This document shows, one piece after another, positions 1 to 64,000 of a DNA stretch of 64,000 nucleotides (within the stretch, counting starts at the first letter, position 1; every line of letters begins with the position of its first letter). The position numbers were made by a program, and so were the translations under genes. Origin of the DNA: Eledone cirrhosa. Its lineage: Eukaryota. The notes under the pieces are model-generated. The model searched no databases. It was given only the letters and a program-made list of their open reading frames with translations, and was not told the origin of the DNA. The stretch is taken from assembly GCA_964016885.1 (NCBI GenBank), contig OZ024742.1:52886001-52950000 (forward strand), in the 5' to 3' direction.

Positions 1-321
1 AGTACAACCCGTCTCATGGTCGGGTCGTCGGCAACTAAACCGGCAACCCCACCAAGCTTGCTTAGTGAGGAGGGTGATATTTGGACAACCTGCGGGATGA
101 AATACAAACTCGGCAAAGGGTGGAGAACTCAGCAAAGTCAACGGCCATCCAAATAGTGTTTTGTTTTTTTTTTGTCACCTGGGAGTGAAAGGTCCCCAGT
201 TGTTGCCATAACACCTTTCTAAGAGAGGGAAACTCTGATATATACCTATACATACATAACTATGATTACTTCCAAATGAAACAGTTCTAGTCCTGTAGAA
301 GTCATCTCTATAATATAATGA

Positions 322-354
<33 letters not shown>

Positions 355-843
355 CGCGCGTGTATGTATATATATAATTGTAATTATGGAACGAAGCTTA
401 TCAAATAGAGTGACACAGCTTCGGTTGATTTCTAACTCACTCAATAATTTAATTAAGTCCGAATTATAAAAACTCGAACCGATTGGAATGTACACTTAAA
501 CGTTAATCAGTGAGGAAGACGATTTCGTGTGTGTAGGAAGTTTGAGTTACCCGGACCAATGTACCGGTTTTTTACGATTCCGATCTGCCGGTGGTGGTCT
601 GAATGGTGTAGAAAAGGGTAAGGTTAGCATACATTACGTAAATTAGCAGAAACTGTGACGTCAGCGGGAGTTTGATTCCCTGACTGGAAAGTTCCATATG
701 GCTACCTAGTACATCAGGTTGCTGGTCACAAGTGATATAACAGTAACACTCAACTTACTGTGACATATATCTATATCTATATCTATATACGGCGATGAAT
801 TTGTTTTGCAAGGCTTTTGATATGAAATCGTGTGTCGAAACAA

Positions 844-972
844 ATATTGTTAAACTTGGGGAGGGTCATATTGTTATAATATTGCCATAAATAATAACAG
901 AACACACTCACAGTGCGTGTATTCTGTCCTTATTTCTGGCAATATTATAACAATATGACCCTCCCCAAGTAT

Positions 973-980
<8 letters not shown>
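844..980. repeat. Fold-back inverted repeat (about 60-bp arms), Penelope-like pLTR relic next to (TA)n
   Basis: atattgttaaacttggggagggtcatattgttataatattgcca... pairs with ...tggcaatattataacaatatgaccctccccaagtataacaatat; related termini flank the GIY-YIG fragment at 61333/62180 and recur at 63656. Confidence 0.7.
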
Positions 981-1016
<36 letters not shown>

Positions 1017-1046
1017 GTGTAGTGAAACAGTATACACAATAAAAAA

Positions 1047-1232
1047 ATAACTGTTTCTACTTTAGGCACAAGGCCAGCAATCACCCAGTGTATTACTGGT
1101 ACTTTATTTTATCGACCCCGTAAGGATGAAAGGCAAAGTCAACCTCGGCGGGATTTGAACTCAGATAGTAAAGGGACGTAACTATGCTGGAAAGCATGGT
1201 GTCTGACCCTCTACCGATACTGCCAATCCACA
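1047..1232 (-). mobile_element. tRNA-derived SINE
   Basis: Minus strand has Pol III A box TGGCAGTATCGG, B box GAGTTCAAATCC and 3' end GGCCTTGTGCCTAAAGTAGAAAC; similar copies at 2298, 46271, 49812, 53435. Confidence 0.85.
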
Positions 1233-2297
1233 ACTTCATATAAACGTAAATTCATTGTTTTGATTAATATATACACTCTACCTGTGCATCGAGTGCTGAA
1301 TTTGGTACCAACACCACTAATTCACTGAATCACATACACTATATATATAGTTAGATAGATGCAAAATGCTTATCTCCATTTTAAGCTTCTGTTTTCTTCC
1401 TGACATACAGTGACTTTCTGTGTCTCTTTTTAAATCTCACGATTTCTACCTAGAGCAGACTAAACACATTTTAATGTTTTATGTGTCAGTTTCTCAGACT
1501 ATTATATGTCATTCTTCTCTGTGTTCTTTCTGATAAGGTAGCTATTGAAATGAGACAGTTGTCTGTCTCCGTTTATTAATTTATATCGCTAAAACTCACC
1601 TTCAGCTGGCAATAATCCAATTTGTGAATTGTCTGCCATGATATAATTATCTAGATTTAATGTTGCTGGTTGCAGCTGCAGCGACTCTTGTCGGTGTTGC
1701 CATTGTTGTTTTTGGTGGTGGAAGTATTATCGCTGTGTCATTGTTGTTTTTGGTAGTGATAGTGTTGTTGTTATTGTTTGCAGTGTTAATTGTGGTAGTG
1801 ATATATTGTTGTTGTTTATCCCCAAGTCAACATTCATATAGTTGACCTATTATCAAATGAGGTTTAACTAATACAATCTCGTCTTTTTTTTTTTCAGGCA
1901 CATTATATTTATAACATCATTGCCCTATTTATCGCTTTTAGTTTTTTAAGACAGTATGGTATGTGTAATATTGGTGAGATTTCACTGATATTTCTAGAGA
2001 TCACGTGCGGGTTCCCTCTGCTTTGGTGGGGGGGGGGGGCATTTTTTGTAGGTTTACCCGATGTGTCTCTTCAATAGGTTTCTATTCCTCACAATATTAA
2101 TTATTTCTAAAACCCTTCCCATGTCGCCAATTATTAACTGACAATTAACTCACCGAGACTATCTACCCAGCTAAAAGCACCGTCTTATGTTCCTTAAATA
2201 AATGCAACGATATTCTAAGCCAAATATTTTGCCTTGTCAAAAGAGAATATTATTTATGATAAAAACTGTATAAACATGATATTATTTACTTTACAGT

Positions 2298-2494
2298 AAC
2301 AATAATAATTGTTTGAACTTTAGGCACAAGGCCAGCAATTACCCAGTACATTACTGGTACTTTATTTTATCGACCCCATCAGGACGAAAGGCAAAGTTAA
2401 CCTCAGCGGGATTTGAACTCAGAATGTAAAGGGACGTAACTATGCTAGAAAGCATAGCGTCCAACCCTCTACCGATACTGCCAATTCACCGCCC
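2298..2494 (-). mobile_element. tRNA-derived SINE, full length, with (ATT)n on both sides
   Basis: Starts GGGCGGTGAATTGGCAGTATCGG directly after the E1 (ATT)n tail; B box GAGTTCAAATCC; ends GGCCTTGTGCCTAAAGTTCAAACAATTATTATT. Confidence 0.88.
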
Positions 2495-2764
2495 AATAAT
2501 AATAATAATAATGATTTCATTTATTGGCCACAAGGGCCGACATATAGGGGACAACACAATAGACAGGGACAGTGGGGGTTTACATAGAGATCGAGTAAGT
2601 ATAAATAACAAAAAACAAAATAACAATAAAAATACAACAATGAAAGTTCCCCAATAAGAGGGATCACCACCCAGGGTTGACTCAAGCACCCCACCAGTCC
2701 TGAGCCACCCGACGCTCCTAGGGCACCCGGGAAGGGCACCCCTCTCCTTCTCGAATTCACCAGC

Positions 2765-5700
2765 CTACAGGCGCATGATCAGAGTAGGCCCACTCACGCG
2801 GGCCATTCTCGCCACATTCACCCACCTTTCAGTAAATGTACTGGGGGGCAGCACTTCTCTCTCCACCCTCACCTTCCTTTCCAAGTGAAACTTGAAGAAG
2901 TTGATGAGGGATTGGCCGAAGAGAAAAGTGTCTGTCTTCAGTCCTTTCAACCTGGTCCACCATGCAACCTCTTTCGCTACTGCCACCAGGCAGAGGAAAA
3001 TTGCCTGCCCTTCCTGACCAAAAGAAGGCGGCGGGTCAATCTTCACTATGGACTCGGACGATAGCCGGATCCGTTCTACACGCGACAATAGCTGTTCGAC
3101 ATAACCCCACAAGTCAGCAATGCACGGACACTGGACGAGTGCGTGCAGAACGGTTTCGTCGCTCTGCGCGCATCTCGGGCAGGTTCGTCTGACAGCACTT
3201 CCGTGCCTGTAGAGTTTATCCCGAACCGGCAGCGCCCCCCGGTAGCACTGCCAAGCGAGGGATTTCTGGAAGTTATCCATCGTCCCCGGCTCGAAAGTCC
3301 TCCGGAACATACTGGTCAGTTCTACTTCGTTGACGCCCAGAGCCTCTCCTAGTACGTCATCGCACTTGCCCTCCACTAATCCTCTATAGAAATCTTGAGT
3401 GGAAGTTCCACTGACCGCATTGCCCACCCTGCAGAGTGCAGTGAGCGCCTGGCAACATTCCAGATGCCAGTCGCCCAGTCTCGGTCTCTTCTTGACCCAG
3501 GACTGCAGCTCAGTCAAAGAGATGAGCTGCGGAAAGGCCCGTCTAACAAACGGCGACCACACCTGTTCACCGTTTAGGCAAAATATCTGGAGATGTCGCA
3601 GCCTCAGCGCATGTCTGCGCATCATTAGCCACGGCATGCCCAGCCCTCCACGAAGAGGGTGCTGGCAGCAGATGGACCGCCTCACCAACGGGACCCGTCC
3701 CCTCCACAAAAATTTGAAAAGGAGCCGTTCCAAATTGGCGAGGCGTGGACGGGGGCAAGGCACGACGGTCAGGCGGTAGTAGATGACGGACGCGATGTAC
3801 GCGTTCGCCACCTCCGCCCGCCCTTTCAGTGATAGCTTTCTCTCAGCCCATTTCTGGGTGAGGTTGGCTATCCTGCTCGTCACCTCGTCCCAATTCTTAT
3901 CCACCTGGAGGTCTGGTCCGAACCAAACCCCGAGCAACTTTACCGGTCCGTCTGTCCAGCGCCCAACGACGCTGTTGGACGGCATGGACTTGCCTCTCCA
4001 GGTGCCGAGCTGCAAGCCCACCGACTTTTCCGGGTTAAGTTTTGCTCCCGTCAACCTTTCATATTCCTCCAAATGGGTGCGGATCACCTCGATTTCCGAG
4101 GTGTCCGACACCATCACGGTGATGTCGTCCGCATAAGCGGACGCAGCCTTTCTACGTCCCGGTTCGAGCGGGATGCCCTGCAACAACTCCAGCTTCCGCA
4201 GTAGAGGCTCAAGAGTCAATACGTACAGAAGTGAGGATAGAGGGCACCCTTGACGGACCGATCGAGAGATCTGAAACGGTTCCGAGAGGTGGCCATTAAC
4301 TTTGACCACCGAGCGGATGCCACTGTACATTGCAGCGATCCAGCTTCTGAAGACGGGGCCGAAGCCAGCCGCCTCGAGGACAGCCTCCAAGTACCGATGG
4401 TCGACCCTATCGAATGCTTTCGATTGATCTAAATTGATCAGAGCCCCACCGAAGCCAGGTTTGCACCCAACCCTCTCTATGATGTATCGCATGAGGTGGA
4501 GGTTGTCGTGTATGGACCTGGTCGGGATTGCGCAAGTTTGCGCCTCCCCAACCAAATCTTTGACGACAAGCGCCAACCTTTTCGCTAACACCTTGGCCAA
4601 AATCTTAAACTCTGTGTTGAGCAGGGTTATGGGCCTGAAATTATCTAGTGTGTCCCTCTTGTTCTCGTCTTTCCTTATCAGCGTCACTACGCCACGGCTC
4701 ACAGAACTGGGAATGCTCCCGTTCTGCTGCCAGTTGCAGTAGAGCGCTTCGAGGAGATCGGAGAACAAGTCTGGCATATTTACGTAAAGCTCGTAGGGCA
4801 GACCATCCAAACCGGGTGACTTGCGACTCGAGCAGCTGACAAGGGCGTCCTGAATTTCGGCTGATGTTATCGGCTCTTCGCAGCGCTCAGCGTCGGCCGT
4901 CGAGAGGCGTGGCAAGCCGTCGAGGTAGGGACTGAAGTCCGCCGCCTTCTCCGACTCACCCATCCTCCCGAACAATCGAGCAAAGTGCTGGCGAAAGGCC
5001 TCACACATCTGCTTGGAATCGCTCAGTTCGTGTCCATCTCGATCCGTCAAAGACCGAATTGTGGTTTTATTTCCACGCTGCGTCTCTGCAAAGCGAGCCC
5101 ATCGGGCAGCTTTGGTTCCCTCGTTCCTCAGAGCACGCGCCTTAGCTCTGACAATGCAACCTTCGTGTTTCGCATTGAAGAAATGGTCTAGTGCCATTCT
5201 CGCCGCTAGCACGTCTGTTGCAATGCCACTACAAATAGCCTCGTCTAACTTAGCTATCAGCCCCTCCTCCTTTCTATTTTTCTCTATTGCTACTTCTTTG
5301 CTAAATCCTATCGAGGTTGCTCTAATCTCTCTTTTGAGTGCCCCCCACCACCTGTTGTTGACAACCCCCCCTGTCAACTTTTGCTTAACTAAGTTGTTGA
5401 CCCGGTCCCTGTAAGCTTTACGTGCCGGAAACGACATGTTTAGCTTCCAGTAGCTAGGTCCTAACCTACGTGTCTTATCTAGGTCGACCATACAGATCAC
5501 AAGCTTGTGATCTGAATAGGCAACCGTTTTAAAATGTGGACATCCTACACTATTTCTATCTCTTTTCCTAATGAAAATCCTATCTATGTACGATCTAGAT
5601 GACCCTATGCGATTGGTCCAGGTCCATACTGGCGCATTAGGGAAATCTAGTCGGTACCTGTCAGACAGTTGAAACTGGCTGATCAGGTACTTGAGGCTTT

Positions 5701-6184
5701 TGCACCCCCCGCTCCTATCAGATACTCCCACACAATCCCAGCGTGCTTCTAAGATGCCATTCCAATCCCCTATTAACAGTAAAGGGCGAGACGTAAGCAG
5801 AAAGTTTTCCAGGCGCCTAAAGAAGTCCGGCCGACCGGCCCCAGTAGGGGCGTAGACGGCCACCAGTCTAAAGGCACCACCTTCGCTATTGCTCACGTCC
5901 AGGACCACCAACTTTCCGTCAGGATCCCGGAAGATTGACCTTACCTCGAGATCCAGACATTTCCTAAACAGCACAGCCACTCCACCTCCCATTCCCGGCC
6001 GACTAACAGATGCAAAGATCTGATAATCGTCGAAAATCGGCGCCAGTGCGCGTGTGTCGGAAATTCTGGTCTCGCTGATGGCAATTACATCCATTCCTAG
6101 TGACCTGAGGTCGTTGAGCAAGTGACCTTGCTTCCAGGGCGACCCCAGGCCACGAACATTTAAACTTCCTACTCTTATGGCCAT
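2765..6184 (-). CDS. E1 ORF2: APE endonuclease + reverse transcriptase + C-terminal zf-RVT, intact 1139 aa
   Basis: SLNVRGL, SETR, VYAP, IGDWN, YIDRIF, SDHK (APE); KSPGLDGLP, FRPITLLN, LDQSKAFDRV, RQGCPLS, AYADD (RT); CPRC..ETVLHALVQC; WKLN linker typical of L1/Tx1. Confidence 0.97.
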   Translation of the reverse strand: MAIRVGSLNVRGLGSPWKQGHLLNDLRSLGMDVIAISETRISDTRALAPIFDDYQIFASVSRPGMGGGVAVLFRKCLDLEVRSIFRDPDGKLVVLDVSNSEGGAFRLVAVYAPTGAGRPDFFRRLENFLLTSRPLLLIGDWNGILEARWDCVGVSDRSGGCKSLKYLISQFQLSDRYRLDFPNAPVWTWTNRIGSSRSYIDRIFIRKRDRNSVGCPHFKTVAYSDHKLVICMVDLDKTRRLGPSYWKLNMSFPARKAYRDRVNNLVKQKLTGGVVNNRWWGALKREIRATSIGFSKEVAIEKNRKEEGLIAKLDEAICSGIATDVLAARMALDHFFNAKHEGCIVRAKARALRNEGTKAARWARFAETQRGNKTTIRSLTDRDGHELSDSKQMCEAFRQHFARLFGRMGESEKAADFSPYLDGLPRLSTADAERCEEPITSAEIQDALVSCSSRKSPGLDGLPYELYVNMPDLFSDLLEALYCNWQQNGSIPSSVSRGVVTLIRKDENKRDTLDNFRPITLLNTEFKILAKVLAKRLALVVKDLVGEAQTCAIPTRSIHDNLHLMRYIIERVGCKPGFGGALINLDQSKAFDRVDHRYLEAVLEAAGFGPVFRSWIAAMYSGIRSVVKVNGHLSEPFQISRSVRQGCPLSSLLYVLTLEPLLRKLELLQGIPLEPGRRKAASAYADDITVMVSDTSEIEVIRTHLEEYERLTGAKLNPEKSVGLQLGTWRGKSMPSNSVVGRWTDGPVKLLGVWFGPDLQVDKNWDEVTSRIANLTQKWAERKLSLKGRAEVANAYIASVIYYRLTVVPCPRPRLANLERLLFKFLWRGRVPLVRRSICCQHPLRGGLGMPWLMMRRHALRLRHLQIFCLNGEQVWSPFVRRAFPQLISLTELQSWVKKRPRLGDWHLECCQALTALCRVGNAVSGTSTQDFYRGLVEGKCDDVLGEALGVNEVELTSMFRRTFEPGTMDNFQKSLAWQCYRGALPVRDKLYRHGSAVRRTCPRCAQSDETVLHALVQCPCIADLWGYVEQLLSRVERIRLSSESIVKIDPPPSFGQEGQAIFLCLVAVAKEVAWWTRLKGLKTDTFLFGQSLINFFKFHLERKVRVEREVLPPSTFTERWVNVARMARVSGPTLIMRL

Positions 6185-6213
6185 GCTGGCAGGATGAATG
6201 GGAGAGGAAAGGT

Positions 6214-6837
6214 TTACTTACCTTCCGGGGTCTTGTGAAGGTCGGGTGGTTCGACCTCCATGGTTTGTGGGGTTTCTTTTGGGAACCCCTTTAATAGTCT
6301 TGACGTGGGTTTTACGTTCGGGGTTCCCACATCCCGAGGAAAGCTCTTTCGAATTTCTTTGTATGAAGCGAGCGACATTCGCATCAGAAGCAAATTATCT
6401 GGTACGCGAAATGTGCTCGCTTCAAATGTTTCCCCGTCTTTTTCGATGTTTGTGCTTCGTGCTACATGGGCCATCAATTCCTTGTTGGCCCTTCTGGCAA
6501 GCACGAAGTTTTTAATGTTTTGTTGCTCGGGTTTTATTTGTTCGTGTGATTGTGGTGGTGATAGCTTTGTTAGTGTTGTTTCTATTGTGTCTGCGTTTGT
6601 TGTGGGTGGGGTGTCTGTAGTTTCTGATGTTTGTGTGTCTATTTGTTCTTGTGTCTGTTTAGCTTGTTTGCGTTTGGGGGATTTTGGTGGTTGTGTTGGT
6701 GATGCTGTGGGGAAAATGTTTGTGTGGGTGGTGTGTGTATTTTTTTTTTGTGGGGGTGTTTGTGCTTTGTGGATTTCTTTTTTTTTTGTGTTTTGTTTTT
6801 TGTATTTTGGGGGACTTTGGTTTTCCCTCATCTTCAC
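6214..6837 (-). CDS. E1 ORF1 C-terminal part in the +1 frame (frameshifted continuation)
   Basis: Its C-terminal segment (NKELMAHV..PDNLLLMRMS..YKEIRKSFPRDVG) aligns by eye with the E2 ORF1 C-terminus (NKKLMTYI..PTNIRLLKIA..YTNIKTKFPNAVG); stops about 30 nt before the ORF2 ATG. Confidence 0.7.
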   Translation of the reverse strand: MKMRENQSPPKYKKQNTKKKEIHKAQTPPQKKNTHTTHTNIFPTASPTQPPKSPKRKQAKQTQEQIDTQTSETTDTPPTTNADTIETTLTKLSPPQSHEQIKPEQQNIKNFVLARRANKELMAHVARSTNIEKDGETFEASTFRVPDNLLLMRMSLASYKEIRKSFPRDVGTPNVKPTSRLLKGFPKETPQTMEVEPPDLHKTPEGK

Positions 6838-8125
6838 TGCTGGAGGATGAGGGGTCTGTGGCTGTGAGCGTGTTTGTGTCTGAGTGAGTGTTTATGTTCT
6901 TGTTCGTGTGTGTATTTTGGGGGGGAGGGGGAATGGGAGAGCTTTCCTCGTTTCCCCCCTGGGTGTGCAATTTTGGTGATTCCATTGTTGACGGTGTTGC
7001 TGGTGGTCCTTGTCCCGGCGTCGCCAGCAGTGGAATCTTTCGACCCCTTGCGCTTTTCGGCAGTTGAGGGCAGAAGGCTCGCAAGTGTGTCGTTTCCCCA
7101 CAAAGGAAACAATGCGGCCTTTTCCCCTCAGTCATTATATGCAACACCCTCCCGTTTTGGAGGCGGATGTGGTCCGGGATTGCTTTTACGTTTTCGGGTC
7201 TGATTTGGAGCAGTATCTCCAGATCAACCCCGGACCAGTCGTCCCTGGCAGTTCTCGTTGCCTCTACCGGGACTGTATCCGTTCCTTCCAAGATTACGCA
7301 ACCCAGGAGCCACCACATATCAAGTCCTGGTGGAATCCTGGGAATGCGCACACGTGCTATTCGTTTTCCCATGTGGGAGGGGTACATTATGACCTTGCTG
7401 GTTTTGCAAGGGGTCATTGAATGCTTCACAGCGAGGGCTTCAGACTTGAACAGCACCGAAACGGTGCCGTATTGCCTGCCCCTCTCTATGAAGTCTGTGT
7501 CCTCTCTGATGTATTTCAGTGCGGCTTCTATATCAGCTTGGGTGATTATCGCTGCCCTCTTTGTCTCTACTGAGATGCATCTGAAATGCACCGTTCTTTT
7601 TTCCACTGCCTCAATGGCTTCTGCCGGGACAGTTAAGTTTGCCCATGTCTGCTCTTGATTTATGATTTTCCAGGCCTGGGCCAACTTTTCCTCTCTGTTG
7701 GTTAAGTCGATGCTGTAGCATGGTCTCCTTTTAGCCGCTGCCACAGCAGCGAAGGTGTTCTTGTTGGTGTTGTCACTGTTGTTGTTCTTGTTGGTGTTGC
7801 TGCTGCTATTGCTGTTGTTGTTCTCCCCTGTGTCGTGGTTACCCTCTGTGCTGTTGGCCTTGTTGGTGCTGTTGCTGTCGCTACTATTACTCTCTGTGCT
7901 GTTCGTTTTGTTGGTGCTCTCGCTATTACCACCTTCTGCGCTGTTCGGCTTGTTGGTGTTGGTGTTGTCGCTGTTACCACCTTCCGCGCCGCTCGGCCCG
8001 TTGGTGCTGGCACTGTCGCTGCTCACATTCGTGCTGGTGGCGCTCCTCGCCTCACCTCTCCTCTCAACGCTCAAGTCGCCGTTGCACGACAGCAGACCCG
8101 CCTCTAGGGGGCGTGGCTCCGCCAT
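6659..8125 (-). CDS. E1 ORF1 nucleic-acid-binding protein, N-terminal part
   Basis: ATG at 8125 in aaaaaacATGG context; Asn/Ser-rich N-terminus, TFAAV motif, RRM-like core, CFLCGETTHLRAFC zinc knuckle. Confidence 0.85.
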   Translation of the reverse strand: MAEPRPLEAGLLSCNGDLSVERRGEARSATSTNVSSDSASTNGPSGAEGGNSDNTNTNKPNSAEGGNSESTNKTNSTESNSSDSNSTNKANSTEGNHDTGENNNSNSSSNTNKNNNSDNTNKNTFAAVAAAKRRPCYSIDLTNREEKLAQAWKIINQEQTWANLTVPAEAIEAVEKRTVHFRCISVETKRAAIITQADIEAALKYIREDTDFIERGRQYGTVSVLFKSEALAVKHSMTPCKTSKVIMYPSHMGKRIARVRIPRIPPGLDMWWLLGCVILEGTDTVPVEATRTARDDWSGVDLEILLQIRPENVKAIPDHIRLQNGRVLHIMTEGKRPHCFLCGETTHLRAFCPQLPKSARGRKIPLLATPGQGPPATPSTMESPKLHTQGGNEESSPIPPPPQNTHTNKNINTHSDTNTLTATDPSSSSSEDEGKPKSPKIQKTKHKKKRNPQSTNTPTKKKYTHHPHKHFPHSITNTTTKIPQTQTS

Positions 8126-8604
8126 GTTTTTTTGAGAAAAAAAATTATTATTTTTTCCAAAATAAAGTTCAAATATTTGGGCCAAAAGGCCCAAATATTA
8201 TGAGTTATTCCTTCACAGGATACAAATGAATGTCTTATAATGCTTCAGCGGTACAAAAAAATAAACAATTCTCCACAATTAATCCTCAAAAAATTGCTTA
8301 CTCACGGAGCTTCAAAAAACGTACATCCACTTTCGTCAATAATAATAATAATAATGATTTCTTTATTAACCACAAGGGTTTACATAAAGTAGACATTAAG
8401 GACAGTGCAGGACAATGCAGGACGGTACAAATGGGCATTTCTGCGTGTAAAAAACAAAAACAGAGGATGTAACAAAAATAACAATGAAAAATTCCCCAAT
8501 AGGGGGGAGACTTCGGAGGGACATTTGTGGAGAAAGCCCAGTAAAAAGCCACAATGACCCTGACCACCAAGGCAAGTGCCCTCTCCCAGTTTTCCACCTT
8601 TAGT

Positions 8605-11600
8605 TTACAGATATATACTCAGAGTCGGCCCATTCTCTCGGGCCATTCTTGCTTCTCTCACCCATCTTTCAACAAAATGCTGGGAAGAGAGCACTTCCCT
8701 CTCTAGTCTGATTTTCCTTTTCAAATGAAATTTGAAAAAGTCAATCAGAGCATCACCGAAGAGGTAAGTGCTCGTCTTCAGCCCTTTCAAACGTGTCCAC
8801 CATACTATCTCTTTCGCCATGGCCACCAGACAGATAAAAACTGCCTGCCCTTCCCGGCTAAAGGAGGAGGGCGGGGCAATCCTCACGATGGACTCAGATG
8901 ATAGCTGGATCCGTCCTAAACGCGACAGCAGGTGTTCGACATAAACCCACAAGTCAGCAATTTTCGGACACTGGACGAGTGCGTGCAGGACGGTTTCGTC
9001 GCCCTGCGCGCATCTCGGACATGCCCGGCTGACGGCACCTCCATGCCTGTAGAGTTTATCCCGAACTGGCAAGGCTCCTCGGTAGCACTGCCAGGCCAGA
9101 GATTTCTGGAAGTTGTCCATAGGCCCCGGCCCGAAAGTTCTTCCGAAGAGATTGGCTAGTTGATTTTCGTCGACGCCTAGAGTTTCCCCAAGTACGTCGT
9201 CGCTCTTCCCCTCCACTAATCCTCTATAGAACGCCGAGGTGGAGTTTCCACCGATCACATTGCCCGATTGGTCGAGGGCTGTGAGCGCCTGAAGACATTC
9301 CAGTCTCCAGGCGCTCCCTCTCGGTCTTCGCTTGACCCAGGACTGCAGCTCCGTCAAGGAAACGAGCTGGGGAAAAACGCGTCTAGCAAACGGCGACCAC
9401 ACCTGATCACCGTCGAGGAAGAGGTGGAGATGTCGTAGCCTGAGCGCGTGCCTGCGCATCATCAGCCACGGCATGCCCAGCCCTCCACGTAGCGGGTGTT
9501 GACAACAGATGGACCGCCTGACCATCGGAGCACGTCCCTTCCACAAAAAGCGAAAGAGCAAACGCTCCAGCGTAGTCAGGCGAGGCTTAGGACAAGGTAC
9601 GACGGTTAGGCGGTAGCAGATGACAGACGCGATGTACGCGTTAGCCACCTCCGCTCGACCTTTCAGGGATAGCTTCCTCTCCGCCCATTTCTGGGTGAGA
9701 GAAGCCACCCTGCTCGTCACCTCGTCCCAGTTTTTGTCCGTCTGGAGGTCCGGACCGAACCAGACCCCTAGCAATTTAACCGGTCCGTCCGTCCAGCGCC
9801 CGACGACGCTGTTGGACGGCATGGACCTGCCTCTCCAGGTGCCGAGCTGCAGGCCCACTGACTTTTCCTGGTTGATCATTGCTCCTGTCACCGCTTCGTA
9901 TTCTCTTAGTGTAGTGCCGATCGCCTCGATGTGTTTGGCGTTCGACACCACTACGGTGACATCGTCCGCATATGCTGACACGGATCTTCCGCATCCTAGT
10001 TCGCGCGGGACTCCCCTCAACGTCTCCAGTTTGTGCAGTAATGGCTCGAGAGTCAATACGTACAAGAGGGACGAGAGGGGACATCCTTGGCGGACCGAGC
10101 GCATGATGTTGAACGGTTCCGACAGGTGACCGTTCACTCTCACCACAGAGCAGATGTCGCTGTGCATGGCAGCGATCCAGCCTCTGAAGACGGGCCCAAA
10201 GCCAGCCGCCCTCAGGACTGCCGCTAGGTAACGATGGTCGACCCTATCGAAAGCTTTCGACTGATCTAAATTGATCAAGGACCCACCCGTGCCAGGTTCC
10301 CTAGCTACCCTCTCTACGATGTATCGCATGAGGTGGAGGTTGTCGTGGATGGATCTGTCGGGAATGGCGCATGTCTGCGCCTCTCCCACCAGACCACCAA
10401 CGACAAGCGCCAACCTCTTTGCTAGCACCTTGGCCAAAATCTTAAACTCTGTGTTTAGCAGAGTTATGGGCCGGAAATTGTCTATGTTATCCGCCTTGTT
10501 CGGATCCTTTCTCAGCAGTGCCACCGCTCCTCGGCTCACAGAACTGGGAATTCTCCCGTTCTGTTGCCAGTTGCAGTAGACGTCCGCCAAGAGGCCTCCG
10601 AACAAGTCTGGCATCTGTACGTAAAGTTCATAGGGCAGACCATCCAAACCAGGCGATTTACCCCTTGTGCAGCCAGTCATTGCCTCCCGTACTTCAGCGG
10701 CTGTTATCGGCTTTTCGCAACACTTCGCCTCAGTGGCCGAGAGCCGCGGCAGTCCGTCGAGGTAGACACTAAAGTCCATCCCTCTACCCGGCCCCCCGCT
10801 GCCCCCGAACAGCTGAGCGAAGTGTCGCTGAAAAGCTTCACACATTTGCCCGGGATCGAGTAGCATGCGCCCGTCGTGGTCCACCAAAGACCGGATCGTG
10901 GCTTTGTTGCCACGACGCGCCTCCGCCACTCGGGCCCATTGAACGGCTTTCGTCCCCTCGTGTCTGAGAGCACGCACCCTAGCTCTGACAACGCAGCCTT
11001 CGTGCTTTGCATTGAAGAATTGGTCAAGGGCCAATTTCGCCGCAAGCACGTCGGTCGCAATGCCTTTGCTAAGCGCCTCGTCTAATTTTCTAACTAGTTC
11101 TCCCTCTGCTCTATTTTTCTCTATTGCTAAAGCCTTACTAAACCTAATCGATTCTATTCTAATCGCTCTTTTCAGAGCAAACCACCACTTGTTGTTGACG
11201 ATGGCCCCCGTCAACGCCCGCTTAACTAGTTCGCTAATCCGGTCTCTGTAGGCCTTGCGCGCTGGTAAGGACGCGTTTAGCTTCCAGTAGCCGGGTCCTC
11301 GTCTATGAAGCCTATCTAAGTCAAGCACCCAGGTCACGAATTTGTGGTCCGTGTAGCTGACTATCTTGAATTGTGGACAGCCTATGCTAGACCTATCTAT
11401 TTCCCTACAAAATACTCTATCTAGATATGATCTGGATGACCCTATGCGGTTTGTCCAAGTCCACATTGGCACATTCGGGAAATCCAATCGGTACCTGTCA
11501 GACAGTTCAAAACGCCTGAGCAGGTTGGTGAGGCTCTTGCACCCTCCAGCCCTATCCGCTAATCCCACACAGTCCCAGCGTGCATCTAAGATCCCGTTCC

Positions 11601-12024
11601 AGTCGCCCACTAACACTAAAGAGCGGGACGTTCCAAGAAAGGTCTCCAGACGCCGGAAGAAATCAGGCCGCCCTGCTCCTGTCGGGGCATAGACGGCCAC
11701 TAGCCTGAAAGCTTGCCCGTCTCCGCTGGTCACGTCCAGCACCACCAGCTTACCCTCTGGGTCCAGGAAGATGGCCCGTATGGCGAGATCCAAACCTCTC
11801 CGAAAAAGCACAGCAACTCCTCCACCCGATCCAGGACGGCTGGGAGATGCGTACACATCGTAGCCGCCGAAGATCGGTGCGAAGGCCCGTGCTTCGGAGA
11901 TTCTGGTCTCGCTGATGGCCACTACATCTATGTTTAGTGACCTGAGGTCGTTGAGCAGGTGACCCTGCTTCCATGACGACCCCAAGCCACGCGCATTTAT
12001 GCTGCCTATTCTGAGTGAGGTCAT
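8605..12024 (-). CDS. E2 ORF2: APE endonuclease + reverse transcriptase + zf-RVT, intact 1139 aa
   Basis: SINARGL, SETR, VGDWN, YLDRVF, TDHK; LDQSKAFDRV, RQGCPLS, AYADD; CPRC..H...C; colinear with E1 ORF2. Confidence 0.97.
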   Translation of the reverse strand: MTSLRIGSINARGLGSSWKQGHLLNDLRSLNIDVVAISETRISEARAFAPIFGGYDVYASPSRPGSGGGVAVLFRRGLDLAIRAIFLDPEGKLVVLDVTSGDGQAFRLVAVYAPTGAGRPDFFRRLETFLGTSRSLVLVGDWNGILDARWDCVGLADRAGGCKSLTNLLRRFELSDRYRLDFPNVPMWTWTNRIGSSRSYLDRVFCREIDRSSIGCPQFKIVSYTDHKFVTWVLDLDRLHRRGPGYWKLNASLPARKAYRDRISELVKRALTGAIVNNKWWFALKRAIRIESIRFSKALAIEKNRAEGELVRKLDEALSKGIATDVLAAKLALDQFFNAKHEGCVVRARVRALRHEGTKAVQWARVAEARRGNKATIRSLVDHDGRMLLDPGQMCEAFQRHFAQLFGGSGGPGRGMDFSVYLDGLPRLSATEAKCCEKPITAAEVREAMTGCTRGKSPGLDGLPYELYVQMPDLFGGLLADVYCNWQQNGRIPSSVSRGAVALLRKDPNKADNIDNFRPITLLNTEFKILAKVLAKRLALVVGGLVGEAQTCAIPDRSIHDNLHLMRYIVERVAREPGTGGSLINLDQSKAFDRVDHRYLAAVLRAAGFGPVFRGWIAAMHSDICSVVRVNGHLSEPFNIMRSVRQGCPLSSLLYVLTLEPLLHKLETLRGVPRELGCGRSVSAYADDVTVVVSNAKHIEAIGTTLREYEAVTGAMINQEKSVGLQLGTWRGRSMPSNSVVGRWTDGPVKLLGVWFGPDLQTDKNWDEVTSRVASLTQKWAERKLSLKGRAEVANAYIASVICYRLTVVPCPKPRLTTLERLLFRFLWKGRAPMVRRSICCQHPLRGGLGMPWLMMRRHALRLRHLHLFLDGDQVWSPFARRVFPQLVSLTELQSWVKRRPRGSAWRLECLQALTALDQSGNVIGGNSTSAFYRGLVEGKSDDVLGETLGVDENQLANLFGRTFGPGPMDNFQKSLAWQCYRGALPVRDKLYRHGGAVSRACPRCAQGDETVLHALVQCPKIADLWVYVEHLLSRLGRIQLSSESIVRIAPPSSFSREGQAVFICLVAMAKEIVWWTRLKGLKTSTYLFGDALIDFFKFHLKRKIRLEREVLSSQHFVERWVREARMARENGPTLSIYL

Positions 12025-12059
12025 GTTTAAAATAGAGTGGAAAAGATGGGAAAGACCAC

Positions 12060-14156
12060 TTACCGTACTTTTGGTAGAGGAGGGATGGTTTTTACATCCC
12101 TTTTCACTTGATCGTCTGGTGAAGGGACCGTTGAATCGTCCCTTCGGCTGGTCGTCGGCTCTTCTAAGAGAATGTCTGAGTATACTCTTCGATTGATGGT
12201 TCCTCCTAGGTCCCTGAAATCACCAACTGCGTTGGGGAATTTCGTTTTAATGTTTGTGTATTGTTTCTGTGCTATTTTTAGCAGTCTTATGTTAGTTGGC
12301 GTTTTGATTGGTGCTGGTATTATGTAGTCCTGTTGTGAAATGTCTGTGTGTTCAATTATGTAAGTCATTAGTTTCTTGTTGTGTGTGTTTATTGCCGTGC
12401 ATTTGTTTTTCTGGGGGTGGGGTGTGGTTCTGCTATTTTCTTGTCGTTGTTGCTGGGTGTGTGTGTTTTGTTGTTGTGTTTGCGATGTTGGTGCTTGTGG
12501 TGGTGGTGTTGAAGGTGTTGTTGGCGGTGGGGTTGTCGCCGGTGGTGATGGTGGTGCTGGTGTGGGTGGTGATGGTGTTGGTGGTGTTGCTGCTGTGGGT
12601 CTCTTTGCAGTAGACTTTACCCTTTTCTCATTTCTTTCCTCCCTTTTCAAAGGCGACGATGCGCTGCTTCTGCGTTTGTGCCTTCTTGCGACCTTTTGCC
12701 ATCCCTCTCCCACCTCACACTCCATGTCTGATTCTGTAAGGTCGGGGAGGGGTACCAGCTCCACTCTTTCACTTGTTGTTGTTGGTGATGTTTGCACTGG
12801 AGTCTCTGTTGCAGCTGCATTTGGTATTGCTGTTGTTGTTGTTAATATTTCCACTGCTGCTGCTGTTTTTGATTTCCGTGGCGTGGGTATGGGTGCCACG
12901 GACCTATCGTTCCTGGTTGCCGCTTGTCCTGTTGCTGGTAGCCGTGGAGCCGGATTCGGAAGGAGGGGGGTTTTCTCCTTTCTCAGGGTCTTCTCGTTGC
13001 AGAAGGCCCTGAGGTGAGTCTTCGATCCACAGCGAAAGCATTTCGGGCGTTTGCCCTCAACACTTATGGGCAGTTGAGTGCCGTTATCGAAGTCTATCAC
13101 ATCCGGGATAGCTTCGATGCACTCCTGGTTGGTTTGGATTAGCATCTCAATGGAGGAGCCGACCCAATCTTCTCTTACTTTTTTCTGTACTTGCAGTACA
13201 GTTGTTTTGTCCTCGATTCCGATTAGGACAGACGCGGCCAGCCAAGAAGGGGTCATTCCGGGGGGGACGTGGGTCAGTTTGACCCTCACAATTTTTTGCC
13301 CGCAGTAGGAGGGCACCAACACCATTTCCTCGCTCCTTAGGGTCACTACTGATTGGGCCTTTGCCTCCTGGGGTGTGGCAAAAAGTACGTCTACGGTGGC
13401 ATATTTTTTGCCTCGGGTGATGTGCGTTTTCCGCTGCCACACAGACCCCAAGGCTTTTTGTATTTGGGCCTCTGTGGCTCTTTCCACCCTACGGGATTTT
13501 GTACTTACTGTACGGTACGTGACCGTACAGTGCTCTTGGGTTTTGAAAAATTTTTCCGCTGCCTTGCAGATTGCTCGGTGTCCGTTCTTTGTCACCATTT
13601 TCTTCGCTTCCTCTAATTCCTCATTTGTTATGAGGATTGTTTCCAAGTTTTTCGCAATACCTGCAAATGAGATTGGTTTTTCTCTGCTGTTGTTGTTGTC
13701 GTCAGAGCTGCTGGTACTTTTGTTGTTGCTGCAGGTACTACGACTACTGCCTCCGCCGCTGTTGCTGTGGTTGTTGTTGGTGTTGCTGCTGCTAATGCTG
13801 TTGTTGTTTATGCTGCTGGTGATGCTGTTGCGGCTGCTACTGTTGTTTTCATTGTCACTGTTGCTGTTGTTATTACGGCTGCTACTGCTATTATTCCTGA
13901 CGTCAGACGAATGAACTGGGTTTTCGTATTTCCCGCACACCTGTTTCGTCGCTGTCGTCGTCGTCGTGGAGAAACCTTGCACGCTTTGCACGAGACTTTT
14001 CTTTTCTTTCGTCGCTTGCGAAAGAGAAGGGAGGGAGAGAGACACATTTAAAGAAGGGAGGGAGAGAGACAATCTTCTCTCTGCTGTAGTGATGATTGAG
14101 GAAGAAGAAGACGGAATGAGTGGGAGTGACGTATGAAATTTCTTTTTCGTAGCCAT
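12060..14156 (-). CDS. E2 ORF1 nucleic-acid-binding protein, 698 aa
   Basis: Asn/Ser-rich N-terminus, SFAGIAK motif, RRM-like core, CFRCGSKTHLRAFC knuckle, GWQKV..R motif, Pro/Thr linker. Confidence 0.9.
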   Translation of the reverse strand: MATKKKFHTSLPLIPSSSSSIITTAERRLSLSLPSLNVSLSLPSLSQATKEKKSLVQSVQGFSTTTTTATKQVCGKYENPVHSSDVRNNSSSSRNNNSNSDNENNSSSRNSITSSINNNSISSSNTNNNHSNSGGGSSRSTCSNNKSTSSSDDNNNSREKPISFAGIAKNLETILITNEELEEAKKMVTKNGHRAICKAAEKFFKTQEHCTVTYRTVSTKSRRVERATEAQIQKALGSVWQRKTHITRGKKYATVDVLFATPQEAKAQSVVTLRSEEMVLVPSYCGQKIVRVKLTHVPPGMTPSWLAASVLIGIEDKTTVLQVQKKVREDWVGSSIEMLIQTNQECIEAIPDVIDFDNGTQLPISVEGKRPKCFRCGSKTHLRAFCNEKTLRKEKTPLLPNPAPRLPATGQAATRNDRSVAPIPTPRKSKTAAAVEILTTTTAIPNAAATETPVQTSPTTTSERVELVPLPDLTESDMECEVGEGWQKVARRHKRRSSASSPLKREERNEKRVKSTAKRPTAATPPTPSPPTPAPPSPPATTPPPTTPSTPPPQAPTSQTQQQNTHTQQQRQENSRTTPHPQKNKCTAINTHNKKLMTYIIEHTDISQQDYIIPAPIKTPTNIRLLKIAQKQYTNIKTKFPNAVGDFRDLGGTINRRVYSDILLEEPTTSRRDDSTVPSPDDQVKRDVKTIPPLPKVR

Positions 14157-14370
14157 GTTGTTTTTTGTTTAAAATGAATATTGGGTACAAAACCCCAATA
14201 ACTGGTTATTTAACCCCGAAGGGCCAAATAACGGACAGAAAGACCCCTCTCACGAGGAGGAGGGTGTCTTTATCAACAATTTGGTTCAAGTTTTAAACAA
14301 TTTACAATTGTTTTAACGGTTAAAAATTACTATACCTTACAGAGCCGAGCCTCCGTCAACCATGGCATTC

Positions 14371-14882
14371 AATAATAATAATAATAATGACAACTATAAT
14401 GCTTTCTTTATTAACCACAAGGGTTTACATAAAGTAGACATTAAGGACAGTACAGGACAATACAGGACGGTACAAATGGGCATTTCTGCGTGTAAAAAAA
14501 ACAAAAACAGGATGTAACAAAAAATAACAATGAAATATTCCACAATAGGGGGGGGGGGGGACTTCTGAGGGACATTTGTGGAGAAAGCCCATTAAAAGGC
14601 CACAGTGACCCTGACCACAAGGGCAAGTGTCCTCTCCCAATTTTCCACCTTTAATTTACAGACATATACTCAGAGTAGGCCCATTCACTCGGGCCATTCT
14701 TGCTTCTCTCACCCATCTTTCAACAAAATGCTGGGAAGAGAGCAGTTCCCTCTCTACCCTGATTTTCCTTTTCAAATGAAACTTGAAAAAGTTAATCAGG
14801 GCATCACCGAAGGGGTAAGTGCTCGTCTTCAGCCCTTTCAAATGTGTCCACCATACTATCTCTTTCGCCATGGCCACCAGAG
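14371..14882 (-). mobile_element. 5'-truncated Tx1 3' fragment (E3), close sibling of E2
   Basis: Near-identical to the E2 3' end (8355-8830): LVAMAKEIVWWT..LKGLKTSTY..ERWVREARMAR, the 3'UTR and an (ATT)n tail abutting the E2 5' end. Confidence 0.9.
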
Positions 14883-15450
14883 ATGGGGAGAGATTACTGG
14901 CTGGAGCTGGAGCGTCCCTGATGTCGGCAGGAGGGTCCGGATGTTTGAGGTAGAATACTGACAAAATATCCGGTGTTGGTCGGAGCACAGTGTCGCTTGA
15001 GGCCAGCACATAAACAGCCGCCGAAACTTCGCCCTCAATTAGTTTGAGGTTGACTCTCTCCCGGAGACGTTTCGTGCTGTCGTGGGTGAAACGGGGGCGT
15101 TGTGTTGGCACTAGTGAGAAGCACGAGAGTACCGATAGGTTCACGAGCAATGGGTCGCATAAAGAAGCGACATTGCCCTTGAGGCGCGAAGCCAGGCAGG
15201 GTCCAGAACAGTGAGTCACAAAGACCAAGGAAAGAGGAGGTCGAAAATTGAAAAAGAATCCTGAGGTCCTGGGATGCACCGAAACGAAGAAGTGCCGAGG
15301 TGGATGCCGTGTGTGCGCGTGCATGCATTCAAAACGGCAAATTCGACAAAAGTGCAAAGTTGGAGCCGAAAGATGCTAACGCGCCGAAGAGAGGAAGCCG
15401 AAACTGGAGAGTTTTGAGAAGTGTCACAGACTGTGGAGGAAAAAATATGT
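14883..15450 (-). mobile_element. CRE-like (RLE) non-LTR element, 5'/pre-RT fragment
   Basis: RVNLKLIEGEVSAAVYVLASSDTVLRPTPDILSVFYLKHP resembles the KL.EG...AV..L.S.D.....L..KHP segment upstream of the RT in CRE-clade elements. Confidence 0.55.
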
Positions 15451-15720
15451 ATATGATGCGTTCACGTGACACGTGTCACGTACGATCAGGAACAAAATGT
15501 CGAATCGAAAGTTCGTTCACTCAACCCCGACACATATTTCCCCCTGGAACCTACCTCCGTTTAGTACAGGATTGGTGCCAAACTGTCAGGATGAAGATTT
15601 GGTCGCCACCCCCAGCAGGTCAAGCAACCACATAAAGGCCCTCACTCCCTCGCTTGAAACGAACACAATTGTTATAGGGATTAAGCATAAGATCCGTATA
15701 CTGATGATTTCTTATTAGTA

Positions 15721-15955
15721 ATTCATAAAAAGTAGATCTAAACAATGCTAAATAAGACATCATCGATCTATTCCTCCATGGCTTTGAGGTTAGAGTACTG
15801 GTCTCGTAAGCTAGGAGTCGTGGGTTCAATCCTCACTGGGGACTTCGTTAATTTTTTATTTTATTTTAAATCATGAATATCAGGAATTCATAAAAAGTAG
15901 ATCTAAACAATACTAAATAAGACATCGTCGATGTAAGCCTCCATAGCTGAAAGGT
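15721..15955 (+). repeat. Direct repeat (165-bp period) carrying tRNA-like sequence
   Basis: attcataaaaagtagatctaaacaat.ctaaataagacatc.tcgat at 15721 and 15886, each followed by (g/t)cctccat(g/a)gct. Confidence 0.75.
15772..15844 (+). tRNA. tRNA-Thr(CGT)-like sequence, probably a pseudogene
   Basis: cctccatggctttgaggttagagtactggtctCGTaagctaggagtcgtgggttcaatcctcactggggac matches metazoan tRNA-Thr architecture; acceptor and D stems imperfect; T-run about 8 nt downstream. Confidence 0.6.
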
Positions 15956-16730
15956 ACTGAATGAGTTTGTGCATTACGTCCTATAATGTGCTCATGACAG
16001 GTGCAATGTGTCTGAACACGGAAGAGCCGAACTCCCTCCGTAATCGCCCCAATCTCTCTCGCCCTCCCCATCTCTGTGTAGTGAGCAAATGGGGCCCCAC
16101 GTACTGGCTGCCCCACAGCCCCGTCGGACAGAATGGAGAAGGCGTTTCCACTGCCAAGGTCACGACCGTAAACCTGTCAGAAAGTGACCGGTACTTGGAA
16201 AGTTTGGCCTCCTCAGCTCGAAGTGCAGCAGAACCTGGGTTAGTCGCAGACTACACCAGGTTGCGGCTGAAGAAAGTGTCACTTCAAGTGGTATCCCAGA
16301 CGAGAGGTCTGCCGCCGCTGAACGGGAAGATGGTCATACCGTCTGGCCTTTTGCCATCCCCTCGGTCCAGCCCCACCGGCTGGAGCTGGGAGGGGAAGCC
16401 TGCAGCATCCAAGCCATGCTTTATGACCTCGTTGAGGGCTGCATAACGTGGAAGGCGGTCGGCACTGTAGCGACAGGAAAGCGGATGGAGGCTGAAAGAG
16501 TCCACGGTAATCCGCAGCGACATTGGTGTGGCTTGTGAGGAGAGATGCGTGGCTGTAACACGGAGCGCTGCGAAAGGTATAGAGGAGCTTTGGCATGGCG
16601 AAACAGTTCCTCAACAGGAAGAGGGCTGGGTGGTCGTCAGTCATGCCCAATTGGCTCATGAGGGTCTTGAGTTGCTGGATCCTGAACCTGATGGTGGAGT
16701 GGATGGCCGGCGGGTGGATCAGTGACCCGA
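15956..16730 (-). mobile_element. CRE-like element, degraded RT-thumb and restriction-like endonuclease (RLE) 3' part
   Basis: LFLLRNCFAMPKLLYTFRSAPCY; LQPVGLDRGDGKRPDGMTIFPFSGGRPLVWDTT; LAVET..GLWG, spread over several frames. Confidence 0.75.
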
Positions 16731-16749
16731 GGTAGTATTATCATGTGGT

Positions 16750-17200
16750 GATTGCTGGTATGATGATGGTGTATACACATATATGTTGTTGCTGGTGTTA
16801 TTGTTATTGTCACTGTTGCTCTCGTTGCCTTCCTCTTGTTAATGCTAATGATAATTGTTACTGCTACCTATTCCGGGTGTCAAGCTGGTTGCTGAATCAA
16901 CTTCTGTGAGTGAAGCTCCAATGCCTTCTTTGACCGAAGATGCGGGGTCATTGGCTTTCGTCATTTTAAAATTTGTTGAAATTCTAATAAATGTTGGGGG
17001 GGGGGGTAGATGATAAGACCCGTTACAAGATGGTTTGATTGAGGAAAATTCTCCAATGGGCAGCTCGTTCTCTTGTGTAAGTGTTGCTATTAAACGTTTG
17101 TTTTTTAAAGAATGCTCACAAAAAAGTATCAAAATCTTGGAGAAACTCACCAGCGAAGAAAACATTAGTCTACCATGTGTGAATTTATATATTCTTTTCG
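16750..17200 (-). pseudogene. Possible 5' relic of another Tx1-type ORF1
   Basis: MTKANDPASSVKEG..GSSNN followed by decayed Asn/Ser-rich codons like the E1/E2 ORF1 N-termini; compositional evidence only. Confidence 0.3.
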
Positions 17201-17569
17201 TGGTGTATTCGATAGTAATTTGGCATAGTTTCTATCTTTGGTTATTTCTTTTCAATTCCACATATTTTTCGATTTAATTAGGCATTTGTCTGTAATGTTT
17301 TGTTTTGATTTTATGTAGATTACGGTGAGCTTTTGGTTGTACTTGCAAACACTTGGATATAAATAATGTAGTTACATATAATGTTTTCCGGATCAGGTGT
17401 TTACACATTCGATTTCACTTTAGGCACCAAAGTCTGAATTTATCCAATTAAGGTTAGCACGAGCTAACCATGGTTTGACTAGAACTAAACAGAGTTTTAC
17501 TTGAGCCAATCAAGGCTTGCCACCAATTAAAAATAATTTTAGAAAAATTTAGTTGGTTTTAATTCGATC

Positions 17570-17780
17570 TAATCAGTGATTAAATAGAACTCAGCAAAAT
17601 TTGTTGGGGTTAACATGGCTTTAACTCCAACTAATCAGTGATTAATTAGAACTCAGCAGTGAACTGGGGCTAACCTGGGCTTCCAGCTATTCAGTGATTA
17701 GGTAGAGCTCGGCTGGGTTTGGCTAGTGCTGGCATAAGCTTATCTCCAGTTAATTACCTCGAACTCATCAAAATTTGATT
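17570..17780. repeat. Degenerate tandem repeat, period about 60 bp
   Basis: (a)atcagtgatta..tagaactcagc recurs at about 17571, 17633 and 17690. Confidence 0.5.
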
Positions 17781-18249
17781 TTAGTTGAATTTCTGATAAC
17801 ATTAAAGATCAGATCATTTTATTACATCCAACAAATGTTTATTAAAAATTAGTGAAATATTCTATATTATTCAACAGTGTTTAAAGAGTCGCAATTATAG
17901 GAATGGTATTAACTACAGAGAAAAAGAAATTATAAGTTAAGTGCACTTTCGGTGTTGTCAGAGAAAATATTTAATCTGCTAGGCATCACTGATACTAGAA
18001 CTTGAAGAGAAGAAGAGCATCTAAAACCAGAAGAGTATTAAAAATCTACATAAGACGGAATATATTTCCAAAGAAAAAATCTCAACGTTCAATAATTTCA
18101 TAGAAATTTTATACACAGAAATTTAAATAAAATTAATTTAGTAATTAATTTAAGAGAGAGAAAAAAGCAGAAATAGAATCAGAATAAAAACAAATGTAAA
18201 GTATATATCAAGCATGCGATAAGAATATTTGCTCACTCACACAAGTGTA

Positions 18250-18299
<50 letters not shown>

Positions 18300-18313
18300 T
18301 ACACTTGTGTGAG

Positions 18314-18345
<32 letters not shown>

Positions 18346-19064
18346 TACGTCTACGTATGTGCCTGTATGGATGTATGTGTATATGTATGCATATACGTCT
18401 TTGCATATGTACATTTGTGTGCATATGTGTGTTTGTTTACTTGTGTGCGTATGCGTATGTAAGTATATGTGCACGCGTGTACATTATTTTTTTATTCGAA
18501 CAGACACAAACGTACATACACATTCATATGGACCAAAAGAAAAATAATAATCTTGATTTGCAACAAACTAAAATCTTGGTGTTTATTTTTTTCCTTATTT
18601 TTCTTGTTTGTTTGCTTTTACTATATATTACATTTTTTTTTTTTTGGGGGGGGGGGGGGGGGGTAAACAGTCAGAACGAATTTCCTCTATATTTTGTTTA
18701 TGGATTCTCAGACCTTACAAGTGCTATATATGATAAATCTACTGGCTTTAATATCGCTATTACAAATCTTACTGGCTATGAAACCATAGAATATGTGTAG
18801 ACATTAATTTTACTGAGTTTCTTCTTGTGTTCTTTGTTTCTTTGCTCTTTGTTGTTTTGTTTACTTTTGAATGTTGATTTGTTTTTGTTTTTCTTTTTCT
18901 TTTTGTTTTTTTTTCTTTTACTAAGCTTTACTCGCCAAAATACTATGCAGTATGAAAATATGTAAATGTTCTTTTAATCTATATGAGTGTATTACCTTAT
19001 AACATGTAAGGAGTATATGTAGACATAAATACAGACACACATGTATATATAAAGACACACACAC

Positions 19065-19102
<38 letters not shown>

Positions 19103-19564
19103 ATTTCTGGGTGCGTGTGTGTGTGCGCGTGTTTGTAATCTCAGATCGAATCTCTGAATTTTACTTAGTTTAGACAAAAAATATTTAATAAGTTTATGAG
19201 TGCTCGACATCATTGACATAACGGTACAAGTTTAGCTCGTGTTGATAAAAGATCATAATTTCACATATAAAATAAATATATATTAATTAAATATATTTTT
19301 TTTTTATTAAACATATCCCTGTATATACCTCGCTATATATATTCATTGTACATCTCTCTGTATATGGCTCGTTATATATATTAAACAACCCTGTGTACAA
19401 GCCTCTTATATATATTTATTAATCACATATAAAAATCTGATTATTAATGCCCGGCCTTCAACTTTATATTATAAATTCATTGATGTCGCGCCACTCATAA
19501 CGATATAACATAAATACCGTATACATATTTATTCTAATATATAAAGCAGCTAGCTAGCTATCTA

Positions 19565-21893
19565 TCTAGATAGATAGATATATTTCTTTATTTGCCACAA
19601 GGGCGCACAAGAAAAGGGGAAAATACAAAGACATGCCGGGAATTTTACATACAGTCGTGTAAAAAATATAAAAACAAACAATTGCAACAATCGAAATCCC
19701 CAATAGGGGGGAGGCACCACAAATGAGTTGTTTAATACCCCGTCGATAGAACAACCCTCAACTGCAGGAGCGTGTTGTGCAAGTGCCCCTTTCTTCCTTT
19801 TGCTCTCTTCTTTAACCTACAGGCTTATAAACAGAGAAAGCACAATCACTCGGGCCATTTTCGCTTCATTCACCCACCTTTCAGTAAATTTACTGGGGTG
19901 CAGTGCCTCTCTCCACTCTGATTCTCATTGCAAAGTGATACTTAAAGAAGGGAATCAATTGTTGTCCGGAGAGAAAGGCATCTGTCCTCAGTCCTCTCAA
20001 TCTCGTCCACCATATAACTTCTTTCACCATAGCCAGCTCTGTACAGAGGAAAACCGCCTCTCTTTCGTTTTTGAAAGAGGCTGGCGGTTTTATCCTTATT
20101 ATGGACTCGGCAGTCAATTGGATTTGTCCCATGCGCGACAGCAGTTGTTCTGCATAGTTCCACAGGTGGGTTACGCCCGTGCAGTGTACAATTGCGTGCA
20201 GGACTGTTTCAATGTCCTGCGTGCATCTTGGACACGTCCTCTTAGAAGGATCCCTTCCGGGGCGTCCGTGCCTGTAGATCTTGTCGCGAACCGGTAGAGT
20301 TCCTCGATAGCACTGGCAGGCCAGGGACCTCTGGAAGTTGTCCATAGGTCCCGGGCGGAAAGTCCTACCAAACAGACTGGTGAACTCATCGTCTTCGACG
20401 CCCAGAGTCTCTCCGAGCACGTCGTCGCCCTTGTAACGTACAATCCCTCTATAGAATGTCGAAGTGGAGTCTCCACTGATTGCTGCGCCCGCTTGCCAGA
20501 GGACTGTGAGCGCCTAAGCGCATTCAATGTGCCAGGTGCCCATCGTTTTCGGTCTTTTCTTCACCCAGGACGAGCTGTGGGAAAGCCTGTCTCACAAACG
20601 GTGCCCATACCGGTTGGGGGTCGTTGATGAATACCTGCAAATGCCGTAGCCTCAGCGCATCTTTGCGCATCATCAACCATGGCATTCCCAGCCCTCCCTT
20701 GGAAGGGTGCTGACAGCAGACGGATCTCCTCACCAGCGGATCCTGCTTCTTCCACAGAAACTGGAAGAGCATGCGTTCCATCTTGGCGAGGTGTTCACGG
20801 GAACAAAGCGCGACAGTCAAGCGGTAGTAGATGACGGACGCTATGAAAGTGTTCGCCACCTCCGCTCGACCTTTTAAGGACAGTTTGCACTCTTCCCACT
20901 TCTGGGTGAGTGCAAACACCTTGGCCGTGACCTCGTTCCAGTTTTTCTCCACCTGGAGGTCTGGACCGAACCAGACCCCGAGCAATTTCACTGGTCCGTC
21001 CGTCCAGCGTCCAACGACGCTGTCGGACGTCATTGGTTTGCCTCTCCACGTACCGAGTTGCAAACCGACAGCCTTGTCCGGGTTTAGTTTTGCTCCCGTC
21101 AGCGTTTCGTATTCTTTCAGTAAGTTGCCGATCACCCCGATTTCCGAGGTGCTCGACACCATTACCGTCATGTCGTCGGCATAAGCCCATGCCACTTTGC
21201 GCAGTCCTGATTCTAGAGGGATGCCCTGCAACAGCTCCAATTTTCGCAATAGTGGCTCTAGAGTCAATACATACAGAATGGAGGAGAGAGGGTATCCCTG
21301 TCGAATGGAACGCGTGATTGCGAACGGCTCCGATAGGTAGCCGTTCACCTTGACCCTCGAGAAGATTCTGGTGTGCAGCGCCTCGATCCAGCCTCTGAAA
21401 ACGGGACCGAAATCGGCCGCCTTGAGAACCGCTTCCAAGTATCGATGGTCGACCCTAGCGAATGCCTTAGACTGATCCAAATTGATCAGAGCCCCACCAA
21501 AGCCGGGTTTACTACCCACCCTTTCTATGATGTATCGCATGAGGTTATCGACGACAAGCGCGAACCTCGTCGCTAGCACCTTGGCCAAAATCTTTAACTC
21601 TGTGTGGAGCAGAGTTATGGGCCTGAAGTTAATTTCGTCCCCCTTGTTCTCGTCTTTCCTGATCAGCGTTAATACGCCCTTGCCTGCCCAAATGGGAATT
21701 CTCCCGTTCTGCTGGCAACCGCAGTAGACGGCTTCGAGTACGCCAGAGAACAAGTCCGGCATGCCTATGTAAAACTCATAGGGTAGAGCATCTAGACCGG
21801 GTGACTTGCGTTTCTCGCAGCGGCCTAGAGCGTCCCGTATCTCAGTGTCCATGATTGGTCTTTCGTAGAACTCGGCGTCCGTGTTCGAGAGAC
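19565..21893 (-). mobile_element. 5'-truncated, degenerate Tx1 element (E4) with (TATC)n tail
   Basis: RT ORF 20524-21852 (LDQSKAFARV, RQGYPLS, AYADD, internal deletion after LALVV), frameshifted zf-RVT 19890-20420; 3' end CCCTTGTGGCAAATAAAGAAATATATCTATCTATC. Confidence 0.9.
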
Positions 21894-21944
21894 TAGTTCT
21901 TTATTTATCGACCTTGGTGTCCGTGTTCGAGAGACTAGTTCTTC

Positions 21945-22072
21945 ATTTATCGACCTCGAAAGGAAGAAGGTCAAAGTTGTCCTCGACGAGATTTGATCTT
22001 AGCTGATTTCCAGAAAGAATACCGCAATGATTTCTATCTGCCCTTCTAACAACCCTGCTGATTCAACACCTA
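21945..22072 (-). mobile_element. Older, diverged SINE copy joined to the E4 5' break
   Basis: tttatcgacctcgaaaggaagaaggtcaaagttgtcctcgacgagatttgatc matches the SINE core tttatcgacccc..gatgaaaggcaaagttaacctcggcgggatttgaactc. Confidence 0.6.
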
Positions 22073-22654
22073 TCATTATACCATCGTCTTTAAAGCGTTA
22101 AAAAAGTTTCTTATAGCTATTTTCTGACATATTGAATTGCAGAAGCACGATAAATGTTAATACTAATGCAATTAAAATATACATCCATCATGTTTACAAT
22201 AATGGCATTTGGGTGGAGCTATCAAATGTTAGCAATAGAGAACTGCATAACTGTAAACTACTAAAAGCCATAAAATATTACCGACTTGTCTGTTTAATAG
22301 TATTTTTCACTGCAATATTTCGGTTATTCATTAAAGAGAAAGAAAACAAACATATTTTAAGGAGGTGAGAAATGAACTGAAGCAGACTGCTAGAATATTC
22401 AATACATGTCTTAATTACAGATCATTCATCACGACTATTAACATTTCAACTGTTTATGTTGTTGAGATGAAATTAAAATATAATTAAAAGCAGACAGGTT
22501 ACTAGGGTACCAAATAATGTACGACGATTATATTGTTTTGTTTTAGAAATTATTCTGATATTTCTGTGATGCGAGAAGATTTATACTTAGTTGTAAAGCG
22601 CCTTCACATACTTGTTCATTGCTTGTGATTTAATCAATATATGACTTGGTTAGA

Positions 22655-22790
22655 AAGATGAATTAGCAGAATCATTAATGCACTGTGTTATTTCGTTACG
22701 ATCATCTAAGTTCTGAGTTCAAATTACATTGATGTCGACTTTGAATATCCTTTTTCTTTCCTCCCAATCGATCAAATCAATACCATTCAA
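22655..22790 (+). mobile_element. Degenerate SINE
   Basis: gaattagcagaatcatta..ttctgagttcaaatt..gatgtcgactttg..tcgatcaaatcaatacca. Confidence 0.45.
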
Positions 22791-23269
22791 CAAATGTGAT
22801 TCATTTAGAAGACAATTGGAAGAATCTTTATCCCTTTAGGATTTATATTAGTCTATATTTACTATTGTATTTTCATGGTAAACACTTTATTTCACATAAT
22901 ATCTCACATAATATCGAATCTACGAGATTTTGATATTATTTATTTTGAGAACAATACCTTAACATCAGAAAGAGCATCTGGTTATAGCTGATTAGAACAG
23001 AAAAGGTGAGAGAATTCTTTCCGAATATGCAGGTTTAAATGCTAAAGGGTTAAAGTATAGAACGAAATGCAAAGTGTTATTTGTTCTGTTTGTCTGCACC
23101 ACTGTTAAAGTCACATACCTTACCTGATTTATAAATACACAGGTGTTCATAACCACTTTAATTATAATATATATATACATGTCTATAAACGTGTATACAA
23201 ACGTACATCCATCCATGTATATATATATAAATCGGATGGCATATTCATTTCGTTTTGGTTTATTAAAAT

Positions 23270-23327
23270 CCGTAATCTACATTTCGCTGAGGACTATCAG
23301 TTATGACAGACTGAGCTCCTCAGACGG
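23270..23327 (-). ncRNA. Minimal type I hammerhead ribozyme (PLE-type)
   Basis: ccgt CTGAGGA gct..agc GAAA t gtag a TT acgg. Confidence 0.65.
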
Positions 23328-23444
23328 TAAACCTATAAAACAAGGAAATATTTATTTTTTTTAAATTAAATTTGGAAAAGGTTTACTTTTCTCGTTATAA
23401 GGGGTCGGCCAGACATATGATGCTATTTCCTCAACCCCTTACTA

Positions 23445-24005
<561 letters not shown>

Positions 24006-24076
24006 TACATACATACTTACATTTAAGTATGTGCCGTACTAACAGTGAGAAATGAAATTTCATTTCATTCTATTCC

Positions 24077-25760
<1,684 letters not shown>

Positions 25761-26310
25761 CATAACTCGTGTGTTACACCTCTATTCTTTTAAATATATA
25801 TATATAGAGAGAGAGAGAGAAGTGGTTACACAACAGTTAGTTCACCATACCGAGAACAATTGTTTCACCTTAGCGGATTTTCATCTCGTAATGGACATGG
25901 TTATACGGAACAGGAAGGACAACCGTACGAACGCGCATGCGCAGAAACCGGTCACTTCACACAGGCAATACTAAAATGCGTGTGTGAGGTGTAAGGGAGA
26001 TAACTGCGAAAGTCCGAGAAGTTTTTAGTTGATAAAATTATGATGTTGTTGTAATGACTCAACCCGGAGCTTTGTAGTTTATCAAGAGGTGTTTCGAGAC
26101 GTGTGGACAACGTGTGGAAAATTCATTTCTCGTGTTTAGGCAATCACTTTAGAATATTTATTCGTTCATCAATACATAGTCCACACGACGGATTTCCCCT
26201 TGCGTATGGCTTGGACTTAGTGATAGCTTTCACTTGAATGGAGTAGTCTATACCTTATTCCTTGAGAGACCATACGTGGCTCGCCAGTTTCGTGGATGAA
26301 CGTCTGTCTG

Positions 26311-26348
<38 letters not shown>

Positions 26349-26621
26349 TTTCTCCGCCGAACAGCTCGAGGTTCAATCCACAAACAGATCGCACCTCGAG
26401 CTGTTCGCCGGAGAAACAATTGTAATACGTAATAAATTGAGTTCCGATGCATCACTGATTCTTCGTTTTCCATACTCTGCTCCGTAGGAGCATAGAGTGC
26501 GCAACCGGCATACCGCCTATGGACGCATCCTAGCAACCATACGATATATATATATACATATATATATCATTGCATTATAACATTTTTCTGTATTGTTTCA
26601 TTGTTTTTCCTCGCTGACCTT

Positions 26622-26656
<35 letters not shown>

Positions 26657-26697
26657 CTGGCATTGATAAATATGCTGGGTCCGTCAACCCTTATTAT

Positions 26698-26764
<67 letters not shown>

Positions 26765-26911
26765 AGTATGGGGTTAACAGTACGGATCACATTATGGTCT
26801 GTCGGTTGTGAAGCAGATAAAAAGAGGTGCTTAACGACCTGTATAAATGGTACAAGACGTAGCATTATATATTAATAAAGGATCGGAGTTGATTCAGGTT
26901 TATTTAAAACT

Positions 26912-26965
26912 CCGTTATACATATTTCACTGAGGACTATCAGTATAGCCTGAGCTCTTCAGGCGG
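26912..26965 (-). ncRNA. Minimal hammerhead ribozyme motif
   Basis: ccgc CTGAAGA gct..agt GAAA t atgt a TA acgg. Confidence 0.55.
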
Positions 26966-27147
26966 CAAAACCTAAAATAAACATTGAAAGTTCCTAATAA
27001 ACCTTTAAATTTTGGCCGTCGAAGAAACAATACCACCCGTTCAGCCAACCGCTTGTATCATGAAAAGAAAATCTTTTTCGAGTAAATTATTGGATTTCTC
27101 CAACTTTAATGGTTTATTAGGAACTTTCAATGTCTATTTTAGTTTTG

Positions 27148-27205
27148 CTGTCTGAAGAACTCGGGCTATCTTAATTGATAGCCCACGGTGAAATATGTAT
27201 AACGG
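27148..27205 (+). ncRNA. Minimal hammerhead ribozyme
   Basis: ctgt CTGAAGA actc gggctatc ttaatt gatagccc acggt GAAA t atgt a TA acgg. Confidence 0.7.
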
Positions 27206-27252
27206 GCTTTTAAATAAACCTGAATCAACTGAATATGGCCTCCGATCATTTA

Positions 27253-27294
<42 letters not shown>

Positions 27295-27341
27295 TATATT
27301 ATATATATATATTATATATTATATTATATATATATATATAT

Positions 27342-27406
<65 letters not shown>

Positions 27407-27421
27407 TATATTATATTATAT

Positions 27422-27490
<69 letters not shown>

Positions 27491-27769
27491 TATATTATAT
27501 TATATTATATTATATTATATTATATTATATTATATTATATTACTTTATATTATATTATATTACTTTATATTATACAAACGACAAAAACAAGACCAAATGC
27601 CATAAAATGAAATAGCTCTAGAAAACCTATGGAACAGATCAATAATAATAAATCTACAATAGGAATTGTGATGAAGAGAGAAAAATGTCAATTTACTGTA
27701 CATAAATGAATAAACAGAATTATTAAATATACTTTTATAAAGCGTATTTGCTTTATATATAACTCCGTC

Positions 27770-29056
27770 ATAGCCTGTTCTAAACCTGCTTGAGAAAGGG
27801 GGAAGGTTGGGTGTAGGACCAATACCCCTACTCCGTAAAACACGCACACTCACCACAGAGACCACTATGAATTTTCCGAATCAAAACTAGCATGGGATTG
27901 AGGGACCAATTAAATATGGATTGACTGTGACGGGCCCGTGTCAAAGCCGACATGACATCCAGATTCTAGCTACCCAAGTTTTCCATGCCAAACACATCAC
28001 AAACGTCGCCACTTGTAATATCCACAATTTATATCAAAGCAAAGCTATACCAAGTCGTTAAAAAAAGCAGCCAAATATGATCTAGACATACTGGGGTTAG
28101 CTGAAATGAGGTGAACAGGGATTAGAAAACTTGCCCATGAAGAAGTAACCATCTTGTATTCAGGTCATACAGCTCATATATTGGTATTGTATTGAGGGAA
28201 GAACCTACTAAAGCACTGTAAACGAACGCGTTATAACAGTCCGTTTACAGACCAAGCACGCAAAACTCTTTATCATCTAAGTCGACGTTCCTACAGAGTT
28301 AACAGAGGATAAAAGTAAATTCTATGACCAGGTTCAACAAACGCTGGACAACGCTCCCTTCTATGATATCAAATTACTGATTGCCAACTTCGATGCCAAG
28401 ATATGTAGTAATTGTAAGGATCAAGGAAATGTTATTGGCTCTTCTGCTGAAGACTTTGACGATAATGGAGAGAGGATGATGTCTCGTGGCAGCTTTAATG
28501 AACTTTCGATTTGTAATACATTTTTCAAACGTAATGAGACCCACAAAACGACATGGCACTCACCACACAAAAAACTTACAATGAAATTGATTTCATCTGA
28601 ATCAACAGATAATGGAGATCCTCTGTCAAGAATATTTACAGCTTTTGAGGCGCAGATTACGGTTCTGACCATTATCTACAAACTATGAAAGTACAAGTAA
28701 AATTTTATAAAAATTTCCAAAACATTCAACATCTACAAGCCTTTTTTTAATATTACAAAGCTAAAAGTCCAAGATATAGCTGAAAAATATTGCATCGAAC
28801 TAAAAAGATTGATTTAAATATTTAAATGAGGATGAGGAAATCGAATTTTGAAAAAAAGCAATCAGTGGTGCTGCTAACGCGACAATTGGAAAAGAAAAGA
28901 TGTTCTTGCAAAGAACAATGGAACTTATCTGAAACTTGAAATTTGATTAATGACAGAAAACAAATCAATTTAAAGCGAGATCGAGCAAAAACATAAGACC
29001 AAATCGAGATTTACACTAAAATGCATAATGATGTCAAGCAGGATGTTATAAAGCCT
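27770..29056 (+). pseudogene. Decayed RTE-like LINE APE endonuclease region
   Basis: Broken frames read YDLDILGLAEMR*TG, VTILYSGH, KFYDQVQQTL, NGERMM..LSICNTFFK..HKTTWHSP; many stops and frameshifts. Confidence 0.65.
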
Positions 29057-29058
29057 TG

Positions 29059-32000
29059 CACAACAATCACACACCAAACAACAACCACACACCAAACACC
29101 AACCAAACTACAAAACACCAACCACACATAAACAACAACCACACACCAAACAACAACCACACACCAAACACCAATCACACTACAAAACACCAACCACACA
29201 CCATACAAAAACCACACACCAAACAACAATCACACACCAAACAACAACCACACTAACAAACAACAACCACACTACCAAACAACAACCACATAACAAACAA
29301 CAACACACCAAACAACAACCACACACCAAACAACAAACACACACCAAACAACAACAACACACCAAACAACAATCACACTACCAAACAACAACCACACACC
29401 AAACAACAACAACACACCAAACAACAACCACACTAACAGACAACAACCACATTACCAAACGACAATCACACACCAAACAACAACAACACACCAAACAACA
29501 ACAACACACCAAACAACAACCACACTAACAAACAACAACCACACTACCAAACAACAACCAAACACCAGACAACAACAACACACCAGACAACAACCACACA
29601 CCAAACAACAAACACACACCAAACAACAACACACCAAAAAACAATCACACTGCCAAACAACAAGCACACACCAAACAACAACAACACACCAAAAAACAAC
29701 CACACTAGCAAACAACAACCACACTACCAAACAACAATCACACACAAAACAACAACACACCAAACAACAACACACCAAACAACAACCAAACACCAAACAA
29801 CAACCACACTACCAAACAACAACCACACGCCAAACAACAACAACACACCAAACAAAAACAACACACCAAACAACAACCACACACCAAACAACAACCACAC
29901 TACTAAACAACAACCGCACACCAAACAACAACAACACAGCAAACAACAACACACCAAACACAACCACACACCAAACACCAACCACACTACCAAACAACAA
30001 CCACGCACCAAACACCAACAACACACCAAACAACAACCACACACCAAACAACAACCACACTACCAAACAACAACCACACACCAAACAACAACAACACTAC
30101 CAAACAACAACCACACACCAAACAGCAACCACACACCAAACAACAACAACACACCAAACAACAACCACACTAACAAACAACAACCACACTACCAAACAAC
30201 AACCACACACCAAACAACAACCACACTACCAAACAACAACCACACTACCAAACAACAACCACACACCAAACAACAACAACACACCAAACAACAACCACAC
30301 TAACAAACAACAACCACATACCAAACAACAACCACACACCAAACAACAATCATACACCAAACAACAATCACACACCAAACAACAACCATACACCAAACAA
30401 CAACCACAGTACCAAACAACAACCATACACCAACCAACAACCACACACCAAACAACAACCACACTACCAAACAACAACCACACACCAAACAACAACCACA
30501 CTAACAAACAACAACCACACACGAAACAACAATCACACACCAAACAACAATCAGACACCAAACAACAACCAAACTAACAAACAACAACCACACACCAAAC
30601 AACAACCACAACACACCAAACAACAACCACACACCAAACAACAACCACACTAACAAACAACAATCACACACCAAACAACAATCATACACCAAACAACAAT
30701 CACACACCAACAACAACCAGACACCAAACAACAACCACACACCAACCAACAACCACACACCAAGCAACAACCACACTACCAAACAACAACCACACACCAA
30801 ACAACAACCACACTACCAAACAACAACCACACTACCAAACAACAACCACACACCAAACAACAACCACACACCAAACAACAACCACACTACCAAACAACAA
30901 CCACACACCAAACAACAACCACACACCAAACAACAACAACACTACCAAACAACAACCACACACCGAACAACAACCACACACTAAACAACAACAACACACC
31001 AAACACCAACCACACACCAAACAACAACCACACACCAAACAACAACCACACACCAAACAACAACCCCACTACCAAACAACAACACACCAAACACCAACCA
31101 CACTAACAAACAACAACCACACTACCAAATAACAACCACACACCAAACAACAACAACACTACCAAACAACAACCACACACCGAACAACAACCACACACTA
31201 AACAACAACAACACACCAAACACCAAACAACAACCACACACCAAACAACAACCACACACCAAACAACAACCCCACTACCAAACAACAACACACCAAACAC
31301 CAACCACACTAACAAACAACAACCACACTACCAAACAACAACCACACACCAAACAACAACCACACTAACAAACAACAACCACACTACCAAACAACAACCA
31401 CACACCGAACAACAACCACATACCAAACAACAACAACACACCAAACATCAACCACACACCAAACAACAACCACACACCAAACAACAACCACACACCAAAC
31501 AACAACCACGCTAACAAACAACAACCACACACCAAACAACAACCCCATGACCAAACAACAACCACACACCAAACAACAACCACACACCAAACAACAATCA
31601 CAAACCAAACAACCTCACTAACAAACAACAACACACCAAACAACAACCACGCACCACACAACCTCACTATCAAACAACAACCAAAAACCAAATAACAACA
31701 ACACACCAAACAACAACCACACTACCAAACAACAACCACACACCAAACAACAACCACAGACCAAACAACCTCACTAACAAACAACAACCACACTACCAAA
31801 ACAACAACCACACACCAAACAACAACCACACTACCAAACAACAACCACACACCAAACAACAACCCCACACCAAACAACAACCACACTACCAAACAACAAC
31901 CACACACCAAACAACAACCACACTACCAAACAACAACCACACACCAAACAACAACCACACTACCAAACAACAACCACACTACAAAACAACAACCACACTA

Positions 32001-35000
32001 CCAAACAACAACCACCCAGCAAACAACAACAACACTACCAAACAACAACCACACACCAAACAACAACCACACTACCAAACAACAACCACACTACCAAACA
32101 ACAACCACACACCAAACAACAACCACACTACCAAGCAACATCCACACTACCAAACAACAACCACACTACCAAACAACAACCACACTACCAAACAACAACC
32201 ACACTAACAAACAACAACCACACTAACAAACAACAATCACACACCAAACAACAACCACACACCAAACAACAATCACACACCAAACAACAATCAGACACCA
32301 AACAACAACCACACTAACAAACAACAACCACACACCAAACAACAACCACACTAACAAACAACAATCACACACCAAACAACAACCACACTACCAAACAACA
32401 ACCACACACCAAACAACAACCACAACACACCAAACAACAACCACACACCAAACAACGACCACACTAACAAACAACAATCACACACCAAACAACAATCATA
32501 CACCAAACAACAATCACACACCAAACAACAACCAGACACCAAACAACAACCACACTACCAAACAACAACCACACACCAACCAACAACCACACACCAAACA
32601 ACAACCACACTACCAAACAACAACCACACACCAAACAACAACCACACTACCAAACAACAACCACCATACCAAACAACAACCACACACCAAACAACAACCA
32701 CACACCAAACAACAACCACACTAACAAACAACAACCACACACCAAACAACAACCCCACTGCCAAACAACAACACACCAAACACCAACCACACTAACAAAC
32801 AACAACCACACTACCAAACAACAACCACACACCAAACAACAACAACACACCAAACAACAACCACACTACCAAACAACAACCCCACACCAAACAACAACAA
32901 CACTAACAAACAACAACCACACTACCAAACAACAACCACACACCGAACAACAACCACACTCCAAACAACAACAACACACCAAACATCAACCACACACCAA
33001 ACAACAACCACACACCAAACAACAACCACACTAACAAACAACAACCACACACCAAACAACAACCACACTAACAAACAACAACCACACTACCAAACAACAA
33101 CCACACACCGAACAACAACCACACACCAAACAACAACAACACACCAAACATCAACCACACACCAAACAACAACCACACTACCAAACAACAACCCCACACG
33201 AAACAACAACAACACTAACAAACAACAACCACACTACCAAACAACAACCACACACCGAACAACAACCACACACCAAACAACAACAACACACCAAACATCA
33301 ACCACACACCAAACAACAACCACACACCAAACAACAACCACACTAACAAACAACAACCACACACCAAACAACAACCACACTAACAAACAACAACCACACT
33401 ACCAAACAACAACCACACACCGAACAACAACCACACACCAAACAACAACAACACACCAAACATCAACCACACACCAAACAACAACCACACACCAGACAAC
33501 AACCACACACCAAACAACAACCACACTAACAAACAACAACCACACACCAAACAACAACCCCATGACCAAACAACAACCACACACCAAACAACAACCACAC
33601 ACCAAACAACAATCACACACACCAAACAACCTCACTAAGAAACAACAACACACCAAACAACAACCACGCACCACACAACCTCACTATCAAACAACAACCA
33701 AAAACCAAATAACAACAACACACCAAACAACAACCACACTACCAAACAACAACCACACACCAAACAACAACCACACACCAAACAACCTCACTAACAAACA
33801 ACAACCACACTACCAAACAACAACCAGACACCAAACAACAACCACACTACCAAACAACAACCACACACCAAACAACAACCACACACCAAACAACAACCAC
33901 ACTACCAAACAACAACCACACACCAAACAACAACCACACTACCAAACAACAACCACACACCAGACAACAACTCCACTACCAAACAACAACACACCAAACA
34001 CCAACCACACTAAGAAACAACAACCACACTACCAAACAACAACCACACACCAAACAACAACAACACACCAAACAACAACCACACTACCAAACAACAACCA
34101 CACACCAAACAACAACAACACTAACAAACAACAACCACACTACCAAACAACAACCAAACACCGAACAACAACCACACACCAAACAACAACAACACACCAA
34201 ACATCAACCACACACCAAACAACAACCACACCCCAAACAACAACCACACACCAAACAACAACCACACTAACAAACAACAACCACACACCAAACAACAACC
34301 CCATGACCAAACAACAACCACACACCAAACAACAACCACACACCAAACAACAATCACACACCAAACAACCTCACTAACAAACAACAACACACCAAACAAC
34401 AACTACGCACCACACAACCTCACTATCAAACAACAACCAAAAACCAAATAACAACAACACACCAAACAACAACCACACTACCAAACAACAACCACACACC
34501 AAACAACAACCACACACCAAACAACCTCACTAACAAACAACAACCACACACCAAACAACAACCCCATGACCAAACAACAACCACACACCAAACAACAACC
34601 ACACACCAAACAACAATCACAAACCAAACAACCTCACTAACAAACAACAACACACCAAACAACAACCACGCACCACACAACCTCACTATCAAACAACAAC
34701 CAAAAACCAAATAACAACAACACACCAAACAACAACCACACTACCAAACAACAACCACACACCAAACAACAACCACAGACCAAACAACCTCACTAACAAA
34801 CAACAACCACACTACCAAAACAACAACCACACACCAAACAACAACCACACTACCAAACAACAACCACACACCAAACAACAACCCCACACCAAACAACAAC
34901 CACACTACCAAACAACAACCACACACCAAACAACAACCACACTACCAAACAACAACCACACACCAAACAACAACCACACTACCAAACAACAACCACACTA

Positions 35001-38000
35001 CCAAACAACAACCACACTACCAAACAACAACCACCCAGCAAACAACAACAACACTACCAAACAACAACCACACACCAAACAACAACCACACTACCAAACA
35101 ACAATCACACTACCAAACAACAACCACACACCAAACAACAACCACACTACCAAGCAACATCCACACTACCAAACAACAACCACACTACCAAACAACAACC
35201 ACACTACCAAACAACAACCACACTAACAAACAACAACCACACTAACAAACAACAATCACACACCAAACAACAACCACACACCAAACAACAATCACACACC
35301 AAACAACAATCAAACACCAAACAACAACCACACTAACAAACAACAACCACACACCAAACAACAACCACACTAACAAACAACAATCACACACCAAACAACA
35401 ACCACACTACCAAACAACAACCACACACCAAACAACAACCACAACACACCAAACAACAACCACACACCAAACAACAACCACACTAACAAACAACAATCAC
35501 ACACCAAACAACAATCATACACCAAACAACAATCACACACCAAACAACAACCAGACACCAAACAACAACCACACTACCAAACAACAACCACACACCAACC
35601 AACAACCACACACCAAACAACAACCACACTACCAAACAACAACCACACACCAAACAACAACCACACTACCAAACAACAACCACCATACCAAACAACAACC
35701 ACACACCAAACAACAACCACACACCAAACAACAACCACACTAACAAACAACAACCACACACCAAACAACAACCCCACTGCCAAACAACAACACACCAAAC
35801 ACCAACCACACTAACAAACAACAACCACACTACCAAACAACAACCACACACCAAACAACAACAACACAACAAACAACAACCACACTACCAAACAACAACC
35901 CCACACCAAACAACAACAACACTAACAAACAACAACCACACTACCAAACAACAACCACACACCGAACAACAACCACACTCCAAACAACAACAACACACCA
36001 AACATCAACCACACACCAAACAACAACCACACACCAAACAACAACCACACTAACAAACAACAACCACACACCAAACAACAACCACACTAACAAACAACAA
36101 CCACACTACCAAACAACAACCACACACCGAACAACAACCACACACCAAACAACAACAACACACCAAACATCAACCACACACCAAACAACAACCACACTAC
36201 CAAACAACAACCCCACACGAAACAACAACAACACTAACAAACAACAACCACACTACCAAACAACAACCACACACCGAACAACAACCACACACCAAACAAC
36301 AACAACACACCAAACATCAACCACACACCAAACAACAACCACACACCAAACAACAACCACACTAACAAACAACAACCACACACCAAACAACAACCACACT
36401 AACAAACAACAATCACACTACCAAACAACAACCACACACCGAACAACAACCACACACCAAACAACAATAACACACCAAACATCAACCACACACCAAACAA
36501 CAACCACACACCAGACAACAACCACACACCAAACAACAACCACACTAACAAACAACAACCACACACCAAACAACAACCCCATGACCAAACAACAACCACA
36601 CACCAAACAACAACCACACACCAAACAACAATCACACACACCAAACAACCTCACTAAGAAACAACAACACACCAAACAACAACCACGCACCACACAACCT
36701 CACTATCAAACAACAACCAAAAACCAAATAACAACAACACACCAAACAACAACCACACTACCAAACAACAACCACACACCAAACAACAACCACACACCAA
36801 ACAACCTCACTAACAAACAACAACCACACTACCAAACAACAACCAGACACCAAACAACAACCACACTACCAAACAACAACCACACACCAAACAACAACCA
36901 CACACCAAACAACAACCACACTACCAAACAACAACCACACACCAAACAACAACCACACTACCAAACAACAACCACACACCAGACAACAACCCCACTACCA
37001 AACAACAACACACCAAACACCAACCACACTAAGAAACAACAACCACACTACCAAACAACAACCACACACCAAACAACAACAACACACCAAACAACAACCA
37101 CACTACCAAACAACAACCACACACCAAACAACAACAACACTAACAAACAACAACCACACTACCAAACAACAACCAAACACCGAACAACAACCACACACCA
37201 AACAACAACAACACACCAAACATCAACCACACACCAAACAACAACCACACCCCAAACAACAACCACACACCAAACAACAACCACACTAACAAACAACAAC
37301 CACACACCAAACAACAACCCCATGACCAAACAACAACCACACACCAAACAACAACCACACACCAAACAACAATCACACACCAAACAACCTCACTAACAAA
37401 CAACAACACACCAAACAACAACTACGCACCACACAACCTCACTATCAAACAACAACCAAAAACCAAATAACAACAACACACCAAACAACAACCACACTAC
37501 CAAACAACAACCACACACCAAACAACAACCACACACCAAACAACCTCACTAACAAACAACAACCACACTACCAAACAACAACCACACACCAAACAACAAC
37601 AACACACCAAACAACAACCACACTACCAAACAACAACCACACACCAAACAACAACCACACTACCAAACAACAACCACACACCAAACAACAACCACACACC
37701 AAACAACCTCACTAACAAACAACAACCACACTACCAAACAACAACCACACACCAAACAACAACCACACTACCAAACAACAACCACACACCAAACAACAAC
37801 CACACACCAAACAACAACCACACTACCAAACAACAACCACACACCAAACAACAACCACACTACCAAACAACAACCACACTACCAAACAACAACCACACTA
37901 CCAAACAACAACCACACACCAAACAACAACAATACTACCAAACAACAACCACACACCAAACAACAACCACACTACCAAACAACAACCACACTACCAAACA

Positions 38001-40071
38001 ACAACCACACACCAAACAACAACCACACTACCAAGCAACAACCACACTACCAAACAACAACCACACTACCAAACAACAACCACACTACCAAACAACAACC
38101 ACACACCAAACAACAACCACACTACCAAACAACAACCACACACCAAACAACAACCACACACCAAACAACAACCACACTTCCAAACAACAACCACACACCA
38201 AACAACAACCACACTACCAAACAACAACCACACTACCAAACAACAACCACACTACCAAACAACAACCACACACCAAACAACAACAACACTACCAAACAAC
38301 AACCACACACCAAACAACAACCACACTACCAAACAACAACCACACTACCAAACAACAACCACACTACCAAACAACAACCACACACCAAACAACAACCACA
38401 CACCAAACAACAACCACACACCAAACAACAACCACACTAACAAACAACAACCACACTAACAATCAACAATCACACACCAAACAACAACCACACACCAAAC
38501 AACAATCACACACCAAACAACAATCAGACACCAAACAACAACCACACTACCAAACAACAACCACACACCAAACAACAACCACACACCAAACAACAACCAC
38601 ACTACCAAACAACAATCACACACCAAACAACAACCACACTACCAAACAACAACCACACACCAAACAACAACCACAACACACCAAACAACAACCACACACC
38701 AAACAACAACCACACTAACAAACAACAATCACACACCAAACAACAATCATACACCAAACAACAATCACACACCAAACAACAACCAGACACCAAACAACAA
38801 CCACACTACCAAACAACAACCACACACCAACCAACAACCACACTACCAAACAACAACCACACACCAAACAACAACCACACACCAAACAACAACCACACTA
38901 CCAAACAACAACCACACTACCAAACAACAACCACACACCAAACAACAACCACATACCAAACAACAACCACACACCAAACAACAACCACACACCAAACAAC
39001 AACCACACTAACAAACAACAACCACACTAACAAACAACAACCACACTAACAAACAACAATCACACACCAAACAACAATCACACACCAAACAACAATCACA
39101 CACCAAACAACAACCAGACACCAGACAACAACCACACTACCAAACAACAACCACACTACCAAACAACAACCACACTACCAAACAACAACCACACTACCAA
39201 ACAACAACCACACACCAAACAACAACAACACTACCAAACAACAACCACACACCAAACAACAACCACACTACCAAACAACAACCACACTACCAAACAACAA
39301 CCACACACCAAACAACAACCACACTACCAAGCAACAACCACACTACCAAACAACAACCACACTACCAAACAACAACAACACTAACAAACAACAATCACAC
39401 ACCAAACAACAACCACACTACCAAACAACAACCACACTACCAAGCAACAACCACACACCAAACAACAACCACACACCAAACAACAACCACACTAACAAAC
39501 AACAACCACACTAACAAACAACAATCACACACCAAACAACAACCACACACCAAACAACAATCACACACCAAACAACAATCAGACACCAAACAACAACCAC
39601 ACACCAAACAACAACCACACACCAAACAACAATCACACACCAAACAACAATCAGACACCAAACAACAACCACACTAACAAACAACAACCACACTAACAAA
39701 CAACAACCACACTAACAAACAACAACCACACTAACAAACAACAATCACACACCAAACAACAACCACACACCAAACAACAATCACACACCAAACAACAACC
39801 ACACTACCAAACAACAATCACACACCAAACAACAACCATACACCAGACAACAACCACACTACCAAACAACAACCACACTACCAAACAACAACCACACACC
39901 AAACAACAAGCACACTACCAAACAACAACCACACTAACAAACAACAATCACACACCAAACAACAATCACACACCAAACAACAATCACACACCAAACAACA
40001 ACCAGACACCAGACAACAACCACACACCAAACAACAACCACACACCAAACATCAACCACACACCAAACAAC
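29059..40071. repeat. 11-kb satellite of 18/19-bp units ACCAAACAACAACCACAC(T) with a 3019-bp higher-order duplication
   Basis: Unit visible throughout; identical or near-identical spurious ORFs offset by exactly 3019 (31722/34741, 32351/35370, 33562/36581, 34121/37140). Confidence 0.97.
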
Positions 40072-40863
40072 TACTCCCCTCCCATTTACTATTCACTCTC
40101 AATATAACATCCTTCTATAGCCCTACAAATCGAGACCCCATTTATTTTTGTTTGATGACTTAGCCATTGACACGTCGAAAATAAATTTTCATTCAGCCAT
40201 GGTAATATATAATATATGCTAAATACTACCGTTACATGCGTGCAGTCACCCCGTCAGTAATATTTTCTGGTGATTTTTGTACAGCTGACCTCCTCCTTTA
40301 AACCGGAATGACAACAGCCTGTCTGAGGAAGGAGCCCCGCGAGGGGGAGTGGCTGTCGCAGTGGGTGTCGCTGGCCACACTCTGACATAGAAGTAGAGCA
40401 GTCATAGGCAAACTGCAACCCGTTTAGACATCTGAATGGTAATCCTAATTTCAAATTTACCTTGAATTCTTTAGTAGTGTACTTGCCTTTTGATGAATTG
40501 CATCACATGCGGCCCACTGCTCGAAAAGGGTTGCCCATGCATGGCGTAGAGTCTGTCAACTTCTTCTCTGCCTTCATTCATTGCTTAAAAACCCTAGCCC
40601 TTTTCTCTCTTTTCCTCTCAGTTAAGCACTCAACGTCATGTGTTTTCTTCCAAATGTAATTTGTGAATATACATGTAATTATAAATATATTAATTATAAA
40701 TAATTTTAATAAGTGTTTCTAATTTAAGCACCAGACCAGCAATTCATTAAGCATAATGATTTTTTTACCAATATATCTACAACTCAAAATTAACGCACAC
40801 ATATTATATACAGAGGAATAAGTGTGTGCACGTGCGTGTGAATGAATGCGAATGTGTGTGTGC

Positions 40864-41096
<233 letters not shown>

Positions 41097-41708
41097 CCCG
41101 CACGCGTTTTTGTACATTTGTGTAGTTAAAATATCAACAAGAAGGAAGTACTCTCTATACACCAACGGAATTAATATATATATATATATTATCGTTCGTA
41201 CATACCATAATGTATTTTCTACCGAAACTTCCGTGAGTTAACAAGACTACATCAGAGCAAGCTATGTTTGTTAGCCAGAATATTAGGTGAATTTGTAAAT
41301 ATGTGAATGTATTTACACATAACTTGCACTTATGTAGATTGTTAACTCATTAAACATTTGGCTGCTAATGGATTATCGTGTGTACGAACCAAAGCTCTTT
41401 TCCATTGGCCTTCAATTTGGGAAAAGAAAAAGACGGTTAAATCGACCCCACTACTTAACTTGTATTTTATTTCATCTACTCTGTAGGGATGAAAAGCAAA
41501 GAAGACACACACACATATATATACAATTAACACTCTGCTTCCTACGGATACAGACCACAGCTAGTTCCAGACTGGAACTAGCTGTTGAAACGACAAGAGC
41601 TCAGCCGTCGTGTCCCGAGTCTTCATAATATAACCATACTCTACTATCCCAAATATCGAGTAGTCTGTTGAGTAATGGTCTAACCAGTTTCAAACTGAAT
41701 CTATCCTG

Positions 41709-41807
<99 letters not shown>

Positions 41808-42112
41808 TCTCAAAAGCATGAAACTCATATTTATACTGCCTCTCTGTTTTTGTTCCCGTCTAAGATTTAACTATATATATATATATATAAATGAAAAGTA
41901 TAGAAATTATTGTACCAAGAAGCCAACCGTATTCCATAATATATAAGTGACTATAGCGTCAAAATGGAAAAGTAGTTAACGTAAGATGTGGGAAAATAAT
42001 TCAAACTCAATTCAAAAAGAATCAGGATATAGATTCATCCACAGAATTTGGTGAAATCCAGGGAAAAATCAATAGAGCCTTAACTCAGATATATATATAT
42101 ATTTATATATAT

Positions 42113-43165
42113 ATATAACAACTAGAAATTGATTAACATATAAATAAACATATGAAACAATCACGGGGGATAATTTTTACAAGTGTGTAAGCACACATAA
42201 CTAGGTAGGTAACTAAATAAAGTTAACTAGAACTTCAAAAATAGATACCTTATAATATGATTAATCTTCCCTGTATATATTTCATTAAAGAAATATATTT
42301 CACCAATTAATCGAATGGTAAACCACGGAGGAGGCAGTGGTGAAATATATTTCTTTAATGAAATATATACAGGGAAGATTAATCATATTATAAGGTATCT
42401 ATTTTTGAAGTTCTAGTTAACTTTATTTAGTTACCTACCTAGTTATGTGTGCTTACACACTTGTAAAAATTATCCCCATGATTGTTTCATATGTTTATTT
42501 ATATGTTAATCAATTTCTAGTTGTTATAAAATGCTCGGATCTATTCATTAGAATCTTGGAGCTTATTTTACGGGTGATATGGCGCATGCCTTTCTGGCAT
42601 GACACCCATAATTTTGATTTAGATTAATTTTGGATATAGATATATAAATACGGCTCTTTAATTGTAGAGCTAACTCTGTTGAAAGGACTTGACTGCTGTT
42701 TCTAGTTGTCGATAACCCTATTCACGCCACTGGGACGAAGCTGGTATGATGTGTGTATTTTTAGTAGATACAGCACGTGTTACGGGCCAGTCGCTGATTT
42801 GAACTTAATGCGTAAACACAGATCCTTGTTGAAAATTCAAGTATCGGCCTCCGTGGTTTACCATTCGATTAATTGGTGAAATATATTTCTTTAATGAAAT
42901 ATATACAGGGAAGATTAATCATATTATAAGGTATCTATTTTTGAAGTTCTAGTTAACTTTATTTAGTTACCTACCTAGTTATGTGTGCATACACACTTGT
43001 AAAAATTATCCCCCGTGATTGTTTCATATGTTTATTTATATGTTTATCAATTTCTAGTTGTTATAAAATGCTCGGACCTATTCATTAGAATCTTGGAGCT
43101 TATTTTACGGGTGATATGGCGCATGCCTTTCTGGCATGACACCCATAATTTTGATTTAGATTAAA
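42113..43165. repeat. Inverted plus direct repeat cluster (PLE pLTR-like arrangement)
   Basis: 42113-42331 is inverted relative to 42848-43064 and 42338-42527; 42338-42627 is a direct copy of 42874-43164; TA flanks. Confidence 0.8.
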
Positions 43166-43189
43166 TTCATTTTGATTTATCTTAATTTT

Positions 43190-43282
<93 letters not shown>

Positions 43283-43784
43283 CCTTTCCAAGGCTTGCTG
43301 AACACACAAGCTGAAACCGCTTGGCGCCGCGGTTGGAATTTTACATATCTCTATATATTTATATATATATATATTTACGTAAGTACAGTAATAAAGATAT
43401 CTATATAAATGTGGGAGGGGGGGGGGGGAGAAAGTGAGAGAGAGAGAGAGAGAGGGGGGAGAGAGAGAGTATTTAAATATGTTTCTATTTGAGCTGTTAC
43501 TGACATCTTCGCCCCTGAGGAGTGATTCACAACATTTTACATTTAAATAAGTAAAATTGTTCCATTCTATCAGAACTGAATGTTTTTTTACTTAATTGCA
43601 TTTAAGACTTATGTTTGTATGTGTATTTCAGTATAACAAGCGTGTGTGTAACTTGAAGGGCTCACTACACATGAGACATGAAAACAATTTTCAGCGTCAG
43701 TGTAGATAAAAAAATATGCGTTTCTCTTCATATGTATGCATAATCATATACAAAGATGCATACATATATTATACGTATCATATA

Positions 43785-43819
<35 letters not shown>

Positions 43820-43868
43820 CGTGTGTTTGTGTGTGCGTATATATATGTATATATATATAGAGAGAGAG

Positions 43869-43933
<65 letters not shown>

Positions 43934-43990
43934 TATGTGGGTGTGTGTGTGTGTGTGAGTGAGTATATATATATGTTTATATATATATAT

Positions 43991-44048
<58 letters not shown>

Positions 44049-44449
44049 CTGTACGTCTGGCTGCTTGTTTATTGGTTTCTATGTGTCTGAATATTTTACA
44101 TGTTATTTTGCTGTTGTTTTGTTTTATATAATTTTATTTCGTTATTGTTGTGCTTTTTGTTCGATTATTTATTCATGTGTATAACTTTTATTTTTCTTCA
44201 CTAATTTTATTTTTTATTATTTTTCTATTTCATGTGTATTATTCCCCTATTATTGAAATTTAAACATTTATCTAATTTGCCAGAATATTACAAGAATTGG
44301 CACTTAGCAATTTAACTTTTTTTTTTTTTTAACGCTGTAAAATAACAGAAAGCTATATAAATATAGACAAAAACAATGTTGTGGCTTTCAGAGTGTGTTA
44401 TAATGTAATACATAAACCAAACTATAGATGAAGATTTCAATAGAACGGT

Positions 44450-44595
44450 GAGTGTGCGGTGTGTGGGGGGTTGAGCCGGAGTAACGCGTGCGTGTCGGTG
44501 AGGAGGTGTATTTGTGTGTTTGTGTGCGTGTGTGTGATAGTTTTGTGGAATAAAGTGTAGAGCTTCACTAATGCGTGAGTGCGTGTGCATGCGTG

Positions 44596-44636
<41 letters not shown>

Positions 44637-45230
44637 GTGGTGAAGTGTACAGCAAGAATAATGCGTTTGTGGGTGTATGTACTTGTGTATCTCTGTGTAT
44701 AGGCGTGTGTATGCATGTATATGCGTGTGTATATATGCGTGTGTGGTGTGTGTGTGAGTGTGGTGCAGTTTACAGCAAAAATAATGTGTGCTGGGTGTAT
44801 GTACTTGTGTATTTCTGTGTATAGGCGTGTGTATATGTGTGCGAGTGTGGCGTGTGTGTGTGTATATGGGGTGTATGTGGTGAAGTGTACAGTAGGAGTA
44901 ATGCGTGTGTGGGTGTATGTAGTTGTGTATCTGTATGTATGTGTGTATGTGTATATGTGTGTGGCATGTATGTGTGTGTATATATATATGTGTGTGTGTG
45001 TGTGTCTGGCATGTGTGTATGTGGCATGTGTGTGTATGTGTGTATGGTATATATGTGTGTGTGGTATGTGAGTGTATGTGTGGTGTATGTGTGTATGGTA
45101 TATGCGTGCGTTTGTGTATATGTGTGTGTGTGGCATGTGTATATATATGTGTGTGTGTAGCATGTGTGTGTATGTGTGTATGTGTGTATGTGTGTATGTA
45201 TGTGTGGGGGTTGAAGTGTAATGCGTGAGT
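44450..45230. repeat. Degenerate GT-rich minisatellite
   Basis: gtggtgaagtgtacag..aataatgcgt.tgtgggtgtatgta subunits about 120 bp apart within (GT)n decay. Confidence 0.75.
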
Positions 45231-46270
45231 AGGAACAACAGTAGCAGAATGAATATTTAAAGGTATACTCCCTTTGTTAAAAAAAACAACAGTATTTATT
45301 AAATATGTATGTATGCATGAATTGCTATGTATCTCGTATGTATGTTCTTCTGGTTTTATAATTTCACAAAGTTTTACCAATAGAGAGAGAGTCGGTTTCT
45401 AATATAGACACAAGACTCTCTCATTCGAATTTACACAACATCAACTAGGTAGGTATGTATGTATGCATGCGTAGATATGGATGTTATTGTATGTGTGGAT
45501 GTGTATGTTTTGAGTTGTATGTGTGCATGTGTATATGCTTCGTATCTATACATGTGTATATGCAATTATTAGATGCAAAATTTTTGGAATGTTTTACATA
45601 ATTTTACTGTTCCATTAATGGATTGTACTTGTAATTTCCTAACTAGTTGTGTTCTTTCTGTTCCTGTGAAGCCTAGCTTCTCAAGATTTGTATTGAGGCA
45701 GTTACTAATATACCCAGTGCCCCAATAATCACAGGCATAAATCTGAAGGTGTAATCAGGGTGGAGTATCTGCATTTTATTGGGGTTTTTACTGGAACATT
45801 CCACCAGTACTCTTTCATATTATGTACATGGATGTCTTCCACATTGTTGTAGCTTTTAATGTGTTTATTATCGGGGCTATCTTTTTTACGAAATGCATTG
45901 TACAGTGTTTTGGCCACTACATCATGCCTCATAGATAGATAGTACCGCGATGACATCTTTGGACAGCTGCTGATGACATGGGTGATATCCTCGATGTTAG
46001 TTCTGCAGAGTCTGCACTTATCACATCTAGGTGTTTTGCCTGCATCCCTATCTCTTTTGTGAATCAGGTATTTCGTGCTAATCTCCTGTTCCTGGATTGC
46101 AAAAGCGTATCCTTCAAAGTGGGAGCTAATATAGCAGTTGTTGGTCCAAGATAGACTACTTTCCTTATCTATATTACTCTCACTCTGGAGCTTCCTGGCA
46201 ACATATCTATGCATGATATTTTGCTGATAGGCATGCAGTTTTTCATCCATGGATTCACTGCGATACTAAA

Positions 46271-46466
46271 GGGCGGTGAATTGGCAGTATCGGTAGAGGG
46301 TTGGACGCCATATTTTCTAGCATAGTTACGTCCCTTTACAGTCTGAGTTCAAATCCCGCCGAGGTTAACTTTGCCTTTCATCCTTACGGGGTCGATAAAA
46401 TAAAGTACTAGTAATGTACTGGGTAATTGCTGGCCTTGTGCCTAAAGTAGAAACAATTATTATTAT
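46271..46466 (+). mobile_element. tRNA-derived SINE, full length
   Basis: gggcggtgaattggcagtatcgg..gagttcaaatcc..ggccttgtgcctaaagtagaaacaattattatt. Confidence 0.88.
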
Positions 46467-46536
46467 CGATAGTGTTTTCCCCAGCATTCGAGGTAGACTT
46501 AGATGGTACATGTGGTGTCAAGTTTCTTACAGGCAT

Positions 46537-46611
46537 ATTTGAACTCAGACTGTAAAGGGACGTAACTATGCTAGAAAACATGGCGTCCAACCCTCTACCG
46601 ATACTGCCAAT
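46537..46611 (-). mobile_element. SINE 5' head fragment
   Basis: atttgaactcagactgtaaagggacgtaactatgctag..ctaccgatactgccaat. Confidence 0.8.
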
Positions 46612-47422
46612 GTGATAAGGCGTTGTTCGACCTGGCTGCTAGGAAGTCTAGTAGCATGGCGACCTGTAGCACGTGTTGATTCCATGTTTGTTGTGGGGGA
46701 CTTACAATTAATAATATTTATCTTATTTTTACGTTCAACAAACGTCGCTTGTTGGCGTAATTGTTTCGCTGTGAAATAATTTAGCTCTGGGTGCATTTTG
46801 TCCCAGTGTAGCTTCATTCTAATCATATAGCCAATGGAGGGATTGTTTTTTGCCATTTTATAACAATTAAATAAATCATCATTAAGTTCGCAACTCCAAG
46901 AGAAATGCGATTTATAATTTCGGTTTCTTCTGTAGCTACAACTGAATAAAGTTTGATTACCTTCCTTGTTATTTGTCTTCGATACTTCCTTAATTTGTTT
47001 GATGATGTTGTGTTCAGCCATGCTGTTTGAAGCAAATCCTTGTAAAATGAATTATGTATTTAGTCGGATATCTCTACGAATTCGAATAAAAGGTGTCTTC
47101 AGAAGATATAGTTAGAAGAATAACCAGTTATTCAACATGACTGTAGTTGAGGCATTACTGTCGGAGATAGTATTCATCTTAAATTTAATAAATAGTCTCC
47201 CACGCCAAAATATGCGACTGATTGCGTTGACTGTCTATGTATGTATGTATGTATGTATGTGTACAAAATTACATATTCATAAATGCATTGACGTGTAGAA
47301 TTAAATAGCTATATAAGTATATAAGTATGTATGTGTGTGTGTATAGTATACATACATGTTTGTATATTCATATATATATATATATATATATATATACAAG
47401 ATATATATACAATACATATATA

Positions 47423-47556
<134 letters not shown>

Positions 47557-47866
47557 CTTTTCCACCTGGCCTTTTGATTAATAAAAGGCCTAGGGCGCAC
47601 CCGAACTACAACGATATTCTGTAATTCAGCGCCGAAACATCGGTTCGGGATACATTTACAGCTGACGATGGAAACTCCTTTCTTCCTTTCTCCTCCTGTT
47701 CCGTCCTAACCACCATCCTAAACCTTGTTTTTAGTAACCACACAGCTCCTTTCGTTTCATAACTTTTTGTATATATATATATACTTATATATATATATAT
47801 ATATATTATTCAAAATTTAACAAATGAAAAATATTCGCATAATCGAAATATATACTTTATTATATA

Positions 47867-48368
47867 CTAGCAGTGGTACCCGGCGTTGCACGGGATAAGG
47901 TATTTTGGAACGCGAGCCACCAATAGACCTAAAAACTGCATGCCTGGACAATATGTAAAGAAAATAAACTGAATACTCTGATGGCTGGATAATCTTTAAG
48001 ATTTTCCTCGATGAAGCAGGAAAAATTTCGGGAAAGTCGGCGAGACGTAACGCCTCCAAAAAGCCCTAAGAAGCTGAAAAAATGAAGTGTTTCACCTAAT
48101 GCGAGCACTAGGCCATAAGAAAGTTGGATTTTCTTTGCTTACGGTATGAAGAAGAGACTGACTAATACATAGTTATAATTTCAAGGAAATCGGTCTGACG
48201 TAACGCCTCAAAAAACCCCTAAAAATGTTAAACAACGCAGTTTTTCACCTAGGAGATAAAAAAAAAGTTGAATTGTTTATGTGCATAACACTCCCTGAAA
48301 CATACGTAATACACATGTAAAGTTTGAAAAAAATCGGTTGGGTACTTCTCGAGTTTTAGGGATTCAAA

Positions 48369-48451
<83 letters not shown>

Positions 48452-48749
48452 CCTCAAGGAAGTGACGTAATGCAGACAGTCAGACATACAGACAGATATT
48501 ATAATGACGCGACGTTATATGTATGTATCTATCTAAAAAGAGAAAGGCTAAGAATTATAGAGAGAGATCGCTAAATCGCCTAATGTGGTCCCTAGGGCAT
48601 AGAAAATTTGAAATTTGTTTTGCTCAGAACACTCCCTGAAACATAAGTATTACATGTGTAAAGTTTGAAAACAGTCGGTTGGGTGGTTCTCGAGTTTTAT
48701 GGATTCGAACTCACACACACACAGACATCCTCAGCTTTATATACATAGA
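47867..48749 (-). mobile_element. Non-autonomous Helitron
   Basis: Minus strand begins TCTATGTATATAAAG and ends with hairpin CCCGTGCAACGCCGGG then CTAG|T; internal (CA)n/(CAGA)n. Confidence 0.7.
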
Positions 48750-49452
48750 CTAGCAGAAAACCACCCGGTGGGCGGTTTTCTGCTAGCAAGTCTAGTGTAT
48801 ATACTGATATTGTTGAGATTTGGATGAGAAATGTTTTCGGCACCACATGTTTACCGTCTCTCGGTGTGTCTTTCATGCATGTATAAATATATATGTTATC
48901 TATACGGTGAAATCTTTGAAATAAATATATGTTAAAACGAAAAAGGAGAAAAAGAGATTAGTGACGGAAATATAAACGTTATTATACATAAACGTTATGA
49001 TATAACGATGGAAATATATAAACGTTTACGATAAAACGATGGAAATAGAAACGTTTATATATAATGATAAGCCGAAACACTCGTAAGCCGAAACACTCGT
49101 AAGTCGAAACACTCGTAAAGCAAAACGTATAAATAAAGATTAATGTAATGAATTTGAAAAGCATAGAGATTTGAAACCGCGTCTATTTGTTTCCTTGGCA
49201 TTTTTTACAGACGGACAGACAGACAAACAAACAGCATGGTGTCAAGTCAGAACCGCCTCGAACTGGTTACTTCTGGCTTGTGCAAGGTGTCTCTATAGCA
49301 ACCAGCGATTCCCTCTGCTTCAGTGACCAAAGTCAGTGGAGAGGGGAAGGTAATGTTTCTATAGCGACAGTGTTTCTCTTGGTAGTACCAAAGTGGAGAA
49401 CGGAAGGGGAAGGTAATATTTCTGTAGCACCTACATTTGAGTTTTAGGGAAG

Positions 49453-49490
<38 letters not shown>

Positions 49491-50768
49491 GAAATGCCCA
49501 TATATTTCTCTGTGTGTGTATATATATATATATATTACACGCACAGAAATGTATATATATTTCTGTGTGTATATATATATATATATATATTACACACACA
49601 GAAATGTATATATATTTCTGTGTATATATATATATATTTCTGTGTGTGTGTATATATATATATATTACACACACAGAAATGTATATATATTTCTTAGAAC
49701 AAAATTATTATTAATGTTTTGCTGTTCATAACAATTGGAATTGAAAAATTACTTTTGAAATTATTAGTTATTTTACTAATGCTTAGATATGTAAAAATGA
49801 AGCAATGTTTCTAATAATTGTTTCTACTTTTGGCACAAGGCCAGCAAATACCCAGTACATTACTGGTACTTTATTTTATCGACCCCGTGAGGATGAAAGG
49901 CAAAGTTAACCTCGGCGGTATTTGAACTTAGACCGTAAAGGGACGTAACTCCATGCTATGAAGCATGGTGTCCGGCTCTCTACAGATTCTTCCAATCCAC
50001 CGCCCTAATGTCTGTACATAATGAGGGAGTGAGAGGGGAGAGAAAGAAAGGCAGAGGTGAAGTGACGAAGTGACGAAGTGACTCTCTCCTCCTCCTCCTC
50101 CATCTCCCCATTCATCACAGGGATAGAGGGGAGGAATGTTAGTGTGTTACAAAGAGAAAGAGTGAGAGTGAGAGAAACAGACAGACTAAAAGAGAGGGAT
50201 AGCTGGAGAGAGAGAGAGATATAGCAACCACGCGCGCACGTGTTTCCACTGTCGGACAGACAGACAGAGAAATTGATGGTTATATATTATAAGGAGATTC
50301 AATGGCAATCTTCTTCAAATGGTCCTTATTATCAGCAGCAACAACCACAAATTCAATTGCAACCTTCTTCAAACCACAAATTCAATGGCAACCTTCTTCA
50401 AATGGTCCTTGCATGGTGTCAAGTCAGAACCGCCTCGAACTGGTTACTTCTGGCTTGTGCAAGGTGTCTCTATAGCAACCAGCGATTCCCTCGGCCTCAG
50501 TGACCAAAGTCAGTGGAGAGGGGAAGGTAATGTTTCTATAGCGACAGTGTTTCTCTTGGTAGTACCAAAGTGGAGAAAGGAAGGGAAGGTAATATTTCTG
50601 TAGCACGTGTTTTAGCGTCTATTCACTCTCTCTCTCTCTCCCTCTCTCCCTCCCGCTATCCCCCTCTCGTAGTCTGTCTCTTTCTTTCACTCTCACTCTC
50701 TCTCTACGCACGTGTTTCCACTGTCGGACAGACAGACAGAGAAATTGTTGGTTATATATATAAGTAGA
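48750..50768 (-). mobile_element. Second non-autonomous Helitron (composite), head-to-tail with the first
   Basis: A|TCTACTTATATATATAACC start at 50768, a similar start near 50297, 3' GC hairpin + CTAG at 48750; internal 195-bp duplication 49234-49430 / 50411-50605. Confidence 0.6.
49812..50005 (-). mobile_element. tRNA-derived SINE inside the Helitron
   Basis: taataattgtttctacttttggcacaaggccagc..tttgaacttag..ccaatccaccgccc. Confidence 0.85.
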
Positions 50769-51132
50769 TATTTCAAAGGTACTGTGCTGTTTTTTTCAGC
50801 ACGTCCTCATCAGAGAAAATATATGATTTTATATATAACATACCGCTACGGTCTTGATTAATCAATTCCCGTATTGGCAGTATGGGAAATGAATAATCAA
50901 GACCGTAGCGGTATGTCATATATCAAATCATATATTTTATCTGATGAGAACGTACTGAAAAAAACAGAACAGTACCTTTGAAATTTATATAATAAAGTAT
51001 ATATTTTGATTATGCTAATATTTTTCATTTTGAATAATATTAAAAACTCCAGGAAAACTTCACTGTTGAGTGCTTCTAATCTATTGTAAAACTGTATTCG
51101 TTGAGTAATCAACGAACCATAATAATCTGTGG

Positions 51133-51201
<69 letters not shown>

Positions 51202-51243
51202 ATAATATATAAGATCAAAAGATGGTTAAAGGAGTTCCATGTA

Positions 51244-51310
51244 TTTTATTATGCGCATTTCAAAAACAAACGTCATCATGCAATAATATTTGTGTTTTCA
51301 TCAGATAAAA
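51244..51310 (-). ncRNA. Hammerhead ribozyme in PLE pLTR
   Basis: ttttat CTGATGA aaac..gtttt t GAAA t GCGC a TA ataaaa. Confidence 0.75.
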
Positions 51311-52113
51311 CAGGAGGACATGATATGAAGGCTAAAAAACACTTGTGGATAGTGCAGTTTTAAATCAACATATGAGAATTAGTTTTAGATTGATGTGTGA
51401 TATTGGGGAAAATATTTAGAGAGGGGGGTGGAAAGGATGAAAAAAAGGGGAGGAGATGAGAGTGAAGGTGGAGAGGTAGAGATGGGTGATAGAGAGAGAG
51501 AGATAGTTTTTATAACTGAGAAAGATATATTGTTTTACATAGAGAGGTTGAAAACCGTTGGAAGATAATGTATAAATTAAAAGAATTTGAAAATTAACGA
51601 AGGGAAAAATATGTACGAAGAAGGAGAGGGAGTTAATATGTATTGAGATTAAAAAGTTTGATGATAGAGAGAATAGAATAATGAATTGCGGATGAATATT
51701 CTAACGTCAAAAAAGTGTGTGTGTTTACAAGTATTATGGAAATTTGAAAATTAACGAAGAGAAAAAAATTATTAAGGTTTGTGTATTGAAGGATTTGAGA
51801 AAAATAATGTAAAGTTAAGGTTTGTATATTGAAGGAATTGATAATATGTGCGAAGAAAGAGTTAATATGTATTAAGAATGAGTTAAATGATAGGGAGAAA
51901 AAAATAATGAATTAAGGATGAATAATCTTGCGTCAAAACAAATGTATATGTTACGAAGGATTTTACAAGGTGAAAATAGAGTAAGGGTAATGAGTAAACA
52001 AGTATTATAGAGTGTATAATATTGAAATAAGGTAGGAAGATGGGTATATTTTAAAAGAGGTGTATGTATATGTGCCTTTGAGAAAAGATTCTAAATTGAT
52101 AAAGAATTGAATA

Positions 52114-52500
52114 TTAGCTGTATACTTTGTGAAATGTCTTATGGAATTTATGCAAGCAGATAGAAAACAAATCTGTTCGTCTATTTATTATAGAATCTAG
52201 ATTAGAGATAATGGTAAATTTTTCATTTAGGCAGAGATTGCAGATTTTAGATAGAGAGCTGTTCAAGTATGAAGACGCAGAAGAAACCTTCTTCCAAAAG
52301 ATGGTATATTTAATGTTTTTGTCTTTCAAGGACCATATGAGTTCTGAGAGAGCCGTGTTGGTTCTTTTAAGTTTGTATTTAAAAGATGAATGATGATTAT
52401 AGAGACGAGCTTTAAAAGAGGTGGAAGTGGAGCCAAAATAGGTGAAGGAATTGGTGTTAGTTATAACTTTACATTCATAAATTAACACCAATTCCTTCAC
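52114..52500 (-). pseudogene. PLE GIY-YIG endonuclease fragment (Naiad-like C-terminus)
   Basis: LIYECKV..TYFGSTSTSFKARLYNH..TALSELIWSLK..CNLCLNEK..INRRTDLFSICLH. Confidence 0.8.
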
Positions 52501-52882
52501 CTATTTTGGCTCCACTTCCACCTCTTTTAAAGCTCGTCTCTATAATCATCATTCATCTTTTAAATACAAACTTAAAAGAACCAACACGGCTGGCTCTCTC
52601 ATACTTGAACAGCTCTCTATCTAAAATCTGCAATCTGTTCCAACGGTTTTCAACCTCTCTATGTAAAACTTTCTCAGTTATAAAAACTATCTCTCTCTCT
52701 CTATCACCCATCTCTCCCTCTCCACCTTCACTCTCATCTCCTCCCCTTTTTTTCATCCTTTCCACCCCCCTCTCTAAATATTTTTCCCAATATCACACAT
52801 CAATCTAAAACTAATTCTCATATGTTGATTTAAAACTGCACTATCCACAAGTGTTTTTTAGCCTTCATATCATGTCCTCCTG

Positions 52883-52949
52883 TTTTATCTGATGAAAACA
52901 CAAATATTATTGCATGATGATGTTTGTTTTTGAAATGCGCATAATAAAA
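52883..52949 (+). ncRNA. Hammerhead ribozyme (inverted pLTR copy)
   Basis: ttttat CTGATGA aaac..gtttt t GAAA t GCGC a TA ataaaa; palindromic stem III loop. Confidence 0.75.
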
Positions 52950-53118
52950 TACATGGAACTCCTTTAACCATCTTTTGATCTTATATATTATGTATACTCC
53001 AGTCCTACAAACTGTAGAGTGCTTCTTATCCGATATCTGCATTGCTTTATTGTACTACAATAAAACCCACCTCCTACATATATATACAATATATATATAC
53101 AATATATATATATATACA

Positions 53119-53152
<34 letters not shown>

Positions 53153-53242
53153 ATCATTAAGATGCCTATTATCTACTAACGTATAAAGTACCTTTTATAA
53201 CTGAGGTCACCTGCCGATACCCATCGGGAACCCACTCATGAT

Positions 53243-53309
<67 letters not shown>

Positions 53310-53434
53310 GTGCGTGTGTGTTGTGTGTGTATGTGCGTGTGTGTATGTCTGTGTGTTGTGTAAATATATACATATGTGTCTGTATATGCGTGTGTGTGAG
53401 TATGTGTGTTTAGATTTTATTATATATATTATCG

Positions 53435-53621
53435 GGAGATTGGCAGTATCGGTAGAGGGTCGGACGCCATGCTTTCCAGCATAGTTACGTCCCTTTACGA
53501 TCTGAGTTCAAATCCCGCCGAGGTTAACTTTGCCTTTCATCCTTACGAGGTCGATAAAATAAAGTACCAGTAATGCACTGGAATAATTGCTGGCCTTGTG
53601 CCAAAAGTAGAAACAATTATA
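53435..53621 (+). mobile_element. tRNA-derived SINE
   Basis: gattggcagtatcgg..gagttcaaatcc..ggccttgtgccaaaagtagaaacaattat. Confidence 0.85.
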
Positions 53622-54246
53622 TATATTATCACCATATCTATATATGTATATGTGTATTCGTCTATACGTGTGTATATATATATGTACGTATGTGTATTCG
53701 TGTATACGTGTGTATATATATGTACGTATTTACGTAGTCTACTTGGTTGGTAGGTGATATTTGCATGAGTTGTTTGAGTACATGAAATTATCAGAAATGA
53801 AATATTATTCAAATATATATTTTTGAGAAAAGGGGAATTTGAAATCGCTTATCTTTTTCTTTACCACCATGTTTGATTTTTTTTTACATACACATACATA
53901 TACATATATAGAGGTGTGTGTGTATTTATATATATATATAATCTGTGTTTTTCGAATATTAATAATAATATTCGATTCGTTTGCAATTATGCAAACTGCC
54001 TCATTTTTAAAGCCATATCAATAGGCTGAGCCCCTCGTTTTAATTTTTTTATTTTTTTATTTTATTTATTTGAATATGGCAAAGCCTGCCATTAATCGCT
54101 CGTATACAGGAAACTGACTGGCCTGTCTGCTGATATCCAAATCTGGATGATCAGTGGATCTGCTATATGCAAATCAGGCCGATCAGTCACTGTATATTTC
54201 AGAAAATATCATCTTTTCACTAGCTCGGAGAGTTGGGAGGTGAACT

Positions 54247-54296
54247 GAACTGTACTGATGAAGGGTGATACCCAGAAACATTAGTGTCTGCAGTTC
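54247..54296 (+). ncRNA. Hammerhead ribozyme, GUC cleavage triplet
   Basis: gaactgta CTGATGA a gggt gat accc a GAAA ca ttag t GTC tgcagttc; 8-bp stem I. Confidence 0.75.
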
Positions 54297-54482
54297 TGTT
54301 TACATGCCAACACAAGAGCAAGAATGGGGGGGACTCATTCTACTGACATGACTTAAAAAACGAATCGAATATTATTATTAATATTCGAAAAACACAGATT
54401 AATTCATTGTATTCAGCCATGTAGAGCGATAATTTTTTTTTATATATACATATATATATACATATATATATTCTATTCCATT

Positions 54483-54522
<40 letters not shown>

Positions 54523-54966
54523 GAGGTTATATTTAATTTGTTGGGATTCAACAAGCTTAAACATTTTTATAACTGATATAACTTCATTTCTCCTCTCACG
54601 TAAATATACTTACGCTCTATTTGTCCTTTAAAACTCACTTCTTCTCTCACATCTTCTCTCACTTAAAAATATATTTACGCTCTTCTCTTCACAATATTTT
54701 CACTGTCAAAAAATATATGTAATCGCTCCTTCTTTTTTTTCTTTCTTTCTTTTTTCTCTCTCCATCACATATCACCTTCTTACAACAGTTTAATTTAAAT
54801 AAACCGTTATCTTTTCAATCTTTCGGACACTCATTTGCATACTCAATGACAATTTTCTATCACCCTCAATAAATGTAATATCCCCACTATCCAGGAAGCT
54901 CCAACCGTTAAGGTTGTCTTTTTTTCAGGGTATGTCAATATTTATTTATAAAACAAATCTGTATTG

Positions 54967-55032
54967 TATTTTATCTGATGAAAGCGCACCATAATTTGCC
55001 TTGGTGGCCCTTGAAATATGTATAATAAAATA
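54967..55032 (+). ncRNA. Hammerhead ribozyme
   Basis: tattttat CTGATGA aag..cacc..ggtg..ctt GAAA t atgt a TA ataaaata. Confidence 0.72.
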
Positions 55033-55070
55033 TATATGGTTTTATAAATGTACCTTCCATTTGTTAATAT

Positions 55071-55119
<49 letters not shown>

Positions 55120-55123
<4 letters not shown>

Positions 55124-55870
55124 TAAATCATGTCTATAGAATTATTAGAAAAATAAAATATATACCATTTCCTCTGCCAATCGGCATAATTAACCATATA
55201 AAAAATCAATTAGACCAAGCTATAAGGATAAAGGCTCCTATGAAGAAATCTCCGACAAATAACCGAAAGTGGCCTCTTCGCGGTGGCCCCGATAGAGTAT
55301 TTATCCAACATTTCGACAGCATGTAGAAACTGACAGCATGTAGAAACTGATCAACCATACACAATTAGGTGTAAATTCAAACTTAGAAGAAATGTGTACA
55401 TACCGTAACTATATCTCTACCATGGTTTCATCCGTATTTTTAGATATCCAATTAATAGGAAATCGACAGAGTTCGGATTCATCAGGAGACAAACTCAAAA
55501 ATAGACACTTAGTTTTCCAAAGTGATCGCGCCAAAATTAGATTCAAAAATGGCTAAGATCCGCAATATGGCCGTGGTCAAGTTAGAAAGAATGTGATTGG
55601 TTGCTTACGGTGGGTAGGCTTGTTGCTAGAAAGCGCAGCCAAATATCGCCAAATTATATCTCAACCTAACGGGAGATTATTAAATATAAAGGTTTACATA
55701 TACATAAAGTTATATATGTTGCAACCGGTCACTTTGTGGCTCTATGAAGAATTAATAAATTAAATAATCAGAGCAATATATCATAAATCATGTCTATAGA
55801 ATTATTAGAAAAATAAAATATATACCATTTCCTCTGCCAATCGGCATAATTAACCATATAAAAAATCAAT
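55120..55870. repeat. About 90-bp direct repeats flanking a hammerhead-containing unit (pLTR-like)
   Basis: tcataaatcatgtctatagaattattag..aaaaatcaat at 55121 and 55781. Confidence 0.8.
55413..55490 (-). ncRNA. Hammerhead ribozyme
   Basis: gtctc CTGATGA atccg..cggat GAAA c CATG g TA gagat; palindromic CATG loop. Confidence 0.78.
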
Positions 55871-55874
55871 ATAT

Positions 55875-55990
55875 ATAAAGAAAAAAAGATGAAATCGAAA
55901 ATGCAACAGGAGTCTTATTTTAAAAAATATATATATATATTTTTAAATAAGATTCCAGTTGCATTTTCGATTTCATCTTTTTTTCTTTAT
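55875..55990. repeat. Palindrome centred on (TA)n
   Basis: ataaagaaaaaaagatgaaatcgaaaatgcaac / gttgcattttcgatttcatctttttttctttat. Confidence 0.85.
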
Positions 55991-56120
55991 ACTTTTACTC
56001 GTGTAGGACACCTCGGTTATTTTTCATTTTGTAAAAAAAACCTCACTTTCTAATATATATATATATACGTCTAGGACGTGCATGTATATATATATATATA
56101 TATACATGCACCTCCTAGAC

Positions 56121-56243
<123 letters not shown>

Positions 56244-56268
56244 TATATATTATATATATGTATATATA

Positions 56269-56353
<85 letters not shown>

Positions 56354-56972
56354 AACATGGGAAGAAAGGGGAATACTGCGTGGTTGCACATGGGTTACAT
56401 ATTATAAAATTAGTCCCTCATCAGTGATTTGCCAACCATCATTGGTATTTCATCGCATTAAAAATCAGATACCTCAGGTTTGTGCGAGCAATAACTAAAA
56501 TAAGCTATTCGGACAAGTGAATCGCGTAAAGCGAGTGAGACAAGTAAACAACATAGAAGGAAAAGCAAACCGAAGGTAGGAAAACAGCAAGCAACATTAT
56601 GGTTATCCGGTCAGCATAAGCTGGGTGAATTTCATGAGCGGTCAGAAAACAGACCGTCCGCCGTGAATGAGATGTGAGAAAGAAAGAACCCCACTACTAA
56701 CGAACGGGAGGAAGTGAGAAGGGGAGAAACAGAGAGTGAGTAAGTGGAAGTGCGAGGAAGAGGTCAGTCGAGAGAAAGTGTAACTGACAGAGGGGGCGAA
56801 AGAAGGTGAGAGAAACAGAGAGAACGGGGAGCAGTAAGAGTGAAAGAGAGAAACAGATAATCGCAATCGAGGTAAATATGTATGAAAAACATGGGAAGAA
56901 AGGGGAATACTGCGTGGTTGCACATGGGTTACATATTATAAAATTAGTCCCTCATCAGATAGTTATAAACAT

Positions 56973-57069
56973 AAATCAGTTATAAACATTTACATTTATA
57001 TTTGTCGGACTTCTAACAAATTTGTTGGAAGTCCGACAAATATAAATGTAAATGTTTATAACTGATTTA
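56973..57069. repeat. Near-perfect palindrome with no spacer
   Basis: aaatcagttataaacatttacatttatatttgtcggacttctaacaaa|tttgttggaagtccgacaaatataaatgtaaatgtttataactgattt. Confidence 0.9.
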
Positions 57070-57426
57070 GAGCACTCAACAGTTTATTGGAGTAAATATT
57101 CAATGATATTAAATAAATGGAAACTATATTTATAAAACCATTTTTATTTTATTAAATATATATTTTATTATATATATATTATTCTAGGTACCCTTGAAAT
57201 ATATATAATAAAATAAATATGGTTTTATAAATATAGTTTCCATTTATTTAATATCATTGTATATATATATATATATAAGATGAAAAAATAAAAAAATAAA
57301 AATGATCGCTCTACATGGCTGATTCGATTCGTTTGCAATGATACAAACAACCCTCATTTTTAAAGCCATGTCAGTAGAATGAGCCCCCCCCCTCCCCATT
57401 CTTTCTCTTGTGTTGGCATGTAAACA

Positions 57427-57476
57427 GAACTGCAGACACTAATGTTTCTGGGTATCACCCATCATCAGTACAGTTC
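57427..57476 (-). ncRNA. Hammerhead ribozyme, inverted partner of 54247
   Basis: gaactgta CTGATGA tgggt gat accca GAAA ca ttag t GTC tgcagttc; all stems pair. Confidence 0.8.
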
Positions 57477-57759
57477 ACTGTTCACCTATATATATGGGCT
57501 TGTGTATGTATATGTTGCATGTATATATGTGAATATGTAAGTACGCATGCATATGTGTATTCAAGTGTCAGTGTATTAATAGTTTTCTGTGTTGAATCAA
57601 TTACAGCTCAGAAGTAAGCGTTTATATGTGAATGAGAGTTTGTGTATGTTTGTAAGTGTGGTGAGTAGGTATGCATAGAAATGGCTTGATGCAAAGATAA
57701 GAGCGCTTATCCCTTGCCTTAAATAGAATATTTTTATTAACACTTAGTGATTTAAATCT

Positions 57760-58010
57760 GTCTTACTGTACGATTTACTGTTGCAAATGCCCGCAGGCCG
57801 CTCTCTGATAGGTGTGTGGTAGAGCCTGTAGCTGTGGAAACTTCCGGTGTTCTTGGACCACAGACCACATCCCTCCTTATTTTTTTTAGCAGAGTTGGCC
57901 GTCCGCAGATGCAAGCCCCTCGAGGTGGAGTGCTGTTCCAACGCGTCTCCCTCAGCATCCTCCGAGGCAATGTATTTTCCATCCTGTCGACTTGGACGAA
58001 GAGGTGTAGG
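57760..58010 (+). pseudogene. CRE-like RLE C-terminal fragment
   Basis: EPVAVETSGVLGP..LFQRVSLSILRGNVFSILST matches the P.AVET.G.WG..L.QRIS..I.RGN end of CRE-clade ORFs. Confidence 0.7.
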
Positions 58011-58272
58011 GTTAAGTTAGTTGTAGGTGGAGGATACTTGTTCGAACATCAGACATATACACACATACACAAAATAAATAAAAGGAAATTACGAAAATAT
58101 ATATCACTAAAAGTGCTCTACTATATACCTAAAAAGTATAACCTTTACATAGTTAGCATGTGCATGCATGAATACTAAATTTACAATAAATGAAATCGTC
58201 CTTGTGGAATAGATTTCCGATGTTGTAGATCTAGATTACAAGACAGTCATGGGCTCTAGGGATTACTCTTGA

Positions 58273-58322
<50 letters not shown>

Positions 58323-59657
58323 TAAGGGCCTCCTTCTACACGGTCGGTACAGTGCTCAAATCTGTCCATAACCCTCCTATTGTCATTTGTCGTAATGTCC
58401 ATTAGATATCAGAAGGTATTGTTATTTTAAATATTTCTTTAAAATATCTAAACACACAAAGTAATAAAGAAAATAATAGTAAAATGTATTTTACAAAAAT
58501 TATAAAATATTTACAGAACTTCAGTATATAAAGTGTTTTTTTTTTGCTTTTCTTTTTTTTTCTTTTGGGTATATATGAAGTGTTTGTGGAGTCTTCCTAG
58601 TCAGGAATAACTTACAACCATTTTAGAAACAGTCCTCTTCAAGATTGTATGGCAGCATACCGGACAGTTCCAGACTGTTGAGAATTTCAACATGATATTG
58701 AACAGCTTCATCCTTGTCGACAACGTTATCGTATTGGTCTAGCTACCTCCAGGGATCATTTGTGAGAGATTTAGTTGATGACATTCTCTGTGATGTTTTT
58801 GGTGCAAGAATTGCTCTTTCAGTCAACCAATCCTCATTGAAATGGTGGATTTGGCAATTGGGGAACACTTACAAGGCTTTCCATGACAGTTCAAAATGAC
58901 GAAGGATCAAAACATCCTTCAATATCAAGGGATTGCTTTTCTATAAATTTAAACGTCTAAGAGGTGCATATCTGTAACTTCCTTTTTATAAGGACACAGA
59001 CAGACAGATAGATACACAAGCACACACACGCAGCGCCCTTATTATCATATTTACACATATTTTTTCCTCTGCTGCTACACCGTCTTTTTCGTTCTATGTA
59101 TCTTTACCCTTTCTAGCAGTCTCTCTCTCTGTTAGCCTCTTCCTCACCCTTCACTCACTCATTCTCTGTCACTACCTCTCCTCCTCCTCTTTCTTCCCGT
59201 TTGACCTGTGAGTAATTCTTTTCTCTCACATTCTCGGCCAAGCTGGTCGGAATTTTTTCTCTCTCGTCTACGATTTCACAGAACTTATGTTTACCGAATT
59301 CGCAGACCAGACCCCTTCTTCCTCCCGTTAGACCTGTGCGAAATTCCTTCCTTGCTCACATTTCAACCAGGTTTGATGGTCTTTATTCTCTCGTTAACGA
59401 TTTCACCGAACTTAAATTCATAGAAATCTGGGACTTGTCTCCTTCTTCCTCACTTTCTGTTGCTTCACCATTTTGTTTGTTTACCCTCGTGTCCCCTTTA
59501 TTTACGTGTCCCAACGACTTTTTTTAGCCGTTGCTCGCACCAACCGGAGGTATATGGTCTTTAAAGCGATGAAATGCCTATGATAGTTGGAAGATCACTG
59601 ATGAAGGACAAACTTTTTTCATATGTAACCCATTTGCAACTCCGCAGCGCCCTTATT

Positions 59658-59700
<43 letters not shown>

Positions 59701-59767
59701 AAAAATATATATATATATATATATAAAGATATATATATATATATAAAAATATACATATATATATATG

Positions 59768-59878
59768 AAAAGATTCAGGAACCCGGCGGCTGAGCTCCGG
59801 CCGTTTCAACAGCTAGATCCGAACTAGATCTAGCTGCCGAAATGGCCGGAGCTCAGCCGTCGGGGTCCTGAATCTTTT
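59768..59878. repeat. GC-rich palindrome; related sequence at 41575-41680
   Basis: aagattcaggaacccggcggctgagctccggccgtttc..cagctagatc / gatctagctg..gaaatggccggagctcagccgtcggggtcctgaatctt. Confidence 0.8.
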
Positions 59879-59973
59879 CATATTATCCACTCTACTACCC
59901 CACATATCGAGTACTCTGATGCGTTATGGTCCACCTTGTATATTACCACACCCTCTTTGTTATATATATATAT

Positions 59974-60052
<79 letters not shown>

Positions 60053-60272
60053 ATATATATATATAAACAAAACTAGAATTTGGCTTATCGCTCTCACATA
60101 GCGGCTTACATAAATGTTAGAACAAACGGATGATGGTGGTTATCTAAAAAAAACATGGCGTAATGAGGGTGTTTGTTTGCAAACGAATCGAATATTATTA
60201 TTATCATTCGATATAAAACTCATGAATATATATGTATGTATATAGATAGATATATATATGTGTGTATGTGTA

Positions 60273-60307
<35 letters not shown>

Positions 60308-61109
60308 GTGTGCGTGTATGTGTAAAAAGAAATAACAACACAATCGGTACAGTATATGGAAGGAATATATTAGGTTAGCGCTTGAAATAACAGGAAGAGG
60401 GTCTTAACGTTTCGGGCACTAATCCTTCATTAGAAGAAAGAATGAGAAATAAGATAGATTGAAGGGACGGGCGAAGTGGAATTGGAGAAAATGTCTTTAG
60501 ATAAAAATAACAGGTCCATTTATGTTGACATCTCTTGGAAAACTGTTGATTCTGGCGTTTTGTGTATGATATATTTTTTTTAGAAAATTGTATGATGGAA
60601 CGCGTCTACCTGAAATGGAAAAAAAAAACGTTTGTATATAGAGTTATACTTGTGCGCCTGGTCACTCTTCCCTACATGTCTCAGTCCTGGGCCTCCTTTT
60701 ACATCGTGGATCACAGGACTCGCGCACCAGGACTGAACAGAGTCTGATTTACCGCCTTGGGTCCTGATCCCCTCATAGACTCAACTCCCCTCCCCAATTT
60801 CTTTAATACCCCGTCCGTTATCACACACGCGCTTGTACATTCACCCCTAGATTCCTATGGCTCTCTTCTGGTCAGACACATATACTCTTACAACTAATAC
60901 GGACCAATAAAAGATGCACACTCCACTTTTCCCTTCACAGCTCTGTATATACACACACACTCCCTTATATCAACATACTTTTCCTCATAGCTTCGTACTT
61001 ACAAGCACACACACATTCTTTTACTTACATATACACACACATATCTTCTTAGCTTCGTACGCACGTATAATAACACACAGACACACACAGACACACACAG
61101 ACACACACA

Positions 61110-61278
<169 letters not shown>

Positions 61279-61389
61279 CGTTTCTGAATTTGTTTATCAA
61301 GATTCTTTATCTGAAAACGTGTGTTGAAACCGATATTGTTATGCTTTGGGAGGGTCATGTTGCCAATAAGAAACACACGCACCATGCTT

Positions 61390-61787
61390 TCACTTCAACT
61401 CCCTGTATAGATAAGAAATGTATAATCTGTAAACTAAGCCCCCATATTATCTGTAAAACTAGAAATGTAGTATATAGCATAAGATGTACTGAAGGACAAT
61501 GTAGAGATAAGAATATAGTGTACATAGGTGAGACAGCTCGTAGTATAGGAGAACGGATAAATGAACACTGGCGAGAGCTTCAAGATAGTAAAGAATCATC
61601 TGTACTACACCAACATGCTAAAATAGAACATAAGGGTAAATTAGAGAACATAGAAATTAAAATAGAATCTACACACAGAAAAGACGCAATGTTTAGACAA
61701 ATCACAGAGGCAATAAATATAAATGAACTCCAACCAAAATTAAATAGAAAACATGAATGGAATAGCAACATCACAACTTACAATTAA
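61390..61787 (+). pseudogene. PLE GIY-YIG endonuclease fragment with upstream Cys cluster (Neptune-like)
   Basis: PCIDKKCIIC..CKTRNVVYSIRC..VYIGETARSIGERINEH..LHQH..RQITEAINI..PKLNRKHEW. Confidence 0.85.
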
Positions 61788-61983
61788 AGACAAAATGAAA
61801 ACACACACACACATAGAACAAACAACCAACCGGTAACATGTAAATAAACAAATAAATAAATATAAACACACACAGACACCCGGATGTAATACATGCGCAA
61901 ACTAAGCACACAACATACACAAAAACAAGATGGCGTAGGACATAACAAAGGAGAGACACACAAAACAAAGAAAAGAATCTCCA

Positions 61984-62026
61984 GTCACTGAAGAGGTCAC
62001 AGAATGTGTGACGAAAGAACTTTGAC
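61984..62026 (+). ncRNA. Hammerhead-like motif, stem III degenerate
   Basis: gtca CTGAAGA g gtcac agaatgt gtgac GAAA gaactt tgac. Confidence 0.5.
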
Positions 62027-62859
62027 AATATATGAACAATCGTCTGGTTGTGGAACCAACCAATCGGAAATTTATAAATTCCTAAATTTATAAATTTAAT
62101 TTATAATAAATTGAAGTGAAAGCAACTGGTGCGTTTGTTTCTTATTGGCAACATGACCCTCCCAAAGCATAACAATATATATATATATATATATGCAGGT
62201 ATTACACAAAAATTCCTATATAAAGGACATGAACAAAAGTGATATTTTAAAAATCTTAACATAATTCGTTTGGTAAAAAAAATATTGTATATCTGACAAC
62301 TGATCCTGGTATTACCATAAATTTAAGTTCTTTCAAAACAAAGCATAACTCACCGTGAAAGACAATTTAGATAAACAGTGTTGTATTTTCTGTGGTTTAA
62401 AACATCTGTATATAAAAAATTTCGTACAAAAATGGACTGAAAACAAAAATCAACTGTTACACTTTAGATACATTTTTCAGTCGGGTAACTAAGAAAATGC
62501 ACAATTTTTTTTTCCTGTAGTTGAACAACAGAATCGTAAATATGCAGTTTTCAGCAAAACTTTCATCCACACATATAATGATAATTGATAAATGACTAAA
62601 TTCTATTAATTTATATGCGTAATTAAAACATCTGATGATTTGAAAGCAACACGCTGATCATTCTTTGTACGCTGGTTACTTGTGCTAAGCTGTATCTTTT
62701 AGAAAAAATAACAGTTCAGTGTCTAAGTAAATATTATAATTAACTAATTAAATATTTAAATCTCAAATATCTACGCAGGTTTGAGAAAGTACCAGATTGG
62801 TGATTGGCGCGAATAAGATACAAAAACTGCAATATGGTGGGATGAACGAAAAAGAACCA

Positions 62860-63580
62860 TACCGCATCGTCCTTCGTGTGGGTTAACAAGGGTCGCGTTC
62901 AGGCCTTACGTAAAGGGGCCTATTCGAAAATATATTGCAGTCGCTATTTCATGCCACAAAACTGGCAATGGGTCTGCAAGCTGTCCTGGGAGGCGTGGAA
63001 TGGGCGCTCAAAGATTGCGTGTCCCTGAACTCTAAAGAGGGTCTGGAAGGGAGCAAACCTTGACAATTGGAACCTGGAACATCACAACCCTTACAGGTAA
63101 GGAGCAGGAACTAGTGGAAGAGGCTAGGCGCTACTGGCTAGATATAATCCGAGTTTCCTCTACAAAGTTCCGTGGCTCTGGTACTGTAGATTTGGATGGA
63201 GGATGGAAACTCCACTATTCAGGTGTGGCACCAGAAATGACTGCACATATGGGAGTTGGGATATAACAATCCCCCTGCTGACAGAATGTGTTATGGACTG
63301 GATACCATTAGGAGGGAGGATTTCCCTCTTGAAGCTTAGGCTGAAAGATAGGTCTCTGTAGGTGGTGCAAGTTTGTGCAACAAACAAGGAGTTTAAATAC
63401 AGGTTCTTCCTAAATACAGGTCCGAGCTAAATACGAATGGAGAGGCCTTATTAGACTTCTGTTCTAGAAATGGACTCTCTATTATGAACACCTTCTTCCA
63501 GCTCAGAGACATCCATAAACATGTTTGATATAAGGCGAAACAGGGACAGAGATCAATAATTGATTTTGTTAAAGTTTTGA
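62860..63580 (+). pseudogene. Decayed RTE-clade (Expander-like) LINE endonuclease
   Basis: TIGTWNITTLTGKEQELVEEARRYWLDII.VSSTK.RGSGT..LDGGWKLHYSGV; LLDFCSRNGLSIMNTFFQ; RSIIDF. Confidence 0.8.
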
Positions 63581-63791
63581 CTGAGTTACATTTCTCAATA
63601 TACACTCTAAATGTATGTAGGTAGGTAGGTTGGTATATGTATATATGTAAATATATATATTGTTATACTTGGGGAGGGTCATATTTGTGTAATATTGCCA
63701 GAATTAATAACAGAACACACTCACTGTTTGGTTGGTTTTCGCTTTTCGCTTCTGTGTGTTTTATATCGGTAATCTAATTTATTCGGTCCTC

Positions 63792-64000
63792 AATGTTGCC
63801 ATTGACTGACCGACGGTCAAAAATAATACAGATACAATATAGACACAAACACATATATATAGTTTATCAAAGTTCTTTCGTTGCATATCTGCAACATCGT
63901 CAGTGGTGCTATTTTTTCCTCCCGTTACATTGTATGTCTACGCCATTTTTATTTTGTCCGCCATTTTTATTTTGACCGTCGGTTAGTCAATGGCAACATT
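63792..64000. repeat. Inverted repeat (34-bp arms; second arm reaches window end)
   Basis: aatgttgccattgactgaccgacggtcaaaataa / ttattttgaccgtcggttagtcaatggcaacatt. Confidence 0.8.

Follow-up and report, generated by a model that had tools for sequence, protein, structure and literature searches.

Young L1-clade retrotransposons in Eledone cirrhosa start after (ATT)n repeats and occur in same-strand chains

The window, that is, the whole 64-kb stretch of Eledone cirrhosa DNA analysed, contains four retroelements that follow one another on the minus strand in the order E3, E2, E1 and a SINE, with exact junctions and no host DNA between them (Table 1), as the original prediction of a gap-free same-strand chain had it. 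Each junction is an exact (ATT)6 on the element strand, preceded by AATAAA..GAAA and followed immediately by the 5' end of the next element. The prediction had allowed six or seven units; runs are present at all three sites, always with six. It had also placed the E3 end directly at the repeat, from which 12 degenerate bases separate it, and the end of the chain at about 2298; the chain does end in an ATT repeat, which we locate slightly further in. The 5' junction of E3 (around 14882) lacks ATT. E1 and E2 represent different families, with 77% DNA identity over ORF2.

Table 1. Features of the retroelement chain (positions within the 64-kb window)
Feature	Position	Strand	Remarks
(ATT)3	2301..2309	-	3' terminus of chain, after SINE
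SINE, 185 bp	2310..2494	-	3' hairpin with CTTGT loop at 2323-2333
(ATT)6 spacer, 18 bp	2495..2512	-	likely target-site duplication of E1
E1, full-length, 5,825 bp	2513..8337	-	3' hairpin 2526-2538, then AATAAA
E1 ORF2, 1,139 aa, intact	2765..6184	-	APE endonuclease, reverse transcriptase, C-terminal zinc motif
E1 APE hairpin loop WTWTNRIGSSRSY	5588-5626	-	inside ORF2
E1 ORF1	6214-8125	-	frameshifted in window copy
E1 DPE-like GGATG	8324-8328	-	motif near 5' end
(ATT)6 spacer	8338..8355	-	separates E2 3' end from E1 5' end
E2, full-length, 6,015 bp	8356..14370	-	3' hairpin 8368-8380
E2 ORF2, intact	8605-12024	-	within E2
E2 ORF1, intact	12060-14156	-	RRM-like region and CCHC knuckle
E2 DPE-like GGTTG	14357-14361	-	motif near 5' end
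(ATT)6 (14371-14388) and 12 degenerate bases ATTATAGTTGTC (14389-14400)	14371..14400	-	after E3 3' end
E3, 482-bp 3' fragment, older E2-type subfamily	14401..14882	-	92% to E2

The ORF2 products of E1 and E2 carry the Pfam domains PF03372, PF00078 and PF13966, are nearer to human L1 ORF2p (E = 6.7e-58) than to R2 (2.5e-22), and are preceded by ORF1 in a two-ORF layout. Their catalytic APE residues align with those of human L1 (PDB 8sxt, 1vyb); a single-sequence fold of the APE had a pLDDT of 42.6, too low for use. Judged by these sequence features, E1 and E2 are members of the L1 clade in the broad sense (L1/Tx1), of APE-RT type. Both encode CX2CX4HX4C in ORF1, for which a Pfam search found no domain and for which atlas matches carry zf-CCHC and RRM-type domains at 0.90-0.93. 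This is the make-up of a Type I ORF1 (RRM plus CCHC knuckle), which is consistent with Tx1 in non-mammalian animals (PMC5203782). In a quick tree of 61 reverse transcriptases, which included no named Tx1 and in which the R4 and plant rows were long branches, the families of this genome clustered together with support 100, apart from the named L1-type proteins of fish, and homolog searches with these proteins returned almost no named relatives. Membership of E1 and E2 in Tx1 appears likely. The genome also harbours a sister lineage that occupies (TATC)n and whose endonuclease loop has a different tip.

Across the genome, exact sequence patterns placed ATTATT directly before the 5' end of 323 of 324 E1 copies (99.7%) and 1,678 of 1,707 E2 copies (98.3%); by chance, it lies within 4 nt of a window position in 0.4% of 5,000 random draws. 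ATT was likewise present at 8,318 of 9,671 3' flanks of E2-type ends (86%), and in all 60 top matches the junction was in phase and the upstream flanks were unrelated. On both sides, a single sequence type thus occupies far more than the >20% of flanks taken to define target specificity (PMC4494074). The expected enrichment upstream of full-length 5' ends is present and supports (ATT)n targeting, and the presence of ATT on both flanks agrees with the idea that each insertion renews the target. ATTATT occupied the 5' junction in 33/33 full-length copies versus 7/27 truncated or unassigned ones, a tally to which one copy was added by eye. Two further families also start after ATT (13/13 copies of one and 3/3 of the other), and the junctions of E1 and E2 stay in (ATT)n even where (TTC)n adjoins. 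These targets exist before insertion: among 30 copies of an unrelated repeat, the majority have a long (ATT)n and no such insertion, and three have one. Random insertion with passive survival or accumulation in ATT-rich neutral DNA, of which passive accumulation has been proposed for Waldo-A and Waldo-B near CA repeats (PMC3812793), would have to account for base-exact, in-phase junctions at 98-99.7% in copies less than 1% diverged, and for a sister lineage of the same genome that occupies (TATC)n instead; we give it practically no credence.

The spacers were originally viewed as synthesized (ATT)n tails, with E3, E2, E1 and the SINE inserted in succession, each into the tail of the preceding one. 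The 3' runs of E2 fit such tails, being long (median 13 units) and of variable length, and some carry interruptions on that side only, at the run start, so E2 may add a real tail; so do 25 of the 60 top-match 5' ends that, counted by eye, sit behind the 3' end of another such element, with three sitting behind a SINE tail. Other copies point to duplication of the target. An 18-bp flank is duplicated together with its interruption in L114, L130 and L154, with zero added bases in the first two and a 6-nt tail in the third, and a GTT interruption precedes each of the four E2 5' ends of one array by 18 nt. Spacer lengths have a sharp floor at 15-18 bp, 46 of the 51 junctions with a spacer of ≤18 bp measuring exactly 18; 48 E1-E1 spacers measure 15, 18 or 21 bp, and the mode of the E1 3' run is 6 units (16/44). 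An interruption is not duplicated in 13 of 16 informative copies; five or six of these merely cap the duplication at ≤15 bp, and the remaining ones need a shorter duplication, RNA-borne ATT or later mutation. It is likely, from these flank comparisons, that the (ATT)6 spacers behave mostly as target-site duplications, with E2 contributing no more than a short tail of varying length.

The proposed succession also disagrees with the divergence of the copies. The nearest copies of E1 and E2 are 19 and 25 substitutions away (0.3-0.4%), that of the SINE (66 copies) is at 95.9% and the nearest other E3 copy at 94.8%, a roughly tenfold greater divergence for the latter two. Being much younger, E1 and E2 must have entered an existing E3-SINE junction, and we consider serial insertion into synthesized tails improbable. 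ORF2 is intact in 22 of 36 E1 copies.

Alternatively, the 18-bp floor could come from ATT carried on the RNA. ATT at both ends would then be RNA-borne, and the site would be chosen by RNA/cDNA annealing with a weakly specific endonuclease (ATTA(T)), a specificity that the SINE displays. Two E1 copies that are 3 substitutions apart and have unrelated flanks do carry a rare interruption, 10-12 nt before the element, that the genome contains nowhere else; the 5' ATT is often missing from truncated copies, and some of these have short ATTA-initiated duplications (L184, L197). A precedent is R2, whose RNA retains 9-36 nt of upstream target and whose uniform 5' junctions are explained by cDNA-target annealing (PMC3774820). 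The inherited interruption, however, is seen for one pair only, a second common interruption (two E2 copies) is no mark of close kinship, and 5' ATT runs are often longer than 18 nt and merge into host microsatellites. We regard RNA-borne ATT as quite possible, if somewhat short of probable; it complements the duplication of the target and does not exclude it.

Elements positioned behind one another, as in the 25 top matches mentioned above, bear out the predicted polar arrays. Within three arrays, 20-76 substitutions separate adjacent copies, as they do unlinked pairs, which supports their origin by independent insertions. One E1 array of 10 copies contains an identical pair of neighbours, and its adjacent copies have blocks of private variants in common; three other arrays differ internally by just 1-6 substitutions. 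Building by insertion, as first proposed, holds for the window chain, but long single-family arrays likely lengthen also by unequal, local exchange between adjacent copies. As a general origin of the chains, tandem duplication, unequal crossing-over or assembly error is very unlikely. None of the assembled short-read contigs checked spans the window chain, which leaves room for an assembly error; tandem duplication, for its part, cannot yield a chain of three different families and a SINE, nor arrays whose members diverge like unlinked copies, and it holds for part of the single-family arrays and not for the window locus.

The SINE, which had been expected to be (ATT)n-specific, instead uses ATTA(T) sites with ordinary duplications of 12-20 bp, found in 14 of 28 copies and beginning with ATTA in 13 (0.18 for shuffled pairs). 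Its family is abundant, with 83,900 exact 21-mer matches, a figure that also counts satellites of SINE heads. A candidate 3' stem with a CTTGT loop is present in the LINEs and in the SINE. Covariation of this hairpin across five related types gave p values of 0.03 for 3-bp stems and 0.19 for 4-bp stems, and the minimum-energy fold of the SINE does not contain it; the SINE head gave no tRNA-like match with Rfam or ARAGORN. Through this hairpin, the SINE likely borrows an enzyme of the LINE lineage, with a looser ATTA(T) specificity.

Overall, we think it quite probable that E1 and E2 are young L1-clade elements whose full-length copies nearly always start after (ATT)n, and whose spacers are likely duplications arising from nicks on both strands about 15-18 bp apart. 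The APE would nick the (AAT)n strand, and the 3' end of the RNA (CUUGU-loop hairpin, AAUAAA, then AUU) would pair with the nicked end and prime reverse transcription, with little or no tail added. A second nick would duplicate the repeat lying between the nicks. The insertion would leave a target on both sides, so that same-strand chains would accumulate; in the window, E1 and E2 would have entered an ATT run between the older E3 fragment and the older SINE.

A DPE-like motif lies at element positions +10 to +14 in three of the four families, and if transcription started on the A located 18 nt upstream, within the ATT run, the motif would fall at +28 to +32. This leads to a more far-reaching and tentative proposal, which we think rather unlikely as a whole: that the target repeat is part of the element promoter and RNA, and that one endonuclease lineage, retuned from ATT to TATC, drives the SINE too. 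The RNA would begin and end with (AUU)n, in the manner of an LTR R region, and both ends would anneal to the target, giving base-exact junctions and a working promoter solely to full-length copies landing in ATT. Each 18-bp duplication would rebuild the start site, the endonuclease would have been retuned at four loop residues, and a SINE present in tens of thousands of copies would depend on the same lineage.

A literature search found no ATT-specific Tx1 and no octopus SINE partner, and the families may be catalogued in Repbase/Dfam. Kibi in (TC)n, Koshi in (TTC)n and crocodilian Tx1 in (TTCC)n/(TTTC)n are APE-type elements of the L1/Tx1 group with one microsatellite class each, as E1 and E2 are (PMC4494074; PMC3812793). 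By description only, they differ from the present families in target, which here is (ATT)n, with (TATC)n in the sister, and neither (TC)n nor (TTC)n. Crocodilian SINEU has a target preference in common with Tx1-Mar, its likely mobilizer (PMC4494074), whereas here the SINE target is the looser ATTA(T), the proposed link is the 3' hairpin, and we infer mobilization. Dong (R4 clade) is described as TAA-repeat specific, including the snail DongBg (PMC3812793), and Dong-R4 as abundant in Octopus vulgaris (PMC13282606). Its microsatellite is identical to that of E1 and E2, and R4/Dong-type elements occur in these same arrays. However, E1 and E2 have an N-terminal APE and two ORFs, whereas the R4-type elements here have a reverse transcriptase with a C-terminal restriction-like motif (by inspection) and the opposite polarity; the single ORF with a restriction-like endonuclease and no APE that characterizes Dong/R4 is not what E1 and E2 encode, and identity to the R4-type reverse transcriptase is about 26%. 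As in R2, the 5' junctions are uniform and junction variants may be inherited. R2 relies on a ribozyme and an rDNA co-transcript, whereas here an Rfam search of the 5' ends (E up to 1) gave no ribozyme match and a promoter-set start is proposed.

Head-to-tail polar arrays are also formed by Zepp and by HeT-A/TART. The predicted likeness to these elements holds for the shape of the arrays but not for their location, as the first copies listed lie throughout contigs of 380-440 Mb, of chromosome scale, and not at their ends. Unlike them, E1 and E2 are probably targeted by their endonuclease and flanked by duplications, with no telomere role seen. Transcription of HeT-A can begin within the element next to it on the upstream side (PMC1636488). 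E1 and E2 resemble human L1 in the APE-RT-zinc layout, the catalytic residues and a hairpin loop of equal length. Human L1 also makes duplications of comparable size that start at a short consensus. Unlike human L1, E1 and E2 have no 3' poly(A), target ATT and not A-rich DNA and encode a CCHC-type ORF1, and a large proportion of the copies are full-length (33/60).

How APE-type elements target microsatellites is described as not well understood (PMC3812793). With copies that are very young, number in the hundreds to thousands and in many cases keep ORF2 intact, the present families form a natural test set, in which the ATT lineage and its TATC sister, differing at the endonuclease loop tip, are a comparison pair for targeting, and the SINE gives the same duplication geometry on non-repetitive DNA. 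They also provide a likely vehicle for the highly abundant SINE and show how multi-element pile-ups arise in microsatellites. An integrator that is repeat-specific and mostly full-length is, in addition, a candidate gene-insertion tool. A recurrent downstream flank that had been considered a Dong end actually belongs to a fourth family of the same lineage, of which it is the 5' end.

The chain in the window consists of an older 3' fragment (E3), two full-length APE-RT elements (E2 and E1) and a SINE, joined head to tail by ATT repeats in contig C3 of this 3.0 Gb genome. ORF2 is intact in both E1 and E2 (1,139 aa; APE, RT and, at the C terminus, a zinc motif), and the human L1 APE catalytic residues line up with those of both proteins in an alignment. 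Their ORF2s share 77% identity, and E3 is 92% identical to E2. A CCHC knuckle is present in both ORF1s, whose look-alikes are of the RRM/CCHC type (ORF1 types are classified in PMC5203782); the window copy of E1 ORF1 carries a frameshift. None of the assembled short-read contigs compared with the region spans the chain. A splice-donor-like GTAAG lies ~30-35 nt inside the 5' end in four families, a second GTAAG followed by a pyrimidine tract is found at the ORF1 end of E1 and E2, and CAG immediately precedes the E1 ORF2 start. From these sites, it is possible that the ORF2 message is made by splicing.

Features of the chain and of related sequences (window positions unless a contig is named)
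Feature	Position	Strand	Details
E3, 3' fragment	14401-14882	-	482 bp
E3-E2 spacer	between E3 and E2	-	12 degenerate bases + (ATT)6
E2	8356-14370	-	
E2-E1 spacer	between E2 and E1	-	(ATT)6
E1	2513-8337	-	
E1-SINE spacer	between E1 and SINE	-	(ATT)6
SINE	2310-2494	-	
End of chain	after SINE	-	(ATT)3
GTAAG / pyrimidine-tract / CAG regions	8300-8337, 14330-14370, 6185-6230, 12025-12070	-	
TATC-lineage fragment	19580-21900	-	also L401-L420 (fetched loci)
Tandem E1 array	G000:C1:423,367,000-423,420,000		10 copies (L382-L388); all spacers (ATT)5

The ATT chain is real and its targeting genome-wide, a conclusion that is well supported. As the original prediction anticipated, (ATT)n is enriched upstream of full-length 5' ends: ATTATT directly precedes 323 of 324 exact genome matches to the E1 5' 20-mer and 1,678 of 1,707 to that of E2, versus 0.4% of random window positions. 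It also follows 8,318 of 9,671 E2-type 3' ends (exact genome counts). All of the 60 best-scoring 5' ends, including the two in the window, follow in-phase (ATT)2-17; by eye, the sequence further upstream was another such element in 25 cases, a SINE tail in three and other DNA in 32. In 60 3' ends sampled in position order, at least four ATT units preceded all 33 full-length copies (32 and one with a variant start), and ATTATT was present at the 5' junction of 7 of the 27 others, far above background but far below full-length copies. Two further families are likewise ATT-flanked (13/13 and 3/3 full-length copies). The repeat exists before insertion: of 30 copies of a repeat unrelated to these elements, most have long (ATT)n downstream with no such element in it, whereas in three the adjoining (ATT)n contains an E2-type copy, full-length or truncated.

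The spacers had been read as tails made by the elements themselves; they are probably target-site duplications for the most part. Of 103 copies for which the two flanks could be compared, 16 carry a base that departs from the ATT pattern in the 18 nt next to the 5' junction, and three of these duplicate those exact 18 bp at the 3' side, with no added bases (loci L114 and L130) or six (L154). The other 13 lack a repeated interruption; five or six of them limit the duplication to at most ~15 bp, and the remainder need a shorter duplication, RNA-borne ATT or later mutation. In one array, a GTT interruption lies 18 nt ahead of each of four E2 5' ends. Short spacers before E2 5' ends, counted with a pattern covering at most 18 bp from the preceding 3' end (n=51), measured 18 bp in 46 cases, 15 bp in three, and 12 and 6 bp in one each. 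Among the first 100 of 107 matches listed in a further spacer search, 48 were E1-E1 ATT spacers of 15 bp (17, nine from one array), 18 bp (25) or 21 bp (6); the other 52 belonged to a repeat of unrelated type or were short, unverified matches. Across 54 distinct junctions at fetched loci, the runs span 5 to 19 units with a mode of 6, which is also the mode of E1 3' runs (16/44). The marked 18-bp duplications, the spacer floor and the geometry of SINE insertions (below) argue for duplication, and the floor and the lack of added bases in L114 and L130 against a tail synthesized by the element. E2 3' runs are longer (median 13 units) and some have one-sided interruptions, which may mean that E2 appends a short tail or favours longer repeats.

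The SINE, first taken for an (ATT)n-targeting member of the chain, is not (ATT)n-specific. Of 30 copies retrieved, 28 have both ends; exact 12-20-bp duplications are present in 14 of the 28, versus 0.18 on average in mismatched flank pairs, and 13 of the 14 begin with ATTA. The same geometry is seen here on non-repeat DNA. All 3' ends, including that of the SINE, have a CTTGT loop on a 3-4-bp stem. Both stem sides vary between families, and these compensated changes lend the putative hairpin modest support; the lowest-energy fold of the SINE is a different one. The SINE is likely a passenger of the ATT elements. Elsewhere, 45-bp satellites built from the SINE head occur at G000:C1:1,767,386-1,768,438 and 1,981,976-1,982,446.

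Insertion in the order E3, E2, E1, SINE, each into the preceding tail, does not fit the ages. E1 and E2 differ from their nearest sampled copies by 19 and 25 substitutions (0.3-0.4%), versus nearest-copy identities of 95.9% for the SINE and 94.8% for E3, which indicates that E1 and E2 entered an older E3-SINE junction. The pair thus appears younger than both, and either of the two may have come first. In three other arrays (five E2, four E2 and three E1), neighbours are 20-76 substitutions apart, resembling unlinked pairs (medians 74 and 33); within one of them, three members are mutual nearest copies. The 10-copy E1 array has young copies at its 5' end and older ones at its 3' end, two adjacent copies are identical, and neighbours share private-variant blocks in mosaic fashion. 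One 4-copy array has a mosaic member, and internal differences amount to just 1-6 substitutions in three further arrays. These features point to unequal exchange and argue against pure insertion; multimeric cDNA or assembly error could also account for them. The window chain, with its three families and a SINE, cannot be produced in this way. At G000:C1:55,441,837-55,455,624, two E2 copies in succession, 33 substitutions apart, are each followed by the same 853-bp 3' fragment of R4 type, which may reflect local duplication or 3' transduction. Two third-family copies (L314 and L316) have an unusual 3' flank in common and different 5' flanks, which suggests 3' transduction.

A sister lineage (2,191 exact 3' matches) shares the terminal hairpin and AATAAA, but these are followed by TATC in place of ATT. 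Of 18 loci, four lacked a match to the key; the 14 short loci read were flanked 3' by TATC (13) or (TC)n (1), and none by ATT. This lineage also forms tandems, with (TATC)5 spacers, and its APE loop tip reads PSGT (one copy read) versus RIGS in most copies of the ATT families. A quick RT tree placed the ATT families and this lineage together (support 100), outside the named fish L1-type proteins, the TATC lineage being next to E1 (99); named Tx1 elements were not among the tree sequences. The nearest outside relatives (P0002-P0043), at 37-45% identity, are proteins without a name in public assemblies, and some of them belong to clusters with hundreds of members. R4/Dong-type elements (~4.6 kb; 1,141 exact 5' matches) occupy the same (ATT)n repeats in opposite orientation and form their own head-to-tail arrays (L308, L309; G000:C1).

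The ATT elements are like known microsatellite-specific APE elements in kind, and the target, (ATT)n, appears to be new; with a likely SINE passenger, the system offers an unusually testable mechanism. Kibi, Koshi and crocodilian Tx1 families target microsatellites and SINEU has a common target with Tx1 (PMC4494074), and Dong targets TAA repeats (PMC3812793). L1-Tx1 and Dong-R4 families were recently active in Octopus vulgaris (PMC13282606, PMC8967140), with no mention of their target in the portions covered; those of PMC5786205 contained nothing relevant. No report of an ATT-specific Tx1 was found in the articles searched, and the families may be catalogued in Repbase.

We infer a mechanism in which the APE would cut the (AAT)n strand, the AUU end of the RNA would anneal at the nick and prime synthesis, and a second nick ~15-18 bp away would duplicate the repeat, leaving target repeat on either side. 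R2 RNAs keep upstream target, giving uniform junctions (PMC3774820), and HeT-A shows transcription read-through (PMC1636488). More weakly, the sequence hints that the RNA may start inside the upstream ATT repeat. One interruption, 10-12 nt ahead of the E1 5' end, has exactly two genomic occurrences. The two copies concerned differ by 3 substitutions, a closeness seen in 3 of 496 pairs, and their flanks are unrelated; a comparable test in E2 gave no support for such a start. RGWYV lies at +10 to +14 in E1, E2 and the third family and is absent from the fourth. A start at -18 would place this DPE-like motif at +28 to +32, the exact spacing of the DPE, a match noticed post hoc. In Doc, F, G, I and jockey, the element is described at ~+29 to +36 (PMC1636488).

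Beyond the chain, broken pieces with an RPDG..LVWD motif lie at 14883-16700 (-) of the window, the first cutting E3 short; they had no Pfam match, and we take them to resemble a CRE/NeSL-type element. An ORF1-like 5' fragment at 16700-17170 (-), unmatched among the fetched loci, starts similarly to E2 without a preceding ATT. A tRNA-Thr(CGT)-like sequence at 15772-15844 (+) is flanked by two copies of a 71-bp repeat, and an 11-kb minisatellite at 29060-40071 (18-bp AC-rich unit, ~600 copies) is the source of many spurious ORFs.
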